This document shows, in pieces, positions 1 to 64,000 of a DNA stretch of 64,000 nucleotides. The stretch lies in contig CM097882.1 in NCBI GenBank assembly GCA_044892505.1, positions 282,100,001 through 282,164,000 on the forward strand, written 5' to 3'. The notes beneath the pieces are model-generated. The model ran no database searches and was not told where the DNA came from. It saw only the letters and a list, made by a program, of their open reading frames with translations. Origin of the DNA: Schmidtea nova (lineage: Eukaryota). The translations under genes and the position numbers were made by a program. Each line of letters begins with the position of its first letter. Positions within the stretch are counted from its first letter, which is position 1.

Positions 1-50
1 TGTTAATTTGCACGTGCATTGCAATATCTTTGTTAATATTTGTTTTTGTT

Positions 51-190
51 GATGAGTCATACTGATGAGTCATACCAATGTGTCATACCGATGAGTCATG
101 TAGATGAGTCATACTGATGAGTCATACTGATGAATCATGTAGATGAGTCATCCCGATGAGTCATCCAAATAAATCATACCGATGAGTCAT
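51..190. repeat. Cluster of short GATGAGTCAT repeats (AP-1/TRE-type TGAGTCA sites)
   Basis: About 8 copies of gatgagtcat spaced 11-27 bp apart, read directly from the sequence. Confidence 0.85.
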
Positions 191-214
191 TAAGAAAACA
201 ATTTAATCTTCAAT

Positions 215-729
215 GGTATGACCATTATACTCACCCTTCAATTACCTTTTGTTTGATGTACATATTATAAGAATTAAAAAAGGTTGAATGTTTTTGACCC
301 CTTGAAGGTTCACGACCCTCCATACACCTTCGAAGGTATGACCATCATACTAACCTCTCAATTACCTTTTGTTTGATATATAACTTGTAAGGATTGTAAA
401 AGGTTAAAGGTTTTTGACCCCTTGAAGGTTCAGGACCCTCCATAGACCTTCGAGGGTATGACCATTGGATAGACCTCTCCAAGACCTTTTGTTTGATATA
501 TAACTTGTAAGGATTGTAAAAGGTTAAAGGTTTTTGACCCCTTGAAGGTTCACGACCCTCCATACACCTTCGAAGGTATGACCATCATACTAACCTCTCA
601 ATTACCTTTTGTTTGATATATAACTTGTAAGGATTGTAAAAGGTTAAAGGTTTTTGACCCCTTGAAGGTTCAGGACCCTCCATAGACCTTCGAGGGTATG
701 ACCATTGGATAGACCTCTCCAAGACCTTT
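215..729. repeat. 120-bp tandem repeat with 240-bp higher-order (A/B) periodicity
   Basis: Lines starting at 301, 361 and 421 are identical to those at 541, 601 and 661. Adjacent 120-bp units differ, while units 240 bp apart are identical. Confidence 0.95.
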
Positions 730-801
730 CGAATGATACCCTTGTTTGAAGGTTTGACCTTACTTGACCTTTGGAAATTTAAATTTAAAATTTAAATTTG
801 A

Positions 802-990
802 AATGAGTCATCGATGACGTCATAAAATTCAAATTTGAAATGAGTCATCGATGACGTCATTGATGAGTCATGTGATGAGTCACCGATGACGTCACCGATG
901 AGTCATCGATGACGTCATCGATGAGTCATAACAAAGAAAAAATGAGTCATCGGGGGCGGGGGGTATGGGTGACTCATCGATGACGTCATT
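802..990. promoter_or_regulatory. Alternating TRE (TGAGTCA) / CRE (TGACGTCA) motif array
   Basis: Repeated unit atgagtcatcgatgacgtcat, with more than 12 bZIP-type palindromes in about 190 bp. The regulatory function is inferred. Confidence 0.6.
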
Positions 991-1878
991 GTCATTGTTT
1001 AACGATGAGCCATGGAGCACACTTCTGTCTACTCCCCAATTACTAAATTTCAAATTTTTATTTCTAGGCAGAGTATAAAGAGTTGTACCCAATTGATTTT
1101 TAGCACACAACTGTTGATGACAATCAAATGCTTCCTGTTTTCTAAATCCATTCAAGCATCGATGACACCATATACTTTGTACTCGAGTATCTGAAAAATG
1201 GTGATTGCGATAATTCAACAGCCTATCAATGTCAGTGACTGCAATATAATGATATGCATCACCACTTTCCAACAAAATCAAGTTAATAAGAGTACCACCA
1301 ACAACTTTCGACCTATGAATTATATCGACACAAGGATGTTTAAAAACTTCAGGATTTGCCAATGTATCAAGTAAAGCATCCTCATCATATGAAAAAACGT
1401 TAGTAGCAAGTCCAGGGTTTTTAGCCTCAAATTTCGGAATATTACAAAGTCTCATCGGTAAATCAGAACGGTCAAAGTCAAGATCAGAAAGATTATAATT
1501 ACTAGTCCTATATCTGTGTCCATCAACTTCATCATATTTCAAAATAGCTAAAATGCTATAAATGAAACACAAGTCATCAGAATTTCTTACGTTTACTGTA
1601 CAATATTTTAATTGTAAAGATTGAGTGGTTTCAATATGACCTCTGCCACTCAATCGACTAATTTGAGCAAATTTAGTTACAACGAAATGGATTTCATTAA
1701 CTTTGTTAATAACCCAATTACTCCCTTTATCGTTAATTAATGCTATTTTTTCATTTAAAAGAGTGATACCTTCATCAAAAAAGTTATCACTCATGGGTCT
1801 TGCAGAATTTGAAATGATAAATGATTGAAATTCACCATCTTTTTCAAACTCTACATCAATACAAAATTGTATTTTCAC
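892..1878 (-). pseudogene. N-terminal fragment of a Polinton/Maverick-like (protein-primed PolB-associated) ORF, truncated
   Basis: Motifs KGSNW, VNVRNSDDLCFIYSIL, IPKFEAKN, HYIAVTDIDRL, CHRCLNGF..HQQLC and LKFSNW match the N-terminal region of invertebrate Polinton-type PolB proteins. Homology stops near 1030, where the frame runs into the TRE/CRE repeats. A frameshifted extension reaches about 2010. Confidence 0.7.
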
Positions 1879-2089
1879 TGAACCATCTCATTAATAACAT
1901 TATTTAATTTATTAATTAAAATATCAGGTAAAATTAAAGTTTTCAAAACCAAGTGAGAAACATCCATTATCACAATGTCGTGTGATTTTCTTAAATCAAA
2001 CTTAACATTAGGAAGAAGGGAACAACTATTTCATTTAATTTAATTTATTTATTTGGGGTGGGATCACAGATTAGTGTTTTTCTTTTCTT

Positions 2090-2365
2090 NNNNNNNNNNN
2101 NNNNNNNNNNNNNNNNNNNNNNNNNNNNNNNNNNNNNNNNNNNNNNNNNNNNNNNNNNNNNNNNNNNNNNNNNNNNNNNNNNNNNNNNNNNNNNNNNNNN
2201 NNNNNNNNNNNNNNNNNNNNNNNNNNNNNNNNNNNNNNNNNNNNNNNNNNNNNNNNNNNNNNNNNNNNNNNNNNNNNNNNNNNNNNNNNNNNNNNNNNNN
2301 NNNNNNNNNNNNNNNNNNNNNNNNNNNNNNNNNNNNNNNNNNNNNNNNNNNNNNNNNNNNNNNNN
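2090..2365. other. Assembly gap (N run)
   Basis: Run of N. Confidence 1.
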
Positions 2366-2776
2366 AATCGATTTCTTAGAACATTGAAATTGATTCAAAT
2401 GTTCACAATGAAGCTTATAAAAGTCTATATAAGAAGAGACAGAAGTAGATTTACAAATGGGACAAATAAGGTAAGAGATGATATATTAGGGATATAATCC
2501 GCCTATAAAAAATAAAAAATATTAAAAATATGCATATATAAAATTAACAATCAATTAAAAAATATCAATAAAGCGTGTATCTGCACACATAAATAATAAT
2601 CAATGAAAATCAAATAAAATGTTAAGCGAATTTTGATTGGATAATATAAATTTAGAAAACATATATAAATGATCTAACAAAATATAGATTTCACTTTAAA
2701 AATGTTTCAACTTAAAAGTTAGTTTTATTATTTAAAAATGAATATTTTTTAATTTTTTATTTTAGGATCGAAAAAG

Positions 2777-3148
2777 ATGACCAAACAAGAAGTTATGAAA
2801 ATTATTCTTGAAGAAAATTCTATTTCGGCAGCTAATTTGATCAGAAATCCTGCAGTGCAATTTCTTCAATATTCGATGGAATATTTAAAATTCCCAATAA
2901 CATATTCATTTAAGGTAATTTACTAATTTATTAAAAAACAATTATTATTTTTTTTATAGGAACCAGTTACATTGAAACAATCACTATACAACATTCAAGT
3001 TGGAAAAATTGGAGATATCGAAAGACGAAATATAAGGGAAATTTTACTAGCAATCAATAAAGAAATGCAATTTAATGAAAATTTTACTTTCATGAATATT
3101 AATAAAGATTGTAATTTTAAAAATCAAGATAATGATACAAGGTTTTAA
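2777..3148 (+). CDS. Small two-exon hypothetical protein (108 aa; exons 2777-2914, 2960-3148)
   Basis: ATG at 2777, a 45-nt GT-AG intron (2915-2959) in phase 0, and an open frame to TAA at 3146-3148 (MTKQEVMKIILEEN...DNDTRF). No recognisable family. Confidence 0.55.
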
Positions 3149-3576
3149 AGAAACAAACAATACAGTCAGACCAGTTTGGAAGATAATAGAATCTATTTTA
3201 TATGAATAAACTTTAATTTTCAAATCTTGTCTTTTTTATTCAAATATTTGAATTTATATGCAAAATCAAGCAAAATGAATTTTGGATAATATAAAAGATA
3301 TGTTAATTAATTTTAATTATTTAAATAATACATTAGTTTAATTATTTAAATATTTATTTAATTTGAATATTAATTTTATATGCAAAATTAAATATTTAAA
3401 CAAAATGAATTATGTTATTAAACATTTTAATAAAAAACTAATCTATTTTATAATAGTTGTAAAACTTTGGATTTTAAAAATTATGTGGAAAATATAATTA
3501 ATGAAATAAATACATTAATTAATTAAATAAATTTTGTTTGTATTAATTGTTACTCATTGATTGTGAAAATTTGAAA

Positions 3577-3958
3577 ATGTCTAAAAGTAAGAGTATTTTT
3601 ATTTTTATTTTTATTTATTCTTTTAGTTTATTTGCTCGAAGTACTTCTCAAGATGATCCAAGATTTATATCCAAAGATTAAAAATAATCTCGATTATTGC
3701 GCCCCCGAGTTGTTGGTACATAAAATTTACCAATACACAGGTATCAATATCGAGGAATTGCTTAAAATGCACTATGATATGATGCTTGAAGCTGGAGTCT
3801 AGTGCGTTGAAAATTGCATTGTTTGTAAGGAATCAATGCGTGTTTCATGCACCATTGGATGTGCTTGTTGCCACAATTTTAAAAGACAACAATCTGTGCA
3901 TATCTTGGTTGCTGAAATGAGAAAGGCATACTATGATGATCTTTACAATACAAATTAA
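3577..3958 (+). pseudogene. Small two-exon Cys-rich protein with one in-frame TAG
   Basis: ATG at 3577 and a 40-nt GTAAGA..TTTAG intron (3587-3626). The frame is open to TAG at 3800-3802, then continues in frame (CVENCIVC...CTIGCACCH) to TAA at 3956-3958. Confidence 0.5.
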
Positions 3959-4019
3959 TTGCCGAAGATTTATTTAAATAAAGATTGTTTTTAAAAATAG
4001 TGTTTTTTATTGTTTTTTA

Positions 4020-4574
4020 TATCGTAACGAATTCATCTGCGAAATTAACATCGTTGCTGGTGACACCGATTCATTTTTTCTTGAGATTAGAAATTGTAAG
4101 CTTGATATTCTTTTACCGGCCATGATAAGAGATAACTTACTTGACACTTCTAATTATGATCCGAATCACCCATTATACAGTAGGAATTTAGATTCCGTCA
4201 TTGGTAAATTCAAAGACGAGAATAAAGGATTCAAGTATGATGAGAGGGTATTCCTTAGGCCAAAGTGTTATAGTCTTTTAGGTGATGAAGAGTGCATTAA
4301 GGCTAAGGGTATAACATTGAAGGATACTAAACTGAATCATCAGTCGTATCTGGATTGTTATAATAATAATTCAATAGTTTCTGTTGATCAGTCGAGAATA
4401 GTTAGTAAGAATCATCAACTCTTTACTAATAAATCTTCTAAGATTGCGTTGACTAATCTTGACGACAAAAGACTTTGGGTGGGAAAAAATGTTAGTCTGG
4501 CTTATGGACATTATAAGGGAATTGATGTGGTTATGGGTGTGCGTGAAGATGCTGCTGATGAACAATTTGCCTGA
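4020..4574 (+). pseudogene. C-terminal fragment of family-B DNA polymerase (Polinton/Maverick-type pPolB), 5'-truncated
   Basis: The frame upstream of ORF 4122 contains the catalytic motif AGDTDSFF (DTDS at 4062-4073), followed by DTSNY, IGKFKDE, LRPKCYS, KAKGI, DDKR and LAYGHY. Confidence 0.85.
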
Positions 4575-4984
4575 AGATGATAAGATTTATTTAAATAAAG
4601 TTTTATTTATTTTTTTTTTAAATACTTTGTGTTTTTTGTTGTTTTTCTAGTTAATATTACTTTTTATTGTTGAGCGTTAAATTCTGATTATTTATATGTA
4701 AAAGTTCTTGAATTTTAACCATTTTTAACCAAGTAAGGTTTTTTCATGTTAAATTTACCGGAGAAGACCAATTTTTCATGATTTTACTTTTTGACCCTTT
4801 TTTGTTCGCCATTGAATTCCCAGTAGATTGGTATAAAAATTATTTAAATCTGAGCATTTTTGAAGGTTTTGGAAAAATTAATTGAAAAAATTAATTTATT
4901 TCATATTTTTTGTAAAAATTATGAAAAAATAAATAAAAATTAATAAATTACAGTATTACATCATCAATTGCATAAGAATTATTG

Positions 4985-5152
4985 TATTATGTAAGAACAT
5001 TAATTTTCCTGTAAAATTGCGTAATAATTACGTAATGATAAGTAATAATTATGTAACAATCATATGATAGTTTCGTAACAATTACGCAATGATTACGCAT
5101 TAATTGCTTAATGTTTACGTTGTGAATACCTAATAATATAAAGTATTACGTA
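4985..5152. repeat. Cluster of PAR/C-EBP-type bZIP motifs (TTACGTAA, TTATGTAA, TTGCGTAA, TTACGCAA)
   Basis: At least 6 related TTA(C/T)G(C/T)AA-like octamers in about 170 bp. Confidence 0.55.
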
Positions 5153-5399
5153 CCTTTTGTGGGGTGGGTGTGGGGTAAACTGTATAATTAAATGGCTTGG
5201 CCCCGTGTCCTCACTATCCCCTACTAACTACACAAAAAGTTTATTCCACTAGAATGATAACTAAAACTTTCATTTTACTGTATCCGAATTGACTCAGCCT
5301 TGCGAGGACGTGGCATCATACCGAAGGGTCCCGTTGGTATCATATAAAGCCAGGCTCGGTTTCCGGCTCAGTTCCATTTTATAGAGAAAAAACTAACGT

Positions 5400-6700
5400 A
5401 TTCGGATGTTTGCTGCCCATTTGAAATTTACTCTCCACATCTCCCGGAACTGAAAGGGAAAATTGAGGAAATCTTCGGCTTGTCCAGTTTTTATGTTACG
5501 AAGACTATCCAAGAGGATACATCTTCAGCTCATTAAACCACTGTGTTGGGATAGGCCCGACAAAAATCAAGGAATATCATCGGCCTCATATTTTAAAACA
5601 AACAATTCGAGGGTGGCACTCGATGAAGGTGTAGTTTTGGAGGTGGGACACTGGAGACTGACCCTCCACCAGATTTCATTGGAGTCGCATCCTTCCCAAA
5701 GTCCAAACGGAGCCTTTGATCCGAATTGCCGCCGTTATTTCCACATGTGGTACTTCATCTCTTGAAGGACAACTTAAGGGAGTGCTTTAGTACGATGTTG
5801 AGCGGGTTTAGCTACCATTCCACTGGGATAGAACCGAACTATCGCTGAACTGGGCCGTTGAGATTTTTTCTTCATACTCCGATTTCTGAAACGCATATAC
5901 ACTAAGAAAATTTACCAATATACTCTCTCCCCATACATGTTGTCTGGCTTCGTCAAAAACAAGTAATAACAAAATGATTATCAAATAATATTTTCCCGTT
6001 ATTTATGGCATTTCGCTCTCTATCGTGGATTTGCTTGATTATTCCCTTTAATCGGTCGGTCACGTAAACAAAATGCTTACTGTGAGAAATTAATCTACCT
6101 CATTCTCGCACAGATGATTCGTCATAGACGAGAAAGTTTTATTTATGCGATTTATTGTCCATGACATACCTGAATTTTCCAAATCTCAGGCGTTGTTGTT
6201 TATTAATATTTGCACTGTGATCAACGCTGGTATTCAGCGTAAATGTCTTTTCATTGGTATCTATCTTGTGGGACGACAGAAAATGTTGCGCACGCCATAA
6301 GTGCATGAAAATTCCACAATTTATCTATAATCGTCGTCAAATGACGAATTAAAATTTCCCTCACAATTTTTAAATTATGCCACGATGCAATCAATCTCGT
6401 TGAAATCTCCATTTATTATAACTCTCCCAATCGAAAATTTGATTACCAAATCGTTGAATCCCTGGCGGAGATTCTTTTCTAAATCGTCCTCGTGTGCTCT
6501 TGTGACCCCAATACAAACTCGGTCTCAAAGAAATTTGACTTTTCCATTTCACCTGGTTACATCCCTATTACGACAATCTCTCGAGATCAATTACAACCAC
6601 ATTACCATACGTGGCATTACTGCAAGTTTATGCATTCTAAACACTCTCAAAATTGACATCTATTTGCATTTACCTTGAAAATTATTTTCTCGCGCGATTG
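5400..6700 (-). mobile_element. Probable highly decayed non-LTR retrotransposon (AP-endonuclease remnant)
   Basis: The minus-strand frame reads RVIINGDFNEID (near 6395-6425) and then NIFCRPTR, resembling the GDFN and xPTR motifs of LINE endonucleases. There are many stops, and RT motifs are only weakly suggested. Confidence 0.35.
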
Positions 6701-7399
6701 GTGGATGTAAACAAATGGAATGCTTTAAGTATTTCCTTAATCATTGCCTATTGTGTGAGAATTAATCGATCTCAAAACTATTGAATGTATGTACCATTAC
6801 ATAATCTATCACCTGAACTACGACAACGAAATACATCTTAGGTGTGTATAAATACCTTTGCATAATGTTCCTAATATCAAATCATGGCAACGTCATTACC
6901 TAATGAAAACCCTTACATTACAAAACAAACGCCACTTGCATAATACGAAATGGATTAGCATATGTTATGTATGTGAAATCAATCGAAATACGTCGCTAAA
7001 TTATTTAATTACTGAAAAATAAAGGCAATGCCCCATGTGCAATCCCACCCTATATTTGGTGTACAGTCGCCGCATCGCCCAACCCCAAAAGGAGTCGGTC
7101 GAGAGGCCAATCCCCCCGTAATCGTAAGACCACCAGGTCGCACCTTAATGAGCTTAAAAACATGAGAAGTTACCCGAAAAAATAAATGAAATCACAATTC
7201 AAATAATACATTTTATTCGATCCAATGATTCAAATTAATACAATTTCACAAAGCAATTTCACAAATCTCGAACCTATATACAATTTTTACAATTACCTAA
7301 ATGTATAACAAGGCGTATAAAAACAAGTAAATAAACGTTAAAACAGTTATTCAACTGATTTCAACGCTGGTATTTATACTAGCCCGAAATTTCAACCAG

Positions 7400-8065
7400 C
7401 CAATCAGAGGGCTTCCTTCTTCAGTTAATCGGTTGGGTTTGTTTATAAAATATTTGGTTTATATTCTTAATTCTAATTATTTCAGGTTTTCGAAATTCCT
7501 TTCTCCATTTGGTTAATTGATTATTTCTTAAATATTTATTTCATTTCACTTTTAGGCTTGTCTTATCTGGAATTCATGGATGGTTTGTTTAATTTATATT
7601 CTACATATTTAATTCTTTTACTTTCAGCTATTCTTGCCCTCAATTCAACCTCCAGGTAAATTATTTAATTTGTACTATTATTATTTGTATTTTTTGTGTA
7701 ATTTATTTTTCAAGTATCCCGCCCTCTTGATGCTCCACACTAGTTTTTTGGTTAAGTTATAGTTGATATATTTTTTATTTCCATTTCCCTATTAATCTAT
7801 TTTATTTTACAGATCTTCTTTTGGGTGATTTATTTTTATTTGTGATATGTATTATTTTAAATTTATTTGTCTTTTAGGCTCCATTTAGTTGGCCCAACAC
7901 AACGATTACCGGGTGCTTGTTGACTTAATTTCTTAATGTATCTAATCGTTAAAATGTAATAAGATCTGATTGGCTTGATTTTAGCATGTAGAAAATTTTT
8001 TAAGGGCCACAAAGACATTTATTACGGGCAGTTGGTAAGTAATAACTATTTATTCTGATTTTTAG
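7400..8065 (+). other. Micro-exon array (7 or more tiny exons, 44-62-nt GT-AG introns) downstream of a CCAAT box; coding status unclear
   Basis: CCAATCAG at 7400-7407. Exons 7486-7511, 7556-7582, 7628-7655, 7715-7750, 7813-7824 and 7878 onward are bounded by TTTAG/TTCAG acceptors and GT donors. Confidence 0.45.
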
Positions 8066-8103
8066 TCATATTTTAAAGCTATTTTAACATATTTTAAATT
8101 GAT

Positions 8104-8423
8104 TTAATATTTTAAGTTAAATTGAAAAAGTAAGTTATTATAATTTTTATTTGAAAAAATTGTATTCATTTTTTTCTGATATGTTTTCTGCCTCTTACAT
8201 TTTGTAAGAAGCCCAGATTTTCCTCTCGACACTATGTTTCGGATACTTTTAGGTTCAAAACCCATTTGAACACAAAATTCTTGATAATCTTCATCCTGTT
8301 CCACTACTTCAATTAATAATTTTTTGTCATGTTCTGTATATCTATGAAATTTTAAGTTGAAAATTCAAATTTATTTTACGTTTTTCGATGTTTTTCTTCT
8401 ACAGGTTCGGCTGGTTGAGGCAT
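8104..8423 (-). CDS. Small spliced helix-turn-helix protein, transposase N-terminus-like (93 aa; exons 8380-8423, 8104-8341)
   Basis: ATG at 8423 and a 38-nt GT-AG intron (8342-8379) join to give RKT-YTEHDKKLLIEVVEQDEDYQEFCVQMGFEPKSIRNIV, which resembles Tc1/IS630-type HTH domains. Confidence 0.4.
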
Positions 8424-11339
8424 AATAAGTTCATTTTCTGGATTTCTAAAAATTATTTTTATTAGATTTTTTAATATAATCGTATATTTAGATTTCTCTT
8501 TGATCCTCTCCTATAAATGGCAGTTGATTCCGACAAAACTTCTAAAATGTCTTCATAAATCATTTTATTTTCAAATTTTAAAGATTGTCACTTGATATTT
8601 GTCCCTGTGTATATTTTTATAGGGTTTTTCTGTGTTGTGTATGTGTGTTTTTGGCCCTAATTTAATTGTCTTCACTTCTATAGTATAGGCCCGTAATTTA
8701 TGACTGTGATTTTTATCTTTGTCCTTATCCGCTGTAAGTATGTATACTTTTTGGGTTATAGTAATTGGCGTTTATGAAATAAGTGCATGTCATGTTTTCT
8801 CAAACTTTAACAATAAAATATTATAAATTCACATAAACTACTGTATAATAAATAAAAATACTATTATTTTGAAAAACCTTGCTCTTGGCAAAGTCACCGT
8901 CCATATACATCAGCGTATAATATGAGGTGACGAGTATGTATAAGCGTTGCCATAATTAAAACATATGCCGGTTAATTAGCACACCGCTCTTCATCGGTGA
9001 TTCAATTAGGCTATCTGGTTGATGCTGGCTCATACTATTCGCGCAGACAGTGACAGTTTCAGAAGGTATGGAAGAGAATATTATTTGTTTGTGTTAGGGT
9101 ATTTAGCGAAAAATGGAGAAAATCAGACCAAACAAAAAGGAATGATTTATTATAAAATATAACATATTTTATACATTTAGAACTAACAATACCAAATAAA
9201 AATAATTTATGATATAATTGATAAAATGAAATAATAATAAAATAAATTTATAATTAATGAAATAAGATAACTGACATGGAACTATCGGGGCATGATCTGA
9301 ATGTTCCACGTCTATTTACGAAAGCATTCTTACATCTCAAAGTAATTATTTTCGCTATCTGTGGATCTTGATTTGATCGCTTGTTCACTTCATCTTTCAG
9401 AAGTTGATTGTCATTTTCCCCTGTCAGGTTCGTTCCCGTTCGCTTGAAAATTTAGAGTAATTCTCCAAAAAACCATTTTTGTTAGTACGAAAATCAGTAA
9501 AAACTGTAGATAAGGTGGCAAATATTATTGTTGTTATGAAGTAAAACCGAGTGTTTCAGTTTCAATCAACAGCGGCTTAAATATTAATTCTCACCGTTTA
9601 TTTCCGAGTTTGTATTCAAACAAATTTTTCGATTTTTTAAATAAAGTATTTTGATTTTATTAAAAATTAAATTATTATTTTAACGAAGAATTTTATAGAA
9701 ATTTTAAATAAATTTATTTTTTCACAAAATTTTTATTCTAAATCAAAGTTTTTGTTAATTTACCAAATTTTAATTTTAATCTTAATTTTAATTATTTTTT
9801 TGTAATTTAATATTTATTCTTACAAAAATCGAAAAATTTTCATGAAAAACATTTAAAATTTACTTTTATTGTAATTAAATTCTTAAATTAGTGTTTTGAT
9901 TTTATGTGTTTACTTAGTGCGCTTTGTTCCTTTTATTTTTAAAGGTGTTATTTAGTTATGGATGTGTTTTGTCATTAATTTGTTTACTTTGTGTTAGTCA
10001 TTACAATTTTTAAATTCACTTCTTGAGCGATCTCTACGTGCTATGTTACCACTTCGGTAAAACAAAAGTCTGTTGATTTATTTATGTTTTCTTGAAAAGA
10101 TTCGTATAAATTATTATAATCATTTTAATGGTTTTCCACTGATTACCGAACTCTCGGATCTTTAGGTGTTAAACCATTAGAATTCATATTTGCTTTCCTT
10201 ATTTTTGAGGCGAATTCAGCTTTAAACGGGTTTGCTCCTCATAGTGGACAAGAAACGGTAATAACTCGATGTTACTACTATATACTCCGTAAGTTTATTT
10301 CTTTTATGCTGCTATCATTATTGTGTCAGAAAAAACCATGATTAAAAACTTTGAGAATTTTAAAAAATTTAATAAATACCACTCTCCAGTGGTTCAAAAA
10401 AATTCGAGAGAATAACCCTAATAAAGTTAAAATGAAATGATGTCGTTAAAGGATTACCTGATTTAGTTTATTGTGTTAGATTTTATGTTATCTTCATGTT
10501 TCCGTTGTCCTAAATACATCTTTTTGGAATATGAAGAAAAAATCAAGTTATGCCTATCTAAAGATGACAAATTTTTAAATTATTTCGACTACTCGCTTTT
10601 AGTTAAAAATTTGTGCAATTTTTCTAAAGTGGATCCATATCAATAAACATAATATATTGTTACTTGACTGACTAATCATTAAGTAAGATCTCTTTTGTAA
10701 AAATCAGTATATCTTTAGATTAACTTGACTTTGAAGTTTCGACTGAAGCCAATTTTTCAAATTCTTAATGAATCAATGTTGAATAAAGTAATGTGAAGTT
10801 AAATAAGGTTTATGGTTGAGGATATTGTGGAGAAACAAGTGTAAAAATGATCGAGACATTTATATAAGGAGGATAATTTCCTTCAAATATATTTCAATTA
10901 TTTGGCGTTTTTGATTATTTATTAAAAATACGCCATCATTTTTTTCTTCATTGTCATATCGTCACCATTGAGAGAAAGAACTTTTTACAAATTACAATTT
11001 TATTTAAATAATAAAATTTATATCATCAAGTACATTATATAGATAACCAAATATAACAATTCCAGAGACTTTAAAGAAGAACTAATCATTTCCATATTAA
11101 TAGAGAAAATAAACAACAATGTCGAATAAAGTGATTCTAAACAATTGCCAGTGATATGACAAGTTACATATTAACGATAAAAATATTCATATATAATAGA
11201 AATACTAAATAATGATTATATATTAATAACAAATGTCAACTCGGACAAAGCTGGCAGAATCCAGAGGAATGAGACAATTACTTTTCCTTATCAAACAAGC
11301 CTAAATAATTGGCAGTGAAAATTTATCGGCATGAAAACA

Positions 11340-11571
11340 TTATATTTGATCTATGTTTTGTAATCCTGCACAAATTCTTGACCATAAATCTTTTGTACAT
11401 TTTCTATTAATTTTGATTTTTTGCATAATTTCCATCCAATTCAAATTAGGATCAGTAGCTGGTAGCGATCTCTGCACTTTATAAGCATCGAGAACTAATT
11501 CAACCAACGAATCATAATCTCTGGGTCCCTGACTAGTTTGTTGCAGTCGCTTATCAATTAATTTCCGGAAT
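11340..11571 (-). CDS. ZSWIM8: ZSWIM8 exon 17 (terminal, not in ORF track)
   Basis: FRKLIDKRLQQTSQGPRDYDSLVELV...KCTKDLWSRI...DQI*, matching the ZSWIM8 C-terminus (DYDDFV...TKELWQRV). Confidence 0.88.
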
Positions 11572-14500
11572 CTAGTTTTGATAAACTTGAATTAATTTTT
11601 ATTAATTCCACAAGTAGTATTTAATTTGATTAATTTTTCATACTTTTTTGCTATTTTAAGCATCACTACAATCCTATTGGTGGCCTAGGACATTTTATAT
11701 AAAATAACATATTTCCTATGGTTACTGATCACAATAAATTATTTTCCTATTATATTCATCACATTTATGAAATACTGACAAAATTATCATTATTATCTCT
11801 TTTCACTATTGATCTTTTCGTTTCTAAATACACACTCGAAAAAAGCTATGTCAAAAATTTATGTACTCTAAAAAATTGATATAGTTGTTAAAAACTGACA
11901 AAACTGCTTATTAAAATTAATACCCAAAAATGTGCAGATAAGCCCCAGTACGTCTTTTTTACGATAATCTTTTTTATTAGTGTTTTAATTTTGTAAGGAG
12001 AATTTTAAAGTGTATTTTTACAAATTTCATTGTTTTATAATTGGATTTTTAAATTTTAAATTTCTCTTCCAGAAAGAAACTTAGGTACCTCTGGATTATA
12101 TACTTTTAAACACTGGCCACCAAATGAGTATGAGCTAAAATAACCTAAGGGTCAAAGTAGGATTACCTATTGATGTAATATTAATATATAATTCATTAAT
12201 TTAATGTGTGCATTAGGCGTTACATCTTTTAAGGATAATAAAAAGTTACATAAATTGAATGATATTACATACGGTGATGAATTATATTTACTATCATTAA
12301 ACAACATTAAAAGCAACATAATTATAAACATTGCTATGAATTTAAATTATAAGATTTATATTATATCGTACGAGGAAGTACTTTGACTTTTCCTTTGACC
12401 TTACACAGTCTACGCACTTGACAAAGAACTATTGCCTTTTTTTATAAGACTTGAAATTATGTGATCATAATTCCTCCTCGGGTGGATCAATAAACTGGTA
12501 GAGCGTTGACAGAACGCGTATTATGTCAATATCAATTATTTCAAGGAAAAAATATTTCGCTGTTTTAAATAAATGTGTTTAAAAACAACGAAAGAATGAT
12601 TGTGATTTGTGTCTACAGAAGCGAGTTTAAAAGATGAATAGATATCGATGTTAACTTTAAAAATATCCAAAAAGAAACTGTGGTTCCAAGCGAATTAGTT
12701 TTTTAAAGCCCTATCTATATGTTATTCGAAGTAAGTTGAATCTTAAGGAAGCTCATTATCAATGGCTATTTGCACAGAAGCATTTTTAAATACTACAGAA
12801 AAGACTTTTGAGCATAAAAAACAACATGATTTTCATTTGAGAAATAATTCATCTCAAAGCGAAATAATATATTTTAACTGAAGACATTAGATTACAAGAG
12901 GGAGAATGCAAAAGCATCAATCGCTTTTTTCTTTTTGAATTGATATAAACATATTCTGGACTTCGGAGTATATGTATAAATCTTGAATCCGACTCGAGAG
13001 AAATTAACAGTAGCTCAAGTGTAACTTCAAAATATCTTTATTAATCAAATAACTTTATTTTTGGGTGTGCAATCACATTATATTTTATAAGGAAAAGCTA
13101 CATTTTTAACAAGGCACTTTTTACTAACCTATTTTTTCACTTTATTTAAAATAATCAATTTATTGGAAATTAAAAATAAAGCAATTTAGTTACCACGAGG
13201 TGTAACTTTATTATAAAATAATTCTCTATCTAGCTTTCAATAAAAATCCCTAAAAGCATAATAATCATAATATCCGTGAAAAAATAGAATTTACCCGTAT
13301 GCTTATATTTATTTTTAAATAAAGGATTTATAATCATGCTCATATTACATAATTACCGCAGTACGTTCTGTAACTTTAGTATTAATTTAATTATGAGATT
13401 TTTCTATACCATATTAAAATATTATTATCTACTGATTGTTATAAGTAACAAATTTTAGAAAAATGATTTTTGATTATTATTATTTTTTAAACATAAGCAC
13501 GACCGTATTTTATTATATTACTGATAAGATCAATTATAATAGAGATATTTTGATAGAATTTTTCTGATCTGAGAATTTCTCAGATCAGAAAAATTCTATC
13601 AAAATATCTCTATTATAATTGATCTTATCAGTAATTTATATTTTATATTTCTCAGTGAGAAATATAAAATATAAATTGTGTCAGTGCATCACATGATTTT
13701 TCATGGGTTAAAACTAGTTGAATATTAATTAGTAAAAGGTCTGTTTTAAGTTCATATGCTTATTTATAGGTTATTGTAGAGAAACATTCACATTCATTAT
13801 TATATTGTCCTTTGGTGGCTAGGCAAAGAAATAGACAAAGATATAATATTTGTTAAAACGTACACATAAACTGTCGGAACGACAGTCAGATTTTAATTAA
13901 TTCCTAAATATAAGCCCCATCCTTTGTTTCAAAACCCTGAACACATTAATTGGACGGGATTGTGAAATAGATATTAATATGTCAATTACTATCAACTCTT
14001 CATTATTTTATCTAAAGCTCTATGGAATTGGTGCTATTATTTTTAAAAATATTGATATAGTACTAAAACTTAAAACAATATAGAATAAAAACTTACAAAG
14101 AGTGAAGTCTATTGATCATTTTGTGTACAAGTTCAATTCCAGCTTGAGCAGGACTAATTTGAATAGAAAGGTTAAAAGAATTATGAGCCTGGCTATTTTG
14201 AATAGGTTGATTGATATTGTGAGCATTATAATTATTCGGAGAATGATGTAACCCAATACCCGACAATGATGTAAAAGAAACTCCAGAATTAGTGCGCATA
14301 ACTGTGTAATTTGTCGGCATTGGCAGCATCATACCCTGCTGCCTAGAATTTGACATAAATCCAGAGTTATGGTGAGTACCTGACAATGTATTTGGCATTA
14401 TATTTGCAGGCCCTGAATTACAATTGGGAACCGATGATGAGAATTCAGACGGTATTGACATGTTCATTTGGGTTAAATTATAAAATTCCATAACTTCCAT

Positions 14501-17500
14501 GATAATGTCTTTCATTAGAAATGGGTTTTGAATAAATTGAGATATAAGCACACAATAACGATTTACTTCTTCTGCTCCCAGTAATTTGGCCAATCTAATG
14601 GTCCACCGGATATTCGTATCGTGACTTTGGGATTCAACTGTTGAAGAGACAGGATAATCATTTGGTTCAGAAGCTGAAGATGGATTAAAATATAATGGGC
14701 GACGAGAATTGTTTGAATTTGTTGCGTTTGATGGATTAGTTGCAGTGTCATTATTGTCATTGCTGGAACTTTGTAATTGCTTGAGAATCAGAATAGCTTT
14801 CATTGCACTACTAAATGCTTTACGCAAGTACTCATAAGCGCGATTATCAGGAGACTGTGAATGATATGTCGATTGTTGAGAAGGAGAAGTTTGCTGAACA
14901 ACTGGAGATTGATTCGCATTATTAACATTTGTGGATGGTCCCGAATTTAGGCTCCTAGTAGGATTGTTTGGGAATATATTAATAGGTGATGGGAGAATAT
15001 TAGATCCAGGATGAGGTGGTTGTAATTGATGCTGAGATATAGTAGTTGGTTGGAAAAAGTACATTTGACGATGCTGAATATTTGTAACGTTGGATGGAGC
15101 GATATTAGGCTGTAAGCCCCTGACTGGCATTATTTGAAAATGTGATATGTACGGAGATTGGCAAAGCAAATTAGATGGCAATATTTGAGTTTGAGAAATA
15201 GCATTCTGGCCTGTAATGATATTACTATAGATCCATTCTGAAAATTATTTAATGATAAAATTTCACTGAAATCAAAAAAATATTTAACTAAAAAGTTTGC
15301 TTTTAATACAATATTTTTTAAATCATATTTGATGAATTTTCTTCTTTATAAAAACACTTGACAAGTGAGCAATTAATGAGGTAACAATAGCTGTCGATTT
15401 AACTTATTAATTATTTAAATGATAATTTTTGAAAATAAATTTTATTTATAGGTTCAAAATTGGGTAAACTCTTTGTTAACTCAACCTTTTGAACTACTTA
15501 GTTCCCATAACTTATAAATCAAAGAAATAGCTCATAACTTTTACATGCTTCCATTAGTAGTTAAACTTTCGTAAATAAATTCAGAAATATATGAAAAATA
15601 CAAACTGCTATATAAATACCTCTTGATATATAATATCCTTTATTTCCATTTCATTGATGAGTACTATGTCATCAATGAGCTACCGGCGATTGTTGTTATA
15701 TATCGTTGTTTAGCATTTAAAGGGTTAAATAAGTAAATGTGAGAATATAGGAAAAGAGCAGAGTTTTTGAGTGAAATATTTAGTAGATCTTTACTTGAGG
15801 CCCACAATAGTTTTTCATATTTTGTTATTCTTTATTTCAATATTGTTTACAGGCATGATACCTGTCTATGTGTAGGCAGTGAAGCTAAAAGGTTCTTAGA
15901 CTCGCATAAAAATAAAAAAGTTATAACAAAGTTCTTTTATAATCAAAACAAGATACAAATCAAGGTTATAAATCTATAAATTGTTTTAAGGTTTTAATAT
16001 TTAATTTCAGTTATTCGGCAGTTTAAAAAATGTTTGATGCAGTGGAATTTAGAAGTGTAATTCGGTTTTTACTTTTAAAGTTAGAAAAGAAAGAAATTAT
16101 TCAACAGATTGAAGCAGCATATGGAGAAGAGGCTCTATTAAGAGCAACAAAATATAACTGGATTAGGAAGTTTTCGCCCGATAGAACAAATGATTTTGAC
16201 AATGAAAGAAGTGAAAGACCTGGAAGATGGATTGAAAAATCATTGCAAAATTGAAGGAAATTGTGTCTAAGAATAAGGAAATCACGCAGATAGAGCCACT
16301 GTAAAAACTAAACTTTTGCAAGAGAACAATACAGCTTTGGTTAAATTAATTGGGAATCAAGAAATTATATCAGGTTCGTTCCGCAGAATTTGGTGGCATA
16401 GATGATGGATAGACAAAAAGTTGCTACTAAAAATAATCTTTTTCTACTGGATTGTATCGGACCTAGCTTTCTGACATATATTATGACAGCGAATAAGACT
16501 CTTTTGAGACTCTACATACCCATACTCTAGACGAGAATCTTAAAAGTCGATATTCTTCGGAGAGAAGCCACCAAAGGTAATTTGTTCAAGCACTTCACAT
16601 CGCAAATGAGTCGTTGAGTGCATTTTTGGATGTTAAAGAAGTCTGGAAGAGCGATTTTTCCAACGGCTACATCAACTCGGAGTACTATGCCACTTCGATC
16701 AATAAAGTCAGGGCCATACGATGAAAGCCACGAAACCAAGACCTAAATTTCGCACATCTTATCGAACACAGGAAGCAATAGCAAAATGTGGTTTTGTTCA
16801 GTTGGACTATCTGGTGATTTTAGGTTATTCAATCATCTGGAGAAAGATTTGAGAAGTAAAATAATTGAATCAAAGCATAATTTGTAGGAAGATGAAGAGA
16901 AATGATTTTCAAATCAATGCTGGGCCGTTGGAGAAAGTGCTTCAGTGTTAATGGAAGTTATGTTGAGAAATAAATCCTAAATATTTGTATTGTTGATAAT
17001 AATGAATTTGGTTTCACTAATTTTCTTATTTCTATGTGAGTCTAAGTCTTTAGTTTGAGATAATTTTACGCAGTTTCACAAAAGAATTACACATTATGCA
17101 ACATTCACCTTCTTTATATTTCGACAGGTTTATATTTGGTTTGTTTTAAAGTAACTTCAAGGTTTGTTCTTTCTTCGGCAGGTTGAAGAAATGAAATGGC
17201 TTCTTTCTTGTCAACTATTTATAGAAAATAGTTTTTGATGATAGAAAATTTTCGATGAAGAAAATTTGAGAAACTGATTTAAAAGATTTTAAAATTATAT
17301 TAAAAAACTTTAACAATAAATGGGAAAGAATTTTATGTGAGGCGTTGGTGATTAAATCACAATCCCCTACAATTAATATTCAATCAGCAACGAATTTATT
17401 GAGATTATTTAATTAACTCATTTCTGTTTCCGTATATAGCATTTGATTTAAATTATGATGGCAGACTGATGATGAGGACCATGTCCTTGAAATATATTTC

Positions 17501-20500
17501 TATTGTTTGGCGATTTCGTGTTTTTATTAATAATAGGCCATCATTTTTTCGATATTTAGATTTATCAATTATATAAAATATCTAGTTTTCTATTTAAAAT
17601 GAATTTTCGGTTTATTTTTTATATGTTTAGAACAGTGTTTCTCAATCAATGCGCTATGACAAATATAAGCGTGCCCACCGATACTTTTAAGTGTACCGTG
17701 AAATGTTATTAAGTCAGTTGAAAACACCACGGAATAAAATGAGAAAATCAAAAATATGATTTGATTTGAAATCCATTTAAAAATTGTTTTCAAATATTAT
17801 CTTCAACTATGTGAAGAAGGATTGGTAGCATTTCTAGTGATCGTGGATTTAAATAAAAACTCCATAGTGTTTATTGATACATTTTGGATTTCAACACAAA
17901 AGAAATGTCTCACGTTAGATAAAAACGCTTTATCAGTTTTGTTACAGTTTCCGACTTTTGATTTCTATTAATTGGGCTTCTTAAACCTGAATAAGATCAA
18001 AAATTGAAAAGCGAAAGAAAAAAGTGAGTATGTTTGTTACATATTCAAAAAACATTGAAGAAATTGCAAAAAAACGTATAAAAAGCATAGATTTCAACCT
18101 AACTAAGAAAGTTCATAATTGACTAGATAGAAATTGGATAATCATGGCCTAAATAATCATGAACCATGTGAGCGCAATAATATCTTTTTTTACTCACGTC
18201 TGTGTGCGCACTCGATGTTTTTTCTAGCTCACGTCAGTATGCGCAGTTCAGCAGGATTTAATTGTTTTTTTAATAATGGAATTTATGAATTGTCAGACTT
18301 GGTGAGCGCTTGTATAGTAAAACTATAGTAAAACTATCCCTCGCTCTGTATCCATGCATTGTTCGTTTTTTAGAGCGCTAATGTGGGGCCTGGTGTGCAT
18401 TTTAACTTTAACATGCGCGCGTGAAATAGAGAGAAGTTTAATTATTTTTTTCCGAAGTGGAAAAGGAGTCGGAGAGTCGATTAATTTCTATCGACTCTGA
18501 CTCCGACATCGACTCCTCGAAAAACCTTCGACTTTTCAACTCCTCGACCCCGACTCCCCCATCCCTGGCCATGAGTAGTAGAAAGCCCAAAAATTATGTA
18601 CAAGTATAAAAAATTTACTGTTTTTATCAAATATTTTTTAATTTTTACAGTTAAACAACCAAGCAAACCCAATCATCTCATTAAAAAGATTCTCTTATAC
18701 TTTTTCTTGTTATTTTTTGTAATATATATTTGAAGCTTTTTTCTTAGTGACGAATATTTTTATTTTTTTAATAGACAGTTTAGAACTTATTCCCAGAAAC
18801 GGGAGAGTTTTTCCTAGGTTAGTGATGTGGGCTACGCATGCTAAATAACGTTGAGAACCCCGGGTTTAGATTATACGAATACAAAATATACTCACGGTGA
18901 TTTGCATTACCAGAGTGACTAACTAGTGGTATCGGAGAGCCAAATGACCCAGTGGGGAATGAACCCCCAGGAAGTTGTGGAGCAGCTTGTGACATAATTA
19001 AATTTGGGATATTGTGAGGATTAAACAGCTAAATTTTATCACAATACTTTACAAAATAAATAAAATATAGAAATACCTGTGGAATAGCCGGCATCATGTT
19101 TGTAGTGTACTGATTAAGATTAGTTGCATTAAACGATGGCTGAAATGAAGGAGAAGATGACGGAAGATTTGAAACGGATACAGTAGGCTGAGGTAAAGCT
19201 GCCACATTAGATTGGGTAGATATTATATTAGACGCTGGAATACCACTTGAAATCGTGTGGCATGTGCTTTGACTAATTTCTCCTTTATGAAGTTGATACC
19301 AGGCATTGGCTAAATGGAAGTAAATAATCGGCTGTACTCCCGATAAGGAGTTATTAGCTCCACTTTCAACTGACAACAGGCCTCGTTCTAGCATTTCATT
19401 AGACTGATCACTGCATTGCCTTAATCCGCGTAGTATTTGATTCGGATTCAAAGTAGAACTTTCCGCTAGAACTGCGAGACACAATTCAGCACCTACTCTA
19501 CTCATTTGTGTATCACGTCGTCTAGATACTCGGTAAGCAATTTCTGCCACTTCTGATGGATTGAGGTGATGCCGCCAACTGTGAAGCAGGACACAAGCAG
19601 CTGAAACACCAAAATCTACAATTTGAGTGGAAATCCATGCGACGTGAGAACTATATGTACGACTTTGCCATAAGGGATTTAAATGATTATAGAGGCCTAG
19701 TGCATAAAGCCCCAATTGAAAAGCACAAAGCTGTAAATTGCGTTGGGCTAAGTGATTTGGTGCAGTAGATGTGGTAGAATGTTGATTGGAACCGTGATTA
19801 GAGGAAACGGTTATATTACTATTGTTCACACGAAACACTGGCGTGGAACTATCATCGGGAATACCAGCTTTTTGTAAAACAGTTTGGGCCAACTCAAACA
19901 TGTGATGTGCGAGAGATTCGGTGACGACTTCAACGTAATTGACTTGTTGATCTAAAAAACAATTACTATTTTCATTTTTCTGTTGAATTTCAGCAAATTC
20001 TTTGTCAGTATTGTGAGATTCTTTATTAGAATTATTCAAAATATTAATATCACATAAGAGAGGTGAAGATGATGACATTTGAGGAGAAGATGATCCAGAA
20101 AGTGAAGTTGAGCGACTAGATTGAGAATGTTCCCGAATAACCTCCGTAACCTTTTCAGGTGAAATATCAATAGGTATTTTATTGTTCAGTTCATCTTCCA
20201 CTGCCACAACTTCACTATCCTCAACAGTTTTATTGTCCACTGTTTCTCCACCACAAGGAATACCATCGGCAATAATTCTGTAAAGAGGAGTTGTTTGGTT
20301 AATAGGAAATATTCGCTTTCTAATTGTAGTTGGAGAGTTGTCACTACTCTCAGTTGTTTCAGGAGCACTACTATCGACTGCAGCCATTCCAGTTGAATGT
20401 TGGTTGAATATCCGCTTTGAAGTAGTAAAGCAGCGTAACTTTTGTTCCCATAACTGTTACAAAATTAATTACAATAAATGCTTATTCTGAAGAATAAAAT

Positions 20501-23500
20501 AAATATAAAAATAAAACAAGAAATTATAAGATAAATCCTAAATATATATATTACACCATGAGTATACACAAATCCATTCAAATTAATAAGGAAATATATG
20601 AGTCTTCCAGTCATTGACTATTTAGACCTCGGGAAAGCAATACACAACTCTCTTCTCATGTTCCTTTGAGAACGGTATAACTAGAGACTCGCATTTTGAT
20701 TTAGACAACATACAGTGCTTAACATAATTAAATCCGCTTTTGATTTTATAAAATATTTATGTGCCAAATAAGATAATTCATGAAATCTTTTTTAAATTAT
20801 TATCTATCATATAGCAATGAATAAATTTGTAATGTTGTGGATGAAAATATTTTTCTTATTATAAAATATTTTAATATATTGTAAAAACATGTTTTAGCGT
20901 AACAAAATTATAACCGTAGTTGCTTTAATATTCCATTTCGCTTGTTTATCCGCTTTTTACTCAGGTAACTATTTTAAAACGCTATTTTAGTGTATTTAGT
21001 GTTATTTTATTATGTATTTATTCTATATTTTTAGTACCAACCGTCATGCCACGGAAAACAATTGCCTCGGTATAAAAAAGAACAAATCATGACATTGCAT
21101 ATGGAAAACGTGTCCAAAAAAGAAATAATCAAACGAATTTCCAGATCAGATAGAGTTGTGCGCAACTATTTGAGAAATCATCAGAATATTGTGTGAAAAA
21201 ACACACCAGGCGAAAGAGGAAGCTCTCAGAGCGTGCTCAGCGGCGAGTAGTTGATACTGCCTCAAACACGTCAAAGTGTTGTTTAGAACTTAAAAAGAAG
21301 TTGAACCTGGATGTCTCTCATATGACCATTTGGAGAATACTTAAACGCAATCCAAACATCATTAGATCAAAGATGCGATCTGCTCCTTGTGTTAAGGATT
21401 GCCATAAAGCAGCCAGACTTGATTTCTGTCGAGTCAACATGGGTCGCGATTTGGCCAAAGTAAGTTTTTATTGAATTTCAGGCTTTCATGCTAATTCATG
21501 GAGTCCTCCCGTATTTTTGTCTTGTTAGATGATATATAGCGACTATTAGGATTTTCATCCTTTGAAAATTGGCAATTAATTGAGTCGCTAAATATGTCCA
21601 TAAAATTTATTTCAACACAATTATTAAAAAAACTTTACTGGTTTTAATTTGTTATGATAATCAAACAAATTTACCATCTTCATTTTTTATTTAAAGTTTT
21701 TCAATTTGAAATATTTTTTTCAATTTTAACTTTTAAATATAAAATCTTTTCTAAATTTTTAATTTCACATTTTCAATATTTTGTAACCAATAACTTTAAA
21801 AATTTTTAGAATCTTCCAGCTTCCCTCATAGCGACGAAAAAAAAATTCAACTTGGTTAGTCTCGATCTGGTGAACGGGTATTAGCGTGATCTGCGTAAGG
21901 AACCCCAGTTTTTTCTCGCAGGAATTGGTGTGGCGGTAGTGTCATGGTATGGGAGTCTTTTGTAAAGAAAGAACAATTATATTGTCCTTCCCTTCGTCCA
22001 AAATGGATAGCGAGGAACATCAGTGCGTACTCTAAGAAAGCCTCCTTCCATTTATTCAACATTATCGACAACGGCGATGATTTTCCAACAAGACAATGCC
22101 AGCGTCCATTGCAATAGAAGCACCAAAGCTTGGCTCACGGATAAAAATATTGCCGTGTTGGACTGGCCAGCTTGTTCATCGGACTGCAACTCCATAGAAA
22201 ACTTTAGGGGTATCTTAGCCCGTCGGGTTTATGACCATAATCGCCAGTATCAGACGGTCGCTGAGTTGAAAGCAGCAATTTCTTCAATTCAGTGAAATAA
22301 ATATGGAGACTCTTTCCAATTTAGTTAATTCCATGCCTTTTGAAGTTATTAGCTACAATGGTGGCCTTAATTCGTATTGATATTCAAAATAAAATCGTGT
22401 TTCAGTGTTATTATGAGAAGCGGCTATAATTATGTTGTGTAAAAATGACCAAAATCGACAAAAAGTCTCCAACGTATGGAAAAATAGAAATGGGAGAAAG
22501 AAATGCATTGCATTACATCGTATCATCGACTCTTACAAACTATCATAGTGATTTAAACTTTCACTCTTAGCTAACCGAAAAATCGCAAAAAAATCAAAGC
22601 GGTTATATTTATGTTAAGTAGTTTATAATACAAATATATTAGTGCATTTTTAAAAATAGATCTAAGGCTCTTAGACATTTACGATTTGCAAACATTTCAA
22701 TAAACCAGAAAGATTACTACACAAATGTTTACCACAGAACTGAAAATAGTAGTGGCTTAAATATGATACTTTTCTCAAAAAAAAAAGAAAAAGGATAAGT
22801 GGTGATTTTACCTTGAAAACTGTTGTTTCTGATGGTACAAAAGGAAATTTACATAAATTAGTTAGAATTGGCCAGGCGAAATTCAGAGTCATTATTTCAA
22901 GTTATTTGTTGTAGAAAATAACTTGTAGAAAATGAAAATACCAAAAAAGACGAACGATCAATTAATTCTTGACGAGAATATAAAATAAAATTCTCTCCGA
23001 ATTCCCACATTTAATGTTTGTTGTATATTTTAAATAAAAATAATAAATCACCTTTTTATCAGCGATTGAAGTCTCACTGTTGTCGTCCTCCAGAGCAGAA
23101 CTGTCCGTATCAATTGTATGATTAGATTTTTCATTGCGAGACTTTGCCAACTTGGGTTGAGAAGAATGGAGTTTGGCAGATTTTTCAGATTTTTGCAAAG
23201 TACTTAGATTTGTATAAACAACAGGAGTTATAAAGTTGTTTGTTGAATTGGAAGTTTCTATGTGATGTGAAACATTACTCTCGACAGAAATAGGGTCCGA
23301 TTTGACTACCGCGTCTACCGTGGTTTGAATAACAGGGGAGATATCAACATTAGTCTGAACATTTTCAAATATTTCATCGTTATCTGTGACTTTTGATGAA
23401 GGGGTAAATGTTGTCGGATAGTCTGATGTAACTGATCTAGCTGTATCTTTATTGTCGACAGATTCTATTAATTTATTGATACCGTTTGTTAAATAGAATT

Positions 23501-24191
23501 TTAAAGGAGCTGCTTTGAAATGGGGATTTAATAGCGGATCCAATAATTGATTAAGAATCTATAAACAATGTGAATATTTTTAAAATTAAAATATTTTTAA
23601 AAAGTCAATTATATTTGTGAAAGTATAAAAACCATTCTTTATACATTCTTATATTAGTTTAAATAAATATATTCTCATTCTAGGTGAGCGTTTCGAATAG
23701 CCAGTCTGACAGATCTGGGTTATTATCATATTTAATTACTATTTCTAGTGCCTTTAATGTGACTATTCAATTAAACGGAGTTCAAACATAATATATTTTT
23801 AGATAACCACGAAGGATCTCAAAAACCTTGAAGGGTTCTTGAATAGGTCACCTTAATATATCGAGTAATAAATTCGCCATTTTCCTAATAAGTGCAATAA
23901 ATCATATTAGAATGGCCTGATATTTTATAAAACTGATAAATATTGCACTATAACTTGACATTATTGAACACTTTTTAACCGAATCAGATTTAATCAACTT
24001 TATCGGTAATACTTAATATATTTATTATATGCAAATATTTCAACTTGAAATTGTGAAATTTCTGCCTTAATATATTTGATTCACATTTAATTAATTTAGA
24101 TTGAATCGAAATTTGATAAATATTTAAATTCTCACTCAAAGTCAAATTTTTGTTGACAAATTTTGATGATAACATCAATATAAACACAAAA

Positions 24192-24266
<75 letters not shown>

Positions 24267-27200
24267 TTTGCAACTTACCATTGTCAATTTATCAACATCA
24301 TCTTTGTAGACATTGAAGAGAAACGCTGCGAATTCATCTCTCAAACGCCGTTGACCTTCGACTAGGAGAGAATTAACCTTTTCGGGGATTTTTGATTTCA
24401 TCCCAAGAACAGATAGAGCGCTTTCAAATCCCAAATTGACGTCGAAACTTGATTCATTGGAGTAATCATCTAAAATTTATTGTGGGATAAAATGGAAACA
24501 TTTTCAATCTAATAATTCGAGATTTAGATTTCCGAAATAAAAATCTATTCTCGTCTCAACTAATGAATTCCAATTTTCCTTAGAAATTAAATTGGATAAC
24601 TGATTAAGGTTCAACTGTCTCATACATGGGTGACAGCAGAACATTCATCCATTNNNNNNNNNNNNNNNNNNNNNNNNNNNNNNNNNNNNNNNNNNNNNNN
24701 NNNNNNNNNNNNNNNNNNNNNNNNNNNNNNNNNNNNNNNNNNNNNNNNNNNNNNNNNNNNNNNNNNNNNNNNNNNNNNNNNNNNNNNNNNNNNNNNNNNN
24801 NNNNNNNNAAAGCTATGTGAAAGATCAATTACTTGGTAGTAAATAACATATGCAGGGATTAAAAAGCATATTAAAATGTGTTATTAAATATAAAGCAATA
24901 ATAAAATTTTGAATTAAATCATTTGAAACAAGCATGACGAAGTAATTATAAATAAGTTTTATTGGCAAATACGTCGAGTTGTCTGAATAAGCATAATATC
25001 AGACCGGCTTAGAATTTTAATAAATTCATAGCACCAATTCCAAGTCTGATTTTCTTTTAATTCGGTATACGAACAAATAAAGTACTTGGATTCCTAAAGA
25101 AACTCTTATTTTACATCTAACTTTAGACGAGATCATTCTTAGTTAACCTGTGTTTTGATAACAACGACAAACGTACAATCTATTATATGTTGACGGAAAA
25201 ATAAAAATTACAAGTTTATTGACGCCATAAACTATTTCCGTTGTCCGTGAATCCACCCAAATATTATTAAAATTAAAACAATAGACAAGTTATTCTTTCA
25301 AAAAGGACATAATGACCTTCAACTTGACATATTTTCATTGTTTCAATTTCTGTTTTTTGTTTTCAGCATAGGCTTTACACTTTAAAATTCCATACTGAAC
25401 AGCCATTAGCTAACCGTCAGATAAGTTGATAAAATACATTTAAATAAACAAAAATTTATTTTTGAAACGTTCGAATAGTTAAAATATTTTGTTTATTTCA
25501 ACGCAAATAATTCGCAGGGATTGATAAATAAACGGTAATTTTTATGACTCAACTTAATACTGACTTAATTTAACATGAAATCTACATGCAAGGCATTTAT
25601 ACCACATTTTCACACCTTATAAACATATGGGCAATAAAAACAAATGGAGAAAGCGTTTCATTTTCAAGGGAAGAGTGATAAGTGCAAAATAAATAAGCCG
25701 ATTCCCTCCCAATGCACATAAGGTGGATATGAAACGAGGGAATAAATCAAGATGGTATCGAAACAAATATAGAAATGACTGGCAATGTCATGATGGTAGT
25801 GAATGAATGGCAGAGAATCGAATAGTTTACGAACAGTGAAAATAATAATCGAGAGAAATTGCATTATACCATGCACGTAGAGACATCAGAAACAATGCAT
25901 AATTAAAACAAATCAAACGAGTCACACTGTGAATTGTAAATGCAATGAATAAATGATAATTAGTCATAATAGACTGGCATAATAGAATATTCCCAATGCC
26001 ACGTGAAATATTTGCAAATCAAATGGTAATTAAGGCGGAATCAATTTCATTGTCAATTTACACAATTGCTTGGGAAACGTTTATGTTGCTAGATGAAACT
26101 AATTAATAAGATGTATTATCATTAAAATCTTTAATCTAATTTAATCGACATTTGTTCCAGTTCACACAGAATATTAAAATCTGTGAATAGGAAAAAATTT
26201 TTTGATCTATTGTCTGAAAAACTTGAAATGAAATAAAATTTATGTCATTTCCCAAAATGATTATTGATATAATAACAAAATCACATACATTTTATTAATT
26301 CAATAAATACTAAAATAAAATGAAAAATAAATTTCTAAAATAAAATCACTTACCAGCACATGAAATCGATTCCGGGTTCTCAACCTGTGACATTCGGCAT
26401 TTCGCGCGGTCCCGAGAATATAATCTCTGTCTCACTTTGCCGTTATTTCCACTGGAACTGAGATTATCCCCAGCATTACTCCCATTGATCCCAGTTAATT
26501 GTTCAAATATAAACAATGCCAGATTATATGGAACATGAATTTCTGGAATTGATTTACAAATATTTATTTAGGCTCATTCATTTTGTCTAGAATTTTCAAT
26601 TTTCTCCTTTTGTCTGACTTTTTATTTTGTAAAAATTATAAAGTTCAAGACATTTTTTTTCAAAAAAATTTTATATTTAATCAGTAAAAAATCAAAAAAA
26701 TTATTTATTTTCATATATGGCATCTTATGCTGCAAACTAAAGATTTATCATTACTATTTTTGCGAGATAACAATTTCTGTATTTGTTCAGGCACAAATTA
26801 ACCTTAATAATTAATTGATAACTACCGTATTTTCCTGGGTATTAGTCGCACCTACCTAATTTTTCTAAAAATTCATTATTTGTTATTTCTTCTGGAAATT
26901 TGGCTGGACATTTGTTGGTTTGGTTAGAAAAAAAATAAAAATTATCATATAAGTCGCTTCTTTATATTAGTCGCACTTGTATTTTTAACGAAAAAAGTAG
27001 CGACTTATACAACAAAAAATACGGTAAGTAAGATTTAGAGCTTTAATTATTTATGTACAAATATGAATGTCTATTCACAAAGGGGTTGAAGTTTTTAATT
27101 TTTGCAACGTTATGAATTATTCAAAAATATATTATTTCCTTATCTATGATGAGCGATAGATGCGTAATAATGAATAAATAATATTTATGGGAAATAAACC

Positions 27201-30200
27201 AAACATAATGTAATAAATGAAGAATATTAATCTTTTACACGAAATTCAAATGGTTTTAACTTTTAACGTTTTAAAAAATTTGTAAATTATAAGTACGGCC
27301 GTACAATACTGCTTGGGAATTTTCACGAGATGTCATTATGTGGTAAACATTTTATATCACACAAACCGCTGTCCTAGCTAGTAAAATGATTACAAAGTGA
27401 AGCTCGTTTACGCGCTCATTTTGTATTGTAGGTCTGATACGCACGAACATATAAAGCGCGTTAACATGATAAAGATGCAGACAATTTTTGTTCCCAATAC
27501 ATTCACTGGCAAAGAAAAATCTACAATATCCAGAAGATTGAATAAAAGATTGTCATCCCCCCTCAAAAAAAAACACGGAAATAGAAATTATGAATTTTAT
27601 TACGACTAATTAAAAAGCTCATCTATATGGTCATTATCATTGATATCTTCCAGTTGAAGAAAAAGGATTTTCTTATCCTTATCTTTTTAATATGCAACTC
27701 TCCGACCAAGAAAAGAATAATTTTTAAACATAGAAACTTAGATTTAAAATATTATATTACATTAAAAATATGATTACATGACGAAATTACACAAGACGAA
27801 ATTACACGAGACGAAATTACACAAGATGAAATTACACGAGACGAAATTACACAAGATGAAATTACACTGAGACGAAATTACACGGGATGAAATTACACAA
27901 GACGAAATTACACTAAAAAATAGTAAAAAATAAAATTATTTTATTATTTATTATTTAATATTAAAATTATTAATATTATTAATATTATTAATTATTAATT
28001 ATTATTAATATTATTAATATTATTATTAATATTATTATTAATATTATTATTATTATCAATAATTCTCATAATGACTATAGATCAAATTTTTTTTATAAAC
28101 AATAACACAATATTTCGGCACAGCCTTTATCAAGTGAAATACACACTTGATAAAGGCTGTGCCGAAATATTGTGTTATTGTTTATAAAAAAATTTGATCT
28201 ATAGTCATTATGAGAATTATTGATAATAATAATAAAAAAAGATCAAAGGTGAAAAAAGATAATTATGATATTNNNNNNNNNNNNNNNNNNNNNNNNNNNN
28301 NNNNNNNNNNNNNNNNNNNNNNNNNNNNNNNNNNNNNNNNNNNNNNNNNNNNNNNNNNNNNNNNNNNNNNNNNNNNNNNNNNNNNNNNNNNNNNNNNNNN
28401 NNNNNNNNNNNNNNNNNNNNNNNNNNNNNNNNNNNNNNNNNNNNNNNNNNNNNNNNNNNNNNNNNAAATTATTATTTATTATTAAAATTATTTTATTATT
28501 TAAAATTTTCAATATATTTAATGCTAAATTTAATACTTAACTTTTACTAATTTTTTTTAAACTTTTTATTAAAACTTTTTACTAATTTTTTTTGAACTTA
28601 CTATTTTTTAGTGTAATTTCGTCTTGTGTAATTTCATCCCGTGTAATTTCGTCTCAGTGTAATTTCGTCTCAGTGTAATTTCATCTTGTGTAATTTCGTC
28701 TCGTGTAATTTCATCTTGTGTAATTTCGTCTCGTGTAATTTCGTCTTGTGTAATTTCGTCTTGTGTAATTTCGTCCTGACACCAAAAATATGAAAGTCAA
28801 GAACATTTTCTAGCACATTTTAAAATGCGTTCCGTAAAAGTAAATATTACAATTCAGTATATTAATGGGAAACAAACGGTAATTTAGATTTCAAATATAA
28901 TTCTTCATGAATTTGCACAGATAATTTCAAAGGAATAATGTGAGGATAAGGGATTAAATTAATAAGGCACTTCAATTGAATAAATCTATAAAATGTAATA
29001 TATATTTTATCCTAGATTTTATCACAAAAAATTTCAACAGCTGTTCATGATCGTAATAAAGCAAAATTAAAAAACATAGGCACTTTCCAAAGACTGAATA
29101 TACTTGAAGATTAAATAAATACGAAAACTAATCAGGAGGAATCACAAATATCAAGACTTAATCTAGTTTTAATGGGTATTTCACATTGTATTAGTAATCT
29201 CAGTAAAATACATATTTCTTTGGCGCTCTATAATGAACCAATGATATACGAACAATATTTTAAAATTAAATTCAATTATAACAAAGAATTACCTGCTGAA
29301 TATGGAAGTGTTTGATTCTTTAAATGAAGCGCAATTTCCGTAAGTAATGATCGAAAATTTGGTACATAATCACGCCATTTTACTTGTTGTGCTTGCACGA
29401 TCATGTCGATTTCCAATTGGATCATGCTCACTTCTAGGTGCCGATAAGGGGCCGGCGGTCTTGGCAGTTGGAGGGCAAATATTAATAAATGGAAAGCAAC
29501 TTCGATTAATCGGGCTTTAGAAGGCATCATTTGACGTTGAGGAGGTGAGATTTTTGACCAGTCAATAGATTCATTTACAAGACAGTTAATCAAGAATTGC
29601 ATTCGCTTCATTAAAGTTCTTGACTGTTAAATTAAAATTTTATTTTTAATATTAAAATTATTTTTATATTAAACAATATCAATAATTATTATCAAACGTA
29701 AATGTAAGATAAAGTGACGATTCCAGCTTTCAAGGTCATCAAATATAGTTTAATTGAATACATATGAATTTTAATAATTATTTTATTTTGTTGCTTTTAT
29801 TATTTAATTATTAATTAATTAATTTAAAAATTAATTTTAATAAAATAATCAGTTAATAAAAGGAAAAAATAAAATATATATATATATTAATTAAAAAATA
29901 AATAATGTAAAGTAATAAAATAAAAATTATTAAATAAATAAAATAATTAATTAATAAAAGCAATAAAATAAAGAAATAAAATAAAGAAACAATAATTTAA
30001 AAAATAAATAATATAAAGAGAAGATTTTTTTTTAATTACACGAATTTTCGGCACAGCCTTTTTTAAGTATGTACACTTACAACTCTCGATCAAGAAATAA
30101 TTAAAAATTTTAAATTATTTTATTGTCAAAAAAATTATCAACAAACTAGGTCAAATTCACAATTAACGGGCTGGAAAATTAACTTAAAATTATTGGATGC

Positions 30201-31164
30201 GATTCATTTTGTGAAAAATGCACGGGATCGAGTAAAGCCTGAGATAATTAAAAATTGTTTTAATAAAGCTGGGGTTTACTTGGCCACAAAGTCAGACCAA
30301 TGTTCTTGTGAATTAAATGTTAATGGCGATGACAGCACAAAACAGCACAATACCGGTAAGTGTGATCAGTAAAGTGATAATGATATTATAGATATGGTAT
30401 AACCCAATACAACAATCCAGGCGAATTCCCACTCTGAAGTTGAAATTTCTGATAATTCTGAGGCGATAGTTTTATTGACAGAAGTTCAAAATACGTTAAA
30501 AACTGTGTGAATGATTTTAGGTTGACAATATACACGAAGGATGAAATATATAAACTACATTTTACTGAGAATTTTGTTGATGCTCTACTCTGAAAATTTG
30601 AAACAGACAAAACTTGCATTAATATGTTTAATTCACTTTTCGTAATAATTTTTTTATGAATGGACGTACAAAATACATGAATAAATCTTACTTATTATAT
30701 TTTCATTGCTTTTGTCATTATTTACATCATACAGAATTAATTGTTATCTAGTAATAGGTATAATTTACACTTACAGTTAAAATGAATTGCGTTGTTTATA
30801 TTTTTATATCTTACATTAAATAATTTCAAATAATTTTAAACAGCAGAATAAATTTAAAATAAATAAAAAATGTTTATTTTATTTTGGAAACATGGGGAAT
30901 ATCTTCAAAAAAGTACTAATTTTAACAAATTCCAATATAAATTTTAAGAACTCCACTTATAACCAATTTGGTTTGCTATATTCGAAATTACTTTTATAGC
31001 AAACACATTTAAATCAAATCATTGCGACGGTCCCTTGGTTGTATGCTGTACCGGGATTTCAGTGTATATTCAATTAAAATATATTTTATGACTGTGCCGA
31101 AATATTGTGTTATTGTTAATAAAAAAAATTTTGATCTATAGTCATTATGAGAATTATTGATAAT

Positions 31165-31226
<62 letters not shown>

Positions 31227-31346
31227 CCCTTCTAGTTCATTGAAGTAGCATTAAAATGTATGTTTAAGTCATAAAATATATTTTAATTGAATTTTTTGTC
31301 ATTTAAATTCCGAGGAAAAAAGTGACATGCTATCATCCAACGAAAC

Positions 31347-31423
<77 letters not shown>

Positions 31424-34075
31424 GTCCGTTGGATGATAGCATGTCACTTTTTTCCTCGGAATTTAAATGACAAAAATTATTTAGATATGCTTAAATCTTG
31501 ATTCATATCATAGTTCAGTCGCAGAATGCTTTATCTAACCCATACTTTCTTCATAATAATCAACACCCAAGTAACATTCAACTGAAAAACTTCCGTTATC
31601 ATTTGGTAAAAGATATATCAAAGTATAGCACAAAGAAATGGTTATCCAAAGATTGCCATAAGCCAAAACGTCATTCAACTACCCGAAAAGCACTTCCAAT
31701 AACAAATTTTTAAGCCAGCCACAAAATCATCAACACAAGAGCATTGTTACGTTTGTAATACTTCAATAAAGTAAAAAATTAACAAAATATCAATTCAATG
31801 GATTTCTTGTAGGATTGTGTTGCATTATGTGCTAATAATGAAAATGTTATTCAATTAAAAAAATAATCGTTCTCATTATCAGAAAATTTCATTTAAAAAA
31901 TTAGATTTAGTCAAAAAATGAAAAGATCAAAGGCGAACAAAATAAAAGAGGTTCATGATTGTTCTCATTATATTATTATTATTATTATTATTCGATATTT
32001 GAGAGAAAAGGTAAGAAAACAAAAACAATTTCCAAGAAAGAAATATTGGAAAAAATCAATAACAAATAAAACCTCATATGCTTCATCCGTTTCTATGTGA
32101 TATTCTGAGGACTTGTTGCTAGCACTGAAAGTTGTAGAGAGCACATTGTTATTATTGGAGTAATTATACCCTCGGTGTCGACGGATGTTTTTGTTGCTAG
32201 AGGAAAAGTGATTTTTAAAATGATGTGGCTGTTGCAATTGAGTTTGTGAATTGTTTCCAAAATTATGATTTAATTGATTGACTTCATTAGATTTTTGGTA
32301 TTCAGAAACTTTTTGTATAAGTGCCATTCTTGCCAACCGATAGAATTTTTCACAAATTTCCACTTTTTGTTTTAGCATTTCTTCCGCTAACTGATATGCC
32401 AATTGAGCTGCCTCATTTGGATACCCATGATAGCAAAGGGCTTCACATTTCGCATATTTCAACTAAAATTAAATACGAATTCTAAACTCAAAATAATAAT
32501 TTTCTTTATAAATATTATTGTTTTTCATAATGTATTTAATAAGCTCTTAACCTTAGAATAATAATAAAAAATTACAAAAGACTTTTGTTTTGGTATTAAA
32601 TTTCGCTAATATAATGTAATGCTTACTAATAAATTAATCAAATTTAAATTAATTGTTAATGAATAATTTATCATATTTAAAACCAACTATAAATTAATCT
32701 AGTGTTGTCTTACACTGAGATTTATAAATTAATGGAAGAGGTACTGATTTTTTTAAACACCGTTGATTTTTCGTCTTCCTTATAACAGGTAAAGGAATAA
32801 ATAGTTCAAGTTGTATTTGCACATAATATGAAGGTATTTCTATTATTTTTTATCTAGTAACCAGGTGCTCTCATCTCTTTACTACAAGCCAATGTTTTTT
32901 CGGAAATGTCTTCCAAAAAACGCACGTTTCATCTGCATTAAAAATAAAATCATCGCATATCTTTTTGAAATCGATAAAGGCTTTTACAGTGGAAATAAAA
33001 TTGTCAATTTTATTTGTATTGGTAGATAACGTTTCATCAGTTATTTAAAGTTCCCGAATATCACGCGAACTTTTAAAATTATGTAGCCTCATGGCGATAG
33101 CTTTGAAGTGTTCCCTAGCGCTTATTTCCTCATTGAAAATAGAGCCTTTTTGCACAATATAGGGCCAGATTTGATAATTAAAAATTTACTGTATATAAAA
33201 TTATGAAAGTAATTTATAATTACATTTTACAATAAAATCTTATACATATTAATATGATTTATGTATTTATATCAACTAAGCAATATCGAGAGAATAATAG
33301 CTGTTTAAATATTCGATTTGACAACGTTCAGTTTTGAAATTGTAAAATTTATAATATGATTCACTAGGTATTTGAGTGACTCTGAAACACTACTGATTAT
33401 TATAAGTAATATACACATTTTATAAAAATAATTCATTATAATAAATAATATGAAATTAAAAAATAAAATCAATGTCTATAACGTTAGAAGAAAGTGATAC
33501 TATCTCTCGAAATAGAAAACACTTCATATGGACTCTTTGTACCCGATATTAATATTGTTGTTCGGAGTCATTGAATATGAATTTAAACAATAGAAGAAAA
33601 ATTGATATTTAAACAAATCTCTGCCATTTTTGAGGGGTTATAGCTAGTATACTAATAAATATTAAATATGTGATATTTTTGTAAACTTCCTTGTAAGTTA
33701 TATGACAGACGGTTTTATGGGAAACATGAAGCAGAAGCTTCAGGGTCCAGCTTTACAAGAGGCGTCACAATAACAAGGGTTTTCTGATTTTTTTACAATA
33801 ATGTTAATTTATTTAATCATTTATTATGTTTGTATAATAGTTGATCAATTTTCTTCTTTTGTTTCTTGTTGTACAGATATCTTTTGAGATTGGACAAATA
33901 ATATATTGGATTTTGTTTAGAAATGATAAATTAATATTTAAGAAGAAACTAAACAATCACATAAAATGTATGATTTTTGTATTACAATCCTTTAGCTAAT
34001 TCTACAATTTTTGATAAGTGCTGTGTAAAACACATAGACGCATATATAGTATATTTCATTTTTAAGTAACTTGAA

Positions 34076-34137
<62 letters not shown>

Positions 34138-35243
34138 CAATAATTCCCATAATGGATGACCATAGATCAAAATTTCCTTAAATATTGTGTACTTATTTAA
34201 GGAAATTTTGATCTATAGTCATCCATTATGGGAATTATTGATAATAATATTAAAAAAGATCAAAGGTGAAATAAAAACAAAAAGATAATTATGATTATAT
34301 ATATTCATTTTTGAAGTAACTTGAAGTCGCATTATTATATTTACTTTTAGTTAATTCTTATTTCAATTGCTTTCTTTTTAAAATTTCAAAACAAATTTCT
34401 GAATTATAAACCGAATTCTGCTTTAGGGATAACTGATAAAAATTTTAATTTATTTATGATCATGTATGATATATTATTTTTGCTTCAAATAAAGCGTAAT
34501 TGCTAATAAATAAATTATAGAGTACACAGTTTTTCCCATTATACAATCAGCAAGTTGATAAGTTCTCAATTGAGAAATAACTGAATACATATTGTAAAAT
34601 ATAATAAAATGTAATACGTCATTTTAACTCGGGGAATTATAATTATTATTAATAAAGAGATTATTTCATATCGTCACTAGAAAAGTGAAATTGAAAGAAT
34701 GAGTCATATTTTTATGATGAGATTTTTAAGGAATTACTTTAAAATAAATTTTAAAATATTATTAGATTCTAGCAGTCAATTCTTGTATGTTTTCTAGTTA
34801 TCAATAATGTAAATTTATTATTCGGTAATGTGTATTAAAAATTTATTTTTAATATAATATATAATATAATATATAATATTTAAAAAATTAAATCATACGT
34901 CAGTTTCATTAAAGTGTTCTTTAACATTGTCAAGGATTGATGCACCAACGACATTTGGTTCACTAACAAACTCAGAATAATTGTCACCGAGTGCAGTTGA
35001 GTCCGGTTCGGTATTATTCTTGTTGTGGCTGCCACTGTCATAGTCGATCTCACAGTCGTCAATACTGGACGAGTTGCTGCTGTCGAGTGTATTGTTACTT
35101 TTTAAATCAAAACTATTCATTAAATCTCCATTTTCCATGTTATTAACATAAATTTCATCAATTTGTTCGGTTTTAATTGATTCGTCCACAGATTGTGTAC
35201 TCATTTCAAATTTATTTTGCAAAGTCATGCAAATTCTACAAAA

Positions 35244-35298
<55 letters not shown>

Positions 35299-38200
35299 GT
35301 GAAATTACTTAAAAATAAATTGATTTTATTTTTATGAAAAAACATGTTTTTAGAAATCTTCAAAAATGAAATTATTACAAAATAAATTAATTTTCTTCGC
35401 GTTTTTTGTTTACTTTTCAGTGATTTATATAGTCTAAAGAATATTTATAAGTAATAAATACAAATAGTAGTGAAAAATACAAAAAGTAGTGAACAATTAT
35501 TATAAAAGTTTTATTTTATTTCATTTACTTATTTATTTTAATTTAGATACATAAATTCATTAGAAGATTTTTAAAAAATTGCATGGAATGATTGCGTTCA
35601 TTGAGAAAGCGATTAATAAGAAATGCAAAGCATAGAAGTCAGTAGAATGGCGTGTGTGAAATAGTATCCAATCTTCAGCTCGTTAACCTTCAACAGCGTA
35701 ATTAAGAGAAATCATACAAAAATAATTACATCCTTCCATATCACTGAAGTTGACAAAAAGTTACAACATTTATCAAACAATAAATAATAATCTAAGAAAA
35801 TTAGTTAAAGTCAAATCAAGCAAGTCAAAGCATAAAAGATCAAAAATATAGTTGAATATCATTCATTACGAGGTCACACATAAAACATTCAACGATACTT
35901 GTTCGCTCGTTGATATTACTTATTTAAGACATTTCGAAGCTAATTCATTTATTTTTGTCATTCACATTAATAGTCTTTAGAATAGTATTATTTCTAGTAT
36001 ACTAAATGCAAATGATCACAACTATAGTTTTTTTCCACTTTTAAAAAAGCAATCATTGCATACTATGAGAAGTTGGTGTCTTGACATATTTTAAGGTTTT
36101 CAATTTTTCACGGTAGATTAAAATTAACAAAAAGAATTTGTTGATTTTATGATTTGAATAATTAAATCAGGTCTGAAAGTACCATACATAAATTGCTCAG
36201 CATTAATTTTAAAATCTTTGCTAATAAGAATTTAGTACTAATTGTTTGGTAGCTATCGGAAAAATAGATAGTCATTAAATATGGGGTGTTGGATTTTGTG
36301 ATTTATATTACAAATAGTAATTATTTTTCATTCGAAACTGGGTATAATTTACATTTAGCATTAATGGTCATTACATTGAACAAATGATAAATTTCCCTTA
36401 AATTTAGTAAGTTTCCCATTATAATTGTAAATTCGTTTAAATTTATTAAAAATTCCCAACTAATTGCGCTTACCGAAATTATTAAAATGTAAGGAAAAAA
36501 GAATAAAATAAATAAATATGTTATTTTGTACTTTCAATTTTTTATTTTATTTTTGGTCCATTTTGCTTGATACAGTATGAGAACTTACTAATTTAGAGGA
36601 AACTAGTCATTTATCCCTTTGAATTATGCTTTAATATCCAAATTATTATGTAATAGGAATTTTATCAAGCAATTTTAATAAACAAAATGTTATTAGAAAT
36701 CTTTAATTATTTACTTTAATGAAATTAAAAAGAATTTTTTTTTAATATAAAAACTAATTATTATAAAATAAAATATTAAAAAAATTATTTACCTGCAGGC
36801 TTCCATTGCTGATTTAAATCCAACAAATTGTTTTTGGACTTCTTCGTCTGTTATTGATATATCCTTATTAAGGTGATTAAAATTGCTTGAACTGTTAACA
36901 ACATTTGATGAATGCCTATGACTGCCATTGACATTATTTACGTTATTATTAGTTCCACCATTATTGTTAGTATTGTTATTGTTATTAAAGATAGCCCTGC
37001 TTGGAGGCTTATCTAAGCACATTATAGAAGTTTTGATAACAGATTTGTGAATAGATTGGATTTCTTCCATTAAATTTTTGACTGTGTCATTGAGAACTTC
37101 AGACCTGTGAGCTTGTAATCTGCGAGGTGTCATGAATAAACATGTCGGTAGACAGTACCGTAAAGCGGCAATTCTCCATAACTGAACCATTTCATCGCAA
37201 AAATACGCTGATGCATATGGAGAATGCAGTGAATTGTTTGATTGAGAATTGGATTTTATACATGAATCTTGATTCAATTTTACGCAATACCACCACATCA
37301 TTATCTAGACAGATAAATACCAATTACAATACTAGATAAGAAATAAAATTATTTGCCAAAAGTAATATTAAGAGATTTTTTTTTATTTCAAGCACAAGCT
37401 AAAAGTTATTTCTGTTTCTCTTTTTATAAGTTCAACATACAATTTTAGAATAACAAACGCTGTTGGCAATAACATTTAACTGGGTAAGTCTCCAAGTTAT
37501 GTGAAAGTCTATAAATCCAATTCAAAAAAAATGCTTTATTTCAGATAAAAAACTTTTAAGACCAACTGCATCTAAATATTCTAGATAGAAATACATTTTT
37601 AGAAAATTGTTTACATCCTTTAATTAGACTTTGAAAAGAGGTAATTTAAGATAATGTCTATGGGTTAAACTAATCAAAGTAAACATTCAATATGTTGATA
37701 AATACAATCTATAAAATCTATTGTGACAATCAAGTGTATTTCAAGTGGTTTAGAAACCATCATAATGAATATTTTTTAATTAAAAAATGTAATTAATAGC
37801 AGTAAAGTAAATACGTAACAATATAAAAAAACTTTGAAAATACTTACTAATTCTGATTCCAATAAACAATTTGTAAGTATTCTCAATAAGCAAAGTGCGT
37901 TGCTGTCTTCTCGTCTGAACATGTCTCGAATTATACTGATCAAGTTCCAAATGCCTTCGGGTTCTTTGCCTCGCATCGGTCTAAGTATGTTTTGATATTC
38001 TTGGGCCAATAATGGTAAGTTATTTGATAAATGTCTAGGATCGCTGAAAGATATTTTATAAAAGTTAATTTCGCTTTTGTAAATCAATTATATTTTTATT
38101 TTACGACTATTTTAATTGGTATGAAATTTCCGAAATACACCGAATGATATAGGAATCTTTGAAATTAAAAGAAATTAGATACACGTGGATTATGAACATA

Positions 38201-41200
38201 TGACTGTAATTATATAATTATATGATTAGATTAACCTTTATCATGGCTTGCAATCCTTTGAAATTGAAAAAAAAGATTTTCCCATTCCCTTCAAAAGAAC
38301 ATGGAAATAAAAATTATGAATTTTATAACGATATTAATTAAAAAGCTTGATAGAAATGGTTTATATCTTACAGTCTTATTTTAAAGGAGTCTCTTCATAA
38401 GATGTCTTCATAAGATGCAGTTGTCAGACCAAGAAGAGAATAATTTTTCAACAAAAAAACTTAGATTAAACATTGATATATTAGAGAATATGGTAAAAGA
38501 TTTAAGATATTTTAGGAAATGTACCTCGAGATGAATAATAAGAAATGGAAAATATTGCCTAATAGATTCTAAAACAAAGAGTAGAATGGTAATATTACCA
38601 AAATATGAACCTGGATCATCAAGATTAACCCAACAGCAAAGTAATGATCTTAAAGCATTCTAAATAATTTTTATCGAATGTACAACTTTCCAAAACATAA
38701 TTAAAGTTTAACAAGTCTGTTTTATAAAAATTGAATTATGGAAAATTTAATAATTTCCGTTAATTTTTCAGGGAGCATGTTGACTGTCGCGATATTAATA
38801 TTTTAGGCAATCTCCAGTTACAATATACTTTCATTTACTAAAATGTACTATTTCCAATAGTAAACAAAAGCTGAATAAGAGCTCGTAAACTAAAAAGGTT
38901 TCAAACAAACATTGTTCTACGAGATAAGTCATACCATAAGGACTTTTAATTTTAGTCATATTTGATATTTTACTTCAATATCAAATATTTTCATTTTTTA
39001 AAACAATAAATCAAAGCTTTTCATTGGAACATGAATTTTCGGCACAATATTTTTCACATTTTTGAAAAACTAGTTTTTCTTTTCAAGTAGATATGAATCT
39101 CATTCGATTATCATGGTATTCAAGGTTTTGATAAAATTTAATTTGAATATTATATTATATTACATACGTACATCCCACTGCATATAGCTCTTGTTTAATT
39201 GACAATTCTGCTTATAAATAAAACCCAATGAATGATGATGAATCAAATCCATATGAATAATATATACATATAAATATACACAATCTCAACGCTACAAATC
39301 TAACATTTCCACCCACATTATCCATGTCTTGTGCTATCAATCAAAAAACAGCCACCTCAAACTTTGATCGTTATTTTCTTTTAATAATGCCAAGCCAAAA
39401 TTTAAATCAGTTTTAGACATTTATTTTATTTTTTTAATTAGATTTTTTTATATCAATAATCAAAAATGAAATTTCATTAAATTGTTAAATTAAGGGGGAG
39501 GCGGGAAATAGAACAAAAATTGTCAAAAATTATTTAATTAATACACAAACAAATCAATAACGTACCCGTAAACCACTGGTTTGGGCACACAAAATTTCTG
39601 TAAGATCTTGGAAATGTTTCCTTGAATGTATGAATGATCGAAAAACCACATGGATTGATCTTCTGATGAAGCACCTGCTGTTAAATCTAGAGTGAAGAAT
39701 TCAATAAATTCGTAGAAAAAACGTTTCGAAATCGTACCAGGAGCACCCCGGATTGATTTCATTGGATTGTTAGTCGATGCCAGCAATTCATCAAGGATGT
39801 TTTGAGCAGCTGGTAATATCTGAAAAATAGGGATAAAATTTTCAACTGTTTACCTTCAAAATACATAAATGAAAATTTGAAAAGGTAATGATTTTAAACT
39901 GCTTTCTTGCGCAAGCTTGCTATTAAATTAGCCGCATTCCTTTCTGTTAAGCCATCATATATTGAAAGATGAAATGTGTTGGATGCCCATTGCATATGAG
40001 AGAGATACTTGAGAACCCAATTAAAGAATTAATAATTGCAGTTTCAATAGCATTCTGAAAGCTCTCACTAATATTATCTAAAGGATCTTATTGAGCCCCA
40101 TATGCATTCTTGAACCAAAAAACAATAAACCATTTTCATTTTCATTTAAATTCAATAAAAGTTTTCGTCTGTGTCAAATCGGGAGTCGATATTTTTTTAC
40201 CAACTTCCGAATTCGACTTCACTAAACAGTTTCAACTCTTCGACTCCTGACTCACAATCCCTGGTGTTAATTATACACCAAGTACTGTTCAGTAGCCGAT
40301 AATTATAAATAGTATGTTAAGGTTATTTATTTCCAATATTATATTCGTCTATTTAATTTAATTTTTATTATTATCCTTTTTTTAGGATGTAATTATTCAC
40401 GGACACAAAACACATTTTACTAATGCAAATTTTAATTTTTCAACAAATATATCAGTTTTTAATGCAACCAAGATGAAATCATGAAATAGCATTTGAGTAA
40501 TAGAGAAAAAGATATGTGCACCTCCTTGTACATGATCTATTGGCACTACCTTGACCACGTGAAATACAAGAGCAAATAACCAGTTTATCAAATGTCTTAA
40601 AATGTGCACTTAATGTTGGTAAAGATTGATAACCACTGACATAACGTGAGACTAAATCAATTTTAGTTTACTAAATGCTTATTCACAGTTTATTAACGGA
40701 GGTTTGCTGATTTTGCTGTATTGTACTATAGACGCATTGATTTAATACGGTGCAAATACAATAAATATGCACCAAGCCGTGTTTCAAATATCGATATATC
40801 ATAAAATGATTGAAGATTTTGGTGATAATGAAGGACCCCATAATTGCAATGACTCTTCAACTTATTGATTTATTTTACCGTAATTTATTTCAGATAAAAG
40901 ATCAAAAAAATTTGTTTCTCCTATTCAACACAAATTTTCGGAACTGACTTTCAAGTTATTAAAGGAAAAACGGAAGTGTCGAAAATATCAAAATTGAAAA
41001 AAATCGGACTACAGCCTGTCGTAATACCAGGCCATGTCAATCCGGGAGGACCGACGGCAGATATATAAATTTAAGTATTCGCAATGCACTGTTGGTCAAT
41101 AAATTGCTTTTTCTGTTAATAGCAAGGGACCGACATGGCTATCGTAAACAATTTGCTTTTTTGAATTTTGATTTACCTCTTTTTTGGCCTATCTAGGATA

Positions 41201-44200
41201 TAAACAGTAAGAGGCTATACGTTGTCGGAAAATAACATTATTAATTTATTTTTTCAACATATCAGAACAAAATATTATCAAAAAATATGTGAAATTATTA
41301 AAATAGATTTACAACATTTAATACAAGATCAATAATATATACATTTCCTATTTATGTAATTTGTTAAAACAGGGTAAACAGAGGAAGATATTACCTCGTT
41401 TTGTTCCTTGCTGTAGCTTATGAGTGACTGCAAGAATAGACATGTAATAAATGCAAATTGAATACGGACCGATGGCGCAGTAACGCGTCAAGTACAATGT
41501 GAAGTCACATCATTCCCTAGGCACTGGCGACATAAATGTTCAAATAACATAAAAAATTACATATTTTTCCAAAATTATTTGAATCATTAATTTCTACTTA
41601 TTATGAACAAATTGAAAGTTCAGTTAAACCTATAAACAATTTTTTGAAAATTTTCTTGGCAGTCAACTTGTTAAAAATGATAAAATTAGATTTGAAATTC
41701 TATCCAATAAATATTTGGTAATATTTTGTTTTTTGGAAATATACTATCATTTTTAGCAGTGACCAATTTTCATTTTCTATTTAATTTTTCGGGCAATAGG
41801 TCAATATTTTTCGGAACTCTTGAAAAAGACTGCCGAAAATTCCTATTAAATAAATAAAAATATTGATATATAATCTGAAAAAAATAAAGGCAAAGGAAAT
41901 GACTAAAGAAATAAATATCCTAGATAAAAAAATTGTTCATTAGTCACCTCAGCACTAATTACATAGGTGTAAAAGTAAACCTTATGGCCCCGTGAGTTAA
42001 AATATAAATCTCGAAACCGATATTTTAGGATCTAAAAAAGATGTGGCATACTAAAGAGTGATAATCAATAAATCGAGGAAAATTTAAGACTTCACAAAAG
42101 ATTTCAGTGTTTCGTTATGATTGAGTCAGTGAGATTATCACATTTTGTAAACATACAAAATTCAAATTTCGTCATTCAATTACTTCTCCCATTGTCCTAA
42201 ATAGTCAATACCAAGCTTACTATTAAAGTTCTTTTCGTATGATTCTACAGAGTCTTTAGAAGTCGTATTTTCTACAGCAAATCAATGACTCAATAAATAA
42301 TAAATAAGTTTGGAACTTCAAATTTATATCCATTAACTCATTTCTGAATGATTAGAAGATCAACTCACGACTCCCTATGCATGCTATGTAAAGCAATTGA
42401 ATAATTTCATAAAAATACAGAATTCAACTCAATCAATTAGGCTTTGCTCTGAAATTTTATTCAAACAATATTCAATTTTTCTTTTCCTTCCATCCGTTGC
42501 AAACTTTTTTGCGGCACAATAGATTCCCGTGAAACAAAAAGGTCTGAGAACCAATAATATAAATATGACAATAATTATTAGTCTAGTAAGCGAACTAAAA
42601 CGAAAATAATTATAAAAAATATATTTTGTTTCAATAAATCACATTTTTAATCGTAACTTGCTAAGTTAATTTCAAAAAATAAATAATAAGGAATATTTTT
42701 AAAAGTAAAATAATGCAAAACCTTTTTCAAAATTATAATAAAAAACAATTTGTAAACTTACATCTGCTAAATTCATTTTTGAAATGAGAAACTGAGCAAA
42801 TTTTTGTAAATCTTCTTTGCTGAGCTTAGAGAGAGATTCTGATATTGGAGCTCTAATTTGAACATTTTTCGCCTCGTGTATCCTGTAGAGACAGGCCGCA
42901 ACGACATGGGAACACCAAACTTTGTCGACACACTCGAGAAAATCACAAGAACAATGACATGAAGTGATTCGACCCCGATCGAACGTTACACCGACTTTAA
43001 ATATGTTATTGTAAACCGATTGAACGCCAAGATTATTTCCATTATTGATTTGCTTCACTCCGTTATTTGTATTTGATGAACCGTTGACATTGAACTCGGA
43101 GTTCGAGTTGATAAACGTAGGAAAACCATTATAATTATTAGTATCATATTGGGACTGTTGAATTGCTCCATTCGATGACTGTGTTTGAGAATTGACGGGT
43201 CTTCTGGACACTTTTGCACTCAAATGAAATCCTTAAATCGAGAAAAATTTCATTTGCACGTTATAAATTATCGTAAATATAGCAAACAGGCATAAATAGC
43301 ATTTACATACAAAGATTGCAGAGAACATGAGATTTCCGAATAAGAATTTTCCATAACTATTACTCATGATAATTAATAATAATTATTCTGGACACACAAA
43401 TTAATGAAGGATGATTAATAATACATTATTTCAGAAATTATAATTATCTTAATAGATAGACTACATAGATGTAATGACAAATTTCAATTACAAATTGGAA
43501 TTCCGATTAGAATGGCTTTAGATTTTTTTGTTCTATGATAGTCGATCAGGGTTACCAACTCGACCATTTTCACCCGAAGACTTCGGGTTTGATGTGGTAA
43601 CTTCGGGTCTTCGGGTTTGTCAAAATATTTGAACTTACTTTTAGCTCAATCTTGAAAGTTTGTGAAGTACTAAATTTAGAAGTTGACGAAGATAAAATAT
43701 ATGATAAAATTGCTATTAATCAGATTCTTCCAAAGATTAGAATTACTGAAAATGGAAAAAATGAAGTTTTACAATTATGGGTGAAAATATTCCAGTCGAC
43801 TAATGGACTTAATAAAATTAAAAAAATAATGTCGAAAGTTTTAAGCATTCCGGTTAGTAATGCATTTATTGAAAGAATTTTTTCAATAATGAATTCCGTT
43901 TGGAGAGATGAAAGAAATAAAATGAGATTAGCGCTTATTAAAGCTGAACTTTCTGTAAGAATAAATTTCGACATGAAATGTGAAGATTTTCTTACATATT
44001 TAAAATCATCAGAACAAAAAAATTTACTTGAATGTTCATTAAAAACAACAAAATATAATTTAAAGAATTAATTATATTTTCTGAAGTTCCTAATTTTTTT
44101 ATGTTTTCTTATTGAATAAATTTTGTTGTTTTATGTTTTATTGTTATTGAATAAATATATTTTGTTTTATATTCATGTATTTATTATATATTAAATCTTC

Positions 44201-47200
44201 GGATGTAAAAATAATTTCTTCGGGTCTGACTCGTTCAAGAGTTGGTAACGCTGTAGTAGATCAATAAATTTGTGGATACGTTTAATTTATTTTTAATTAT
44301 AATTGCCATTTGAGAAAAAAGTCTAAATAAAAGATTTTACTGATAACTGTTTGAATTAAATAATCATTTAAATCCTTTAACTGATAACTGTCATTTGTAA
44401 ATTGAAAGATGTTCTATATTTATTACAGTAGGTCGTTATTTTAATACGCATACTAAATAAATATCTGTAACACTTTTGAGACGGCTTTCGAATACACGAG
44501 TTAAAGTTAAATTTTAAAGTAGTTTCTTTATTAAATATGGCAATAAATTTCAGCTTTAAATAAGGGATTGGGCTAGTATAAAATACAAACTGTTACATAT
44601 TTTAACCGAGTTCAGTGTAATTTCAAGCTTCTAGTATGTGTACCAGTCGTCTCTCAAAAAGATTAAAGAGTGACTCGTTCAATAAACAATTAAAGCAAGA
44701 CCTTGAGTTAGGCAAATTGATATTTTTCTCAGAGGTCACGTAGCTGTTTACCTGATCGTAGTGTTGTTACTAGACATCTCATTTAGTAAAATCTATTTTT
44801 TATTTTTCATTCCAGAAAACTTCTAAATTGCAAGGAATTTTTATTTATTGAAAAATATTCACAATCTTATTTAATGTTTTGTTCTACTCCAAGGCCTCAT
44901 TTAACACATTTTCAGTTTTATTGTTAATACAATTTATGTTATTAGTTTCCAGCTATTTGATTAGTTGTTTCGTCGACATCAATATTTACTCAGCTCCAAA
45001 ATAAACAAAGATACATAAACGAATAAATATTCTTGTATTTCACTTTGTATGGTGATTTTACTTTATATTTTTTGATATTGGCATAATTTGTCACGAAATA
45101 AAATTGTATGATATCAATTTTAAATATAAATTTTCAAGTAATATAATTTTAGTATTAAGGATAAAATTCTTAAAAATTGAGATCATGCCATCAACCAATC
45201 CTGAAGCTCCTAATCTATCACCATACAGATTTTAATATTAATATTTAAGATATTCCAACAATTTCTCAATACTGTGACGAATATGTGCTGTTTAATGCTC
45301 CAAGAAATATGAAGGCGATTGATATAAATGACCCAAGGGAAAAGTTTCCGAGAAAAACTCAACTGTCGACATCTGAAGAAAACTAGCTGCGGCAGACTTA
45401 TCTCTACCTACAATCGACCAGAGATCTTTGAACATGTCTAACACCAACCAGATAAGAATCGATTATCACTCAATGATTGAATACTGCCAATTTCGGTCTT
45501 AAACTGGACCCTATCTTTCCACCATTAAACATATTTCACCAAGAACGCTTTCATATTTTCAAGGCATATTTATCGTCATATCGACATACATAAACCAAAA
45601 TTATAATTATCTTTTTGTTTCACCTTTGATCTTTTTTATTATTAATATCAATAATTCCCATAATAGATGACTATAGATCAAAATTATTTTATAAACAATA
45701 ACACAATATTTCGGCACAGCCTTTATCAAGTGTGTATACATACTTGATAAAGGCTGTGCCGAAATATTGTGTACTTATTTAAAGAAATTTTGATCTATAG
45801 TCATCCATTATGGGAATTATTGATATTAATAATAAACCAAAATTAAAATATTATATTTTCCAGCAAATGCGTAATATTTAGCATATTTTTGGAAATTTTA
45901 TTATTGACAATCCTACTAAGCGTCACTTGTCGAAATAAATTTGATTCACATTTAAGTGCGTTTACCGTATACATATGTCAAGTAGAAGTGTTCCTATGGT
46001 GTGTTTGACGTACGGGTGAAAAGAAATTACCATTTTCTATGAAAATTCAAAACCTATTGGTTTGTTTGACCTGTGTTTGACTTATATATACGTCATCGCC
46101 AATTTTAATTACTCGCCCAGAAATACATTTTTGAAAATAAACTACTTGCTTAACTGGTTAATCACTAATTTACCGATTTAAGTATATAAAATAAGACAGT
46201 TGAAATAAAATTTAAATTCGATTTGAAATTAAAATTAGAAATAGGAAAAACTAACATTTATGAAAAATTTGATTGCAAAATTGGTAAACTTAGATTAAAA
46301 TATAATAACTAAAATGATGTTTAGAATAAAAAAATTTTAATTATACAAGTTTTTTGCCGATAGATGCACAGAATGAGATGACTTTTCTATGAAAATTTAA
46401 CGATATATTTCATTTGACACATTATACATATATTATGTCATTATTGATCCCACGTAAACTGGCGAGAAAACGTTCATAAAAACCTTCAATGAATCAAATC
46501 AGATAAATAATAACAGAAATTCTCTCTACATTGGATTAGAGCTAATTTTACACTTAATGTGTCGCTTTTTGACAACGAAATCCATGATTAATCGCTAAGT
46601 TTTAAATTGAAATATTTAATTGATGCTATATATTGTTAAAATTTAGAAAACAACGTAAATTAATCAAGAAAATAGGCTTATTATTAAATAATTTTAAAAA
46701 CGAATTTTTAAGCAAAATTTTTAAAGATAATTTATTACATAATAATTGTATAATGTTATTAAAAACGAATCATTATAAATTATAAGATGAAAAACGATAA
46801 TGAAAGAAAATATTAAATAAGAAAATTTTATTTATTTTTAACCACCAAATGTTAACAATTAATATGAGCTTTCGACAGACAAAAAAATCTGCAAAATATT
46901 AAAGATATTATGATTGAATGAAAAATCATAATTCTAATATACTGTAGAAATGCTAATTCTGTGGTACAGCAATCGTTTGCCATTTCGCGCTTCGAATTTT
47001 ACGGCTTCACTCTATTGTGATCTTTTTTCAAATATATATTCTAATCACAGTACATTATCAACACAATGCTCACGAGAATTGTATGCATATAATATTGGGT
47101 ATAATAGTGACTTGGTGGGTTTAATTTCATGTTAATACCCTTATTTAAAGTGTCTTAAAAATGTTTTCTACGTTCTGACTACGAAAATCTTCGATTTATT

Positions 47201-49810
47201 AACAAAAAATCATACTTCGTGGTAATTCACTTATCGTTGTAAAGTCTGAAACGAATTAACCACGATAAACGAGGGATTACTTTATATACTATACGAACAT
47301 AAAAATATCATCTTAGAAATGATGCATCTCATGATTCCAATCAATCACATTTTAAGAAGTTTTGAAAGCATAAAACTTTTCAAAAGATTCGACTTCCTAA
47401 AACATCATCTTTAGAAGAATTGCGAAAGCGAAATTTCAAAATGATCAAACAACTAAGATTCACGGCTAAGTTAATTCATCCATTGTTGAATTTGGTACAT
47501 GTATTCCAGTGAGATAAGTGTGTAAGTTTAACGCAGGCAATTATAGCTGATAACAAAAAACGACTTATTAAATAGCTGAATTGATCCTAAACTGAAAACT
47601 TATTAATCTCTATCTTCTGGAGTGATGGAACCTATTTCTACGCTATGAAACAGTTAATCGTCACAAAGGATTTTGGAAACTCATACAGAGTAAATGTAAG
47701 CCTCTAAAACAAAACGGTGGTTTCCTTTTAACTGAAACTTGAAAATTGCAGACAATTGATAAACACAAAAATTTGTTTTTATTGCAAAAGCACTTAATCC
47801 ATCAACTTAGAAATAGCAAATGATAATAGTATTTTTTCATCCATTGCATGTCATGCATGGATATTTATTTACAAACTTTATTTGTGATCAATTTTCTAGA
47901 ATGATTTTCGAGGTCACAGAAATGTTCACATAAATACCTTTTTAAAACAAACAACTTTTGTTTGAAAAAGATGAGAATCTTACTTTTTAAATTTCTAGGG
48001 TGGACTTGAAAGCTTGCAATTCTCTAAATTATAATTTTATAATATTGACTCACAGAAAATAAACTTAATAAGATATTCAATTTGATTATTAGTTTTAGAA
48101 TAGTTTATTATTTGCTTCTCATCAGTATCATGAAAGAAACTCGATTTTATATGGAATCGATCATAATCTGATTACTCCACATTGAATATCACAATTATTG
48201 TTACGCTCTGATCAAATATACGTAAATACATTTAATATCTTACAAATTAGGCGTATGAGAAACTCATATAATCATCAAATAGATGTGTAAACACAGTTAA
48301 AGATTGTAACGGCGTCCAATAGTGGTAAGTAATTAAATATTCACTAGACTCAATTCTGGATTGAATCGAGTTTTTTACTTGGTACCGATGAGAACAAAAT
48401 AGGATTAAAACTAGTCTATCATTAGAAATATCATTGAAAATCCCACTCAAGCTTTTATTTTAATCACAAAGTCATCCTAAAACCAAAACCATTTGAAAAT
48501 AATTTACGCTTAAAGTAAATTACATAACAAAATTTGCAGCGTTTCCCCAAATGAATATTTGAGTAATAATGGGAATATATGATATGTTAAATTATTTAAA
48601 TTAATTAAAGGAGACGGAATAATTTTAAAGTAAGGCAAAAATGTTTGCGAGGGGCGTGGAAACTGAAGAATGTAAAAGAAAGTGAGGTAGGAATCTTCAC
48701 AGAAATTCAATTTAAAAATCACAAAAATTTAGCTAAATGTCTTTCAAATATCATTATTTAAACTTTATTAATGCGTAGTATTTATTTTACTAAAAAATCT
48801 GTAAGGTTTACAGAAAATTTCGTAATTTTAATTTGACTTTCTAAAATATGATATTAATAAAAATTCGGAATCGTTTCAATTGATCATTTGAAATATTATA
48901 TCTTAAATTTGATAAGAACGAAAAAGGTATACTATTTAATAATTAGGGATATAGTAGTCAAATATGACCAAATTCGTATATTTTCATTAAAAAATATATA
49001 TTTATTAACTTTTGGGATTTCAGGTTTATTTTTTCTCTAAATATTAAGCTCTAATGGTTAGTCAATAAAAATATACAATTTCAAAAATGTTTTTGATAAA
49101 AATATTGCATTCAAAACATAAAATAATATCTAAAATATGCGCAACATTCGAATCAATCAGCTTAGAATTAGTCAATTAGATATATGCAACACTTTAAATA
49201 TGTCAGTAGGTATGTGAAAGTTTTTTGAGTTTTTTAATTTGTTAAAATCCGAGTCATGTTTATAATTATTCAATTAAACTTAGATTAATTATTTATTAAT
49301 TATTTATTAATTGATTATTAATTTCCTACCAATCTGTAAACAATCTTGAACAGCTTTGGTTTTGTACAAATTTTCACCCCGGATAAACTCGTCAATATTT
49401 CCACATCCCAGACAGGAATACAATCGAATTTCTTCTTCGCTAGATGGAAAACTATAGAAAGCTATTAATTTGATCAATTCCTCTGGAAATGGAACACCAC
49501 GTTCAGTTAAATCAAACCCCGGTTGAATAGCAGCAACAACCTTTGCAGCTTGGTTGAGTAACTTTTTAGGTTGATAATATTTCACTTCATCTAAAAAAAT
49601 AACAACCGAAAAAAAAATTCATTTCAAATTTCCATAAGATTATTTACATGAGAAATTATTTATTTGATGATTGTTTGCATTGTAGGCTTTTTTCCATCCT
49701 CGCCAATTGTTTATTTGATCCTCAGAATCACTTAGCCAAGAATTGACGGAATCATCATCAAATTGATCACTATCGGCAAAAGAAATTTGGTCTGCATCAG
49801 TGTTTATCAT
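11340..49810 (-). CDS. ZSWIM8: Zinc finger SWIM domain-containing protein 8 (Dora/EBAX-1 orthologue), 17 exons, about 2210 aa
   Basis: Conserved blocks appear in order: NWRGWKK; FPSSEEEIRLYSCL; QIGFHLSA; FDRGRITSCHCSC..WCSHVVA (SWIM); GAPDLTAG; RPMRGKEPEGIWNL; CDEMVQLWR; CEALCYHGY; LGFESALSVLGMK; TGMAAVDSSAPETT; SRTYSSHVAWI; IRWTIRLAKLLG; KDLWSRI. Summed exon length is 6633 nt, divisible by 3, with all junction phases consistent. Confidence 0.95.
13517..13677. repeat. Two adjacent perfect hairpins (59-bp arms centred at 13576; 22-bp arms centred at 13655)
   Basis: Direct base-by-base complementarity with 1-nt loops. Confidence 0.9.
14097..15237 (-). CDS. ZSWIM8: ZSWIM8 exon 16
   Basis: YLRKAFSSAMKA...IRWTIRLAKLLG..QNPFLMKDIIMEV; TTTCAG acceptor and GTAAGT donor. 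Confidence 0.88.
15870..17065 (+). mobile_element. Decayed mariner (Tc1/mariner) transposon
   Basis: ORF 16030 (EFRSVIRFL..EAAYGEEAL..YNWIRKF..DNERSERP) is a mariner HTH N-terminus. Degenerate TIRs: ctaaaaggttcttagactcgcataaaaataa near 15885 versus the reverse complement of 17020-17055. Confidence 0.8.
17633..18863 (-). mobile_element. Internally deleted hAT (Charlie/Buster-like) element
   Basis: TIRs cagtgtttctcaa / ttgagaaccccgg with a 7/8-matching 8-bp TSD (gtttagaa / gtttagat). Contains a nested CGACTC-rich hAT-type end at 18470-18567. Confidence 0.6.
18896..19028 (-). CDS. ZSWIM8: ZSWIM8 exon 15 (not in ORF track)
   Basis: LFNPHNIPNLIMSQAAPQLPGG...; this 133-nt exon (48-nt intron upstream, GTGAGT donor) supplies the phase-1 junction needed by exon 16. 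Confidence 0.8.
19077..20453 (-). CDS. ZSWIM8: ZSWIM8 exon 14
   Basis: TGMAAVDSSAPETT...LAHHMFELAQTVL...CAFQLGLYALGL..SRTYSSHVAWI..HLNPSEVA. Confidence 0.92.
20713..22625 (+). mobile_element. Tc3-like (Tc1 family) transposon, pseudogenised; transposase about 21046-22380 with one intron
   Basis: RKLSERAQRRVVDTASN..ARLDFCRVNM, SDEKKFNL, RDLRKEP, SVMVW, FQQDNA..H and WPACSSDCNSIEN. TIRs: cagtgcttaacataattaaatccgcttt versus aaagcggttatatttatgttaagt. Confidence 0.9.
23052..23558 (-). CDS. ZSWIM8: ZSWIM8 exon 13
   Basis: ILNQLLDP followed by an S/T-rich linker; phase 0 at both ends. Confidence 0.82.
24195..24264. repeat. (TA)n microsatellite; others at about 31170-31225, 31351-31420, 34078-34132, 35248-35295
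   Basis: Direct reading. Confidence 0.95.
24279..24469 (-). CDS. ZSWIM8: ZSWIM8 exon 12
   Basis: NLGFESALSVLGMK..LLVEGQRR..YKDDVDKL; GTAAGT donor. Confidence 0.9.
24654..24808. other. Assembly gap (N run)
   Basis: Run of N. Confidence 1.
26354..26542 (-). CDS. ZSWIM8: ZSWIM8 exon 11 (not in ORF track)
   Basis: EIHVPYNLALFIFEQL matches the conserved LPLMLASFIFDVL block; TTCCAG acceptor and GTAAGT donor. Confidence 0.85.
26825..27024. mobile_element. 200-bp MITE of pogo/Tc2 type
   Basis: TA-flanked TIRs ccgtattttcc..tagtcgc / gcgacttata..aaaatacgg. Confidence 0.8.
28043..28234. repeat. Long-hairpin repeat family, copy 1 (about 92-bp arms, 7-nt loop)
   Basis: tcaataattctcataatgactatagatcaaa...ggcacagcctttatcaagtg / reverse complement. 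Confidence 0.9.
28273..28465. other. Assembly gap (N run)
   Basis: Run of N. Confidence 1.
29293..29623 (-). CDS. ZSWIM8: ZSWIM8 exon 10
   Basis: AFHLLIFALQLPRPPAPYRHLEV matches the conserved FALELQRPPA block. Confidence 0.85.
30075..31064 (+). mobile_element. pogo/Tigger 3' remnant lying between two arms of a hairpin-family copy
   Basis: LLDAIHFVKNARDRVKPEIIKNCFNKAG (30182-30273) is the pogo DDE C-terminal motif. The right end is ccgggatttcagtg|TA. Hairpin-family arms flank it at about 30042-30078 and 31091-31170. Confidence 0.7.
31227..31870 (+). mobile_element. Probable piggyBac remnant, including a hairpin with (TA)n loop (31290-31478)
   Basis: TAA|CCCT start. Translation NPYFLH..NFRYHLVK..HCYVC..TKYQ..VGLC resembles the piggyBac C-terminal cysteine-rich domain; degenerate. 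Confidence 0.45.
32073..32462 (-). CDS. ZSWIM8: ZSWIM8 exon 9
   Basis: LKYAKCEALCYHGYPNEAAQLAYQLAEEML; the donor GTTTTA is weak, so the 3' boundary is less certain. Confidence 0.8.
32730..33180 (-). mobile_element. pogo/Tigger transposase remnant (CENP-B HTH plus DDE start)
   Basis: SGPILCKKAL, FKA..RLHNFKS, IFNADETCVFWK and APGY motifs with frameshifts. Confidence 0.75.
34134..34296. repeat. Long-hairpin repeat family, short variant (51-bp arms, 9-nt loop) plus unpaired tail
   Basis: Hairpin 34134-34244 with one mismatch. The tail aaaaaagatcaaaggtgaa...gataattatgat is shared with the 28.2-kb copy. Confidence 0.9.
34899..35235 (-). CDS. ZSWIM8: ZSWIM8 exon 8 (acidic low-complexity)
   Basis: Phase-2 acceptor and phase-0 GTATGA donor fit the flanking exons; weak sequence conservation. 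Confidence 0.75.
36793..37304 (-). CDS. ZSWIM8: ZSWIM8 exon 7
   Basis: IMMWWYCVK...FCDEMVQLWRIAAL...FVGFKSAMEAC. Confidence 0.9.
37848..38043 (-). CDS. ZSWIM8: ZSWIM8 exon 6
   Basis: LRPMRGKEPEGIWNLISIIRDMFRREDSNA; GTAAGT donor. Confidence 0.9.
39566..39686 (-). CDS. ZSWIM8: ZSWIM8 exon 5
   Basis: DLTAGASSEDQSMWFFD...KFCVPKPVVY; follows a 51-nt intron. Confidence 0.88.
39738..39819 (-). CDS. ZSWIM8: ZSWIM8 exon 4
   Basis: ILPAAQNILDELLASTNNPMKSIRGAP; TTTCAG acceptor. Confidence 0.88.
39870..40263 (+). mobile_element. hAT 3' remnant ending in a CGACTC-rich terminus
   Basis: The end cgactcctgactcacaatccctg resembles the 18567 end. Weak dimerisation-domain-like translation (AVSIAF*KLSLILS). 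Confidence 0.4.
42762..43231 (-). CDS. ZSWIM8: ZSWIM8 exon 3 (SWIM zinc finger)
   Basis: GFHLSA...TFDRGRITSCHCSC..WCSHVVAACLYRIH..RAPISESLSKL; GTAAGT donor. Confidence 0.92.
43547..44253 (+). mobile_element. 707-bp non-autonomous hAT element retaining the C-terminal dimerisation-domain ORF (43652-44071)
   Basis: TIRs cagggttaccaactc / gagttggtaacgctg and an 8-bp TSD (tagtcgat / tagtagat). Subterminal cttcggg repeats. VLSIPVSNAFIERIFSIMN..W.DERN motif. Confidence 0.9.
45603..45835. repeat. Long-hairpin repeat family, hybrid copy in opposite orientation
   Basis: Tail on the left. The left arm is 28.1-kb type and the right arm partly 34.2-kb type. The loop contains tgtataca. Confidence 0.9.
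49330..49590 (-). CDS. ZSWIM8: ZSWIM8 exon 2
   Basis: PEELIKLIAFYSFPSSEEEIRLYSCLG...AVQDCLQI; TTTTAG acceptor and GTAGG donor. Confidence 0.9.
49648..49810 (-). CDS. ZSWIM8: ZSWIM8 exon 1 (start codon)
   Basis: MINTDADQISFADSDQFDDDSVNSWLSDSEDQINNWRGWKK; 57-nt phase-1 intron follows. Confidence 0.85.
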
Positions 49811-51228
49811 GATTTAATGACTTATAAATATAGCTTCTCGCCATAAACTGCAGCTGTCTTATTTAAGGCATTCAAACAAACGTTCTAAATCTAAGTTAAT
49901 TTTATAAATTATTAAGAAGGATTTTACTGTATTTTTACGTTTTTAAATAAAATTAATTTGTTTTCAATTAATTTAATTATTTTTATTTATAGAAATGATT
50001 TTTGGATATAAACTTGTGATAATTCAATTTTTTAGAAACTAATAATTATTTGTTGATTTTGAAATATAATTCATTTTTAATTTTATATACATTGATAATA
50101 TATACTTTAGCGTATAATTAAAGTTGTTTTTATAAATCAAGGCATTTTTATTATTTTGACTACTGATAACAAGTTTAAAAAGATTATTTCTAGAATATGG
50201 AAATGATGGTAGTGCTGATGTTTTGTAGGTGGTTTAATAATCAGACTTTAATACTTCTTTTGAAACACATAAAAACTAATTCCCTACTGTTGCCATCCGT
50301 TGCTTGGCAACGTTGGTACTGTACCAAGGGGTTGAATGTGTCTGCAAAATGTGAGCTGCATCTTCGCGACTGCTAATGCCCTGGCAATTCATTAGGTCCA
50401 AGTACCACAGATAGAAGGTTATTTTTACTTTTTATTCTGGACCCATCATGTATCTAATTTATCCTTACTTTCCAAATATCTTTGAATAGAAAATAATTAT
50501 GATATACTCTAATAGAAACATTTATATTTAAATGTTTCTTTCTTTTAGAATTTATTTACACTCTTCCTCAGCCTAATTACTGTTAGACAAAAATGGAATT
50601 CTTTTTAAATAACCTGGTAATACAGTATGTAGAGAGGGCGCACAAAGTGAACTTAAAATGTGATTGAGAAAAACACCAAGTAAAACACAGTAATAACAAA
50701 ACACATGAAATAATTAATTAAAATCAATTAAAATGAACAAAAGCGCATTAGGTATACATGTTAAAAATACACGCAGAACATAAAACACTAATTATGCAAT
50801 AAAATAACAAACTCGGAAAAATTAACATATTGCTGGTTTATTGGTGTTATTTACAACGGAGATTCTAGTTGATATTAAATGTCAGGGTAATCTCGCCAAC
50901 ATAAACACGCTTTCCCCGCTGATACCCATGATGTGTCCCTAACTACTCATCATGTTGGTACTGTATCAATATTGTGAAATGATGAGGCAGGTGAGCAACC
51001 TTGCGGCTACTATTCCTTCATTTATTCACGGGTCCACCACTACCAATAGAAGGTTTATGTGGATTTTTTACGGCCCCAATTGATCTATACGATTGATCTA
51101 TACGAATTGATCTATCCCTGGCCTCCAAATGAATCGCGTATATTATTAATTTGCTCAATCACTCACTTATTTCATCACACATTACTCGCCAATCCACAAC
51201 AAAAACAAGACCTTCGAACATAATACAT

Positions 51229-52490
51229 TTATTTCCCTAAAAACATGGTTGGATTTATAATGTTGATTAGCTGCCTCTCAGATAAGCCACTGAGTAGATC
51301 AACTTCGATACCAAGCCTTTCTGCATACGCCCTTCTCTCTCGTCGACGTTTAGCCACAAGACGGTTCCTTTTCTCTGTCCTCGTCAGCTTAACCTGGGCC
51401 GGTTGTGCGGTCGATGTCTCTCTTTCGTGTGTCGTACTAACGACCTCCTCTGTCTGCGTCGCCATATTCGTATTAGTGGGGGTTACCCATCTATCAAACG
51501 GACTCACTCGGATCAGTGGTTTCAACTGTCCTTCGAAAAACTTTCGATTCGATGCCCGTAAGTAATTATTCAATTCCAGCCTGGCAGCGGCTGTTTCTCG
51601 AGCCTGCTCCTCCAGCGCTCTTTCTGCTCGATACCGACGCTGCTGTATCTCTTTCACTTTTTCGGGATCGAACCATGTTTTATTTAGGGTATCAATTTCC
51701 ACTGTTTGACGACTTATATGTCGCTCTAAGAGTGTATTCGTCTCTGCAATTGTCGCTGATTGTCCGTATCTACGTCTTTCAGTACTCGATCCATCTACAA
51801 TTTATATGGATATTATACAGGCTATATCGGTTTTACAAGACAGCTCCTACTCAACGCGCGATTCCCTTTTTATCATACCTCTTGGTCACTACATTTATCA
51901 TTCATCCATTCATTCCACATCAGTCAACATCAATTTTCGTCCAAGTTTACCCAATCTTGATTACATGGGCTTTCTGGTTTTCGAATACCAATTGGATAGA
52001 AGTACTCATCGTTCGGTTTCCAACATACCCGGTCCTGGTGGATAAAGATCTCTCAGAGTTGAAGGCTTGGCAGCTAATTTGCCTGATTTGCACATATACC
52101 CCAAGGTGAATTTGTGTACGGCCTGCGCTCTTCTGTCTGGACATCCCTCGGTTGGTCCAATAGAACAAATCCTAATCTTTGTAGAACATGTCCCGGAATT
52201 GACATGAAACTAATCATCCAACGAGGTGTGCCAATTTGATCCTCCAGTTGCAGGAACCATTTCCGTGATGACATTGATATGGATGGTCCTGACGGCGGCT
52301 ATTGAGCATCTCCTTCCCATCGAATATTAATTGTGTACGAGTCATTTCTCGCATTGGCCGTTAGATTACTATGGCTCCGTTTAAGATATCGTAGGCATCG
52401 TTCGGCTCGTGCTTTTATCAATGGGGGTATCCGTGAGGTTTCTCTCGGCTTCCGAATCTTTTGGGCTACAGATTTCTTTGATGTTGTCAT
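51229..52490 (-). pseudogene. Degenerate long ORF of unknown function
   Basis: ORFs 52299-52490 and 52074-52274 plus downstream sequence share one frame with scattered stops. A frameshift leads into the frame of ORF 51229-51702 (basic, coiled-coil-rich). Confidence 0.5.
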
Positions 52491-53735
52491 CTCTACAACG
52501 ATTAATACGCATTAGTTCCATCATGATCTCCCTTCACGTCAACTTTCGGAAATACCTCAGCTCACCCTGTATCTTGCTGGCGCACTGACTACCTTTGGAC
52601 ACAACATTCAATCATCTCAATCGTCCCTTCATTCATACCACATTATATCACCCGGTCAACATTTCGTCACGCATTCCATTGAACATCCTGTTTCCCACTT
52701 TACCATTCGTCTCGTCGTTATGCTTTCGCACTCACCATCGTCACAACATCATCTCCTCATTGTATTAATGCTAATCGTTATGCCTTCAAACATCGTTCAT
52801 GCCGTGCTGATTGTTTTGTTATTAGTTGTGATGAAACTTTATTTCGGTATCGATCTATCAAAACTCAATTCAGGCATTCGTTCGCAATTCGTACCACATC
52901 ACCAGCAATCATATTCAATCATGTCTCCTCACATGTATTTTGAGTATGTACTCATTTCTGTCAAGAACGTAATTCACTTGGTCTTTGTGTAGAAATCAGC
53001 ATTAGAACGTTTTCTGCTAGTTGTATCTCTGGTGCGTGTGATTCTAACCTCTGCATGCAAAGAATCGTTACTATCCCTACCTGGAACTCATGCTCCTCAC
53101 CGATGCTCTCAGTAGATTCAACATTCATCTTCAATCATCTCTATGAGCATCCCTCCCATATCGTTTAGTCGCATTGATCTACGCCGCATCAGTCAACCCC
53201 GGTAAGGTGCTGTCTGAGAGGCCCAAATCTCCTGTCAGGTACGATGACTTTCGGGATGTCCTATTCATTTTAGTTATCATGAGGGTTTAATATGAAATCA
53301 CAATAATAAACACTTACACACCTTTATTACCAATCCTTCAATAGGTTTACAATTTACTTCCAAGTTTGATACAAAATAACTTTCAAGGTTCAGATCGTTG
53401 TCAATAAAAATTACCACTTGGTAAAAATGACTGACTGCACTGAATTTGGCTGCCGTATTTATACTTGTTTTTGCCGCCGGCCAACCAATCAGATTTCAGG
53501 GTGTGTGTGAGTTTGTCATTGATTTCATTTTCAATACCCACCATTACGTTTTTAATCTGATGAGTTTGTCTGTCGATGCGTAACATTTTTTCACTAATAT
53601 TTATTTTAGTTTTGTTGTATTCTTTGCACCGCTCACCCCCGCGTTGTTATCTTAAGTAACTTAGTGTTTCACTTGTCAGATTTATGTCATTTGTCTATCT
53701 GGTTACTTCTCGGGTGTTCTACTCTCGTCTCAGCC

Positions 53736-54041
53736 ATGCTCGGCAATTTTGTTTTGCATGGTTGGTTTTGTGCTGGTAAGTTTTATTACTCACCATTATT
53801 AATGTTATTTTATTTCAGGCTTTACTGCTCTCCAATTTATCGGTGGTAATTTTATTACTGTCGGTACATTTGATTGCTGACATATTTTTGACAGCTCTCA
53901 TTATCGTTCTGTTGGTTGCTATCTATTTCGTTCCGGTTCGGTGGTAAGTTATGTATTTTATTACCGCTTTATTATTACGTAATTTGTTTCAGGCTCGTTA
54001 CATTTACTGCGTTCTGCTTGTTATTGATGTACCGGTTGTAA
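53736..54041 (+). CDS. Four-exon micro-gene encoding a 54-aa highly hydrophobic peptide, antisense to the retroelement
   Basis: Exons 53736-53775, 53819-53845, 53895-53943 and 53993-54041. Introns of 43, 49 and 49 nt have GTAAGT/GTAATT donors and TTTCAG/GACAG acceptors. Spliced frame: MLGNFVLHGWFCAGFTALQFIGALIIVLLVAIYFVPVRWLVTFTAFCLLLMYRL*. CCAATCAG upstream at 53485. Confidence 0.55.
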
Positions 54042-54486
54042 TTTAGATTTTTCTTTATTTATTTGTTTTTAATATTTATTTTCTTGTTTTTAAATTGATT
54101 TGCCTGGCCCAACATCACTGGGGGTCCCCTTAAAGTTGCGTCCCTCAATTACATACATGCACTTACGTCAAAATACATAAAAAGTTCGTGACAGAGTTCA
54201 CATGCAAAACCACATAAGGTGGTTTTGATATTTCTCCAGTTGATATTTCTCTATCAGTCGTTCGCGTTGTCGTACTTCGTAAAACTGACATGCCATCACG
54301 TCGTTTAATTCTATGGTTCTTCGTTCTAATTCCCCTTCGCATTTCCTTTTGATTTCTCTTTCTACTGCTTCTTGTTCGGTTATTGATTCGTTTCTCGATT
54401 CCTCGTCCGTTATAAGTTCGTTTACGTTTTCCATTATTGACGATTTTTACACTTTATTTACAGGGTCATTCACTCCACTACTCCAA

Positions 54487-55890
54487 TTATCCTTTCGTTG
54501 ACTTCTTATTCAACATTGTCGTGCTTGTTTTCTTTTCGACCTCCAACTCCACATATAGGATGTCGTCGTACAACATTTCCCATTTTTTACTTTGTACGGT
54601 GAATTTTGGTTCTCCTGTTGACAATGAACATTTTGTGGTTGGTCTTTTGTAAGCTTCGTGCTTCCCATTGATTTTGAATATTCTCACTATCGTTTCTCTC
54701 GAGTTTTTGATCTTCAACGTCGTCCTTGCTTTTAATGGCCATTCCAATATGTCGTCGTATCCACCTTTGCACAACGCAAAGAATAATGACACATGCGTTT
54801 CTTTTCCTGGTCCATCTCTATTTGGATAAATTCTCATTCTGACTTTGTATCCATTTTTCCACAGATAGAATGGTGGACTTGTCACTGACATTTGTCTTCC
54901 TGTTTATGCTGCTGTGAACTTATCATTGAAGTTCGTGATTTTCCACACGTATGGTGCAACAGGTAGGCTTTTTATGTCTTTCACATATCGAATCCATATC
55001 CAATGTCGTACATTTTCCCTTTGCCAAGTTCTCTATGACTGTGATTTTCTCCATCATTTTCTCTCTGGTGAGCTCGAATTGCTCTCTGGTTTCCAGCAAT
55101 AGTTCCGTCATTATCCTTTGGGATTCTATTTCCTTTTCCAACTTCTGTATTGTTTGTTCCATTTTGCTCACATTCTCTGTCAACATCTCCACGTGTTGTA
55201 CAGTTTCCGTTTCTAAATGTTCTTTCATCTCTTTGCTTGTTTTCTTTACTTAGCATCCCTGTTTACTCCATACACACTTTCTTGGTTTCGATTCACACTG
55301 CTCCCAAAGTTTTCCGTAGTATCACTTCCTCTGGGATTCCACAAATGTTTGGACATCTACCTCTGAATTTTTCACACACCTTCTCTCCTGATACGTTGAG
55401 GTGCTCTGTTTTGATTATTTCTCTCATTTCTCTTTATTCGCAATGTTGACACTCTACTATTTCTGCCTTGCACTCCTTCTTGTGATTTTCCAACTGTTTG
55501 ATGGTTGTCGTCTGTTGACATTTTTCGCATATTGTTTTCTTGTTCTCGCATTTCTCCAGATGTTGTCTCAATTCGATTATTTGTCCCTTCCATTCGCATG
55601 GTTGATTTATAAACTTCGTTTTTATCTTCCAGATCTCCTTTTGGATTGCTTTGTCTGGTTTCATTTCATTGATCAGTAGTTTATCGTCAAATTCTGGACA
55701 CTTCCTTGTCCCACCTTTATTGATTATTTGCAATATACATTTTGTGCACATTCTGCATCCACACTCTGCTTGTCTCGGCTTCAACAACAAGTTTTTACAC
55801 TTTACACATATTACGGTTAATCCCAATTGTCGATTCTCTCTACGCAAACTTTCGATTGTTTGGTAATCTGCTTCACTTTCTGCTCTTATT
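54487..55890 (-). pseudogene. Intronless TRAF-like coding region (RING, TRAF Zn fingers, coiled coil, MATH), interrupted by stops and frameshifts
   Basis: CVKCKNLLLKPRQAECGCRMCTKC; CEWKGQIIELRQHLEKC; CVWSKQGC..EMKEHLE..QHVEML; PYVWKITNF; SPPFY..GYKVRMRIYPNRDG.GKETHVSLFFAL.KG.YD.IL.WP. Confidence 0.9.
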
Positions 55891-56621
55891 CTACAATTTT
55901 AATTCTACAATGATATTTACATCAAGCTTTCATATTTCTGATTTTTCTGGTTTCGTTTTATACACATATATACAATTTCCCGCTTTATTTCACTACACAT
56001 CTTCAGTCGAGCCTGGCTCTGGATATACGTCTATCTCATTTACAATCCAGTTTGTCCAACTATCTGGTATCTCTTCCACTTCTTGTATCGTTAGCCGATT
56101 AATCTCTTCTGCTTGCCAGTCGTTTACTTCTTTTAGCATCTGATTTTCATTCTGTAATTCATTTATCTGCTGTTGTTGAATCTCAATTTTGTTCATCGCT
56201 TCAAAATTGCAGTTGTAACTCTCGGTTAGTAATTGCGTCTTCACCGTCAATTGGCTTCGTAATTCATTTACAGTTCTGGCTAGCATGTCACATTGCACTT
56301 TCTATCTAGTCATCATGGATATTTCTGAAGTTTCTTGGTTCATCGTTTTTCTGGATTATATGCATCATTCTCTTTTTCTCGTTTTTACGTTTTATAATAT
56401 TTATACCCATACGTATACGGTTATGCATTGATTTTTACATTACTATTTACACGCATATTCCTCCCTCTATACAACTGTTACTGGTTTTCCTTCATAACGC
56501 TTCTCGTCTTCGATTTGTTCCCACATTTCTTTGCATTTCGATCTTCTTCTAAGTTCTTCTCGTACTTTCTTTGGTAGCTCCATGCTGTAATTCATGACCT
56601 TTACATCTGGCCATTGCACTG

Positions 56622-58400
56622 TTATAGTCTAATTCTCATGCCATACATCCAACATACTACCATAATCGTTATTAGTGGTATACACGCTATGAATACTCCC
56701 ATGCTAATCAATCCCATTACTCTTTTGCCAATACTCATTTCTTTTGTTTTGCTTTGATTTATCATTACACCATATTGACTTTTCCATTCAACTTTCCATT
56801 GTTCGTATAGTTGCTGTCTCTGTCTGATTTCTTCGATCACTTTCTCAGGTTTCCATCTTTCTTGACGATTTGGTATTGTTTCTTCGGTCTCTATTCGTTC
56901 TCTCATCTGACTCAATTCTCTGAATTCTAGTCTTCTGATTCTTCCTTTTATCATCGTATTTCTTGACGTATAATAGGTTTCGAACTTTTCTTGTTGGTTT
57001 CCTTGTGCATCTACTGCTTCTATTGCACAGACTTCGTATTCTGCATTTGTTTTTAACTTCTCCATTTTGACTTCTATAATTCCTTCTTTTCCGCTTCTCG
57101 TTGTCCTCTGACAATTTCTTGGAGACTTTCCCACGTTATTTGGCATTAGTTGCCAATATATTTCTAAGACTTTCTTATGGATCTTCCATATTATCAGAGT
57201 TGTCGATTCTGGTTTAACTTCTTTTTCCGTTGTTACCTCATTCATCGTTGTCTGTTGAGTTCGTTAGTTACTAGTTATAGTAGTCCTTCTTGACTCCTTT
57301 CTTTTCGGTGGACTTCTCATTTCAATTATTCTCGTTCCGTTGATTCTCTCTGGTGTCTTGTACAATTTGCACTCTAGGCTTCTTTGTATTATTTCTCTTC
57401 TTCTTCTGATTACACAAATTTCGTATGTCTGTCCGACTTCGAATCCGTCTAGTTGAAATGGGATTCCTGGTTCTCTCGTTTTACATTGTGGTATTATGCC
57501 GCTGGTTGATAGTCCGATATATTTTCTCCAACACATTCCTATCGTCCTTGGGCTGACGTTTTTTATTTCTACTGTCACTACTTCGTTTGCTCTCGCTTCT
57601 TTGTTTTGCTTCTGTCTTTTCGGAAACTCGATTGTCTCCTTTGGTTTAAACACTTTACACTCGCTCGTTCCTGGTCTGTTTCCGTTTGTTGCCTTTTCCA
57701 CGAGACATAGTTCACATACTTTATCATCTCCATTTCGGTTATTTCGATCGCTTTATTTGTCTCTGCCTTTCGACTTTCTTTAGTTTCGCTGAACCCAATT
57801 ACTTCATTGTTTCTTCCCCAACATCTTCCGTCCGTTGTTCGTTTGTCTTTGATGTTAACAAACGTCATCACGCTGATATCTATTTCTTTCTCGATCCTCT
57901 TAATTAGGATTAGTATTAATGCTACGCATATCAATTCTGGTTGAAATGTTAAATTCCCCGCTGGACTTTTAGCTGCCCTTTCTTTCTCTGTTTGGTTTCC
58001 GGTTACCTCTTCCGCTTCGATTTGATTCGTTCGTCTTTCTGGTTCTACTTCTGTTTTTTTCGTTGTCTCTTTATTTCTTTTCCCAATGCCGTTTTGTATT
58101 TTCAGCGCTCTCGTTGCTTTGTACAATTGACATGCCGTTACTTGAGGTGCTTTTGGTTTTCCTCTCTGATTTACTGCGCATATTATGTATGACTTTTCTT
58201 TCTCCAATCCTTTGATTTGGATGACGTCTCGTTTCAAATCAGACAATATACACTTCAGCGGTTCTTTCTTCTTCATATTCTCTTTCCAGCATATTCGTTC
58301 GCGCATTTCATCTCTTCTGATGATTTCCAACTTGGCATATTGTTTCTCTGCTTCGCCTTGTCCGATGAGTGTTATTAATTTTGCGAGGCATAACATTTCT
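56622..58400 (-). pseudogene. Four FN3-like modules followed by a transmembrane helix
   Basis: Repeated motif: IKGLEKEKSYIICAV; ITEMEMIKY(E)LCLV (frameshifted); LDGFEVGQTYEICVI; MEKLKTNAEYEVCAI. Hydrophobic GLISMGVFIACIPLITIMVVCWMYGM near 56640-56718. Confidence 0.55.
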
Positions 58401-59512
58401 GGTCTTAAAAGTAGACTCCCTGTTCGTTTCCCATAGTTTGTGCATTCATCCTTTGTTCTATAGTTTGCTCGTTCCTCGGCTTCTCCTTTCTTGTCGTTTC
58501 TCGTTGGTTTCTGTTCTTCTAGATTTTCTTTTTTATCGTATTCTGTTTTTCCTTTATCGTTGTCTCCGCCGTTATTCTTGTCGTCGTCATTTTTATCGCC
58601 ACCTTTGTCGTCGTAATCTCTGTAACCACCCCCTGGTCCTTTCAAAATGTCGTCCTCGACATTGATCTCTTTTATCATTCTTTCATACACTTGAAGTGCG
58701 AGTGTGCTAAACTCAAATTCTCGTATTTCTGTGTCTTTGGGTGGTTCTGTATTCTCTCGTTTACATTGCTTGATTGTTTCTGTAGCATTTGCCCATGAAT
58801 TTATATACATTCTGAATAAGTCCATCCATCTTCCTGTTCGTTCATGTTCCTTTGTATTATTCGTAAATCTCAGATCACTTCTTTTCATGAACTCCTCTAC
58901 TATCTCTGACTTTTTGTGTCTTAGTAACGTGCTTCTGATACACCAATTCTGATTTTGTTCCATATGGCCATTAATCTTGAATACCGGTTTTTTTGTGACT
59001 GGATTTATCCATGTCAACAACGCTGTTGTATTCTCGAGGTCGTGTATCATCACCACTAGACTGAATTTTCCCCCGTTATTTGCCAGATATTCGATCTCAT
59101 CTTGCTTCTTGATTGATTTTATGAAGTTTATCATTTCGAAGTTATTCCACTGTATCGCTATATCCAAGATGGAGTTATTCTTCCCATTCTTTCCTTCGAC
59201 CTTGGCTCCTGCTTTGTATAATTTATTCAACACTTTCCGCTTCGTCTTTTTCCTTGCTGCAATTATCATAATCGTATCTCCGTTGTCATCAGTCGTATTC
59301 ATATCTGCTTCACATTTGACTATTATTTTCGCAACTTCTATAGCCTCATTGTCTTTCTTTCGACGTAATGCCCAGTGTATCGGCAATCTTCCATCTTTTG
59401 GTAGTAGAACTTCCACTGGCATTTGACTTTTGATCGTTGTTATATCGCTTTCGTTATATTCTCCTTGTGCATATATGTGCACTTTCTCTGTAATTGATCC
59501 CAATATCTCCAA
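57578..59512 (-). pseudogene. Ankyrin-repeat cluster 2 and downstream cargo (644-aa segment of polyprotein)
   Basis: DGRLPIHWA..; ADMNTTDDNGDTIMIIAA; GAKVEGKNGKNNSILDIA. Confidence 0.8.
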
Positions 59513-59796
59513 AGAGTTTTTATTCTACTTGAATTCTGGTATACTTTCTTGTGCCTTTGCCACTATTGCTTCTAATTTCTCTTGATAATCCGCTTTTGCA
59601 TTAAACAACACTGCTTTGCTCCTAATTCGTGTTTGCATCTGTTTCATTCGCTGATCCTGATATACTGCTTGTCTGAAGAATTGTCCGTATTTCAATGCTT
59701 TCACCAGATCCTTGTATCGTTGGCGTATTTTTTATGTTTCTTTTGGATATCGTAGAAATGTTCGAAACTCATATCCGGATTCCACTGTTTGTCGTA

Positions 59797-60924
59797 CTAT
59801 TTCTTGATTAATCCGAATAATTCCTTCTTCCTGTCTTCCAGTCTGTATTCTTTAGGGTTTTCACTGACTCGTAATATATCTCTTGATATCAAGACCGCGA
59901 GTGTTTTTGGATCATATGGTACTTCTAGTAGATGTTTCAGTAACGCATTTTCTTCATACGTAAACACTTCGTTACAATCTACTACCCATGAGTCTCCTTC
60001 CGGTCGTTTCCACTTCAACAACATTCTCCAGGTTTTACTGTTGCTTACGCTGATTGCTTGTCTCATGATTGGACCTCTGGATAATTCATCGATCTCCCAC
60101 GTGGCATTTTTCGTGATATACTTAAGTATTCGGTGATTTGCTCTATCGATTGCATGAATAAAGAACGTTCGTCCTTCTTTATCTCTCGTTGTCCAATTTG
60201 ATCTGGTGTTCCCAAATAATTCGACTATTTCCTTGTTTCTCCCGTGAATCGTTATCATCATGAGTGGGGTAATTCCTTCCCAATTTACTTTGTCGATTTC
60301 TCCTCCACCTTCGAGTGTTATCTCGATGATTTCTTTTACTTTTTCGTTTCCGCTGTGCTTGATTGCGTTATGCAGCACTGTGTTACCGTCTTTATCCTGT
60401 AGACTCAATGTTTGTGGGATCTCTTCTAGAAGCGTTCTTGTCATTGGATGCGCTGATCTGTCTTTCGCATATTCCATTACGTTTTTCCGCACTTCTGTCA
60501 GTAGGTCGAAATCATGCCACCATTTCCATTCCGGTACTATCTCTCTGGTCTTCTTTGCCAGTTCCTTGATATCTACTGTTTTTCTTCGGTTGTCTTCTAA
60601 ACTTGTTTGCGGCTTTTGTTGTACTCGCAACATATTAATTCTTGCCGTTTGTGATCTCGTCATCACTCGTTTCTCTGGTAGTAAAGTTGCGGTCTTTGGT
60701 ATTTTCTTGCATCGACATGCGTTTACATAAATTGGTCTCACCAATGAATTGTTTACTAGTCTCACCCGTACATTATTCTCGTTGACCGTTGTTATTTCGT
60801 ACGGCCCTTTGCCTGGTCGTTGCAGTTTCTTGACTGTACCGGGTATTATTTCCGGTGTCTCAATTATCACCCAATCTCCAATTTTTAGCTCAAGTGCCTT
60901 CACATTTCTCTTCTGATCATGCAA
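59797..60924 (-). pseudogene. Integrase C-terminus (GPY) fused to ankyrin-repeat cluster 1
   Basis: LKIGDWV..KKLQRPGKGPYEI, then DKDGNTVLHNA, NWEGITPLMM, DKEGRTFFIHA. In frame with integrase ORF 60979-61392 across a single TAA. Confidence 0.85.
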
Positions 60925-60978
60925 GTCCTTGTAACTCTCTTGGTAGAATTTGATATTGAGTTCTGCCGTTTTCCAGAT

Positions 60979-62141
60979 TTATTGCATTCTTTCTTTGAAC
61001 TTTGTAACATAATCGTCAACCTCCATGTAATGCGATAATGGCGGTTGGTATTCCAAGTCAATTGGTAGGTTGCAATCTCTTCCGTACATTAATCGGAATG
61101 GACTTAGCTTCGCCGCCGCATGTATTGACATTCGATATGCCATTAAACACAAGTTAATATATTCGTCCCAGTTTGTTTGATGTCTACTCACATAATTTGA
61201 TAGCATGCGTATCAATGTTCCATTGAACCTTTCTGTTTGACCGTTCGTTTGTTGATGGTATGGGGATGTTCGCAATTTCACAATTCGGAAGTAATTCGTA
61301 ACTTCATCCAATATCTTACTCATGAAATTCGTTCCTTGATCCGTTAGGATTTTCTTTGGTGTTCCGTATCTGCAGCATATCTCTTCCACCAATATTCTCG
61401 CGACTGTTTTTGCTTTTTAGTCTGGTATTGCGAATGCTTCTGGGAACTTCGTCAGATAGTCCGTGACTACTAATATGTACTGATTTCCTTTTAGACTTTC
61501 TGGTAATGGTCCAACTACATCCATCGCTATCGTCTACATTGGTTCTGCATTGATTGGCATTGGCTTTAATGGTGTTTTCCACTTCGTTCCGGTGTTTTTT
61601 CTTGTCGCACAGATTAGGTAATTCTTTATCCACTCCTTTACGTCATCTTCCATGGTTGGCCAAAAATACTTTGTCTTAGTCTCACGATTGTCTTTTTTGC
61701 TGACATATGTCCACCTAATTTTCCGTCGTGGTACTGAGTCATGATCTCTTTTCTTCTATTTGCAGGTAAGCACATCAATCTCCGTTCTCCATTCTGTATT
61801 AACAACCATCCTTTTTCCATCACGTATCTGTGTTGATACTTCTGCATATGTTCGCGTAATACTTGGTTCTTGCTGAATATTTCCATATCCTTTTACTTGA
61901 TGATCAGTCCCAACTCGCCATCTTCAAGTTGATCTTTCTTTAGCTCTTTGAAGTCCAAATCTTCGACTATTAGCACGCATATCTTGGGAGCATCCAGATT
62001 TACCAACTCTGGGAATGTGAATCTTGACATGCAATCTGCGTTTGCGTTCGCTTTTCCTGCTTTGAACTTTATGAATGGCGAGTATTCTTGTAATTGCATC
62101 GCCCAACGCATCAATCTACTTGATGATGCTGGTTCTACCCC
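60979..62141 (-). pseudogene. Gypsy pol remnant: RNase H end plus integrase
   Basis: ORFs 61893-62207 (retroelement part up to about 62141), 61638-61886 and 60979-61392 carry canonical Gypsy RH and IN motifs with stops and frameshifts. Confidence 0.92.
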
Positions 62142-62647
62142 AAAAGGCAAACAGACAAAAGGCCGACACGAACACAAGGCCGACAGACAAAAGGCCGACA
62201 CGGACAAAAGGCAGACAAATAAAAGAACACTTGTAATAGCAAAAACTATTAAATAAAATCGGGGGATTCCTGGAAAATCTTTGATTTAGAATTTGATTTA
62301 GAGAATTCTAAATCAAAAACTTTCCAGGAATCCCCCGATTTTATTTAATAGTTTTTGCTATTACAACTGGGTTTTTTTGTTAAAAAAATGGGTTTTTGTT
62401 AAAGAGGTAATTATTATTTTAATTAGTTTAATGAAACGAAACATATATTTATATTTATTTATTTATTTTCCTTCATGGAATAGCTCACAATTTAAATTAT
62501 TTCTAATTTGTAATTAAATTTTTTATAGAACAAAGTATTTATAGCTAATTTTTATTTATTTTTTTTTATCCGTAAATATTCTGCCTTTTGTCCGTGTCGG
62601 CCTTTTGTCCATGTCGGCCTTTTGACCATGACGGCCTTTAATCCGTA
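62141..62647. mobile_element. MITE/foldback element with 15-bp tandem units (GGACAAAAGGCCGAC) as inverted ends, enclosing a hairpin; abuts the truncated pol
   Basis: Left array 62141-62214 and right reverse array 62579-62647. Internal hairpin at 62231-62366 with about 63-bp arms. Confidence 0.8.
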
Positions 62648-63233
62648 TACGTTGTAATTTCTTAATACTCATTTTATTGTTTTTATCTGAGAAAACTAAA
62701 GATTATCGATAATGCTATATATTTTTTTGGGTTATTATTATTATTATTATTAATATTATTGGCGGACACAGGATAACCCGGCCTTTTATTATTATTTTCA
62801 TGTTGGCAAATATGCCTGTAAAATGATTTTAAAAATAATAAATTAGAAATCATAAAAAAATTCAAAATTGAAATTATAATAAAATCAATCGTGATTTTAT
62901 TATTTAGATATGAATTTATAGTTGAATGGGAATGTGATTGTTTTTTTGTATCTAAAACAGTAAATAATGATAAAACAATAAGAATTACAGGTTTCTATTC
63001 TAGAAAGAATAAAGATTCCTATAATATGTAGTAAAACTCAGTAAGATGGTTTAGTTGAAAGGATATGCCAATTTTAAAAGAAAATCAATAAAATATTATT
63101 GTTGATCAAGTCTAAATCGGCTGATCAAGTTCAATATTCAGAATGTTATGTACGGGTGAGCTAAAGTTAAATTTTCTATAAAAGTTTATTGATTTTTTAT
63201 AATTTTTAGATTTCAATTCAGAAACTGTAGTTC

Positions 63234-63577
63234 TCCATCGTTTTGCTCTGTTGTTTATCTCGTTGGATGCTTTTATTTCACTGATTGAAGAATTTAGGGT
63301 GAAGTGTTGCTTGTGAGTTTTGTTTTAAATAAATATTTTAAACTTGTTTTCCATTCTCTTTCATGAACTTTTTATGAAAATGTTTAATGTTGGATCGTCC
63401 TTTTATCCATCGTTTTGCTCTGGATTTATCTCGGTGGATGCTTTTATTTCATTGATTGAAGAATTTAAGGTGAAGTGTCGTTTGTGAGTTTTGTTTTAAA
63501 TAAATATTTTAAACTTGCTTTCCATTCTCTTTCATGAACTTCTTTACGAAAATGTTTAATGTTGGATCGTCCTGTTA
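63234..63577. repeat. Tandem duplication, 2 x about 172 bp
   Basis: tccatcgttttgctctg...tggatcgtcc starts at 63234 and again at 63406, about 90% identical. Confidence 0.9.
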
Positions 63578-64000
63578 TCTCTCAAAGATACTGGCGAACT
63601 TTGTTTCATTAATATGACATTAATTATCCCAGTGTTTTTGTTGCAAAGAAATAAGTTAAACTATTTGTGATCTAGCTACATAAAAATCTTAGCCATTTTT
63701 AACAGCTAAAACTCTATCAATACTCAAGAAAACGCTTTTCTGTCACTTTTCTTTTCTCATTTTATGATATTTTCACTTCTTTATATGTAGAACTTGTATC
63801 TGTTATTTAAAGAATATTTTACTTTGAAAAACAAAAACAACAAAAAATAAATAAAAACTTAAGTTAAGGAAAATTAAATTAATATAACAATCTTGCGGAT
63901 ACTCCTAAAGCCATTCTCTCTCATCTACGCAAAGTATGAGGTAGGAATTGAAAGTCGCTTTGAAAACATAGGGTTGGAGAATTCGAGAGAATCCACTACG

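Follow-up and report, generated by a model that had tools for sequence, protein, structure and literature searches.

A stretch of 64,000 nucleotides from Schmidtea nova (contig CM097882.1, positions 282,100,001 to 282,164,000 of the forward strand, here called the window) has, on its plus strand, a series of short segments that resemble introns. The initial annotation read the region at 53485..54041 as an antisense micro-exon gene for a tiny, viroporin-like membrane peptide, sitting in a Gypsy element. The question raised by this locus is whether these introns serve a gene for such a peptide and, if they do not, what a retroelement might be doing with them.

The region was located within its element by comparing copies across the genome. 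Copies lose their match to the window at position 54114 and near 50830, which sets both borders of a 3' LTR of 3284 bp (50831..54114, minus strand) with TG...CA edge letters. Target duplications of 4 bp were found at two of the three both-ended solo LTR copies examined. Since the annotated region falls inside these borders, it is the U3 of the 3' LTR. A PPT-like site, common to the families called Y and Z below, adjoins the LTR (54115..54131, minus strand), and next to it is a truncated internal region with stops (54132..62130, minus strand). Minus-strand ORF pieces from 54487 to 61416 in this region match the Pfam families of integrase, ankyrin repeats, TRAF RING and MATH. The element is decayed, and of the LTR, PPT and protease-RT-RNase H-integrase features the window has the integrase, the PPT and the 3' LTR alone.

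The nearest internal relatives of the window copy are 82-84% identical to it, and most of them form a young sister family, Y, in which the LTR pairs are 98.9-100% identical in nine of nine elements examined. Compared with family Y, the window copy is missing about 1.65 kb near 54230. Family Y has LTRs, a PPT and the order protease, RT, RNase H, integrase, and its polyprotein runs from a Gag knuckle through a mononegavirus-type fusion domain, protease, RT, RNase H and integrase to ankyrins. The fusion domain (PF24664, E 4e-68) lies in frame between Gag and protease. Open frames reach about 5,090 aa in family Y and about 5,140 aa in family Z, and the length from LTR to LTR is 24-26 kb. Burro, or GYPSM1, elements are giant gypsy-like elements of planarians (PMC6431247). 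As far as that source's available text describes them, the shared features are a length of about 25-30 kb, a single polyprotein of about 5,080-5,140 aa, MATH/TRAF cargo, a Gag zinc knuckle, a fusion protein between Gag and protease, RT, RNase H, integrase and ankyrins. The ankyrin and MATH/TRAF cargo found here is what is expected of a Burro-like Ty3/gypsy element; no Pfam matches to BCL2, BIR or dUTPase were found among the ORFs scanned. Judged by the published description of Burro, the sequence of the window element matches a Burro-like Ty3/gypsy element, which bears out both the Gypsy assignment and the antisense orientation of the annotated introns.

Several other features of the element and its surroundings were observed. 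The extra 1.65 kb of family Y was considered as an antisense gene and rejected, as the segment has sense ORFs. One is a coiled-coil-like frame of 396 codons at the 3' end of the internal region; another, of about 170 codons, has a signal-like start and a hydrophobic segment and is under purifying selection. In the R-U5 part of the window LTR there is a sense frame of 190 codons (51229-51801, minus strand) in which a basic region weakly resembles bZIP (E 0.007, below cut-off), and related frames occur in family Y LTRs. At the end of the polyprotein region (56622-57752, minus strand) two frames look by eye like fibronectin-type repeats, with no Pfam match, and are followed by a hydrophobic segment. 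The nearest internal relative of the window copy (L037, 2900-3000) has a deletion that starts just past the TATA box and removed U3 and PPT. The window also holds inverted-repeat elements at 27776-28778, 34077-34301, 45593-45836 and 62140-62650, one with 15-nt subterminal arrays and one starting at the truncation point of the retroelement. A host exon with a match to the C-terminus of ZSWIM4-8 lies at 14093-15244 (minus strand), with short minus-strand introns nearby.

The CCAAT box that opens the annotated region (53485..53489) belongs to a conserved LTR promoter core, as seen in the sequence and in the copies. A TATA box for the sense promoter (53456..53463, minus strand) lies 21 nt away from it in reverse orientation. 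The sense start, at the U3/R border, is predicted at the initiator-like word TCAGTC (53429..53434, minus strand), 31 nt from the TATA box in the sense direction. The TATA-CCAAT core occurs 2043 times in the genome, and a control pattern occurs twice. The idea that the CCAAT box is a private promoter of a peptide gene was rejected, as it is tied to a sense TATA box in those 2043 places. Within 53456-53487 of the window, the TATA word is TATA-like in both directions, and in three families the first A of CCAAT is 31-33 nt from the TATA box on the antisense side. As a speculation, one TBP site might serve both directions.

The exon-intron layout proposed for the peptide gene is present as described: CCAAT at 53485, exons of 40, 27, 49 and 49 nt, and three GT-AG introns with phases 1, 1 and 2. 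They join into an open frame of 54 codons (53736..54041, plus strand) with a GRAVY of 1.73 in the window copy. Among the other copies of this LTR type the frame falls apart. The complete ORF is found in one of 48 copies, the window itself. Of 46 copies, 16 have the ATG, and a stop stands at codon 10 in 21 of 45. The exons vary in length: 19 copies have 27 nt and 15 have 29 nt in exon 2, and exon 3 measures 49 nt in 17 copies, 50 nt in 12, and 54, 62 or 63 nt in four copies each, so the frame shifts between copies. Variation over the three codon positions is flat (0.26, 0.22, 0.28), with no third-position pattern, and the stop codon overlaps a splice donor. The window U3 is also a mosaic of two subfamilies, its first part being 84% A-like and 35% B-like, and its last part 59% A-like and 72% B-like.

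The hydrophobicity of the frame is what its composition gives by chance. The initial annotation had cautioned that a T-rich strand yields hydrophobic codons by chance, and this caveat accounts for the frame: T makes up 45% and A 12% of the spliced exons. When the exon letters were shuffled 20,000 times, 55% of the shuffles stayed open for 53 codons, 91% had a 19-residue window of at least 1.6, and 9% reached the same GRAVY. The two likely transmembrane segments are hydrophobic in the window copy, as claimed, but do not exceed compositional chance. A signal-like extension proposed upstream has no Met in its 42 open codons, and it is in frame solely through a 1-nt insertion that is absent from every other aligned copy. 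Viroporins such as Vpu and M2 are short and hydrophobic; the window frame is likewise, but it is unconserved and its hydrophobicity is at chance level. Some points do favour a gene of this kind, spliced from the antisense strand and encoding a membrane peptide of 54 residues with two helices: in the window copy the frame is open and hydrophobic, three subfamily B copies have 55 open codons from a GTG in the same outer frame, and there is a weak synonymous excess (38 vs 69, p=0.056), alongside five shared changes to stops. No synonymous excess was found in any frame of exons 0 and 1 of subfamilies A and B (omega 0.64-1.39), and the same method gave an omega of 0.12-0.47 for a true sense ORF of the sister family, used as a positive control. 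We consider such a gene highly improbable and reject the peptide as a chance reading of the window copy only. T-rich antisense micro-exons can thus yield membrane peptides that are convincing and yet false.

The introns themselves are another matter, and the copies show them to be more extensive than had been noticed. The initial annotation had missed the LTR location, the reverse TATA box and two further intron-like segments at 53580..53609 and 54038..54093. All of the following lie on the plus strand. Segment 0 (53580..53609) is 30 nt in the window copy, which is probably too short for an intron; among 21 subfamily A copies it measures 39-40 nt in nine and 30-31 nt in ten. Predicted antisense exon 1 (53610..53775), which contains the unconserved ATG at 53736, is followed by intron 1 (53776..53818, GT-AG, 43 nt), with donor GTGAGT in 21 of 48 copies and GTAAGT in 20. 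After predicted exon 2 (53819..53845, 27 nt) comes intron 2 (53846..53894, GT-AG, 49 nt), with GTAATT in 41 and TGACAG in 40 of the 48. Predicted exon 3 (53895..53943, 49 nt) leads to intron 3 (53944..53992, GT-AG, 49 nt), with GTAAGT in 30, GTAATT in 7 and TTTCAG in 35 of the 48. Predicted exon 4 (53993..54037) is 45 nt here and 47-48 nt in subfamily A. Intron 4 (54038..54093, 56 nt) has the donor that overlaps the stop codon of the 54-codon frame; its acceptor is AA in the window copy and AG in 37 of 39 copies. The predicted last exon starts at 54094, and its first part (54094..54114) continues out of the LTR. The last acceptor lies inside the LTR edge by 21 or 27 nt in copies of the window type and by 27 nt in family Y.

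The three introns of the window exceed chance: two of them pass a conservative filter, and 7 of 2000 dinucleotide shuffles do as well. Conservation was then read from the copies of the window LTR type, called W. Eighty-nine loci yielded 52 distinct copies of this type, and 48 were analysed after a truncated one and three whose exons are laid out differently had been set aside. Seven splice dinucleotides are kept in 88-96% of these copies (92% overall), so the splice sites are conserved where the frame is not. The 26 other GT and AG dinucleotides are kept in 67% on average, giving a splice-site excess of p=0.015, although the copies share ancestry and such p-values are therefore optimistic. The common variants at the splice sites are themselves valid signals, GTAAGT or GTGAGT and TTTCAG or TTTTAG. 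Intron interiors in the 48 copies were no more variable than exons.

Family Y repeats the pattern in another sequence. Its U3 has no BLAST similarity to the window U3, yet it has three antisense introns, of 47-49, 50 and 61 nt, in all 41 distinct copies (from 46 of 48 loci kept). The splice GT and AG are kept in 95-100% of copies, with a splice-site excess that is not significant in this family (p=0.09-0.10). Variable sites make up 40 of 122 positions in intron interiors and 42 of 215 in exons (p=0.008), and the exons are shifted by 1 nt in 12 copies and by 2 nt in 9.

The pattern extends over other families and is confined to one strand. Antisense chains of one to four introns were found in seven of seven family representatives, the sense strand had chains in none of the seven, and none of 71 internal tiles of equal T-richness had one. 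A broader sample comprised 64 U3s anchored on the promoter core: the initial 30 in order of position, and 34 picked for distinct spacers from the first 100 listed. These fall into 16 clusters, of which 10 have antisense introns. One unselected representative per cluster gave 14 antisense introns in total, where 1.9 were expected and 1000 shuffles gave at most 7; the sense strand of the same 16 representatives had none. Across clusters the introns are 36-63 nt long and start 25-100 nt from the promoter core. Judged by the spacing of HMM matches, host myosin introns measure about 50-60 nt and have similarly weak donors, and short planarian introns are reported to peak at 45-85 nt (PMC13594981, partial text).

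The largest cluster, 21 of the 64 U3s, shares the promoter core and has one intron call in its 21 copies, so the train is dispensable. In its members (L202, L206, L213 and 18 more) the U3 is mostly 320-370 nt, nearly pure A/T, with hardly any splice signals. In family Z (L109 and L110, around 4800-5200), a tandem duplication of about 200 nt in the U3 repeats one antisense intron-like unit, and introns might be gained by such duplication. A family Y U3 motif recurs in at least 13 tandem copies, 1295 nt apart, at G000:C1:114176944-114192500.

Two kinds of material were searched for traces of splicing. No intron-less DNA copies were seen in the 15 inspected of 31 W motif matches, or as retrocopies among 321 family Y motif matches. 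Runs X1-X4, from one study and of unspecified kind, contained no joint at any predicted intron of the window U3 or the family Y LTR. Their contigs crossed the introns into the flanks and were DNA-like, and were counted neither for nor against splicing.

Introns on the sense strand of a retroelement are purged at reverse transcription, and antisense introns survive. The reading that we prefer, and to which we give about an even chance, is that the U3 intron train of Burro-like elements makes up the 5' end of an antisense RNA, spliced and non-coding, which restrains or tunes the element. Antisense transcription by RNA polymerase II would begin at the TATA-CCAAT core or ahead of it, given that family Z has its first donor about 25 nt past CCAAT. 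LTRs are often bidirectional promoters (PMC10186651, partial text). As many as five short introns would be removed by the host spliceosome, with the last exon exiting the LTR. From a 3' LTR, the RNA would be complementary to the cargo genes; the first AATAAA beyond it is 1.4 kb away in family Y and 2.4 kb in family Z, inside those genes. An RNA started in a 5' or solo LTR would instead terminate in host DNA, where the first AATAAA lies 27-1528 nt from 5' LTRs. Neither a shared antisense ORF nor shared further introns were found past the LTR edge. Promoter-proximal introns may stabilise an RNA that would otherwise be degraded. The regulatory step, which is the least certain, could be promoter interference or small-RNA silencing. 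Planarian transposon piRNAs are reported to be mostly antisense (PMC8532177, partial text).

Other explanations would make the RNA itself less important. The act of splicing may be what matters, with antisense transcription and splicing beside the TATA box boosting the sense promoter in cis, so that the element gains promoter-proximal introns that it could not keep on its own strand. This fits exons whose sequence, length and number are free while the splice sites are kept, and introns that begin so near the promoter core; activation in cis through the splicing of a nearby lncRNA has been described (bioRxiv 10.1101/050948, partial text). That precedent is mammalian, however, the effect is here a prediction from sequence, and an abundant cluster does without the train, all of which leaves the cis effect doubtful. 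The segments may instead be unspliced or relics, either A/T-rich U3 stretches whose sense-strand factor sites mimic splice signals or a host leader that was captured once and is now drifting. Sub-lineages have indeed lost sites (the intron-0 acceptor is absent in 11 of 23 subfamily B copies and donor 4 is lost in 7 W copies), some introns are very short (intron 1 of subfamily A is only 33-35 nt, below the reported host peak), the intron interiors of W are fairly conserved, and introns 1 and 3 are tandemly similar. Against this, many mutually unalignable U3s have donors and acceptors in pairs spaced as in host introns, and the changes keep the splice consensus. We regard unspliced or relic segments as no better a prospect than the cis effect, that is, unlikely.

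The train could also be the leader of some other antisense coding sequence, be it a set of tiny ORFs upstream or one located within the element. Family Y has a 20-codon ATG ORF across intron 1 that is kept in 38 of 41 copies, with an omega of 0.24 (p=0.049 uncorrected among 21 tests, not significant once corrected). However, the W and Z families showed no counterpart, and antisense ATG ORFs of at least 60 codons past the LTR differ between two Y copies, which have three and none. A coding leader is therefore very improbable, if slightly less so than the membrane peptide. A further proposal, which we put forward only tentatively, is that Burro-like elements evolved an antisense micro-exon train with a purely structural role and repeatedly rebuild it in U3s that cannot be aligned. 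Its splicing would license the LTR promoter or shield it from surveillance of intron-less RNA, with LTRs acting as outward promoters.

Antisense RNA from LTRs has several known forms. As far as their partly available sources describe them, bovine leukaemia virus AS1 and AS2 (PMC4855707) are the nearest, being antisense, LTR-initiated, spliced, lncRNA-like and fused to host DNA; the RNA here is predicted from sequence, and exon 1 of the BLV transcripts makes a single splice to a far acceptor in place of up to five short introns within U3. The conserved antisense splice sites that mark this type of lncRNA were found here, though not in every cluster. HTLV-1 hbz (PMC10186651) is also antisense, LTR-initiated and spliced; here there is no conserved protein, the host is an invertebrate and transcription is predicted. 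Grande gene23, RIRE2, Retand and Boty (PMC7264820) likewise have opposite-strand features that survive reverse transcription, but theirs lie between pol and the 3' LTR and are protein genes under conservation, and those described here are inside the LTR and fail coding tests. The non-coding antisense RNAs of Drosophila micropia and the bidirectional LTRs of IAP, cited in the same review, are likewise cases of non-coding antisense RNA from an LTR element with a proposed regulatory role, and the available portion of the review mentions no multi-intron U3 leader. Unlike the Burro description, in the portion of it available (PMC6431247), the present one includes antisense introns in the LTR.

Antisense LTR transcription is thus known, and the U3 intron train is probably a new form of LTR antisense RNA. 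Grohme 2018 is said to mention an antisense-transcribed segment in Burro-1, which may bear on its novelty. In a literature search beyond Grohme 2018 and its supplements, no account turned up of a non-coding train of several introns that is restricted to U3 and recurs across many LTR families.

If the tentative proposal of a structural train is true, the intron train would circumvent the rule that retroelements cannot retain introns. If the train is spliced, sister families that carry it and others that lack it, all with one promoter core in common, would form a natural experiment on whether splicing itself favours or restrains a retroelement. Splicing would also predict many LTR-host chimeric RNAs in a group used as a model of regeneration. 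If LTRs do act as outward promoters, many hundreds of them would give neighbouring host DNA a ready spliced leader.

What the first reader, a model, noticed from the sequence alone, without database searches (positions are those of the whole stretch)
54198..62141. Giant Gypsy retrotransposon whose pol polyprotein appears to extend into a full innate-immune signalling cassette (ANK-ANK-FN3x4-TM-TRAF)
Seen: after the RNase H and integrase motifs the minus-strand frame continues for about 6.7 kb. Integrase is in frame with ankyrin cluster 1 across one TAA (60978 to 60924 is 54 nt). Several later ORF breaks are single stops or frameshifts with coding-like sequence on both sides. The A-rich strand bias is uniform across pol and cargo, and no introns were seen. 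Established: ordinary Gypsy elements end shortly after integrase or env. From memory, giant planarian Gypsy elements (Burro) carry extra host-like domains such as BCL2-like, BIR or ART. I do not recall a TRAF+ANK+FN3-TM set. Inference: a retroelement lineage captured a receptor-like module, IkB-like ankyrin repeats and a TRAF, potentially to manipulate NF-kB/JNK or apoptosis signalling.
Basis: partly seen in the sequence, partly recalled or inferred. Interest (0 to 1): 0.92.

Follow-up and report, generated by a model that had tools for sequence, protein, structure and literature searches.

The report
Decayed Gypsy fragment carrying ankyrin/TRAF cargo
This is a dead, front-truncated copy of a Gypsy-type retroelement in an AT-rich animal genome whose integrase reading frame runs on into host-like ankyrin, fibronectin-like and membrane-anchor modules and is followed by a TRAF-like gene; the feature is real, but ankyrin and TRAF cargo is already published for the giant 'Burro' elements of planarians.

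Summary
The observation largely holds. On the minus strand, about 62.14 to 50.9 kb is one compositionally distinct block. It is A-rich with G>C and 36-45% GC, against 27% GC around it. In order it holds an RNase H/integrase linker motif, broken integrase pieces, two ankyrin modules, three clear FN3-like units with a possible fourth, a C-terminal membrane helix, a stop-dense spacer, a TRAF-like gene (RING plus zinc fingers, then MATH), a small ORF, and about 3 kb of non-coding-like sequence.

The integrase C-terminal module and the first ankyrin cluster share one uninterrupted 393-codon frame, so that fusion is real. All cargo segments share the integrase's base bias; host exons on the same strand do not.

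Three limits apply:
- The copy is cut at its 5' end by a foldback repeat. The window holds no gag, protease, RT or LTR pair, so 'giant' cannot be verified.
- The copy carries at least 22 stops and frame changes.
- The membrane helix ends its frame and a stop-dense stretch follows, so the TRAF-like gene is more likely a separate accessory ORF than the tail of a receptor-like polyprotein.

Burro1/GYPSM1 is already described with ankyrin and MATH_TRAF_C domains (PMC6431247). No relatives could be retrieved. Interest is modest.

The parts
50900..62140 (-). Whole retroelement fragment. It is 5'-truncated, and the lower bound is approximate, taken from composition.
   Evidence: GC is 36-45% with an A-rich minus strand, against about 27% GC in the flanks. 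No other copy is in the window.
60754..62117 (-). pol remnant, one broken gene. It holds the RNase H/integrase linker motif (about 62019-62117), integrase H2C2 zinc domain (61662-61766), the C-terminal half of the rve core (61255-61413) and a GPY/F-like integrase C-terminal module (60754-60891). It is broken at least 4 times (2 in-frame stops, 2 frame changes). Everything upstream is missing.
   Evidence: Pfam; translations; break count.
56631..60753 (-). Post-integrase extension of the same reading frame, treated as one broken gene: linker, ANK module 1, ANK module 2, a low-complexity stretch, FN3-like units and a C-terminal membrane helix. It is broken at least 5 times (3 in-frame stops, 2 frame changes).
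   Evidence: Stop density is 0-3 per 600 nt, against 5-9 in non-coding parts.
60106..60390 (-). Ankyrin cluster 1 (about 3 repeats), in the same open frame as the integrase C-terminal module.
   Evidence: Pfam Ank_2 E 4.4e-10, plus Ank_4, Ank_3 and Ank.
59117..59395 (-). Ankyrin cluster 2 (about 3 repeats). Together with about 100 residues downstream, it aligns collinearly with the ANK1 module.
   Evidence: Pfam Ank_2 E 1.7e-7; BLASTP of the two frames gives 238 aligned residues, E 0.002.
58070..58342 (-). FN3-like unit 1.
   Evidence: Three-unit alignment A1; all five PDB hits of the A1 profile are FN3 domains, E 0.038-0.76.
57333..57605 (-). FN3-like unit 2.
56958..57230 (-). FN3-like unit 3.
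56631..56726 (-). Hydrophobic membrane helix at the extreme C-terminus of its frame (tail-anchor-like).
   Evidence: Kyte-Doolittle 19-residue maximum 2.64; AF2 helix with pLDDT 74-90; translation.
55900..56624 (-). Stop-dense spacer that contains a 102-codon coiled-coil-like open frame (55996-56301).
   Evidence: 6 minimum breaks in 0.73 kb, or 8.3 per kb, against 10-13 per kb in non-coding flanks. Only weak coiled-coil Pfam hits.
54490..55898 (-). TRAF-like gene, one broken gene: RING plus TRAF-type zinc fingers (55440-55808), a presumed coiled coil, and a MATH/TRAF-C domain (54526-54900). It is broken at least 5 times.
   Evidence: PDB: TRAF6 RING-ZF E 8.9e-13; TRAF1/5/3/2 MATH E 3e-21. Pfam TRAF-mep_MATH E 3e-24. 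Break count.
54198..54434 (-). Small ATG-initiated 78-codon ORF directly after the MATH domain, with no known family.
50900..54115 (-). 3' non-coding-like region, possibly including the 3' LTR. Its bounds cannot be set from one truncated copy. It contains a 190-codon open frame (51232-51801) with a basic stretch.
   Evidence: About 10 breaks per kb; sequence; purine-run scan inconclusive; bZIP_1 E 0.007, below cutoff.
62141..62639 (.). Foldback repeat with inverted 15-17-nt tandem arrays. It abuts the cut 5' end of the element.
   Evidence: (I17).

Best explanation
The block from about 50.9 to 62.14 kb (minus strand) is the 3' part of one decayed, 5'-truncated Ty3/Gypsy-type LTR retroelement. 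It is of the cargo-carrying kind known from planarians (Burro-like), lying upstream of a host ZSWIM8-like gene.

In the ancestral element, the pol reading frame did not stop after integrase. It ran on through two ankyrin modules, which look like an old tandem duplication, then through three to four FN3-like units, and ended in a C-terminal membrane helix. A separate TRAF-like ORF (RING, zinc fingers, coiled coil, MATH) followed, then a small ORF and the 3' non-coding/LTR region.

Shown here: the domain content and order, the integrase-to-ankyrin continuity in one open frame, the shared base composition, and the decay.

Inferred: the cargo came from host genes long ago. In live relatives it served to bind or divert host adaptor proteins of TRAF/NF-kB-type and cell-death signalling, with the ankyrin-FN3 extension anchored to a membrane and the TRAF-like protein acting as a decoy or rogue E3 adaptor. 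This particular copy has no function now.
For: - Integrase H2C2 and rve, with the linker motif upstream.
- The integrase C-terminal module and ANK1 lie in one 393-codon open frame.
- There is a 648-codon open frame. Composition-matched shuffles need about 96 breaks over the 7.65 kb, against 22 observed.
- A/T is 1.9-2.5 with G>C in integrase and in every cargo segment including MATH. Four host exons on the same strand have A/T 0.97-1.24 and C>=G.
- GC stays at 35-42% throughout, with no intron-like AT-rich gaps.
- The TRAF identity is strong.
- There is FN3-like profile evidence.
- The membrane helix is at the frame end, followed by a stop-dense spacer.
- Published precedent: Burro1/GYPSM1 carries ankyrin, MATH_TRAF_C, BIR and BCL2-like motifs. 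A Dugesia (Girardia) tigrina relative has MATH_TRAF_C in an accessory ORF instead of the polyprotein (PMC6431247).
Against: - There is no RT, protease, gag or LTR pair in the window, so the element's class rests on integrase pieces, and 'giant' is unverified.
- No relative of any cargo piece was retrievable. Recurrence of the cargo in other copies is therefore untested.
- The GPY/F-like module is my reading of the translation; no tool named it.
- In the published description of Burro1, MATH_TRAF_C lies upstream of protease, not downstream of integrase. FN3 and a membrane tail are not mentioned there.
- The stop that follows the membrane helix could be a later mutation rather than the original ORF end.
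- The host organism was not identified.
Confidence: 0.72

Rival explanations
1. The block is a composite of two or more different mobile-element fragments that landed head to tail. One would be an integrase-ANK-FN3-TM fragment and the other a TRAF-carrying fragment, for example the gag-proximal part of a Burro-like element. The TRAF would then never have been downstream of this integrase in a working element.
For: - A stop-dense stretch of 0.3-0.7 kb separates the membrane helix from the coiled coil and RING.
- In the published Burro1 description, MATH_TRAF_C lies between gag and protease.
Against: - Strand, GC and A/G bias are the same on both sides.
- No LTR-like or gag-like (CCHC) sequence lies between them.
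- The literature already reports that such modules switch between polyprotein and accessory ORF.
Confidence: 0.13
2. This is a chance neighbourhood. A truncated Gypsy integrase fragment sits next to unrelated host genes or processed pseudogenes for an ankyrin protein, an FN3 membrane protein and a TRAF.
For: - All cargo domains are of host type.
- The protein searches found only generic ankyrin proteins.
Against: - The integrase C-terminal module and ANK1 share one open frame.
- Cargo composition matches integrase, not host exons.
- There are no introns, all parts are on one strand, and decay is similar throughout.
Confidence: 0.06
3. This is a former host gene that had domesticated an integrase and fused it to ankyrin repeats, and is now a pseudogene.
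For: The integrase-ankyrin continuity.
Against: - The RNase H/integrase linker motif upstream shows that the integrase was still part of a pol frame.
- The base bias is retroelement-type throughout.
- Decay is heavy.
Confidence: 0.03

Closest known systems
Burro / GYPSM1 giant Gypsy-like LTR retroelements of planarians (Jurka 2007; Grohme et al. 2018; reviewed in PMC6431247)
   Same: - It is a Gypsy-type element in an AT-rich animal genome.
- Host-like ankyrin repeats and a MATH/TRAF-C domain are carried on the element's coding strand.
- Cargo modules can lie either inside the polyprotein or in accessory ORFs.
- Decaying copies with stops and frameshifts are reported.
   Different: - In the published text, MATH_TRAF_C of Burro1 lies between gag and BCL2-like/env/protease, and in the D. 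tigrina relative it is in an upstream accessory ORF. Here the TRAF-like gene follows integrase and the ankyrins.
- A TRAF RING plus zinc fingers, FN3-like units and a C-terminal membrane helix are not mentioned there.
- BIR, BCL2-like, SUMO-like, env-like and dUTPase parts are not seen here, though the window holds only the 3' part.
- No sequence comparison with Burro was possible.
Chromoviruses and other Ty3/Gypsy elements with extra domains fused after integrase or captured downstream of pol (e.g. the orchid elements with an m6A demethylase domain, PMC9289625; capture downstream of pol reviewed in PMC6431247)
   Same: The pol frame extends past the integrase GPY/F region into an added protein module.
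   Different: The added part here is about 4 kb of several host-type signalling and adhesion modules, not a single small domain.
Planarian secretory cell nidovirus (PSCNV), PMC6211748
   Same: It is a planarian-infecting agent whose giant polyprotein acquired a host-related ankyrin domain and fibronectin-type domains. These are proposed to modulate virus-host interaction.
   Different: It is an RNA virus, its fibronectin domains are type II rather than type III, it has no TRAF, and it is unrelated in replication.
Cellular TRAF proteins (TRAF1/2/3/5 MATH domains; TRAF6 RING and zinc fingers)
   Same: The domain order is RING, zinc fingers, then MATH. Sequence matches are significant.
   Different: It is intronless, A-rich, lies inside a retroelement, is preceded by a coiled-coil-like frame, and is broken. 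The stretch between the zinc fingers and MATH matches nothing.

Membership tests
Ty3/Gypsy (Metaviridae-type) LTR retroelement | Integrase with an H2C2 zinc domain, an rve catalytic core and a GPY/F C-terminal module | tested here: met
   Integrase_H2C2 scores E 1.6e-7, above cutoff. rve scores E 1.7e-4, below cutoff, with only the C-terminal half seen. The GPY/F-like stretch is read from the translation only and was not named by Pfam or PDB.
Ty3/Gypsy (Metaviridae-type) LTR retroelement | Reverse transcriptase placed before integrase (order PR-RT-RH-IN), with gag | tested here: inconclusive
   Only the RNase H/integrase linker motif survives. The element is cut by a foldback at its 5' end, and the 1.9 kb left in the window holds nothing retroelement-like.
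Ty3/Gypsy (Metaviridae-type) LTR retroelement | Paired long terminal repeats with target-site duplication | tested here: not met
   No direct repeat pairs involve the block. The 5' end is missing, so this says the copy is incomplete, not that the family lacks LTRs.
Burro-type giant planarian Gypsy | The host is a planarian (Dugesiidae) | not testable with these tools
   The organism was not identified. The window's ORFs are not in the protein collection. The AT-rich metazoan genome with a ZSWIM8-like gene is compatible.
Burro-type giant planarian Gypsy | Internal region of about 25 kb with a polyprotein of several thousand residues | tested here: inconclusive
   Only about 8 kb of internal sequence is present. 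About 5.5 kb of it reads as one decayed frame.
Burro-type giant planarian Gypsy | Host-like accessory domains (ankyrin, MATH_TRAF_C, BIR, BCL2-like) | tested here: met
   Ankyrin and MATH/TRAF are present. BIR and BCL2-like were not found in the part that survives.
Burro-type giant planarian Gypsy | Sequence relatedness of RT/IN to Burro1-4 | not tested
Fetching DNA of relatives was left out (see referred steps).
TRAF family | N-terminal RING plus TRAF zinc fingers and a C-terminal MATH (TRAF-C) domain | tested here: met
   TRAF6 RING-ZF aligns over 123 residues, E 8.9e-13. MATH scores E 3e-24 in Pfam and 3e-21 against TRAF1. The gene is broken at least 5 times.
Fibronectin type III domain | Match to the FN3 profile or fold | tested here: inconclusive
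   There is no Pfam fn3 hit even at E<=10. Single sequences find nothing in the PDB. A profile of the three internal units finds only FN3 domains, at E 0.038-0.76. The AF2 model is unusable.
IkB-like ankyrin proteins | Six or more ankyrin repeats with specific similarity to IkB/BCL3 | tested here: not met
   Each cluster has about three repeats. Database hits are generic ankyrin proteins at 21-37% identity. No specific comparison with IkB was made.

The most novel reading that the evidence does not exclude
This copy may represent a lineage of flatworm Gypsy elements whose 3' half has an architecture not described for Burro. The pol frame would be extended by duplicated ankyrin modules and FN3-like units ending in a tail-anchor helix, followed by a stand-alone, complete TRAF (RING, zinc fingers, coiled coil, MATH) accessory gene. 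That would show that whole host adaptor genes, not just single domains, move between polyprotein and accessory-ORF positions in these elements.
Probability: 0.3. Interest if true: 0.55.

Novelty: new member of a known kind. Interest (0 to 1): 0.33.

Why it matters
Retroelements that carry host signalling and cell-death modules are rare outside planarians, and they blur the line between transposon and virus. A catalogue of which modules they carry, in what order, and whether inside pol or as separate ORFs would show how such cargo is gained and reshuffled. This copy adds a plausible FN3-like/membrane-anchor module and a full RING-to-MATH TRAF to that catalogue. It is a dead fragment, and the general phenomenon is already published.

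Tried and rejected
Searches that found no useful relative:
- Protein search with the 393-codon frame: only 3 weak generic ankyrin hits.
- The 648-codon frame against 1.84 billion representatives: swamped by generic ankyrin proteins. None of the 150 best shares integrase or TRAF parts.
- The non-ankyrin part of the 648-codon frame: nothing.
- The MATH frame: nothing in its length range.
- Exact look-ups of ten window ORFs and one host ORF: not in the collections.

Structure and family searches:
- AF2 without an alignment for the FN3/TM frame and the integrase-C-terminus/ANK1 frame: mean pLDDT 53 and 35, unusable except for the membrane helix. No fold search was run.
- Pfam at E<=10 for FN3, RNase H and the GPY/F module: nothing.
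- PDB searches of the stretch between the zinc fingers and MATH: nothing.

Searches within the window:
- Plus-strand ORFs in the block: no family.
- Other copies of the element: none.
- tRNA and Rfam scans: empty.
- Polypurine-tract scan to place the 3' LTR: ambiguous.

Other:
- Grohme et al. 2018 is not held in the paper library.
- I considered and rejected the idea that the membrane helix links an outside FN3 receptor part to an inside TRAF part. The frame ends right after the helix, and no signal or second strong membrane segment precedes the FN3-like units.
Full report
**Setting.** The window is AT-rich (about 27% GC outside the block) and comes from an animal. A ZSWIM8-like gene with long introns lies on the minus strand between about 14 and 43 kb, with SWIM, TPR_ZSWIM8 and ZSWIM4-8_C hits. 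No tRNA or Rfam family is present. The finding lies in a block from about 50.9 to 62.14 kb that stands out by GC of 36-45% and a strongly A-rich minus strand.

**What is there.** Read 5' to 3' on the minus strand, the block contains the following.
- It opens with the conserved motif that links RNase H to integrase in Gypsy-type pol genes. This is my reading of the translation; Pfam reports no RNase H.
- An integrase H2C2 zinc domain follows (E 1.6e-7), then the C-terminal half of the rve core (E 1.7e-4, below Pfam's cutoff).
- The next open frame has 393 codons. It starts with a stretch that fits the GPY/F C-terminal module of Gypsy integrases, at the usual distance from the core. This is my reading; Pfam and PDB did not name it.
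- After a linker of about 130 residues, the same frame holds ankyrin cluster 1 (Ank_2, E 4.4e-10). Integrase and the first ankyrin module are therefore joined in one uninterrupted frame.
- A 648-codon open frame follows, with ankyrin cluster 2 at its start (Ank_2, E 1.7e-7).
- The two ankyrin modules, each with about 100 residues that follow it, align collinearly over 238 residues (E 0.002). This suggests an old tandem duplication.

**FN3-like units and the membrane helix.**
- Pfam finds no fn3 even at E<=10.
- Single-frame searches of the PDB find nothing.
- AF2 without an alignment failed.
- Three units of about 90 residues do align with each other on a shared skeleton.
- A profile of these three units, searched against 177,635 distinct PDB sequences, returns five hits at E<=10. 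All five are FN3 domains of tenascin or fibronectin, with a best E of 0.038.
- A possible fourth unit is only hinted at by two insignificant half-matches in different frames.
- I therefore call the units FN3-like, with weak support.
- The last of these frames ends, a few residues before its stop, in a strongly hydrophobic helix. Its Kyte-Doolittle score is 2.64, and it is the only confident segment of the AF2 model.

**The TRAF-like gene.**
- After a spacer comes a frame whose residues 31-153 align with the RING and first zinc fingers of TRAF6 (E 8.9e-13).
- About 0.5 kb further on lies a MATH/TRAF-C domain. It scores E 3e-24 in Pfam and 3e-21 against TRAF1, TRAF5, TRAF3 and TRAF2.
- The stretch in between matches nothing and would correspond to the coiled coil.
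- A 78-codon ATG ORF follows.
- About 3 kb of sequence comes next, with non-coding stop density. It contains one 190-codon open frame with a basic stretch.

**Is it more than chance, and is it one unit?**
- A dynamic-programming count gives the minimum number of stops plus frame changes needed to read from the upper edge to the end of MATH. The result is 22 over 7.65 kb, against 89-105 in twenty composition-matched shuffles.
- By gene, the minimum counts are:
  - pol remnant: 4 (2 stops, 2 frame changes), plus loss of everything upstream;
  - post-integrase extension down to the membrane helix: 5 (3 stops, 2 frame changes);
  - TRAF-like gene: about 5.
- Base composition ties the parts together. 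On the minus strand the A/T ratio is 1.9 in integrase and 2.1-2.5 in every cargo segment, with G>C throughout. Four host exons on the same strand have A/T 0.97-1.24 and C>=G.
- GC never drops to the intron-like level inside the block.
- The plus strand holds nothing recognisable.

- First, the copy is a fragment. At its upper edge it abuts a foldback with inverted 15-17-nt tandem arrays. The remaining 1.9 kb of the window holds no RT, protease or gag. There is no LTR pair, and I could not place the start of the 3' LTR. 'Giant' is thus unverified.
- Second, the stretch between the membrane helix and the RING has 6 minimum breaks in 0.73 kb. That is 8.3 per kb, against 10-13 per kb in clearly non-coding sequence and 1.6 per kb in the frame upstream.
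- The helix also sits at the very end of its frame. The simplest reading is that the long pol-derived ORF ended with a tail-anchor-like helix and that the TRAF-like gene was a separate downstream ORF.
- A receptor-like topology (FN3 outside, membrane helix, TRAF inside) is not supported. No signal sequence or second strong membrane segment precedes the FN3-like units.

**Comparison with what is known.** The review by Arkhipova and Yushenova (PMC6431247) makes the following points.
- GYPSM1/Burro1 of Schmidtea mediterranea carries AIR1-type zinc fingers, an Smc-like coiled coil, MATH_TRAF_C, BIR and ankyrin repeats. Burro2-4 also carry a BCL2-like motif. All lie in an ORF of 4,873 residues.
- A relative reconstructed by those authors from Dugesia tigrina has MATH_TRAF_C in an accessory ORF instead.
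- D. japonica holds decaying fragments with stops and frameshifts.
- The cargo may meddle with host apoptosis and ubiquitination.

Three things are not mentioned there: FN3-like units, a C-terminal membrane helix, and a TRAF with its RING and zinc fingers placed downstream of integrase. In Burro1 the MATH domain is described between gag and the BCL2-like/env/protease region. A planarian nidovirus with host-related ankyrin and fibronectin type II domains is a parallel case (PMC6211748). From memory, and untested here, some large DNA viruses of fish also encode both an ankyrin protein and a TRAF-like protein.

**What could not be done.**
- No relative of any piece could be retrieved. The protein searches are limited by query length, and the source genome seems absent from the collections.
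- The key test, whether other copies carry the same cargo in the same order, is therefore open.
- The organism is not identified; a planarian is my inference.
- I did not scan public DNA collections for other copies of the element.

- In one search my own script printed the bounds of all stop-to-stop open frames on the minus strand of 48-64 kb.
- In one search a script printed break counts per 600-nt sliding window.
- In my working I walked through frames by coordinate.

Together these show roughly where frames end. I used the bounds only as references for single-frame queries.

**Verdict.** This is a real but dead fragment of a cargo-carrying Gypsy-type retroelement. The integrase-ankyrin fusion is genuine. 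The TRAF-like gene belongs to the element but was probably a separate ORF. The phenomenon is known from Burro elements, so the find is best filed as a new member of that kind, possibly with a variant architecture. Interest is modest.

Noticed in passing
62141-62639: This is a foldback element. Inverted tandem arrays of a 15-17-nt unit (62141-62225 and 62583-62639) flank an inner near-perfect palindrome (62221-62376). It sits exactly where the retroelement is cut off.
   Followed up: partly
63230-63579: A 171-bp unit is repeated twice in tandem (92% match).
   Followed up: no
14093-43223 (minus strand): This is a host ZSWIM8-like gene with long AT-rich introns. Its exons are seen as ORFs with SWIM, TPR_ZSWIM8 and ZSWIM4-8_C hits. 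The retroelement fragment lies about 8 kb upstream of it on the same strand.
   Followed up: partly
43652-44071 (plus strand): A remnant of a hAT transposase dimerisation domain (Pfam E 2.6e-5) lies next to the first ZSWIM8-like exon.
   Followed up: no
27776-28764; 28071-28243; 31120-31180; 34180-34296; 45593-45843: These are MITE-like short repeats that share terminal sequences. One is a roughly 1-kb inverted structure with 15-nt tandem arrays around an N-run.
   Followed up: no
24-807: Two tandem arrays lie at the window start: a 13-nt unit (24-205) and a 120-nt unit (208-807).
   Followed up: no
51232-51801 (minus strand): A 190-codon open frame lies inside the otherwise non-coding-like 3' part of the element. 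It has an arginine/lysine-rich stretch. The bZIP_1 match is weak (E 0.007, below cutoff) and there is no PDB match. It could be a further accessory ORF or chance.
   Followed up: partly
59800-60520 and 58805-59524 (minus strand): The two ankyrin modules and about 100 residues after each align collinearly (E 0.002). This hints at an old internal duplication of a larger module than the ankyrin repeats alone.
   Followed up: partly
892-1878 (minus) and 4122-4574 (plus): Two sizeable ORFs (328 and 150 codons) flank an N-run and have no Pfam family. They are possibly remnants of another mobile element.
   Followed up: partly

Follow-up and report, generated by a model that had tools for sequence, protein, structure and literature searches.

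A TRAF gene as a standing accessory gene of Burro-type LTR retrotransposons in Schmidtea nova

A TRAF gene lying in line with a Gypsy-type integrase in a 64,000-nucleotide stretch of the Schmidtea nova genome (here called the window) raises the question of whether the gene belongs to the retroelement or came to lie beside it by chance, and of what such a gene would do there. The original prediction, made from the letters of the window, was of a complete, intronless TRAF gene carried as retroelement cargo. The gene limits that it gave agree with those obtained by alignment to an unbroken copy (55889 to 54478, 83% DNA identity), and all the motifs that it named lie on the minus strand, follow the predicted order, and are co-oriented with the integrase 6 kb upstream. 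The absence of introns also holds for the window copy, with 7 gap positions in 1,413 aligned to the unbroken copy. The description as complete was wrong: a tblastn search with the unbroken copy recovered three pieces, 76 to 90% identical, in three frames rather than in one open reading frame (ORF), and the ORF list shows only a 154-amino-acid RING piece. Alignment to the unbroken relative places frameshifts near 55320 and 55017 and four stops in total, at 55436, 55252, 54906, and 54489; the start codon is missing, and a compensated pair of small indels lies near 54600. The window TRAF copy is a dead pseudogene.

The retroelement around this copy is truncated (Table 1). The window aligns to a whole element of the same family, designated family A, over 7.9 kb at 82% identity, and the pol and ankyrin region has decayed like the TRAF, with 10 stops over five pieces. 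An internal deletion, at which the alignment skips from 31709 to 33363 of the reference, has taken the rest of the ~390-codon ORF and the ORF next to it. The element is cut off at ~62130, and the 40 kb beyond hold no further part of it. Exactly at this truncation point (62140 to 62640) lies an element whose inverted subterminal repeat arrays are 88% identical over 60 nt. Antisense inside the long terminal repeat (LTR), on the plus strand, are two small GT-AG intron-like stretches (53776 to 53818 and 53944 to 53992); one similar stretch occurs in the family A LTR, and a spliced antisense transcript is possible. Elsewhere in the window, a 383-amino-acid ORF on the minus strand (14093 to 15244) has a ZSWIM4-8 C-terminal match and is perhaps a Mutator-like transposon gene, and ORFs at 892 to 1887 and 19029 to 20456 have no Pfam match.

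Table 1. Features of the TRAF copy and of the truncated retroelement in the window
Feature	Coordinates	Strand	Remarks
TRAF gene copy, pseudogenized (RING, TRAF zinc fingers, coiled coil, MATH)	54481..55889	-	Three tblastn pieces, break map
RING finger, Cys in the usual His ligand position	55683..55808	-	CGCRMC at 55763-55746
TRAF zinc fingers	~55613-55250	-	
Coiled coil	starts ~55231	-	
MATH/TRAF-C domain	54535..54960	-	79% identity, one internal stop (54906)
MATH motifs	WKITNF 54945, SPPFY 54879, GYK 54852, HVSLF 54795, WP 54741	-	
Spacer before TRAF	55890..55995	-	Two TGTA[ACT]ATA (55974, 55921), splice-acceptor-like end; putative function
~120-codon coiled-coil accessory ORF, one stop	55996..56355	-	84% identical to unbroken copy
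Polyprotein 3' half, broken: two ankyrin blocks, FN3-like repeats, hydrophobic segment	56470..60980	-	Pfam Ank_2
RNase H end and integrase, broken	60981..62130	-	HHCC 61709; core motifs 61524, 61344, 61233
Stub of ~390-codon ORF 3' of TRAF	54235..54430	-	DNA alignment
3' LTR, 3.3 kb	50831..54114	-	Matches the family LTR at both ends, diverges in the interior

Family A is large. A DNA search of the same genome returned 674 candidates, and the 39 other scored ones were 83 to 86% identical to the window copy and nearly all full length; in a search with the MATH domain, 141 of 150 scored matches belonged to family A. These and all other family copy counts are lower bounds. The 476-codon open frame that the window copy lacks is retained in 99 of the 141 family A matches. 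The position of the gene is fixed: the end of the polyprotein or the 120-codon ORF lies within 1.5 kb upstream in 27 of 30 loci, and the next element ORF lies downstream in 30 of 30 and 29 of 29 loci (overlapping sets). Two of five 40-kb neighborhoods contain whole elements, one 26.6 kb and one 28.8 kb long; the 3.3-kb LTRs are 99.5% and 99.9% identical within each pair, and both elements have 4-bp target duplications. The remaining three neighborhoods are rearranged or incomplete. One whole element contains a 4,132-codon ORF with, in order, zinc knuckles, fusion glycoprotein, protease, reverse transcriptase (RT), RNase H, integrase, and ankyrins (Pfam), followed 3' by accessory ORFs of 120, 470 (the TRAF), 396, and 176 codons. 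The 25- to 30-kb size class, the multi-kilobase LTRs, and the single gag-env-PR-RT-RH-IN-ankyrin polyprotein are those of the Burro giant elements. The TRAF is a standing accessory gene of this 26- to 29-kb Burro-type LTR retrotransposon. By Pfam, the family A polyprotein holds neither MATH nor BIR, and there is no BIR gene in the family A element; identity with Burro-1 was rejected on the strength of this polyprotein, and family A is a sister family.

Several further features of these elements were observed. An ORF of ~155 codons with an IAP-type RING precedes gag in families A, B, C, and D and in a Burro1-like family. The 5' LTR of families A and B is followed by a common primer-binding-site-like sequence, which we take to resemble the 3' end of tRNA-Pro, and the family A LTRs hold two ORFs of ~210 codons without a family match. 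In families A and B, the polyprotein ends (window 56470 to 57750) in FN3-like repeats, a hydrophobic segment that is probably membrane spanning, and a conserved short tail, a lead to a receptor-like membrane protein; the repeats reach an Atlas FN3 score of 0.89, below the 0.9 mark, and are likewise a lead. The tail carries a PxE motif that presumably resembles a TRAF6 site, which we rejected as such because of its shortness and its absence from the window copy.

A full TRAF occupies the same slot in four sister families, B to E, and the ~120-codon coiled-coil ORF likewise keeps its slot in all five. The family B TRAF is 53% identical to that of family A and present in at least 150 copies (150 of 150 scored matches among those listed), the family C TRAF is 36% identical (91 of 91 scored matches), and those of families D and E are 49% and 46% identical. 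RT and integrase are missing from the sampled C, D, and E elements, and the TRAF is kept. Sampled family C copies hold protease and ankyrins without gag, env, RT, or integrase; one such element (contig C1:30094728-30119653) is 25 kb long with 4.25-kb LTRs that are 99.95% identical. A BIR-RING IAP gene lies directly 3' of the TRAF in all 12 family C loci checked; its best match is cIAP1, and a search for homologues of this gene gave 0 of 1,003 candidates at an E value of ≤1e-8. Families D and E bear gag; their sampled copies are without RT, RNase H, and integrase, the TRAF is unbroken, and the two copies that show LTR pairs have them 100% and 99.9% identical. A family C variant (contig C2:416797383-416820790) has, in place of the 120-codon ORF, the TRAF, and the IAP gene, a single ORF of 484 codons that starts with a hydrophobic stretch and matches no Pfam family, an instance of cassette swapping. 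The Burro1-like family has MATH only, inside a polyprotein of up to 5,000 codons (150 of 150 scored matches).

The substitution pattern shows that purifying selection keeps the element TRAF. Between two young family A copies, dN/dS is 0.18; between the window copy and a young copy it is 0.14, to an older subfamily 0.15, and between families A and B 0.14, where dS is near saturation. For comparison, the integrase gives 0.02 to 0.10. MATH is the least constrained part of the TRAF, at 0.25 to 0.36 within family A. Among 18 unbroken copies of equal length, shared variants are 86 synonymous to 34 nonsynonymous and private variants 72 to 78; such constraint on the variants shared by lineages, with less on private ones, is the pattern of selection during transposition.

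We then asked about origin. The element TRAFs form a clade with one unnamed database protein (support, 92/93) inside a larger group that also encloses triclad host TRAFs (89/87); an earlier tree gave 93/95 and 94.7/98 for the same groups, all values to be read with the skewed composition common to element TRAFs, which can inflate clade support, and with rows left out for long branches or redundancy (five in one tree and six more in the other). The base composition of the gene is element-like (A, 0.42, versus 0.32 to 0.37 in four host TRAFs), and TRAF identities among families A to E rank nearly as protease identities do, with B-D highest and C lowest. Because of this clade, this ranking, and this composition, we infer one old capture from a triclad TRAF lineage, followed by vertical descent. 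The best full-length match among 1.84 billion database representatives is 36% identical, and the nearest named proteins are from Dendrocoelum and Dugesia. A metagenome scan with element TRAFs found 1 locus among 178 pattern matches, at 28% identity and with no element protein nearby. The idea of retroelement cargo is thus upheld by the number of copies, their fixed position, the purifying selection on them, and their element-only clade.

The assignment of TRAF domains is not a chance match, because the unbroken relative scores 3.7e-26 against Pfam MATH_2 and 3e-5 against zf-TRAF, the latter just below the cutoff; the zinc-finger ligands are nearly invariant in a 93-row alignment. A monomer model of the unbroken copy (pLDDT, 92) has TRAF1/2/3 as its best fold matches (Foldseek E value of about 1e-16) and a continuous helix at residues 229 to 304 (block pLDDT, 81 to 98), the TRAF-N coiled coil. 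Pfam RING models score below the cutoff on this protein, and its N terminus matches that of TRAF6 (3hcs). Eight cysteines, at 28, 31, 43, 45, 48, 51, 64, and 67, are invariant in 18 of 18 unbroken copies, so metal binding by the RING is probably intact. In the pocket of the MATH domain, R/Y is kept and the vertebrate serine triad SSS is replaced by HEA in family A and varies from family to family; we take R/Y and the triad to be the receptor-peptide binding residues of vertebrate TRAFs. The altered pocket loop, which bears on the original suggestion that the element might encode a decoy TRAF, fits a changed specificity, and would fit relaxed as well as redirected binding.

The spacers between same-strand accessory ORFs measure 73 to 300 nt. 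Spliced-leader trans-splicing has been reported for S. mediterranea, with a 300-nt same-strand criterion for operons resolved in this way (PMC12582326). Of 17 accessory ORFs, 14 have a YAG 0 to 7 nt ahead of the first ATG (mean of 2.7 and maximum of 10 in 1,000 shuffles), by a rule that was set after inspecting the sequences and over ORFs that form 8 homology groups and are not independent. A YAG also lies within 3 nt of the TRAF start in 23 of 24 family A copies, and the same acceptor-like end precedes the TRAF in families D and E. Both spacing of ≤300 nt and acceptors before starts are thus present as sequence signals. These signals suggest that the accessory ORFs give separate short mRNAs, and either cis-spliced subgenomic mRNAs or spliced-leader trans-splicing would fit the acceptors. 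Four contig sets of unknown kind cover ORFs and spacers evenly and contain no acceptor joint, and are uninformative on expression. AATAAA is not enriched in the spacers (18, versus 15.9 in shuffles), a test that leaves internal poly-A sites unsupported. In the spacers of families A to C, TGTA[ACT]ATA occurs 16 times in 1,537 nt, versus 1.15 expected (maximum of 4 in 500 shuffles), and it is almost absent from coding sequence; further window sites are at 56451 and 54462. We take this motif to be the Pumilio-element consensus; alternatively, it could be a 3'-end processing signal.

TRAF2-cIAP is a ubiquitin-ligase complex, and by analogy with it and from the co-cargo we lean, with slightly more belief than doubt, toward the reading that the element TRAF acts on host death or immune signaling in the favor of the element. 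Unbroken copies would likely make their own short mRNA via the acceptor just before the start codon; the predicted protein would trimerize and join or compete with host TRAF complexes, and death or immune signaling would be blunted in cells with an active element, a pro-survival effect. The cargo provides a pro-survival context in the BIR-RING gene after the family C TRAF and the IAP-type RING of the 5' small ORF. BIR and BCL2-like motifs have been reported in Burro (PMC6431247), and host TRAF2-like genes are needed for homeostasis and cell survival (PMC8807557). Against this reading, family A is without a BIR gene, MATH is the least constrained part of the protein, and the pocket loop differs in every family. 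A viral TRAF, ORF111L of ISKNV, also speaks against it, since that protein promotes apoptosis (PMC3352826). RNA interference (RNAi) of BURRO1 did not rescue the smedwi-2 phenotype (PMC8532177), a result for another family and another question.

The TRAF might instead serve the cycle of the element itself, as an adaptor ligase, with an element-encoded partner, for particle assembly or release or for removing a silencing or restriction factor. The fusion-glycoprotein domain of the polyprotein, the membrane protein at its end, whose short tail is conserved in both A and B, the invariant RING cysteines in 18 of 18 copies, and the remodeled pocket loop are all consistent with such a role. However, the sampled family C elements keep the TRAF beside the IAP gene and are without gag, env, RT, and integrase; an element dependent on others for its particle proteins could in principle depend on them for a TRAF too. 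We consider this reading rather unlikely.

Quite unlikely, in our judgment, is that the TRAF activates signaling (NF-κB-like, JNK, or even apoptotic) and thereby promotes LTR transcription or the spread of the element. Classic dominant-negative TRAF truncations are without RING and zinc fingers, and the element TRAF, unlike them, keeps both. The iridovirus TRAF ORF111L, moreover, drives caspase-8 (PMC3352826). The co-cargo is nevertheless antiapoptotic in kind, with BIR-RING in family C and BIR and BCL2-like motifs in Burro (PMC6431247), and host cell death would rarely help an inherited element.

We hold it improbable that element TRAFs seeded the expanded TRAF family of the host and were kept for host benefit. 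Nine full-length host TRAFs from seven regions are each a single ORF, like the element gene, and element and host triclad TRAFs fall in one larger clade (94.7/98 and 89/87). However, no sampled host gene nests among the element TRAFs, database proteins P0006 and P0040 falling near the element clade; 23 MATH sequences of a distal contig-2 cluster form their own clade (FastTree support, 99); and the 86:34 shared versus 72:78 private variants are the pattern of selection during transposition. Seven of the nine host TRAFs have the CGC RING, and the other two are without that part in the open frame. Neither the absence of introns nor the CGC RING is therefore diagnostic of capture, because host TRAFs share both. 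None of the nine lies in a Burro layout, and two of the regions have unrelated, decayed Gypsy pol (25 to 42% identity) within a few kilobases. A host TRAF at 416.82 Mb on contig 2 was considered as a gene enclosed by an element, a reading that we rejected, as the nearby element carries no TRAF and its LTR ends 1.8 kb from the gene. Contig 2 holds a large cluster of host TRAF-like genes at about 405 to 455 Mb, in which the RING match is separate from the MATH match in 7 of 12 loci checked, consistent with introns. The suggestion that retrotransposition could be a route to the expansion therefore finds no support in the sampled host clusters, which form a separate clade in trees that sampled part of the ~2,400 MATH candidates and fewer than the 73 non-element matches; it stands in the weaker sense that elements supply at least 382 TRAF loci versus those 73 among the matches listed in the family search. 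Finally, although the window copy has no introns and is broken, a processed pseudogene or passenger that recently landed by chance beside a Gypsy pol, the case named beforehand as refuting cargo, has a negligible likelihood and is rejected, given hundreds of copies in the same slot of five families, an element-only clade, flanks that consist of element ORFs with no poly-A tract or target duplication of the gene's own, a nearest host TRAF ~32% identical, and dN/dS of 0.14 for the window copy and about 0.15 overall.

Returning to an action on host death or immune signaling in the favor of the element, a fuller picture, which we offer tentatively and think doubtful, would be an operon-like block of captured signaling genes, cut by spliced leader and tuned by Pumilio, that gives the element its own TRAF-IAP ligase module and keeps element-bearing stem cells alive. 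If that were true, much of the planarian TRAF expansion would be element cargo, and the host would be responding to it when its piRNAs target TRAF, ankyrin, and E3 mRNAs. To our knowledge, whole host signaling genes are rarely kept under selection by retrotransposons. Large viruses keep immune-modulating genes; in a similar way, a complete TRAF has persisted here in five diverged families, even where the copies lack reverse transcriptase. TRAF expansion in planarians is described in PMC6109357, PMC7586133, and PMC8807557, in the available text of which no link to elements is drawn ("transpos" is absent from the main text of the last two). Between 121 and 282 TRAF/MATH transcripts are given for S. 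mediterranea, and PMC8807557 describes their significance as unresolved; SMEDWI-3 piRNAs show an enrichment for mRNAs that encode TRAF zinc fingers and ankyrins (PMC6824462, the main text of which leaves Burro unmentioned). Both questions, transcript abundance and piRNA enrichment, become testable, and element copies may confound counts of TRAF genes as well as RNAi and in situ probes.

A MATH domain has already been published for Burro1 and for an accessory ORF of a Dugesia tigrina element (PMC6431247). For a whole conserved TRAF gene as Burro cargo, we found no description in the literature outside Grohme et al. 2018 and Repbase, where ORFs of this kind may be listed for Burro-2 to -4. Burro1/GYPSM1 of S. 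mediterranea shares with family A the 25- to 30-kb size, long LTRs, ankyrins, TRAF-derived cargo, and a single polyprotein with gag and env in frame before protease-RT-RNase H-integrase, but its MATH lies inside the polyprotein, whereas family A has a whole RING-zinc finger-coiled coil-MATH gene as a separate ORF 3' of it (PMC6431247). The Burro1-like family of the same genome has a 4,706-amino-acid ORF with MATH inside and RT-RNase H 88% identical; its MATH is 39% identical to that of family A, with a support of only 80 for common origin. In the D. tigrina element, MATH is in a separate accessory ORF, as here, but upstream of the polyprotein rather than 3', and RING and zinc fingers go unmentioned in the available text of PMC6431247. 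Triclad host TRAFs (Dendrocoelum lacteum TRAF-2, -4, and -5 and the single-ORF genes of the same genome) share the domain order, the Cys-for-His RING, an HLN-like motif in the zinc-finger region, and the absence of coding introns; they differ in their 25 to 36% identity, low copy number, location outside LTRs where checked, and a pocket closer to canonical. Vertebrate TRAF2/3/5 are the best PDB sequence and fold matches, at about 28% identity, and the element RING differs in its Cys for His. Family C, at the level of genes, pairs a TRAF with a BIR-RING gene, as in the TRAF2-cIAP complex. ISKNV ORF111L (PMC3352826) is, as here, a TRAF-like protein encoded by a mobile genome itself, but as a single gene of a large fish DNA virus, and it binds TRADD and promotes apoptosis.

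Follow-up and report, generated by a model that had tools for sequence, protein, structure and literature searches.

Duplicated ankyrin modules behind a giant Gypsy integrase in Schmidtea nova: conserved polyprotein cargo with a candidate release site

The ankyrin (ANK) repeats encoded behind the integrase of a Burro-like giant Gypsy retrotransposon in Schmidtea nova are best read as conserved, duplicated polyprotein cargo that is likely cut free at a RIN|ML site and likely acts on host cell-death or immune signalling, a reading to which we give a probability of roughly 0.6. According to this reading, a single giant polyprotein would be processed into three products: the integrase, an ANK protein made of both modules, and a membrane protein. 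The element protease would cut at RIN|ML and part ANK from the integrase, which would keep its own chromatin tether, VMTRS, just ahead of the cut. The downstream fibronectin type III (FN3)-like membrane protein would be freed at a signal-peptide-like segment, and ANK, as a separate protein, would act on host signalling alongside TRAF, IAP-like and Bcl-2-like cargo.

Anatomy of the window copy and its relatives

The 64,000-nucleotide stretch analysed here (the window; GenBank assembly GCA_044892505.1, contig CM097882.1, positions 282,100,001 to 282,164,000) was read by three-frame translation combined with Pfam searches. On its minus strand, which carries all of the element features given below, lies what is left of a Burro-like giant Gypsy LTR element (50828..62130): truncated on its 5′ side and decayed, it starts with the last part of RNase H and includes the 3′ LTR. 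The copy is dead, retains the 3′ half of an element of the Burro/GYPSM1 type, and shares 82–87% nucleotide identity with younger relatives. Similarity to these relatives ends at 62130, and the 30 kb past the window end contain no match to this part of the element. A palindromic MITE-like insert (62135-62660; arms 62221-62293 and 62304-62376) is located at the truncation point. Elsewhere in the window, at positions 27776-28764 and 24-807, there are a long element of inverted repeats that contains 15-bp subrepeats, and tandem arrays with units of 13 and 120 bases.

The remnant opens with the end of RNase H and the connection (61893..62130), within which the junction motif KICVL (61971-61985) is a likely RNase H/integrase (RH/IN) protease site, predicted from its sequence. 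It is followed by the H2C2 zinc-binding domain of the integrase, the two pieces of which lie in different frames (61594..61766; PF17921, E = 1.6e-7 for both), and the integrase core (rve, 60982..61533), with stops at 61534-61536, 61417-61419 and 60979-60981. The next region, which we take to be GPY/F with approximate boundaries (60711..60900), contains the GPY motif (60799-60807), behind which, as the original prediction had it, comes a basic linker (its first 45 residues include 12 K/R and 3 D/E). Two short motifs, VMTRS in the integrase tail (60652..60666) and RINML at the integrase/ANK boundary (60628..60642), precede ANK cluster 1 (60106..60396; Pfam Ank_2, E = 4.4e-10) and ANK cluster 2 (59117..59395; Ank_2, E = 1.7e-7), each with three recognisable repeats; behind those of cluster 2, degenerate helical repeats are predicted. 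Both clusters exceed the Pfam cut-off, so the ANK identity proposed from the letters alone, for three repeats near 60130-60400 and a second cluster near 59130-59410, held under profile comparison. In the window, GPY/F and ANK1 share a single frame of 393 codons, which is interrupted farther on, between the clusters, by a shift of frame near 59730-59770 and by stops at 59797-59799 and 59525-59527. The direct fusion of ANK to the integrase that had been proposed is therefore borne out here from GPY/F to ANK1, and in full in the relatives, with the rest of the window frame broken.

Past ANK2 lies an acidic stretch, behind which the hydropathy scan resolves two hydrophobic segments and, at the C-terminus, a transmembrane helix. 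The first of these segments, which is signal-peptide-like (58349..58399) and lies behind the low-complexity acidic stretch, may be a signal anchor, judging from its hydropathy and position. The polyprotein tail proper (56470..58348), broken in this copy, comprises FN3-like beta-sandwich domains, the second hydrophobic segment (57893-57937) and the transmembrane helix (56649-56720). A separate, likewise broken TRAF-like gene (54487..55898) encodes RING, zinc finger, coiled coil and MATH parts (Pfam TRAF-mep_MATH, E = 3e-24; RING weak). Directly behind a purine-rich tract, the 3′ LTR (50828..54114, ~3.3 kb) begins with TGTTGGGCC; it is of an older LTR type, and the sequence it has in common with the LTRs of young copies is limited to the last 250 bases. 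Open frames of 190-231 codons occur in the LTRs, among them a window frame (51229-51801, minus strand) with a weak bZIP match (E = 0.007), and the LTR of one relative has a weak BTB match (E = 0.007).

Many relatives are present in the 1.25-Gb genome: all 40 scored DNA matches span almost the full length of the query, and 39 have an identity of 85-86%. The integrase and both ANK clusters share one open frame in 14 of 19 other copies. Among 126 copies scored as protein matches, which were picked by score and are biased towards intact copies, the stretch from the C-terminal part of the integrase to ANK1 is stop-free in 104, and stop-free frames of 5,076-5,114 codons are found in 26. When stops were mapped by codon in 28 distinct insertions, they were scattered and fell between GPY/F and ANK1 in one insertion; a conserved stop between integrase and ANK, the observation that the original prediction had named as speaking against it, is not found.

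Three relatives measure 25.7, 29.5 and 29.5 kb. Their LTRs are 2.3-3.3 kb long and 99.9-100% identical; the ends are TG...CA, and three of the four copies examined have 4-bp target-site duplications. The primer-binding-site-like sequence, which is common to the integrase-less family described below and which we take to be tRNA-Pro-like, starts ~6 bases past the CA end of the 5′ LTR. ORF1 of the relatives (~5,080 codons) reads, by Pfam, CCHC Gag-Env-PR-dUTPase-like (weak)-RT-RH-IN-ANK-ANK-membrane tail. The Env-like fusion glycoprotein lies in frame in the Gag/PR interval (PF24664, E = 1.7e-68), and for the stretch between PR and RT all five PDB matches are to dUTPase/dCTP deaminase proteins, albeit weakly (best E = 0.024). 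A separate open frame of 476-483 codons downstream of ORF1 encodes the RING-ZF-MATH TRAF protein. Neither Pfam nor pairwise comparison detected BCL2-like, BIR or SUMO-like motifs in ORF1 of this main family.

Duplication, constraint and candidate processing of the polyprotein

Each of the two ANK clusters forms the core of a module of ~230 residues that is present in duplicate, the two copies aligning with 20% identity (E = 1e-7); comparison of the cores only gave no significant match (E = 0.38). The alignment of the full modules identifies their origin as an ancient tandem duplication. Between the window copy and a young copy, dN/dS is lowest in the integrase (GPY/F; 0.04), 0.09 in each ANK cluster and 0.12 in the spacer, at dS values of 0.7-1.0. 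In three other older copies, ANK dN/dS is 0.07-0.13; in the most divergent copy, the value for ANK2 is 0.28. Variants common to young copies give pN/pS of 0.05 and 0.14. Both ANK modules are under purifying selection. A neutral passenger, acquired from a host gene and with its loss still pending, would agree with the broken state of the window copy and with young copies looking intact for a while even without selection. Such a passenger would not, however, be expected to show dN/dS of ~0.09 at this dS or shared-variant pN/pS this low, nor to persist in a lineage with 29% identity and a piN/piS of 0.10 (see below). Because all of these ratios are low, this explanation is largely refuted, and we regard it as highly improbable.

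Behind GPY/F, the order throughout the family is VMTRS, then RINML. The latter is conserved as [KR]I[NS]ML in 27 of 28 insertions, the most divergent copy reading RIKML, and so supplies the protease-site pattern between integrase and ANK for which the original prediction had allowed. A wider pattern, [KR]I[NCDS]x[LMIV], which was defined post hoc with the RINML site already seen, is present in four of four copies at the PR/dUTPase (KICRM), dUTPase/RT (KIDSV) and RH/IN (KICAL) junctions and at four sites behind the Gag knuckles. The main frame contains nine matches, two of which are away from any obvious junction, against 1.4 expected, and chance matches to the pattern occur at other places too, one of them within Env. 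Within the 1,607-residue tail that follows the integrase core, RINML is the single match, 19 residues past GPY/F (shuffle P 0.015-0.048). The candidate RIN|ML site is of the same type as Ty1 protease sites, for which the available text of PMC6952103 gives VPTIN*NVHTS and HLIA*AV, with Val/Ile at P2 and P2′. Based on its conservation, position and motif pattern, we infer that the element protease would cut ANK from the integrase at RIN|ML.

All 28 insertions retain the arginine of VMTRS, and 25 of them retain TRS. The spacing of the motif equals that of M483-V484-T485-R486-S487 in CMV IE1, and that of YPLR(S), found at the same position in sister Env-bearing families, equals Y537-x-L539-R540 in foamy virus Gag (PMC9040877, available text). 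In the same source, the CMV IE1 CTD, KSHV LANA and the foamy virus Gag CBS are described as acidic-patch anchors; in contrast to these tethers, the motif of the element sits on the integrase tail and spans only five residues. From conservation and motif likeness, VMTRS is a candidate nucleosome acidic-patch (arginine-anchor) motif and may serve as the integrase's own chromatin tether. The motif offers a handle on how Gypsy integrases that lack a chromodomain reach chromatin. In the same genome, 144 histone-fold matches were recorded, many of them dispersed and with stops, which suggests histone pseudogenes or a histone-carrying repeat.

The downstream membrane protein was approached through a low-confidence structure model. 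In this model, the beta-sandwich resembles many FN3 domains at Z ~7, where the threshold of the tool is 8, and the best match is the FN3 domain of Tie2 (VIA Z 7.4, rmsd 2.7 for 77 residues). Weak FN3 leads were also obtained from Atlas (0.78-0.81), Foldseek and Pfam, and a profile of the tail gave no match to PDB sequences. The FN3-like parts have dN/dS of 0.08-0.17 between the window copy and a young copy. The model points to the tail as a likely receptor-like membrane protein that would be freed at the signal peptide.

Natural controls and the role of the ankyrin protein

Two kinds of relatives serve as natural controls. Sister Env-bearing Gypsy families, with frames of 3,393-3,401 codons (L112:1-7689 and L114:3-7535), have integrases ~48% identical to that of the main family up to the end of GPY/F, and no ANK was found in them. 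Past GPY/F, these sisters encode YPLRS, a signal-peptide-like segment, a different, unannotated membrane protein and then an ORF of 469-483 codons without a Pfam match; one sister family has weak matches, to Bcl-2 at E = 0.005 and to a SUMO-like motif at E = 0.007. Conversely, in an integrase-less relative, PR is joined straight to one ANK module that is 29% identical to that of the main family. This relative is young and non-autonomous, with at least 150 copies that are 98-100% identical over the query and with near-identical LTRs. In the two copies examined (L170:2-9532 and L173:3-9666, at ~38.37 and 38.40 Mb of contig C3), RT, RH, IN and Env were not detected, and no zinc knuckle was found in the ORF. 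One copy has TRAF and BIR+RING frames (BIR E = 8e-15), and the other has different accessory frames. The PR-ANK frame is open in 150 of 150 scored copies, and piN/piS among 31 copies, the pairs of which are not independent, is 0.10 for ANK and 0.28 for PR. Since this family keeps PR-ANK open and constrained, ANK is maintained without an integrase in cis. A QVC|MF site, which may be homologous to RIN|ML, is also present in this relative.

These controls bear on the proposal, made in the original prediction, that ANK tethers the integrase to a host chromatin factor. If ANK stayed fused and steered integration through such a factor or a chromatin mark, in the manner of a chromodomain, its in-frame position directly behind GPY/F and its strong constraint would be expected. 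EHMT1, a reader of histone methylation, is among the generic PDB matches of the ANK module, and the spread of copies is somewhat uneven: in 125 of the 126 scored copies, one on a small contig being left out, the main family is not uniformly distributed (C1 KS P = 0.006; per-contig chi-square P = 0.018). The same copies are, however, dispersed over all three large contigs, and as to the insertion-site bias that had been considered, this chromosome-scale spread neither shows nor excludes targeting. Against a tether stand the constrained ANK of a family without integrase, the sister families in which a related integrase has no ANK, the protease-site-like motif that separates the two proteins, and the candidate tether on the integrase tail itself. 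In addition, if the fusion were not cut, the hydrophobic anchor that follows ANK would probably keep it at a membrane. Tethering is thus disfavoured, and we consider it unlikely.

Release could also serve the element's own life cycle, with ANK acting, for example, as a membrane-anchored assembly or trafficking adaptor for Env or the FN3-like protein. The acidic stretch and signal-peptide-like segment are always found behind ANK, in the integrase-less relative as well, and ANK bears no specific likeness to any host signalling ankyrin, both of which would suit an adaptor. Yet the integrase-less family keeps ANK without Env and with no zinc knuckle found in its ORF, the sister families spread without ANK, and the remaining cargo (TRAF, BIR) is of a signalling type. 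We regard this role as unlikely.

Searches for the affinities of the ANK module returned generic matches. Homolog and representative searches of public proteins gave multi-ANK proteins at 19-37% identity and no specific donor, with no Burro1-4/GYPSM1 sequence among the matches, and an Atlas search gave generic ANK clusters. In the S. nova genome, the best of 33 host ANK loci reached 30% identity (E = 6e-7), and no host donor was found. The best 60 PDB sequence matches were generic ankyrins without IkB or NF-kB, and no RHD-bearing protein was among the sequence-search matches. An RHD dimerisation (IPT) domain is encoded in two exons of a host gene, NFAT-like or Rel-like, at C3:38315424-38334851; no ANK exon was found within 150 kb around it, and the RHD DNA-binding model gave no match in this genome, which is uninformative. 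The ANK structure model has a mean pLDDT of 53, with ANK2 as its best part (~70-88), and Foldseek searches with it and with the tail model, both of low confidence, gave no PDB match at E ≤ 0.001. Among the fold matches of the ANK model, IkB-alpha ranks fifth (E = 0.07) amid generic ankyrins, and several poxvirus ANK proteins are among the weak ones. A single viral protein matches at E ≤ 0.001, the polyprotein of planarian secretory cell nidovirus (PSCNV; E = 6.7e-4); the match is weak (TMq 0.19, rmsd 29, 15% identity) and comes from a model of this mean pLDDT. The comparison with IkB and viral ANK families that had been suggested brings out no clear affinity to IkB, and any link between the nidovirus ANK and that of the element is weak and indirect. 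Pfam scans of the window, relatives and integrase-less family detected no PRANC, F-box or SOCS domain, and those of the post-integrase region in the window and relatives no chromodomain.

A target in host signalling is nonetheless suggested, because TRAF, IAP-like and Bcl-2-like genes are co-carried and because ANK has a fold likeness to the planarian virus protein. In the original prediction, the alternative to tethering was that ANK is cleaved off as an immune modulator. Of its two parts, cleavage is favoured by the protease-site-like motif; modulation, given the generic PDB ankyrins and the lack of F-box, PRANC and SOCS matches, is a lead, weakly supported by the fold match to the nidovirus protein. 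A more specific version would make ANK an IkB-like decoy that shares its kind or its origin with the nidovirus protein and belongs to a retroviral-style accessory kit (TRAF, IAP, Bcl-2-like, FN3-like receptor mimic), of enough value to be kept by integrase-less satellites, with the integrase docking on nucleosomes through an IE1/foamy-like motif. We view this combination as quite doubtful. The preferred reading remains that the two ANK modules are likely released as one protein and likely act on cell-death or immune signalling of the host.

Comparison with known systems

Poxvirus ANK/PRANC (F-box) proteins are ubiquitin-ligase adaptors. They and the product of the element are both virus-like ANK proteins; unlike them, the latter has no PRANC, F-box or SOCS domain by Pfam. 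The ANK of PSCNV, described in the available text of PMC6211748 as closest to planarian RHD-ANK proteins and proposed there as an IkB mimic, resembles that of the element in having approximately three divergent repeats within a giant, planarian-associated polyprotein with membrane segments nearby. In contrast to PSCNV, the present element is a retroelement with a duplicated module, the comparison is by fold and not by direct sequence, and IkB mimicry is a proposal even for the virus. Should ANK prove to act on Rel/NF-kB or on a cell-death pathway, this would be a case of host modulation in the style of large viruses by an LTR retrotransposon, in a stem-cell-based animal.

The element is assigned to the Burro/GYPSM1 type of giant Gypsy, by its likeness to the published description of the named Burro elements. 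In the available text of the review PMC6431247, the Burro/GYPSM1 plan comprises ankyrin repeats, MATH_TRAF, BIR, BCL2, dUTPase and an in-frame Env, and the ankyrin cargo of planarian giant retrotransposons is on record since 2007, as a list of motifs. Burro1-4/GYPSM1 and the Burro-like element of Dugesia tigrina share with the present family a size of ~30 kb, a single ORF1 of ~5,000 residues, a CCHC Gag, the in-frame Env between Gag and PR, ankyrin and MATH/TRAF, and possibly a dUTPase-like stretch between PR and RT (PMC6431247, same text). The placement of TRAF differs: here, a full RING-ZF-MATH gene lies downstream of ORF1, whereas MATH is within ORF1 in Burro1 and in an upstream ORF in D. 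tigrina. Levels of BURRO1 RNA increase upon RNAi against smedwi-2 (PMC8532177). The duplicated ANK module, the candidate cleavage site, the FN3-like tail and the integrase-less ANK family are absent from that portion of the review. In the literature on ankyrin with Gypsy integrase or Burro, figures and supplements aside, PMC6431247 as available is the only source that names ankyrin in such elements; in PMC13524379, neither Burro nor ankyrin occurs.

Taken together, the candidate cleavage map, the selection on both modules and the family that amounts to a natural 'integrase deletion' speak for an accessory protein that works on its own and not for a new targeting domain. Chromovirus integrases have a C-terminal chromodomain, and in them, as here, the extra domain is encoded directly behind GPY/F. 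The extra unit of the present element differs from that of chromoviruses in its size (~600 residues) and in containing no chromodomain; a motif resembling a protease site lies ahead of it and membrane segments lie behind it, and one family has retained it although no integrase is detected there.
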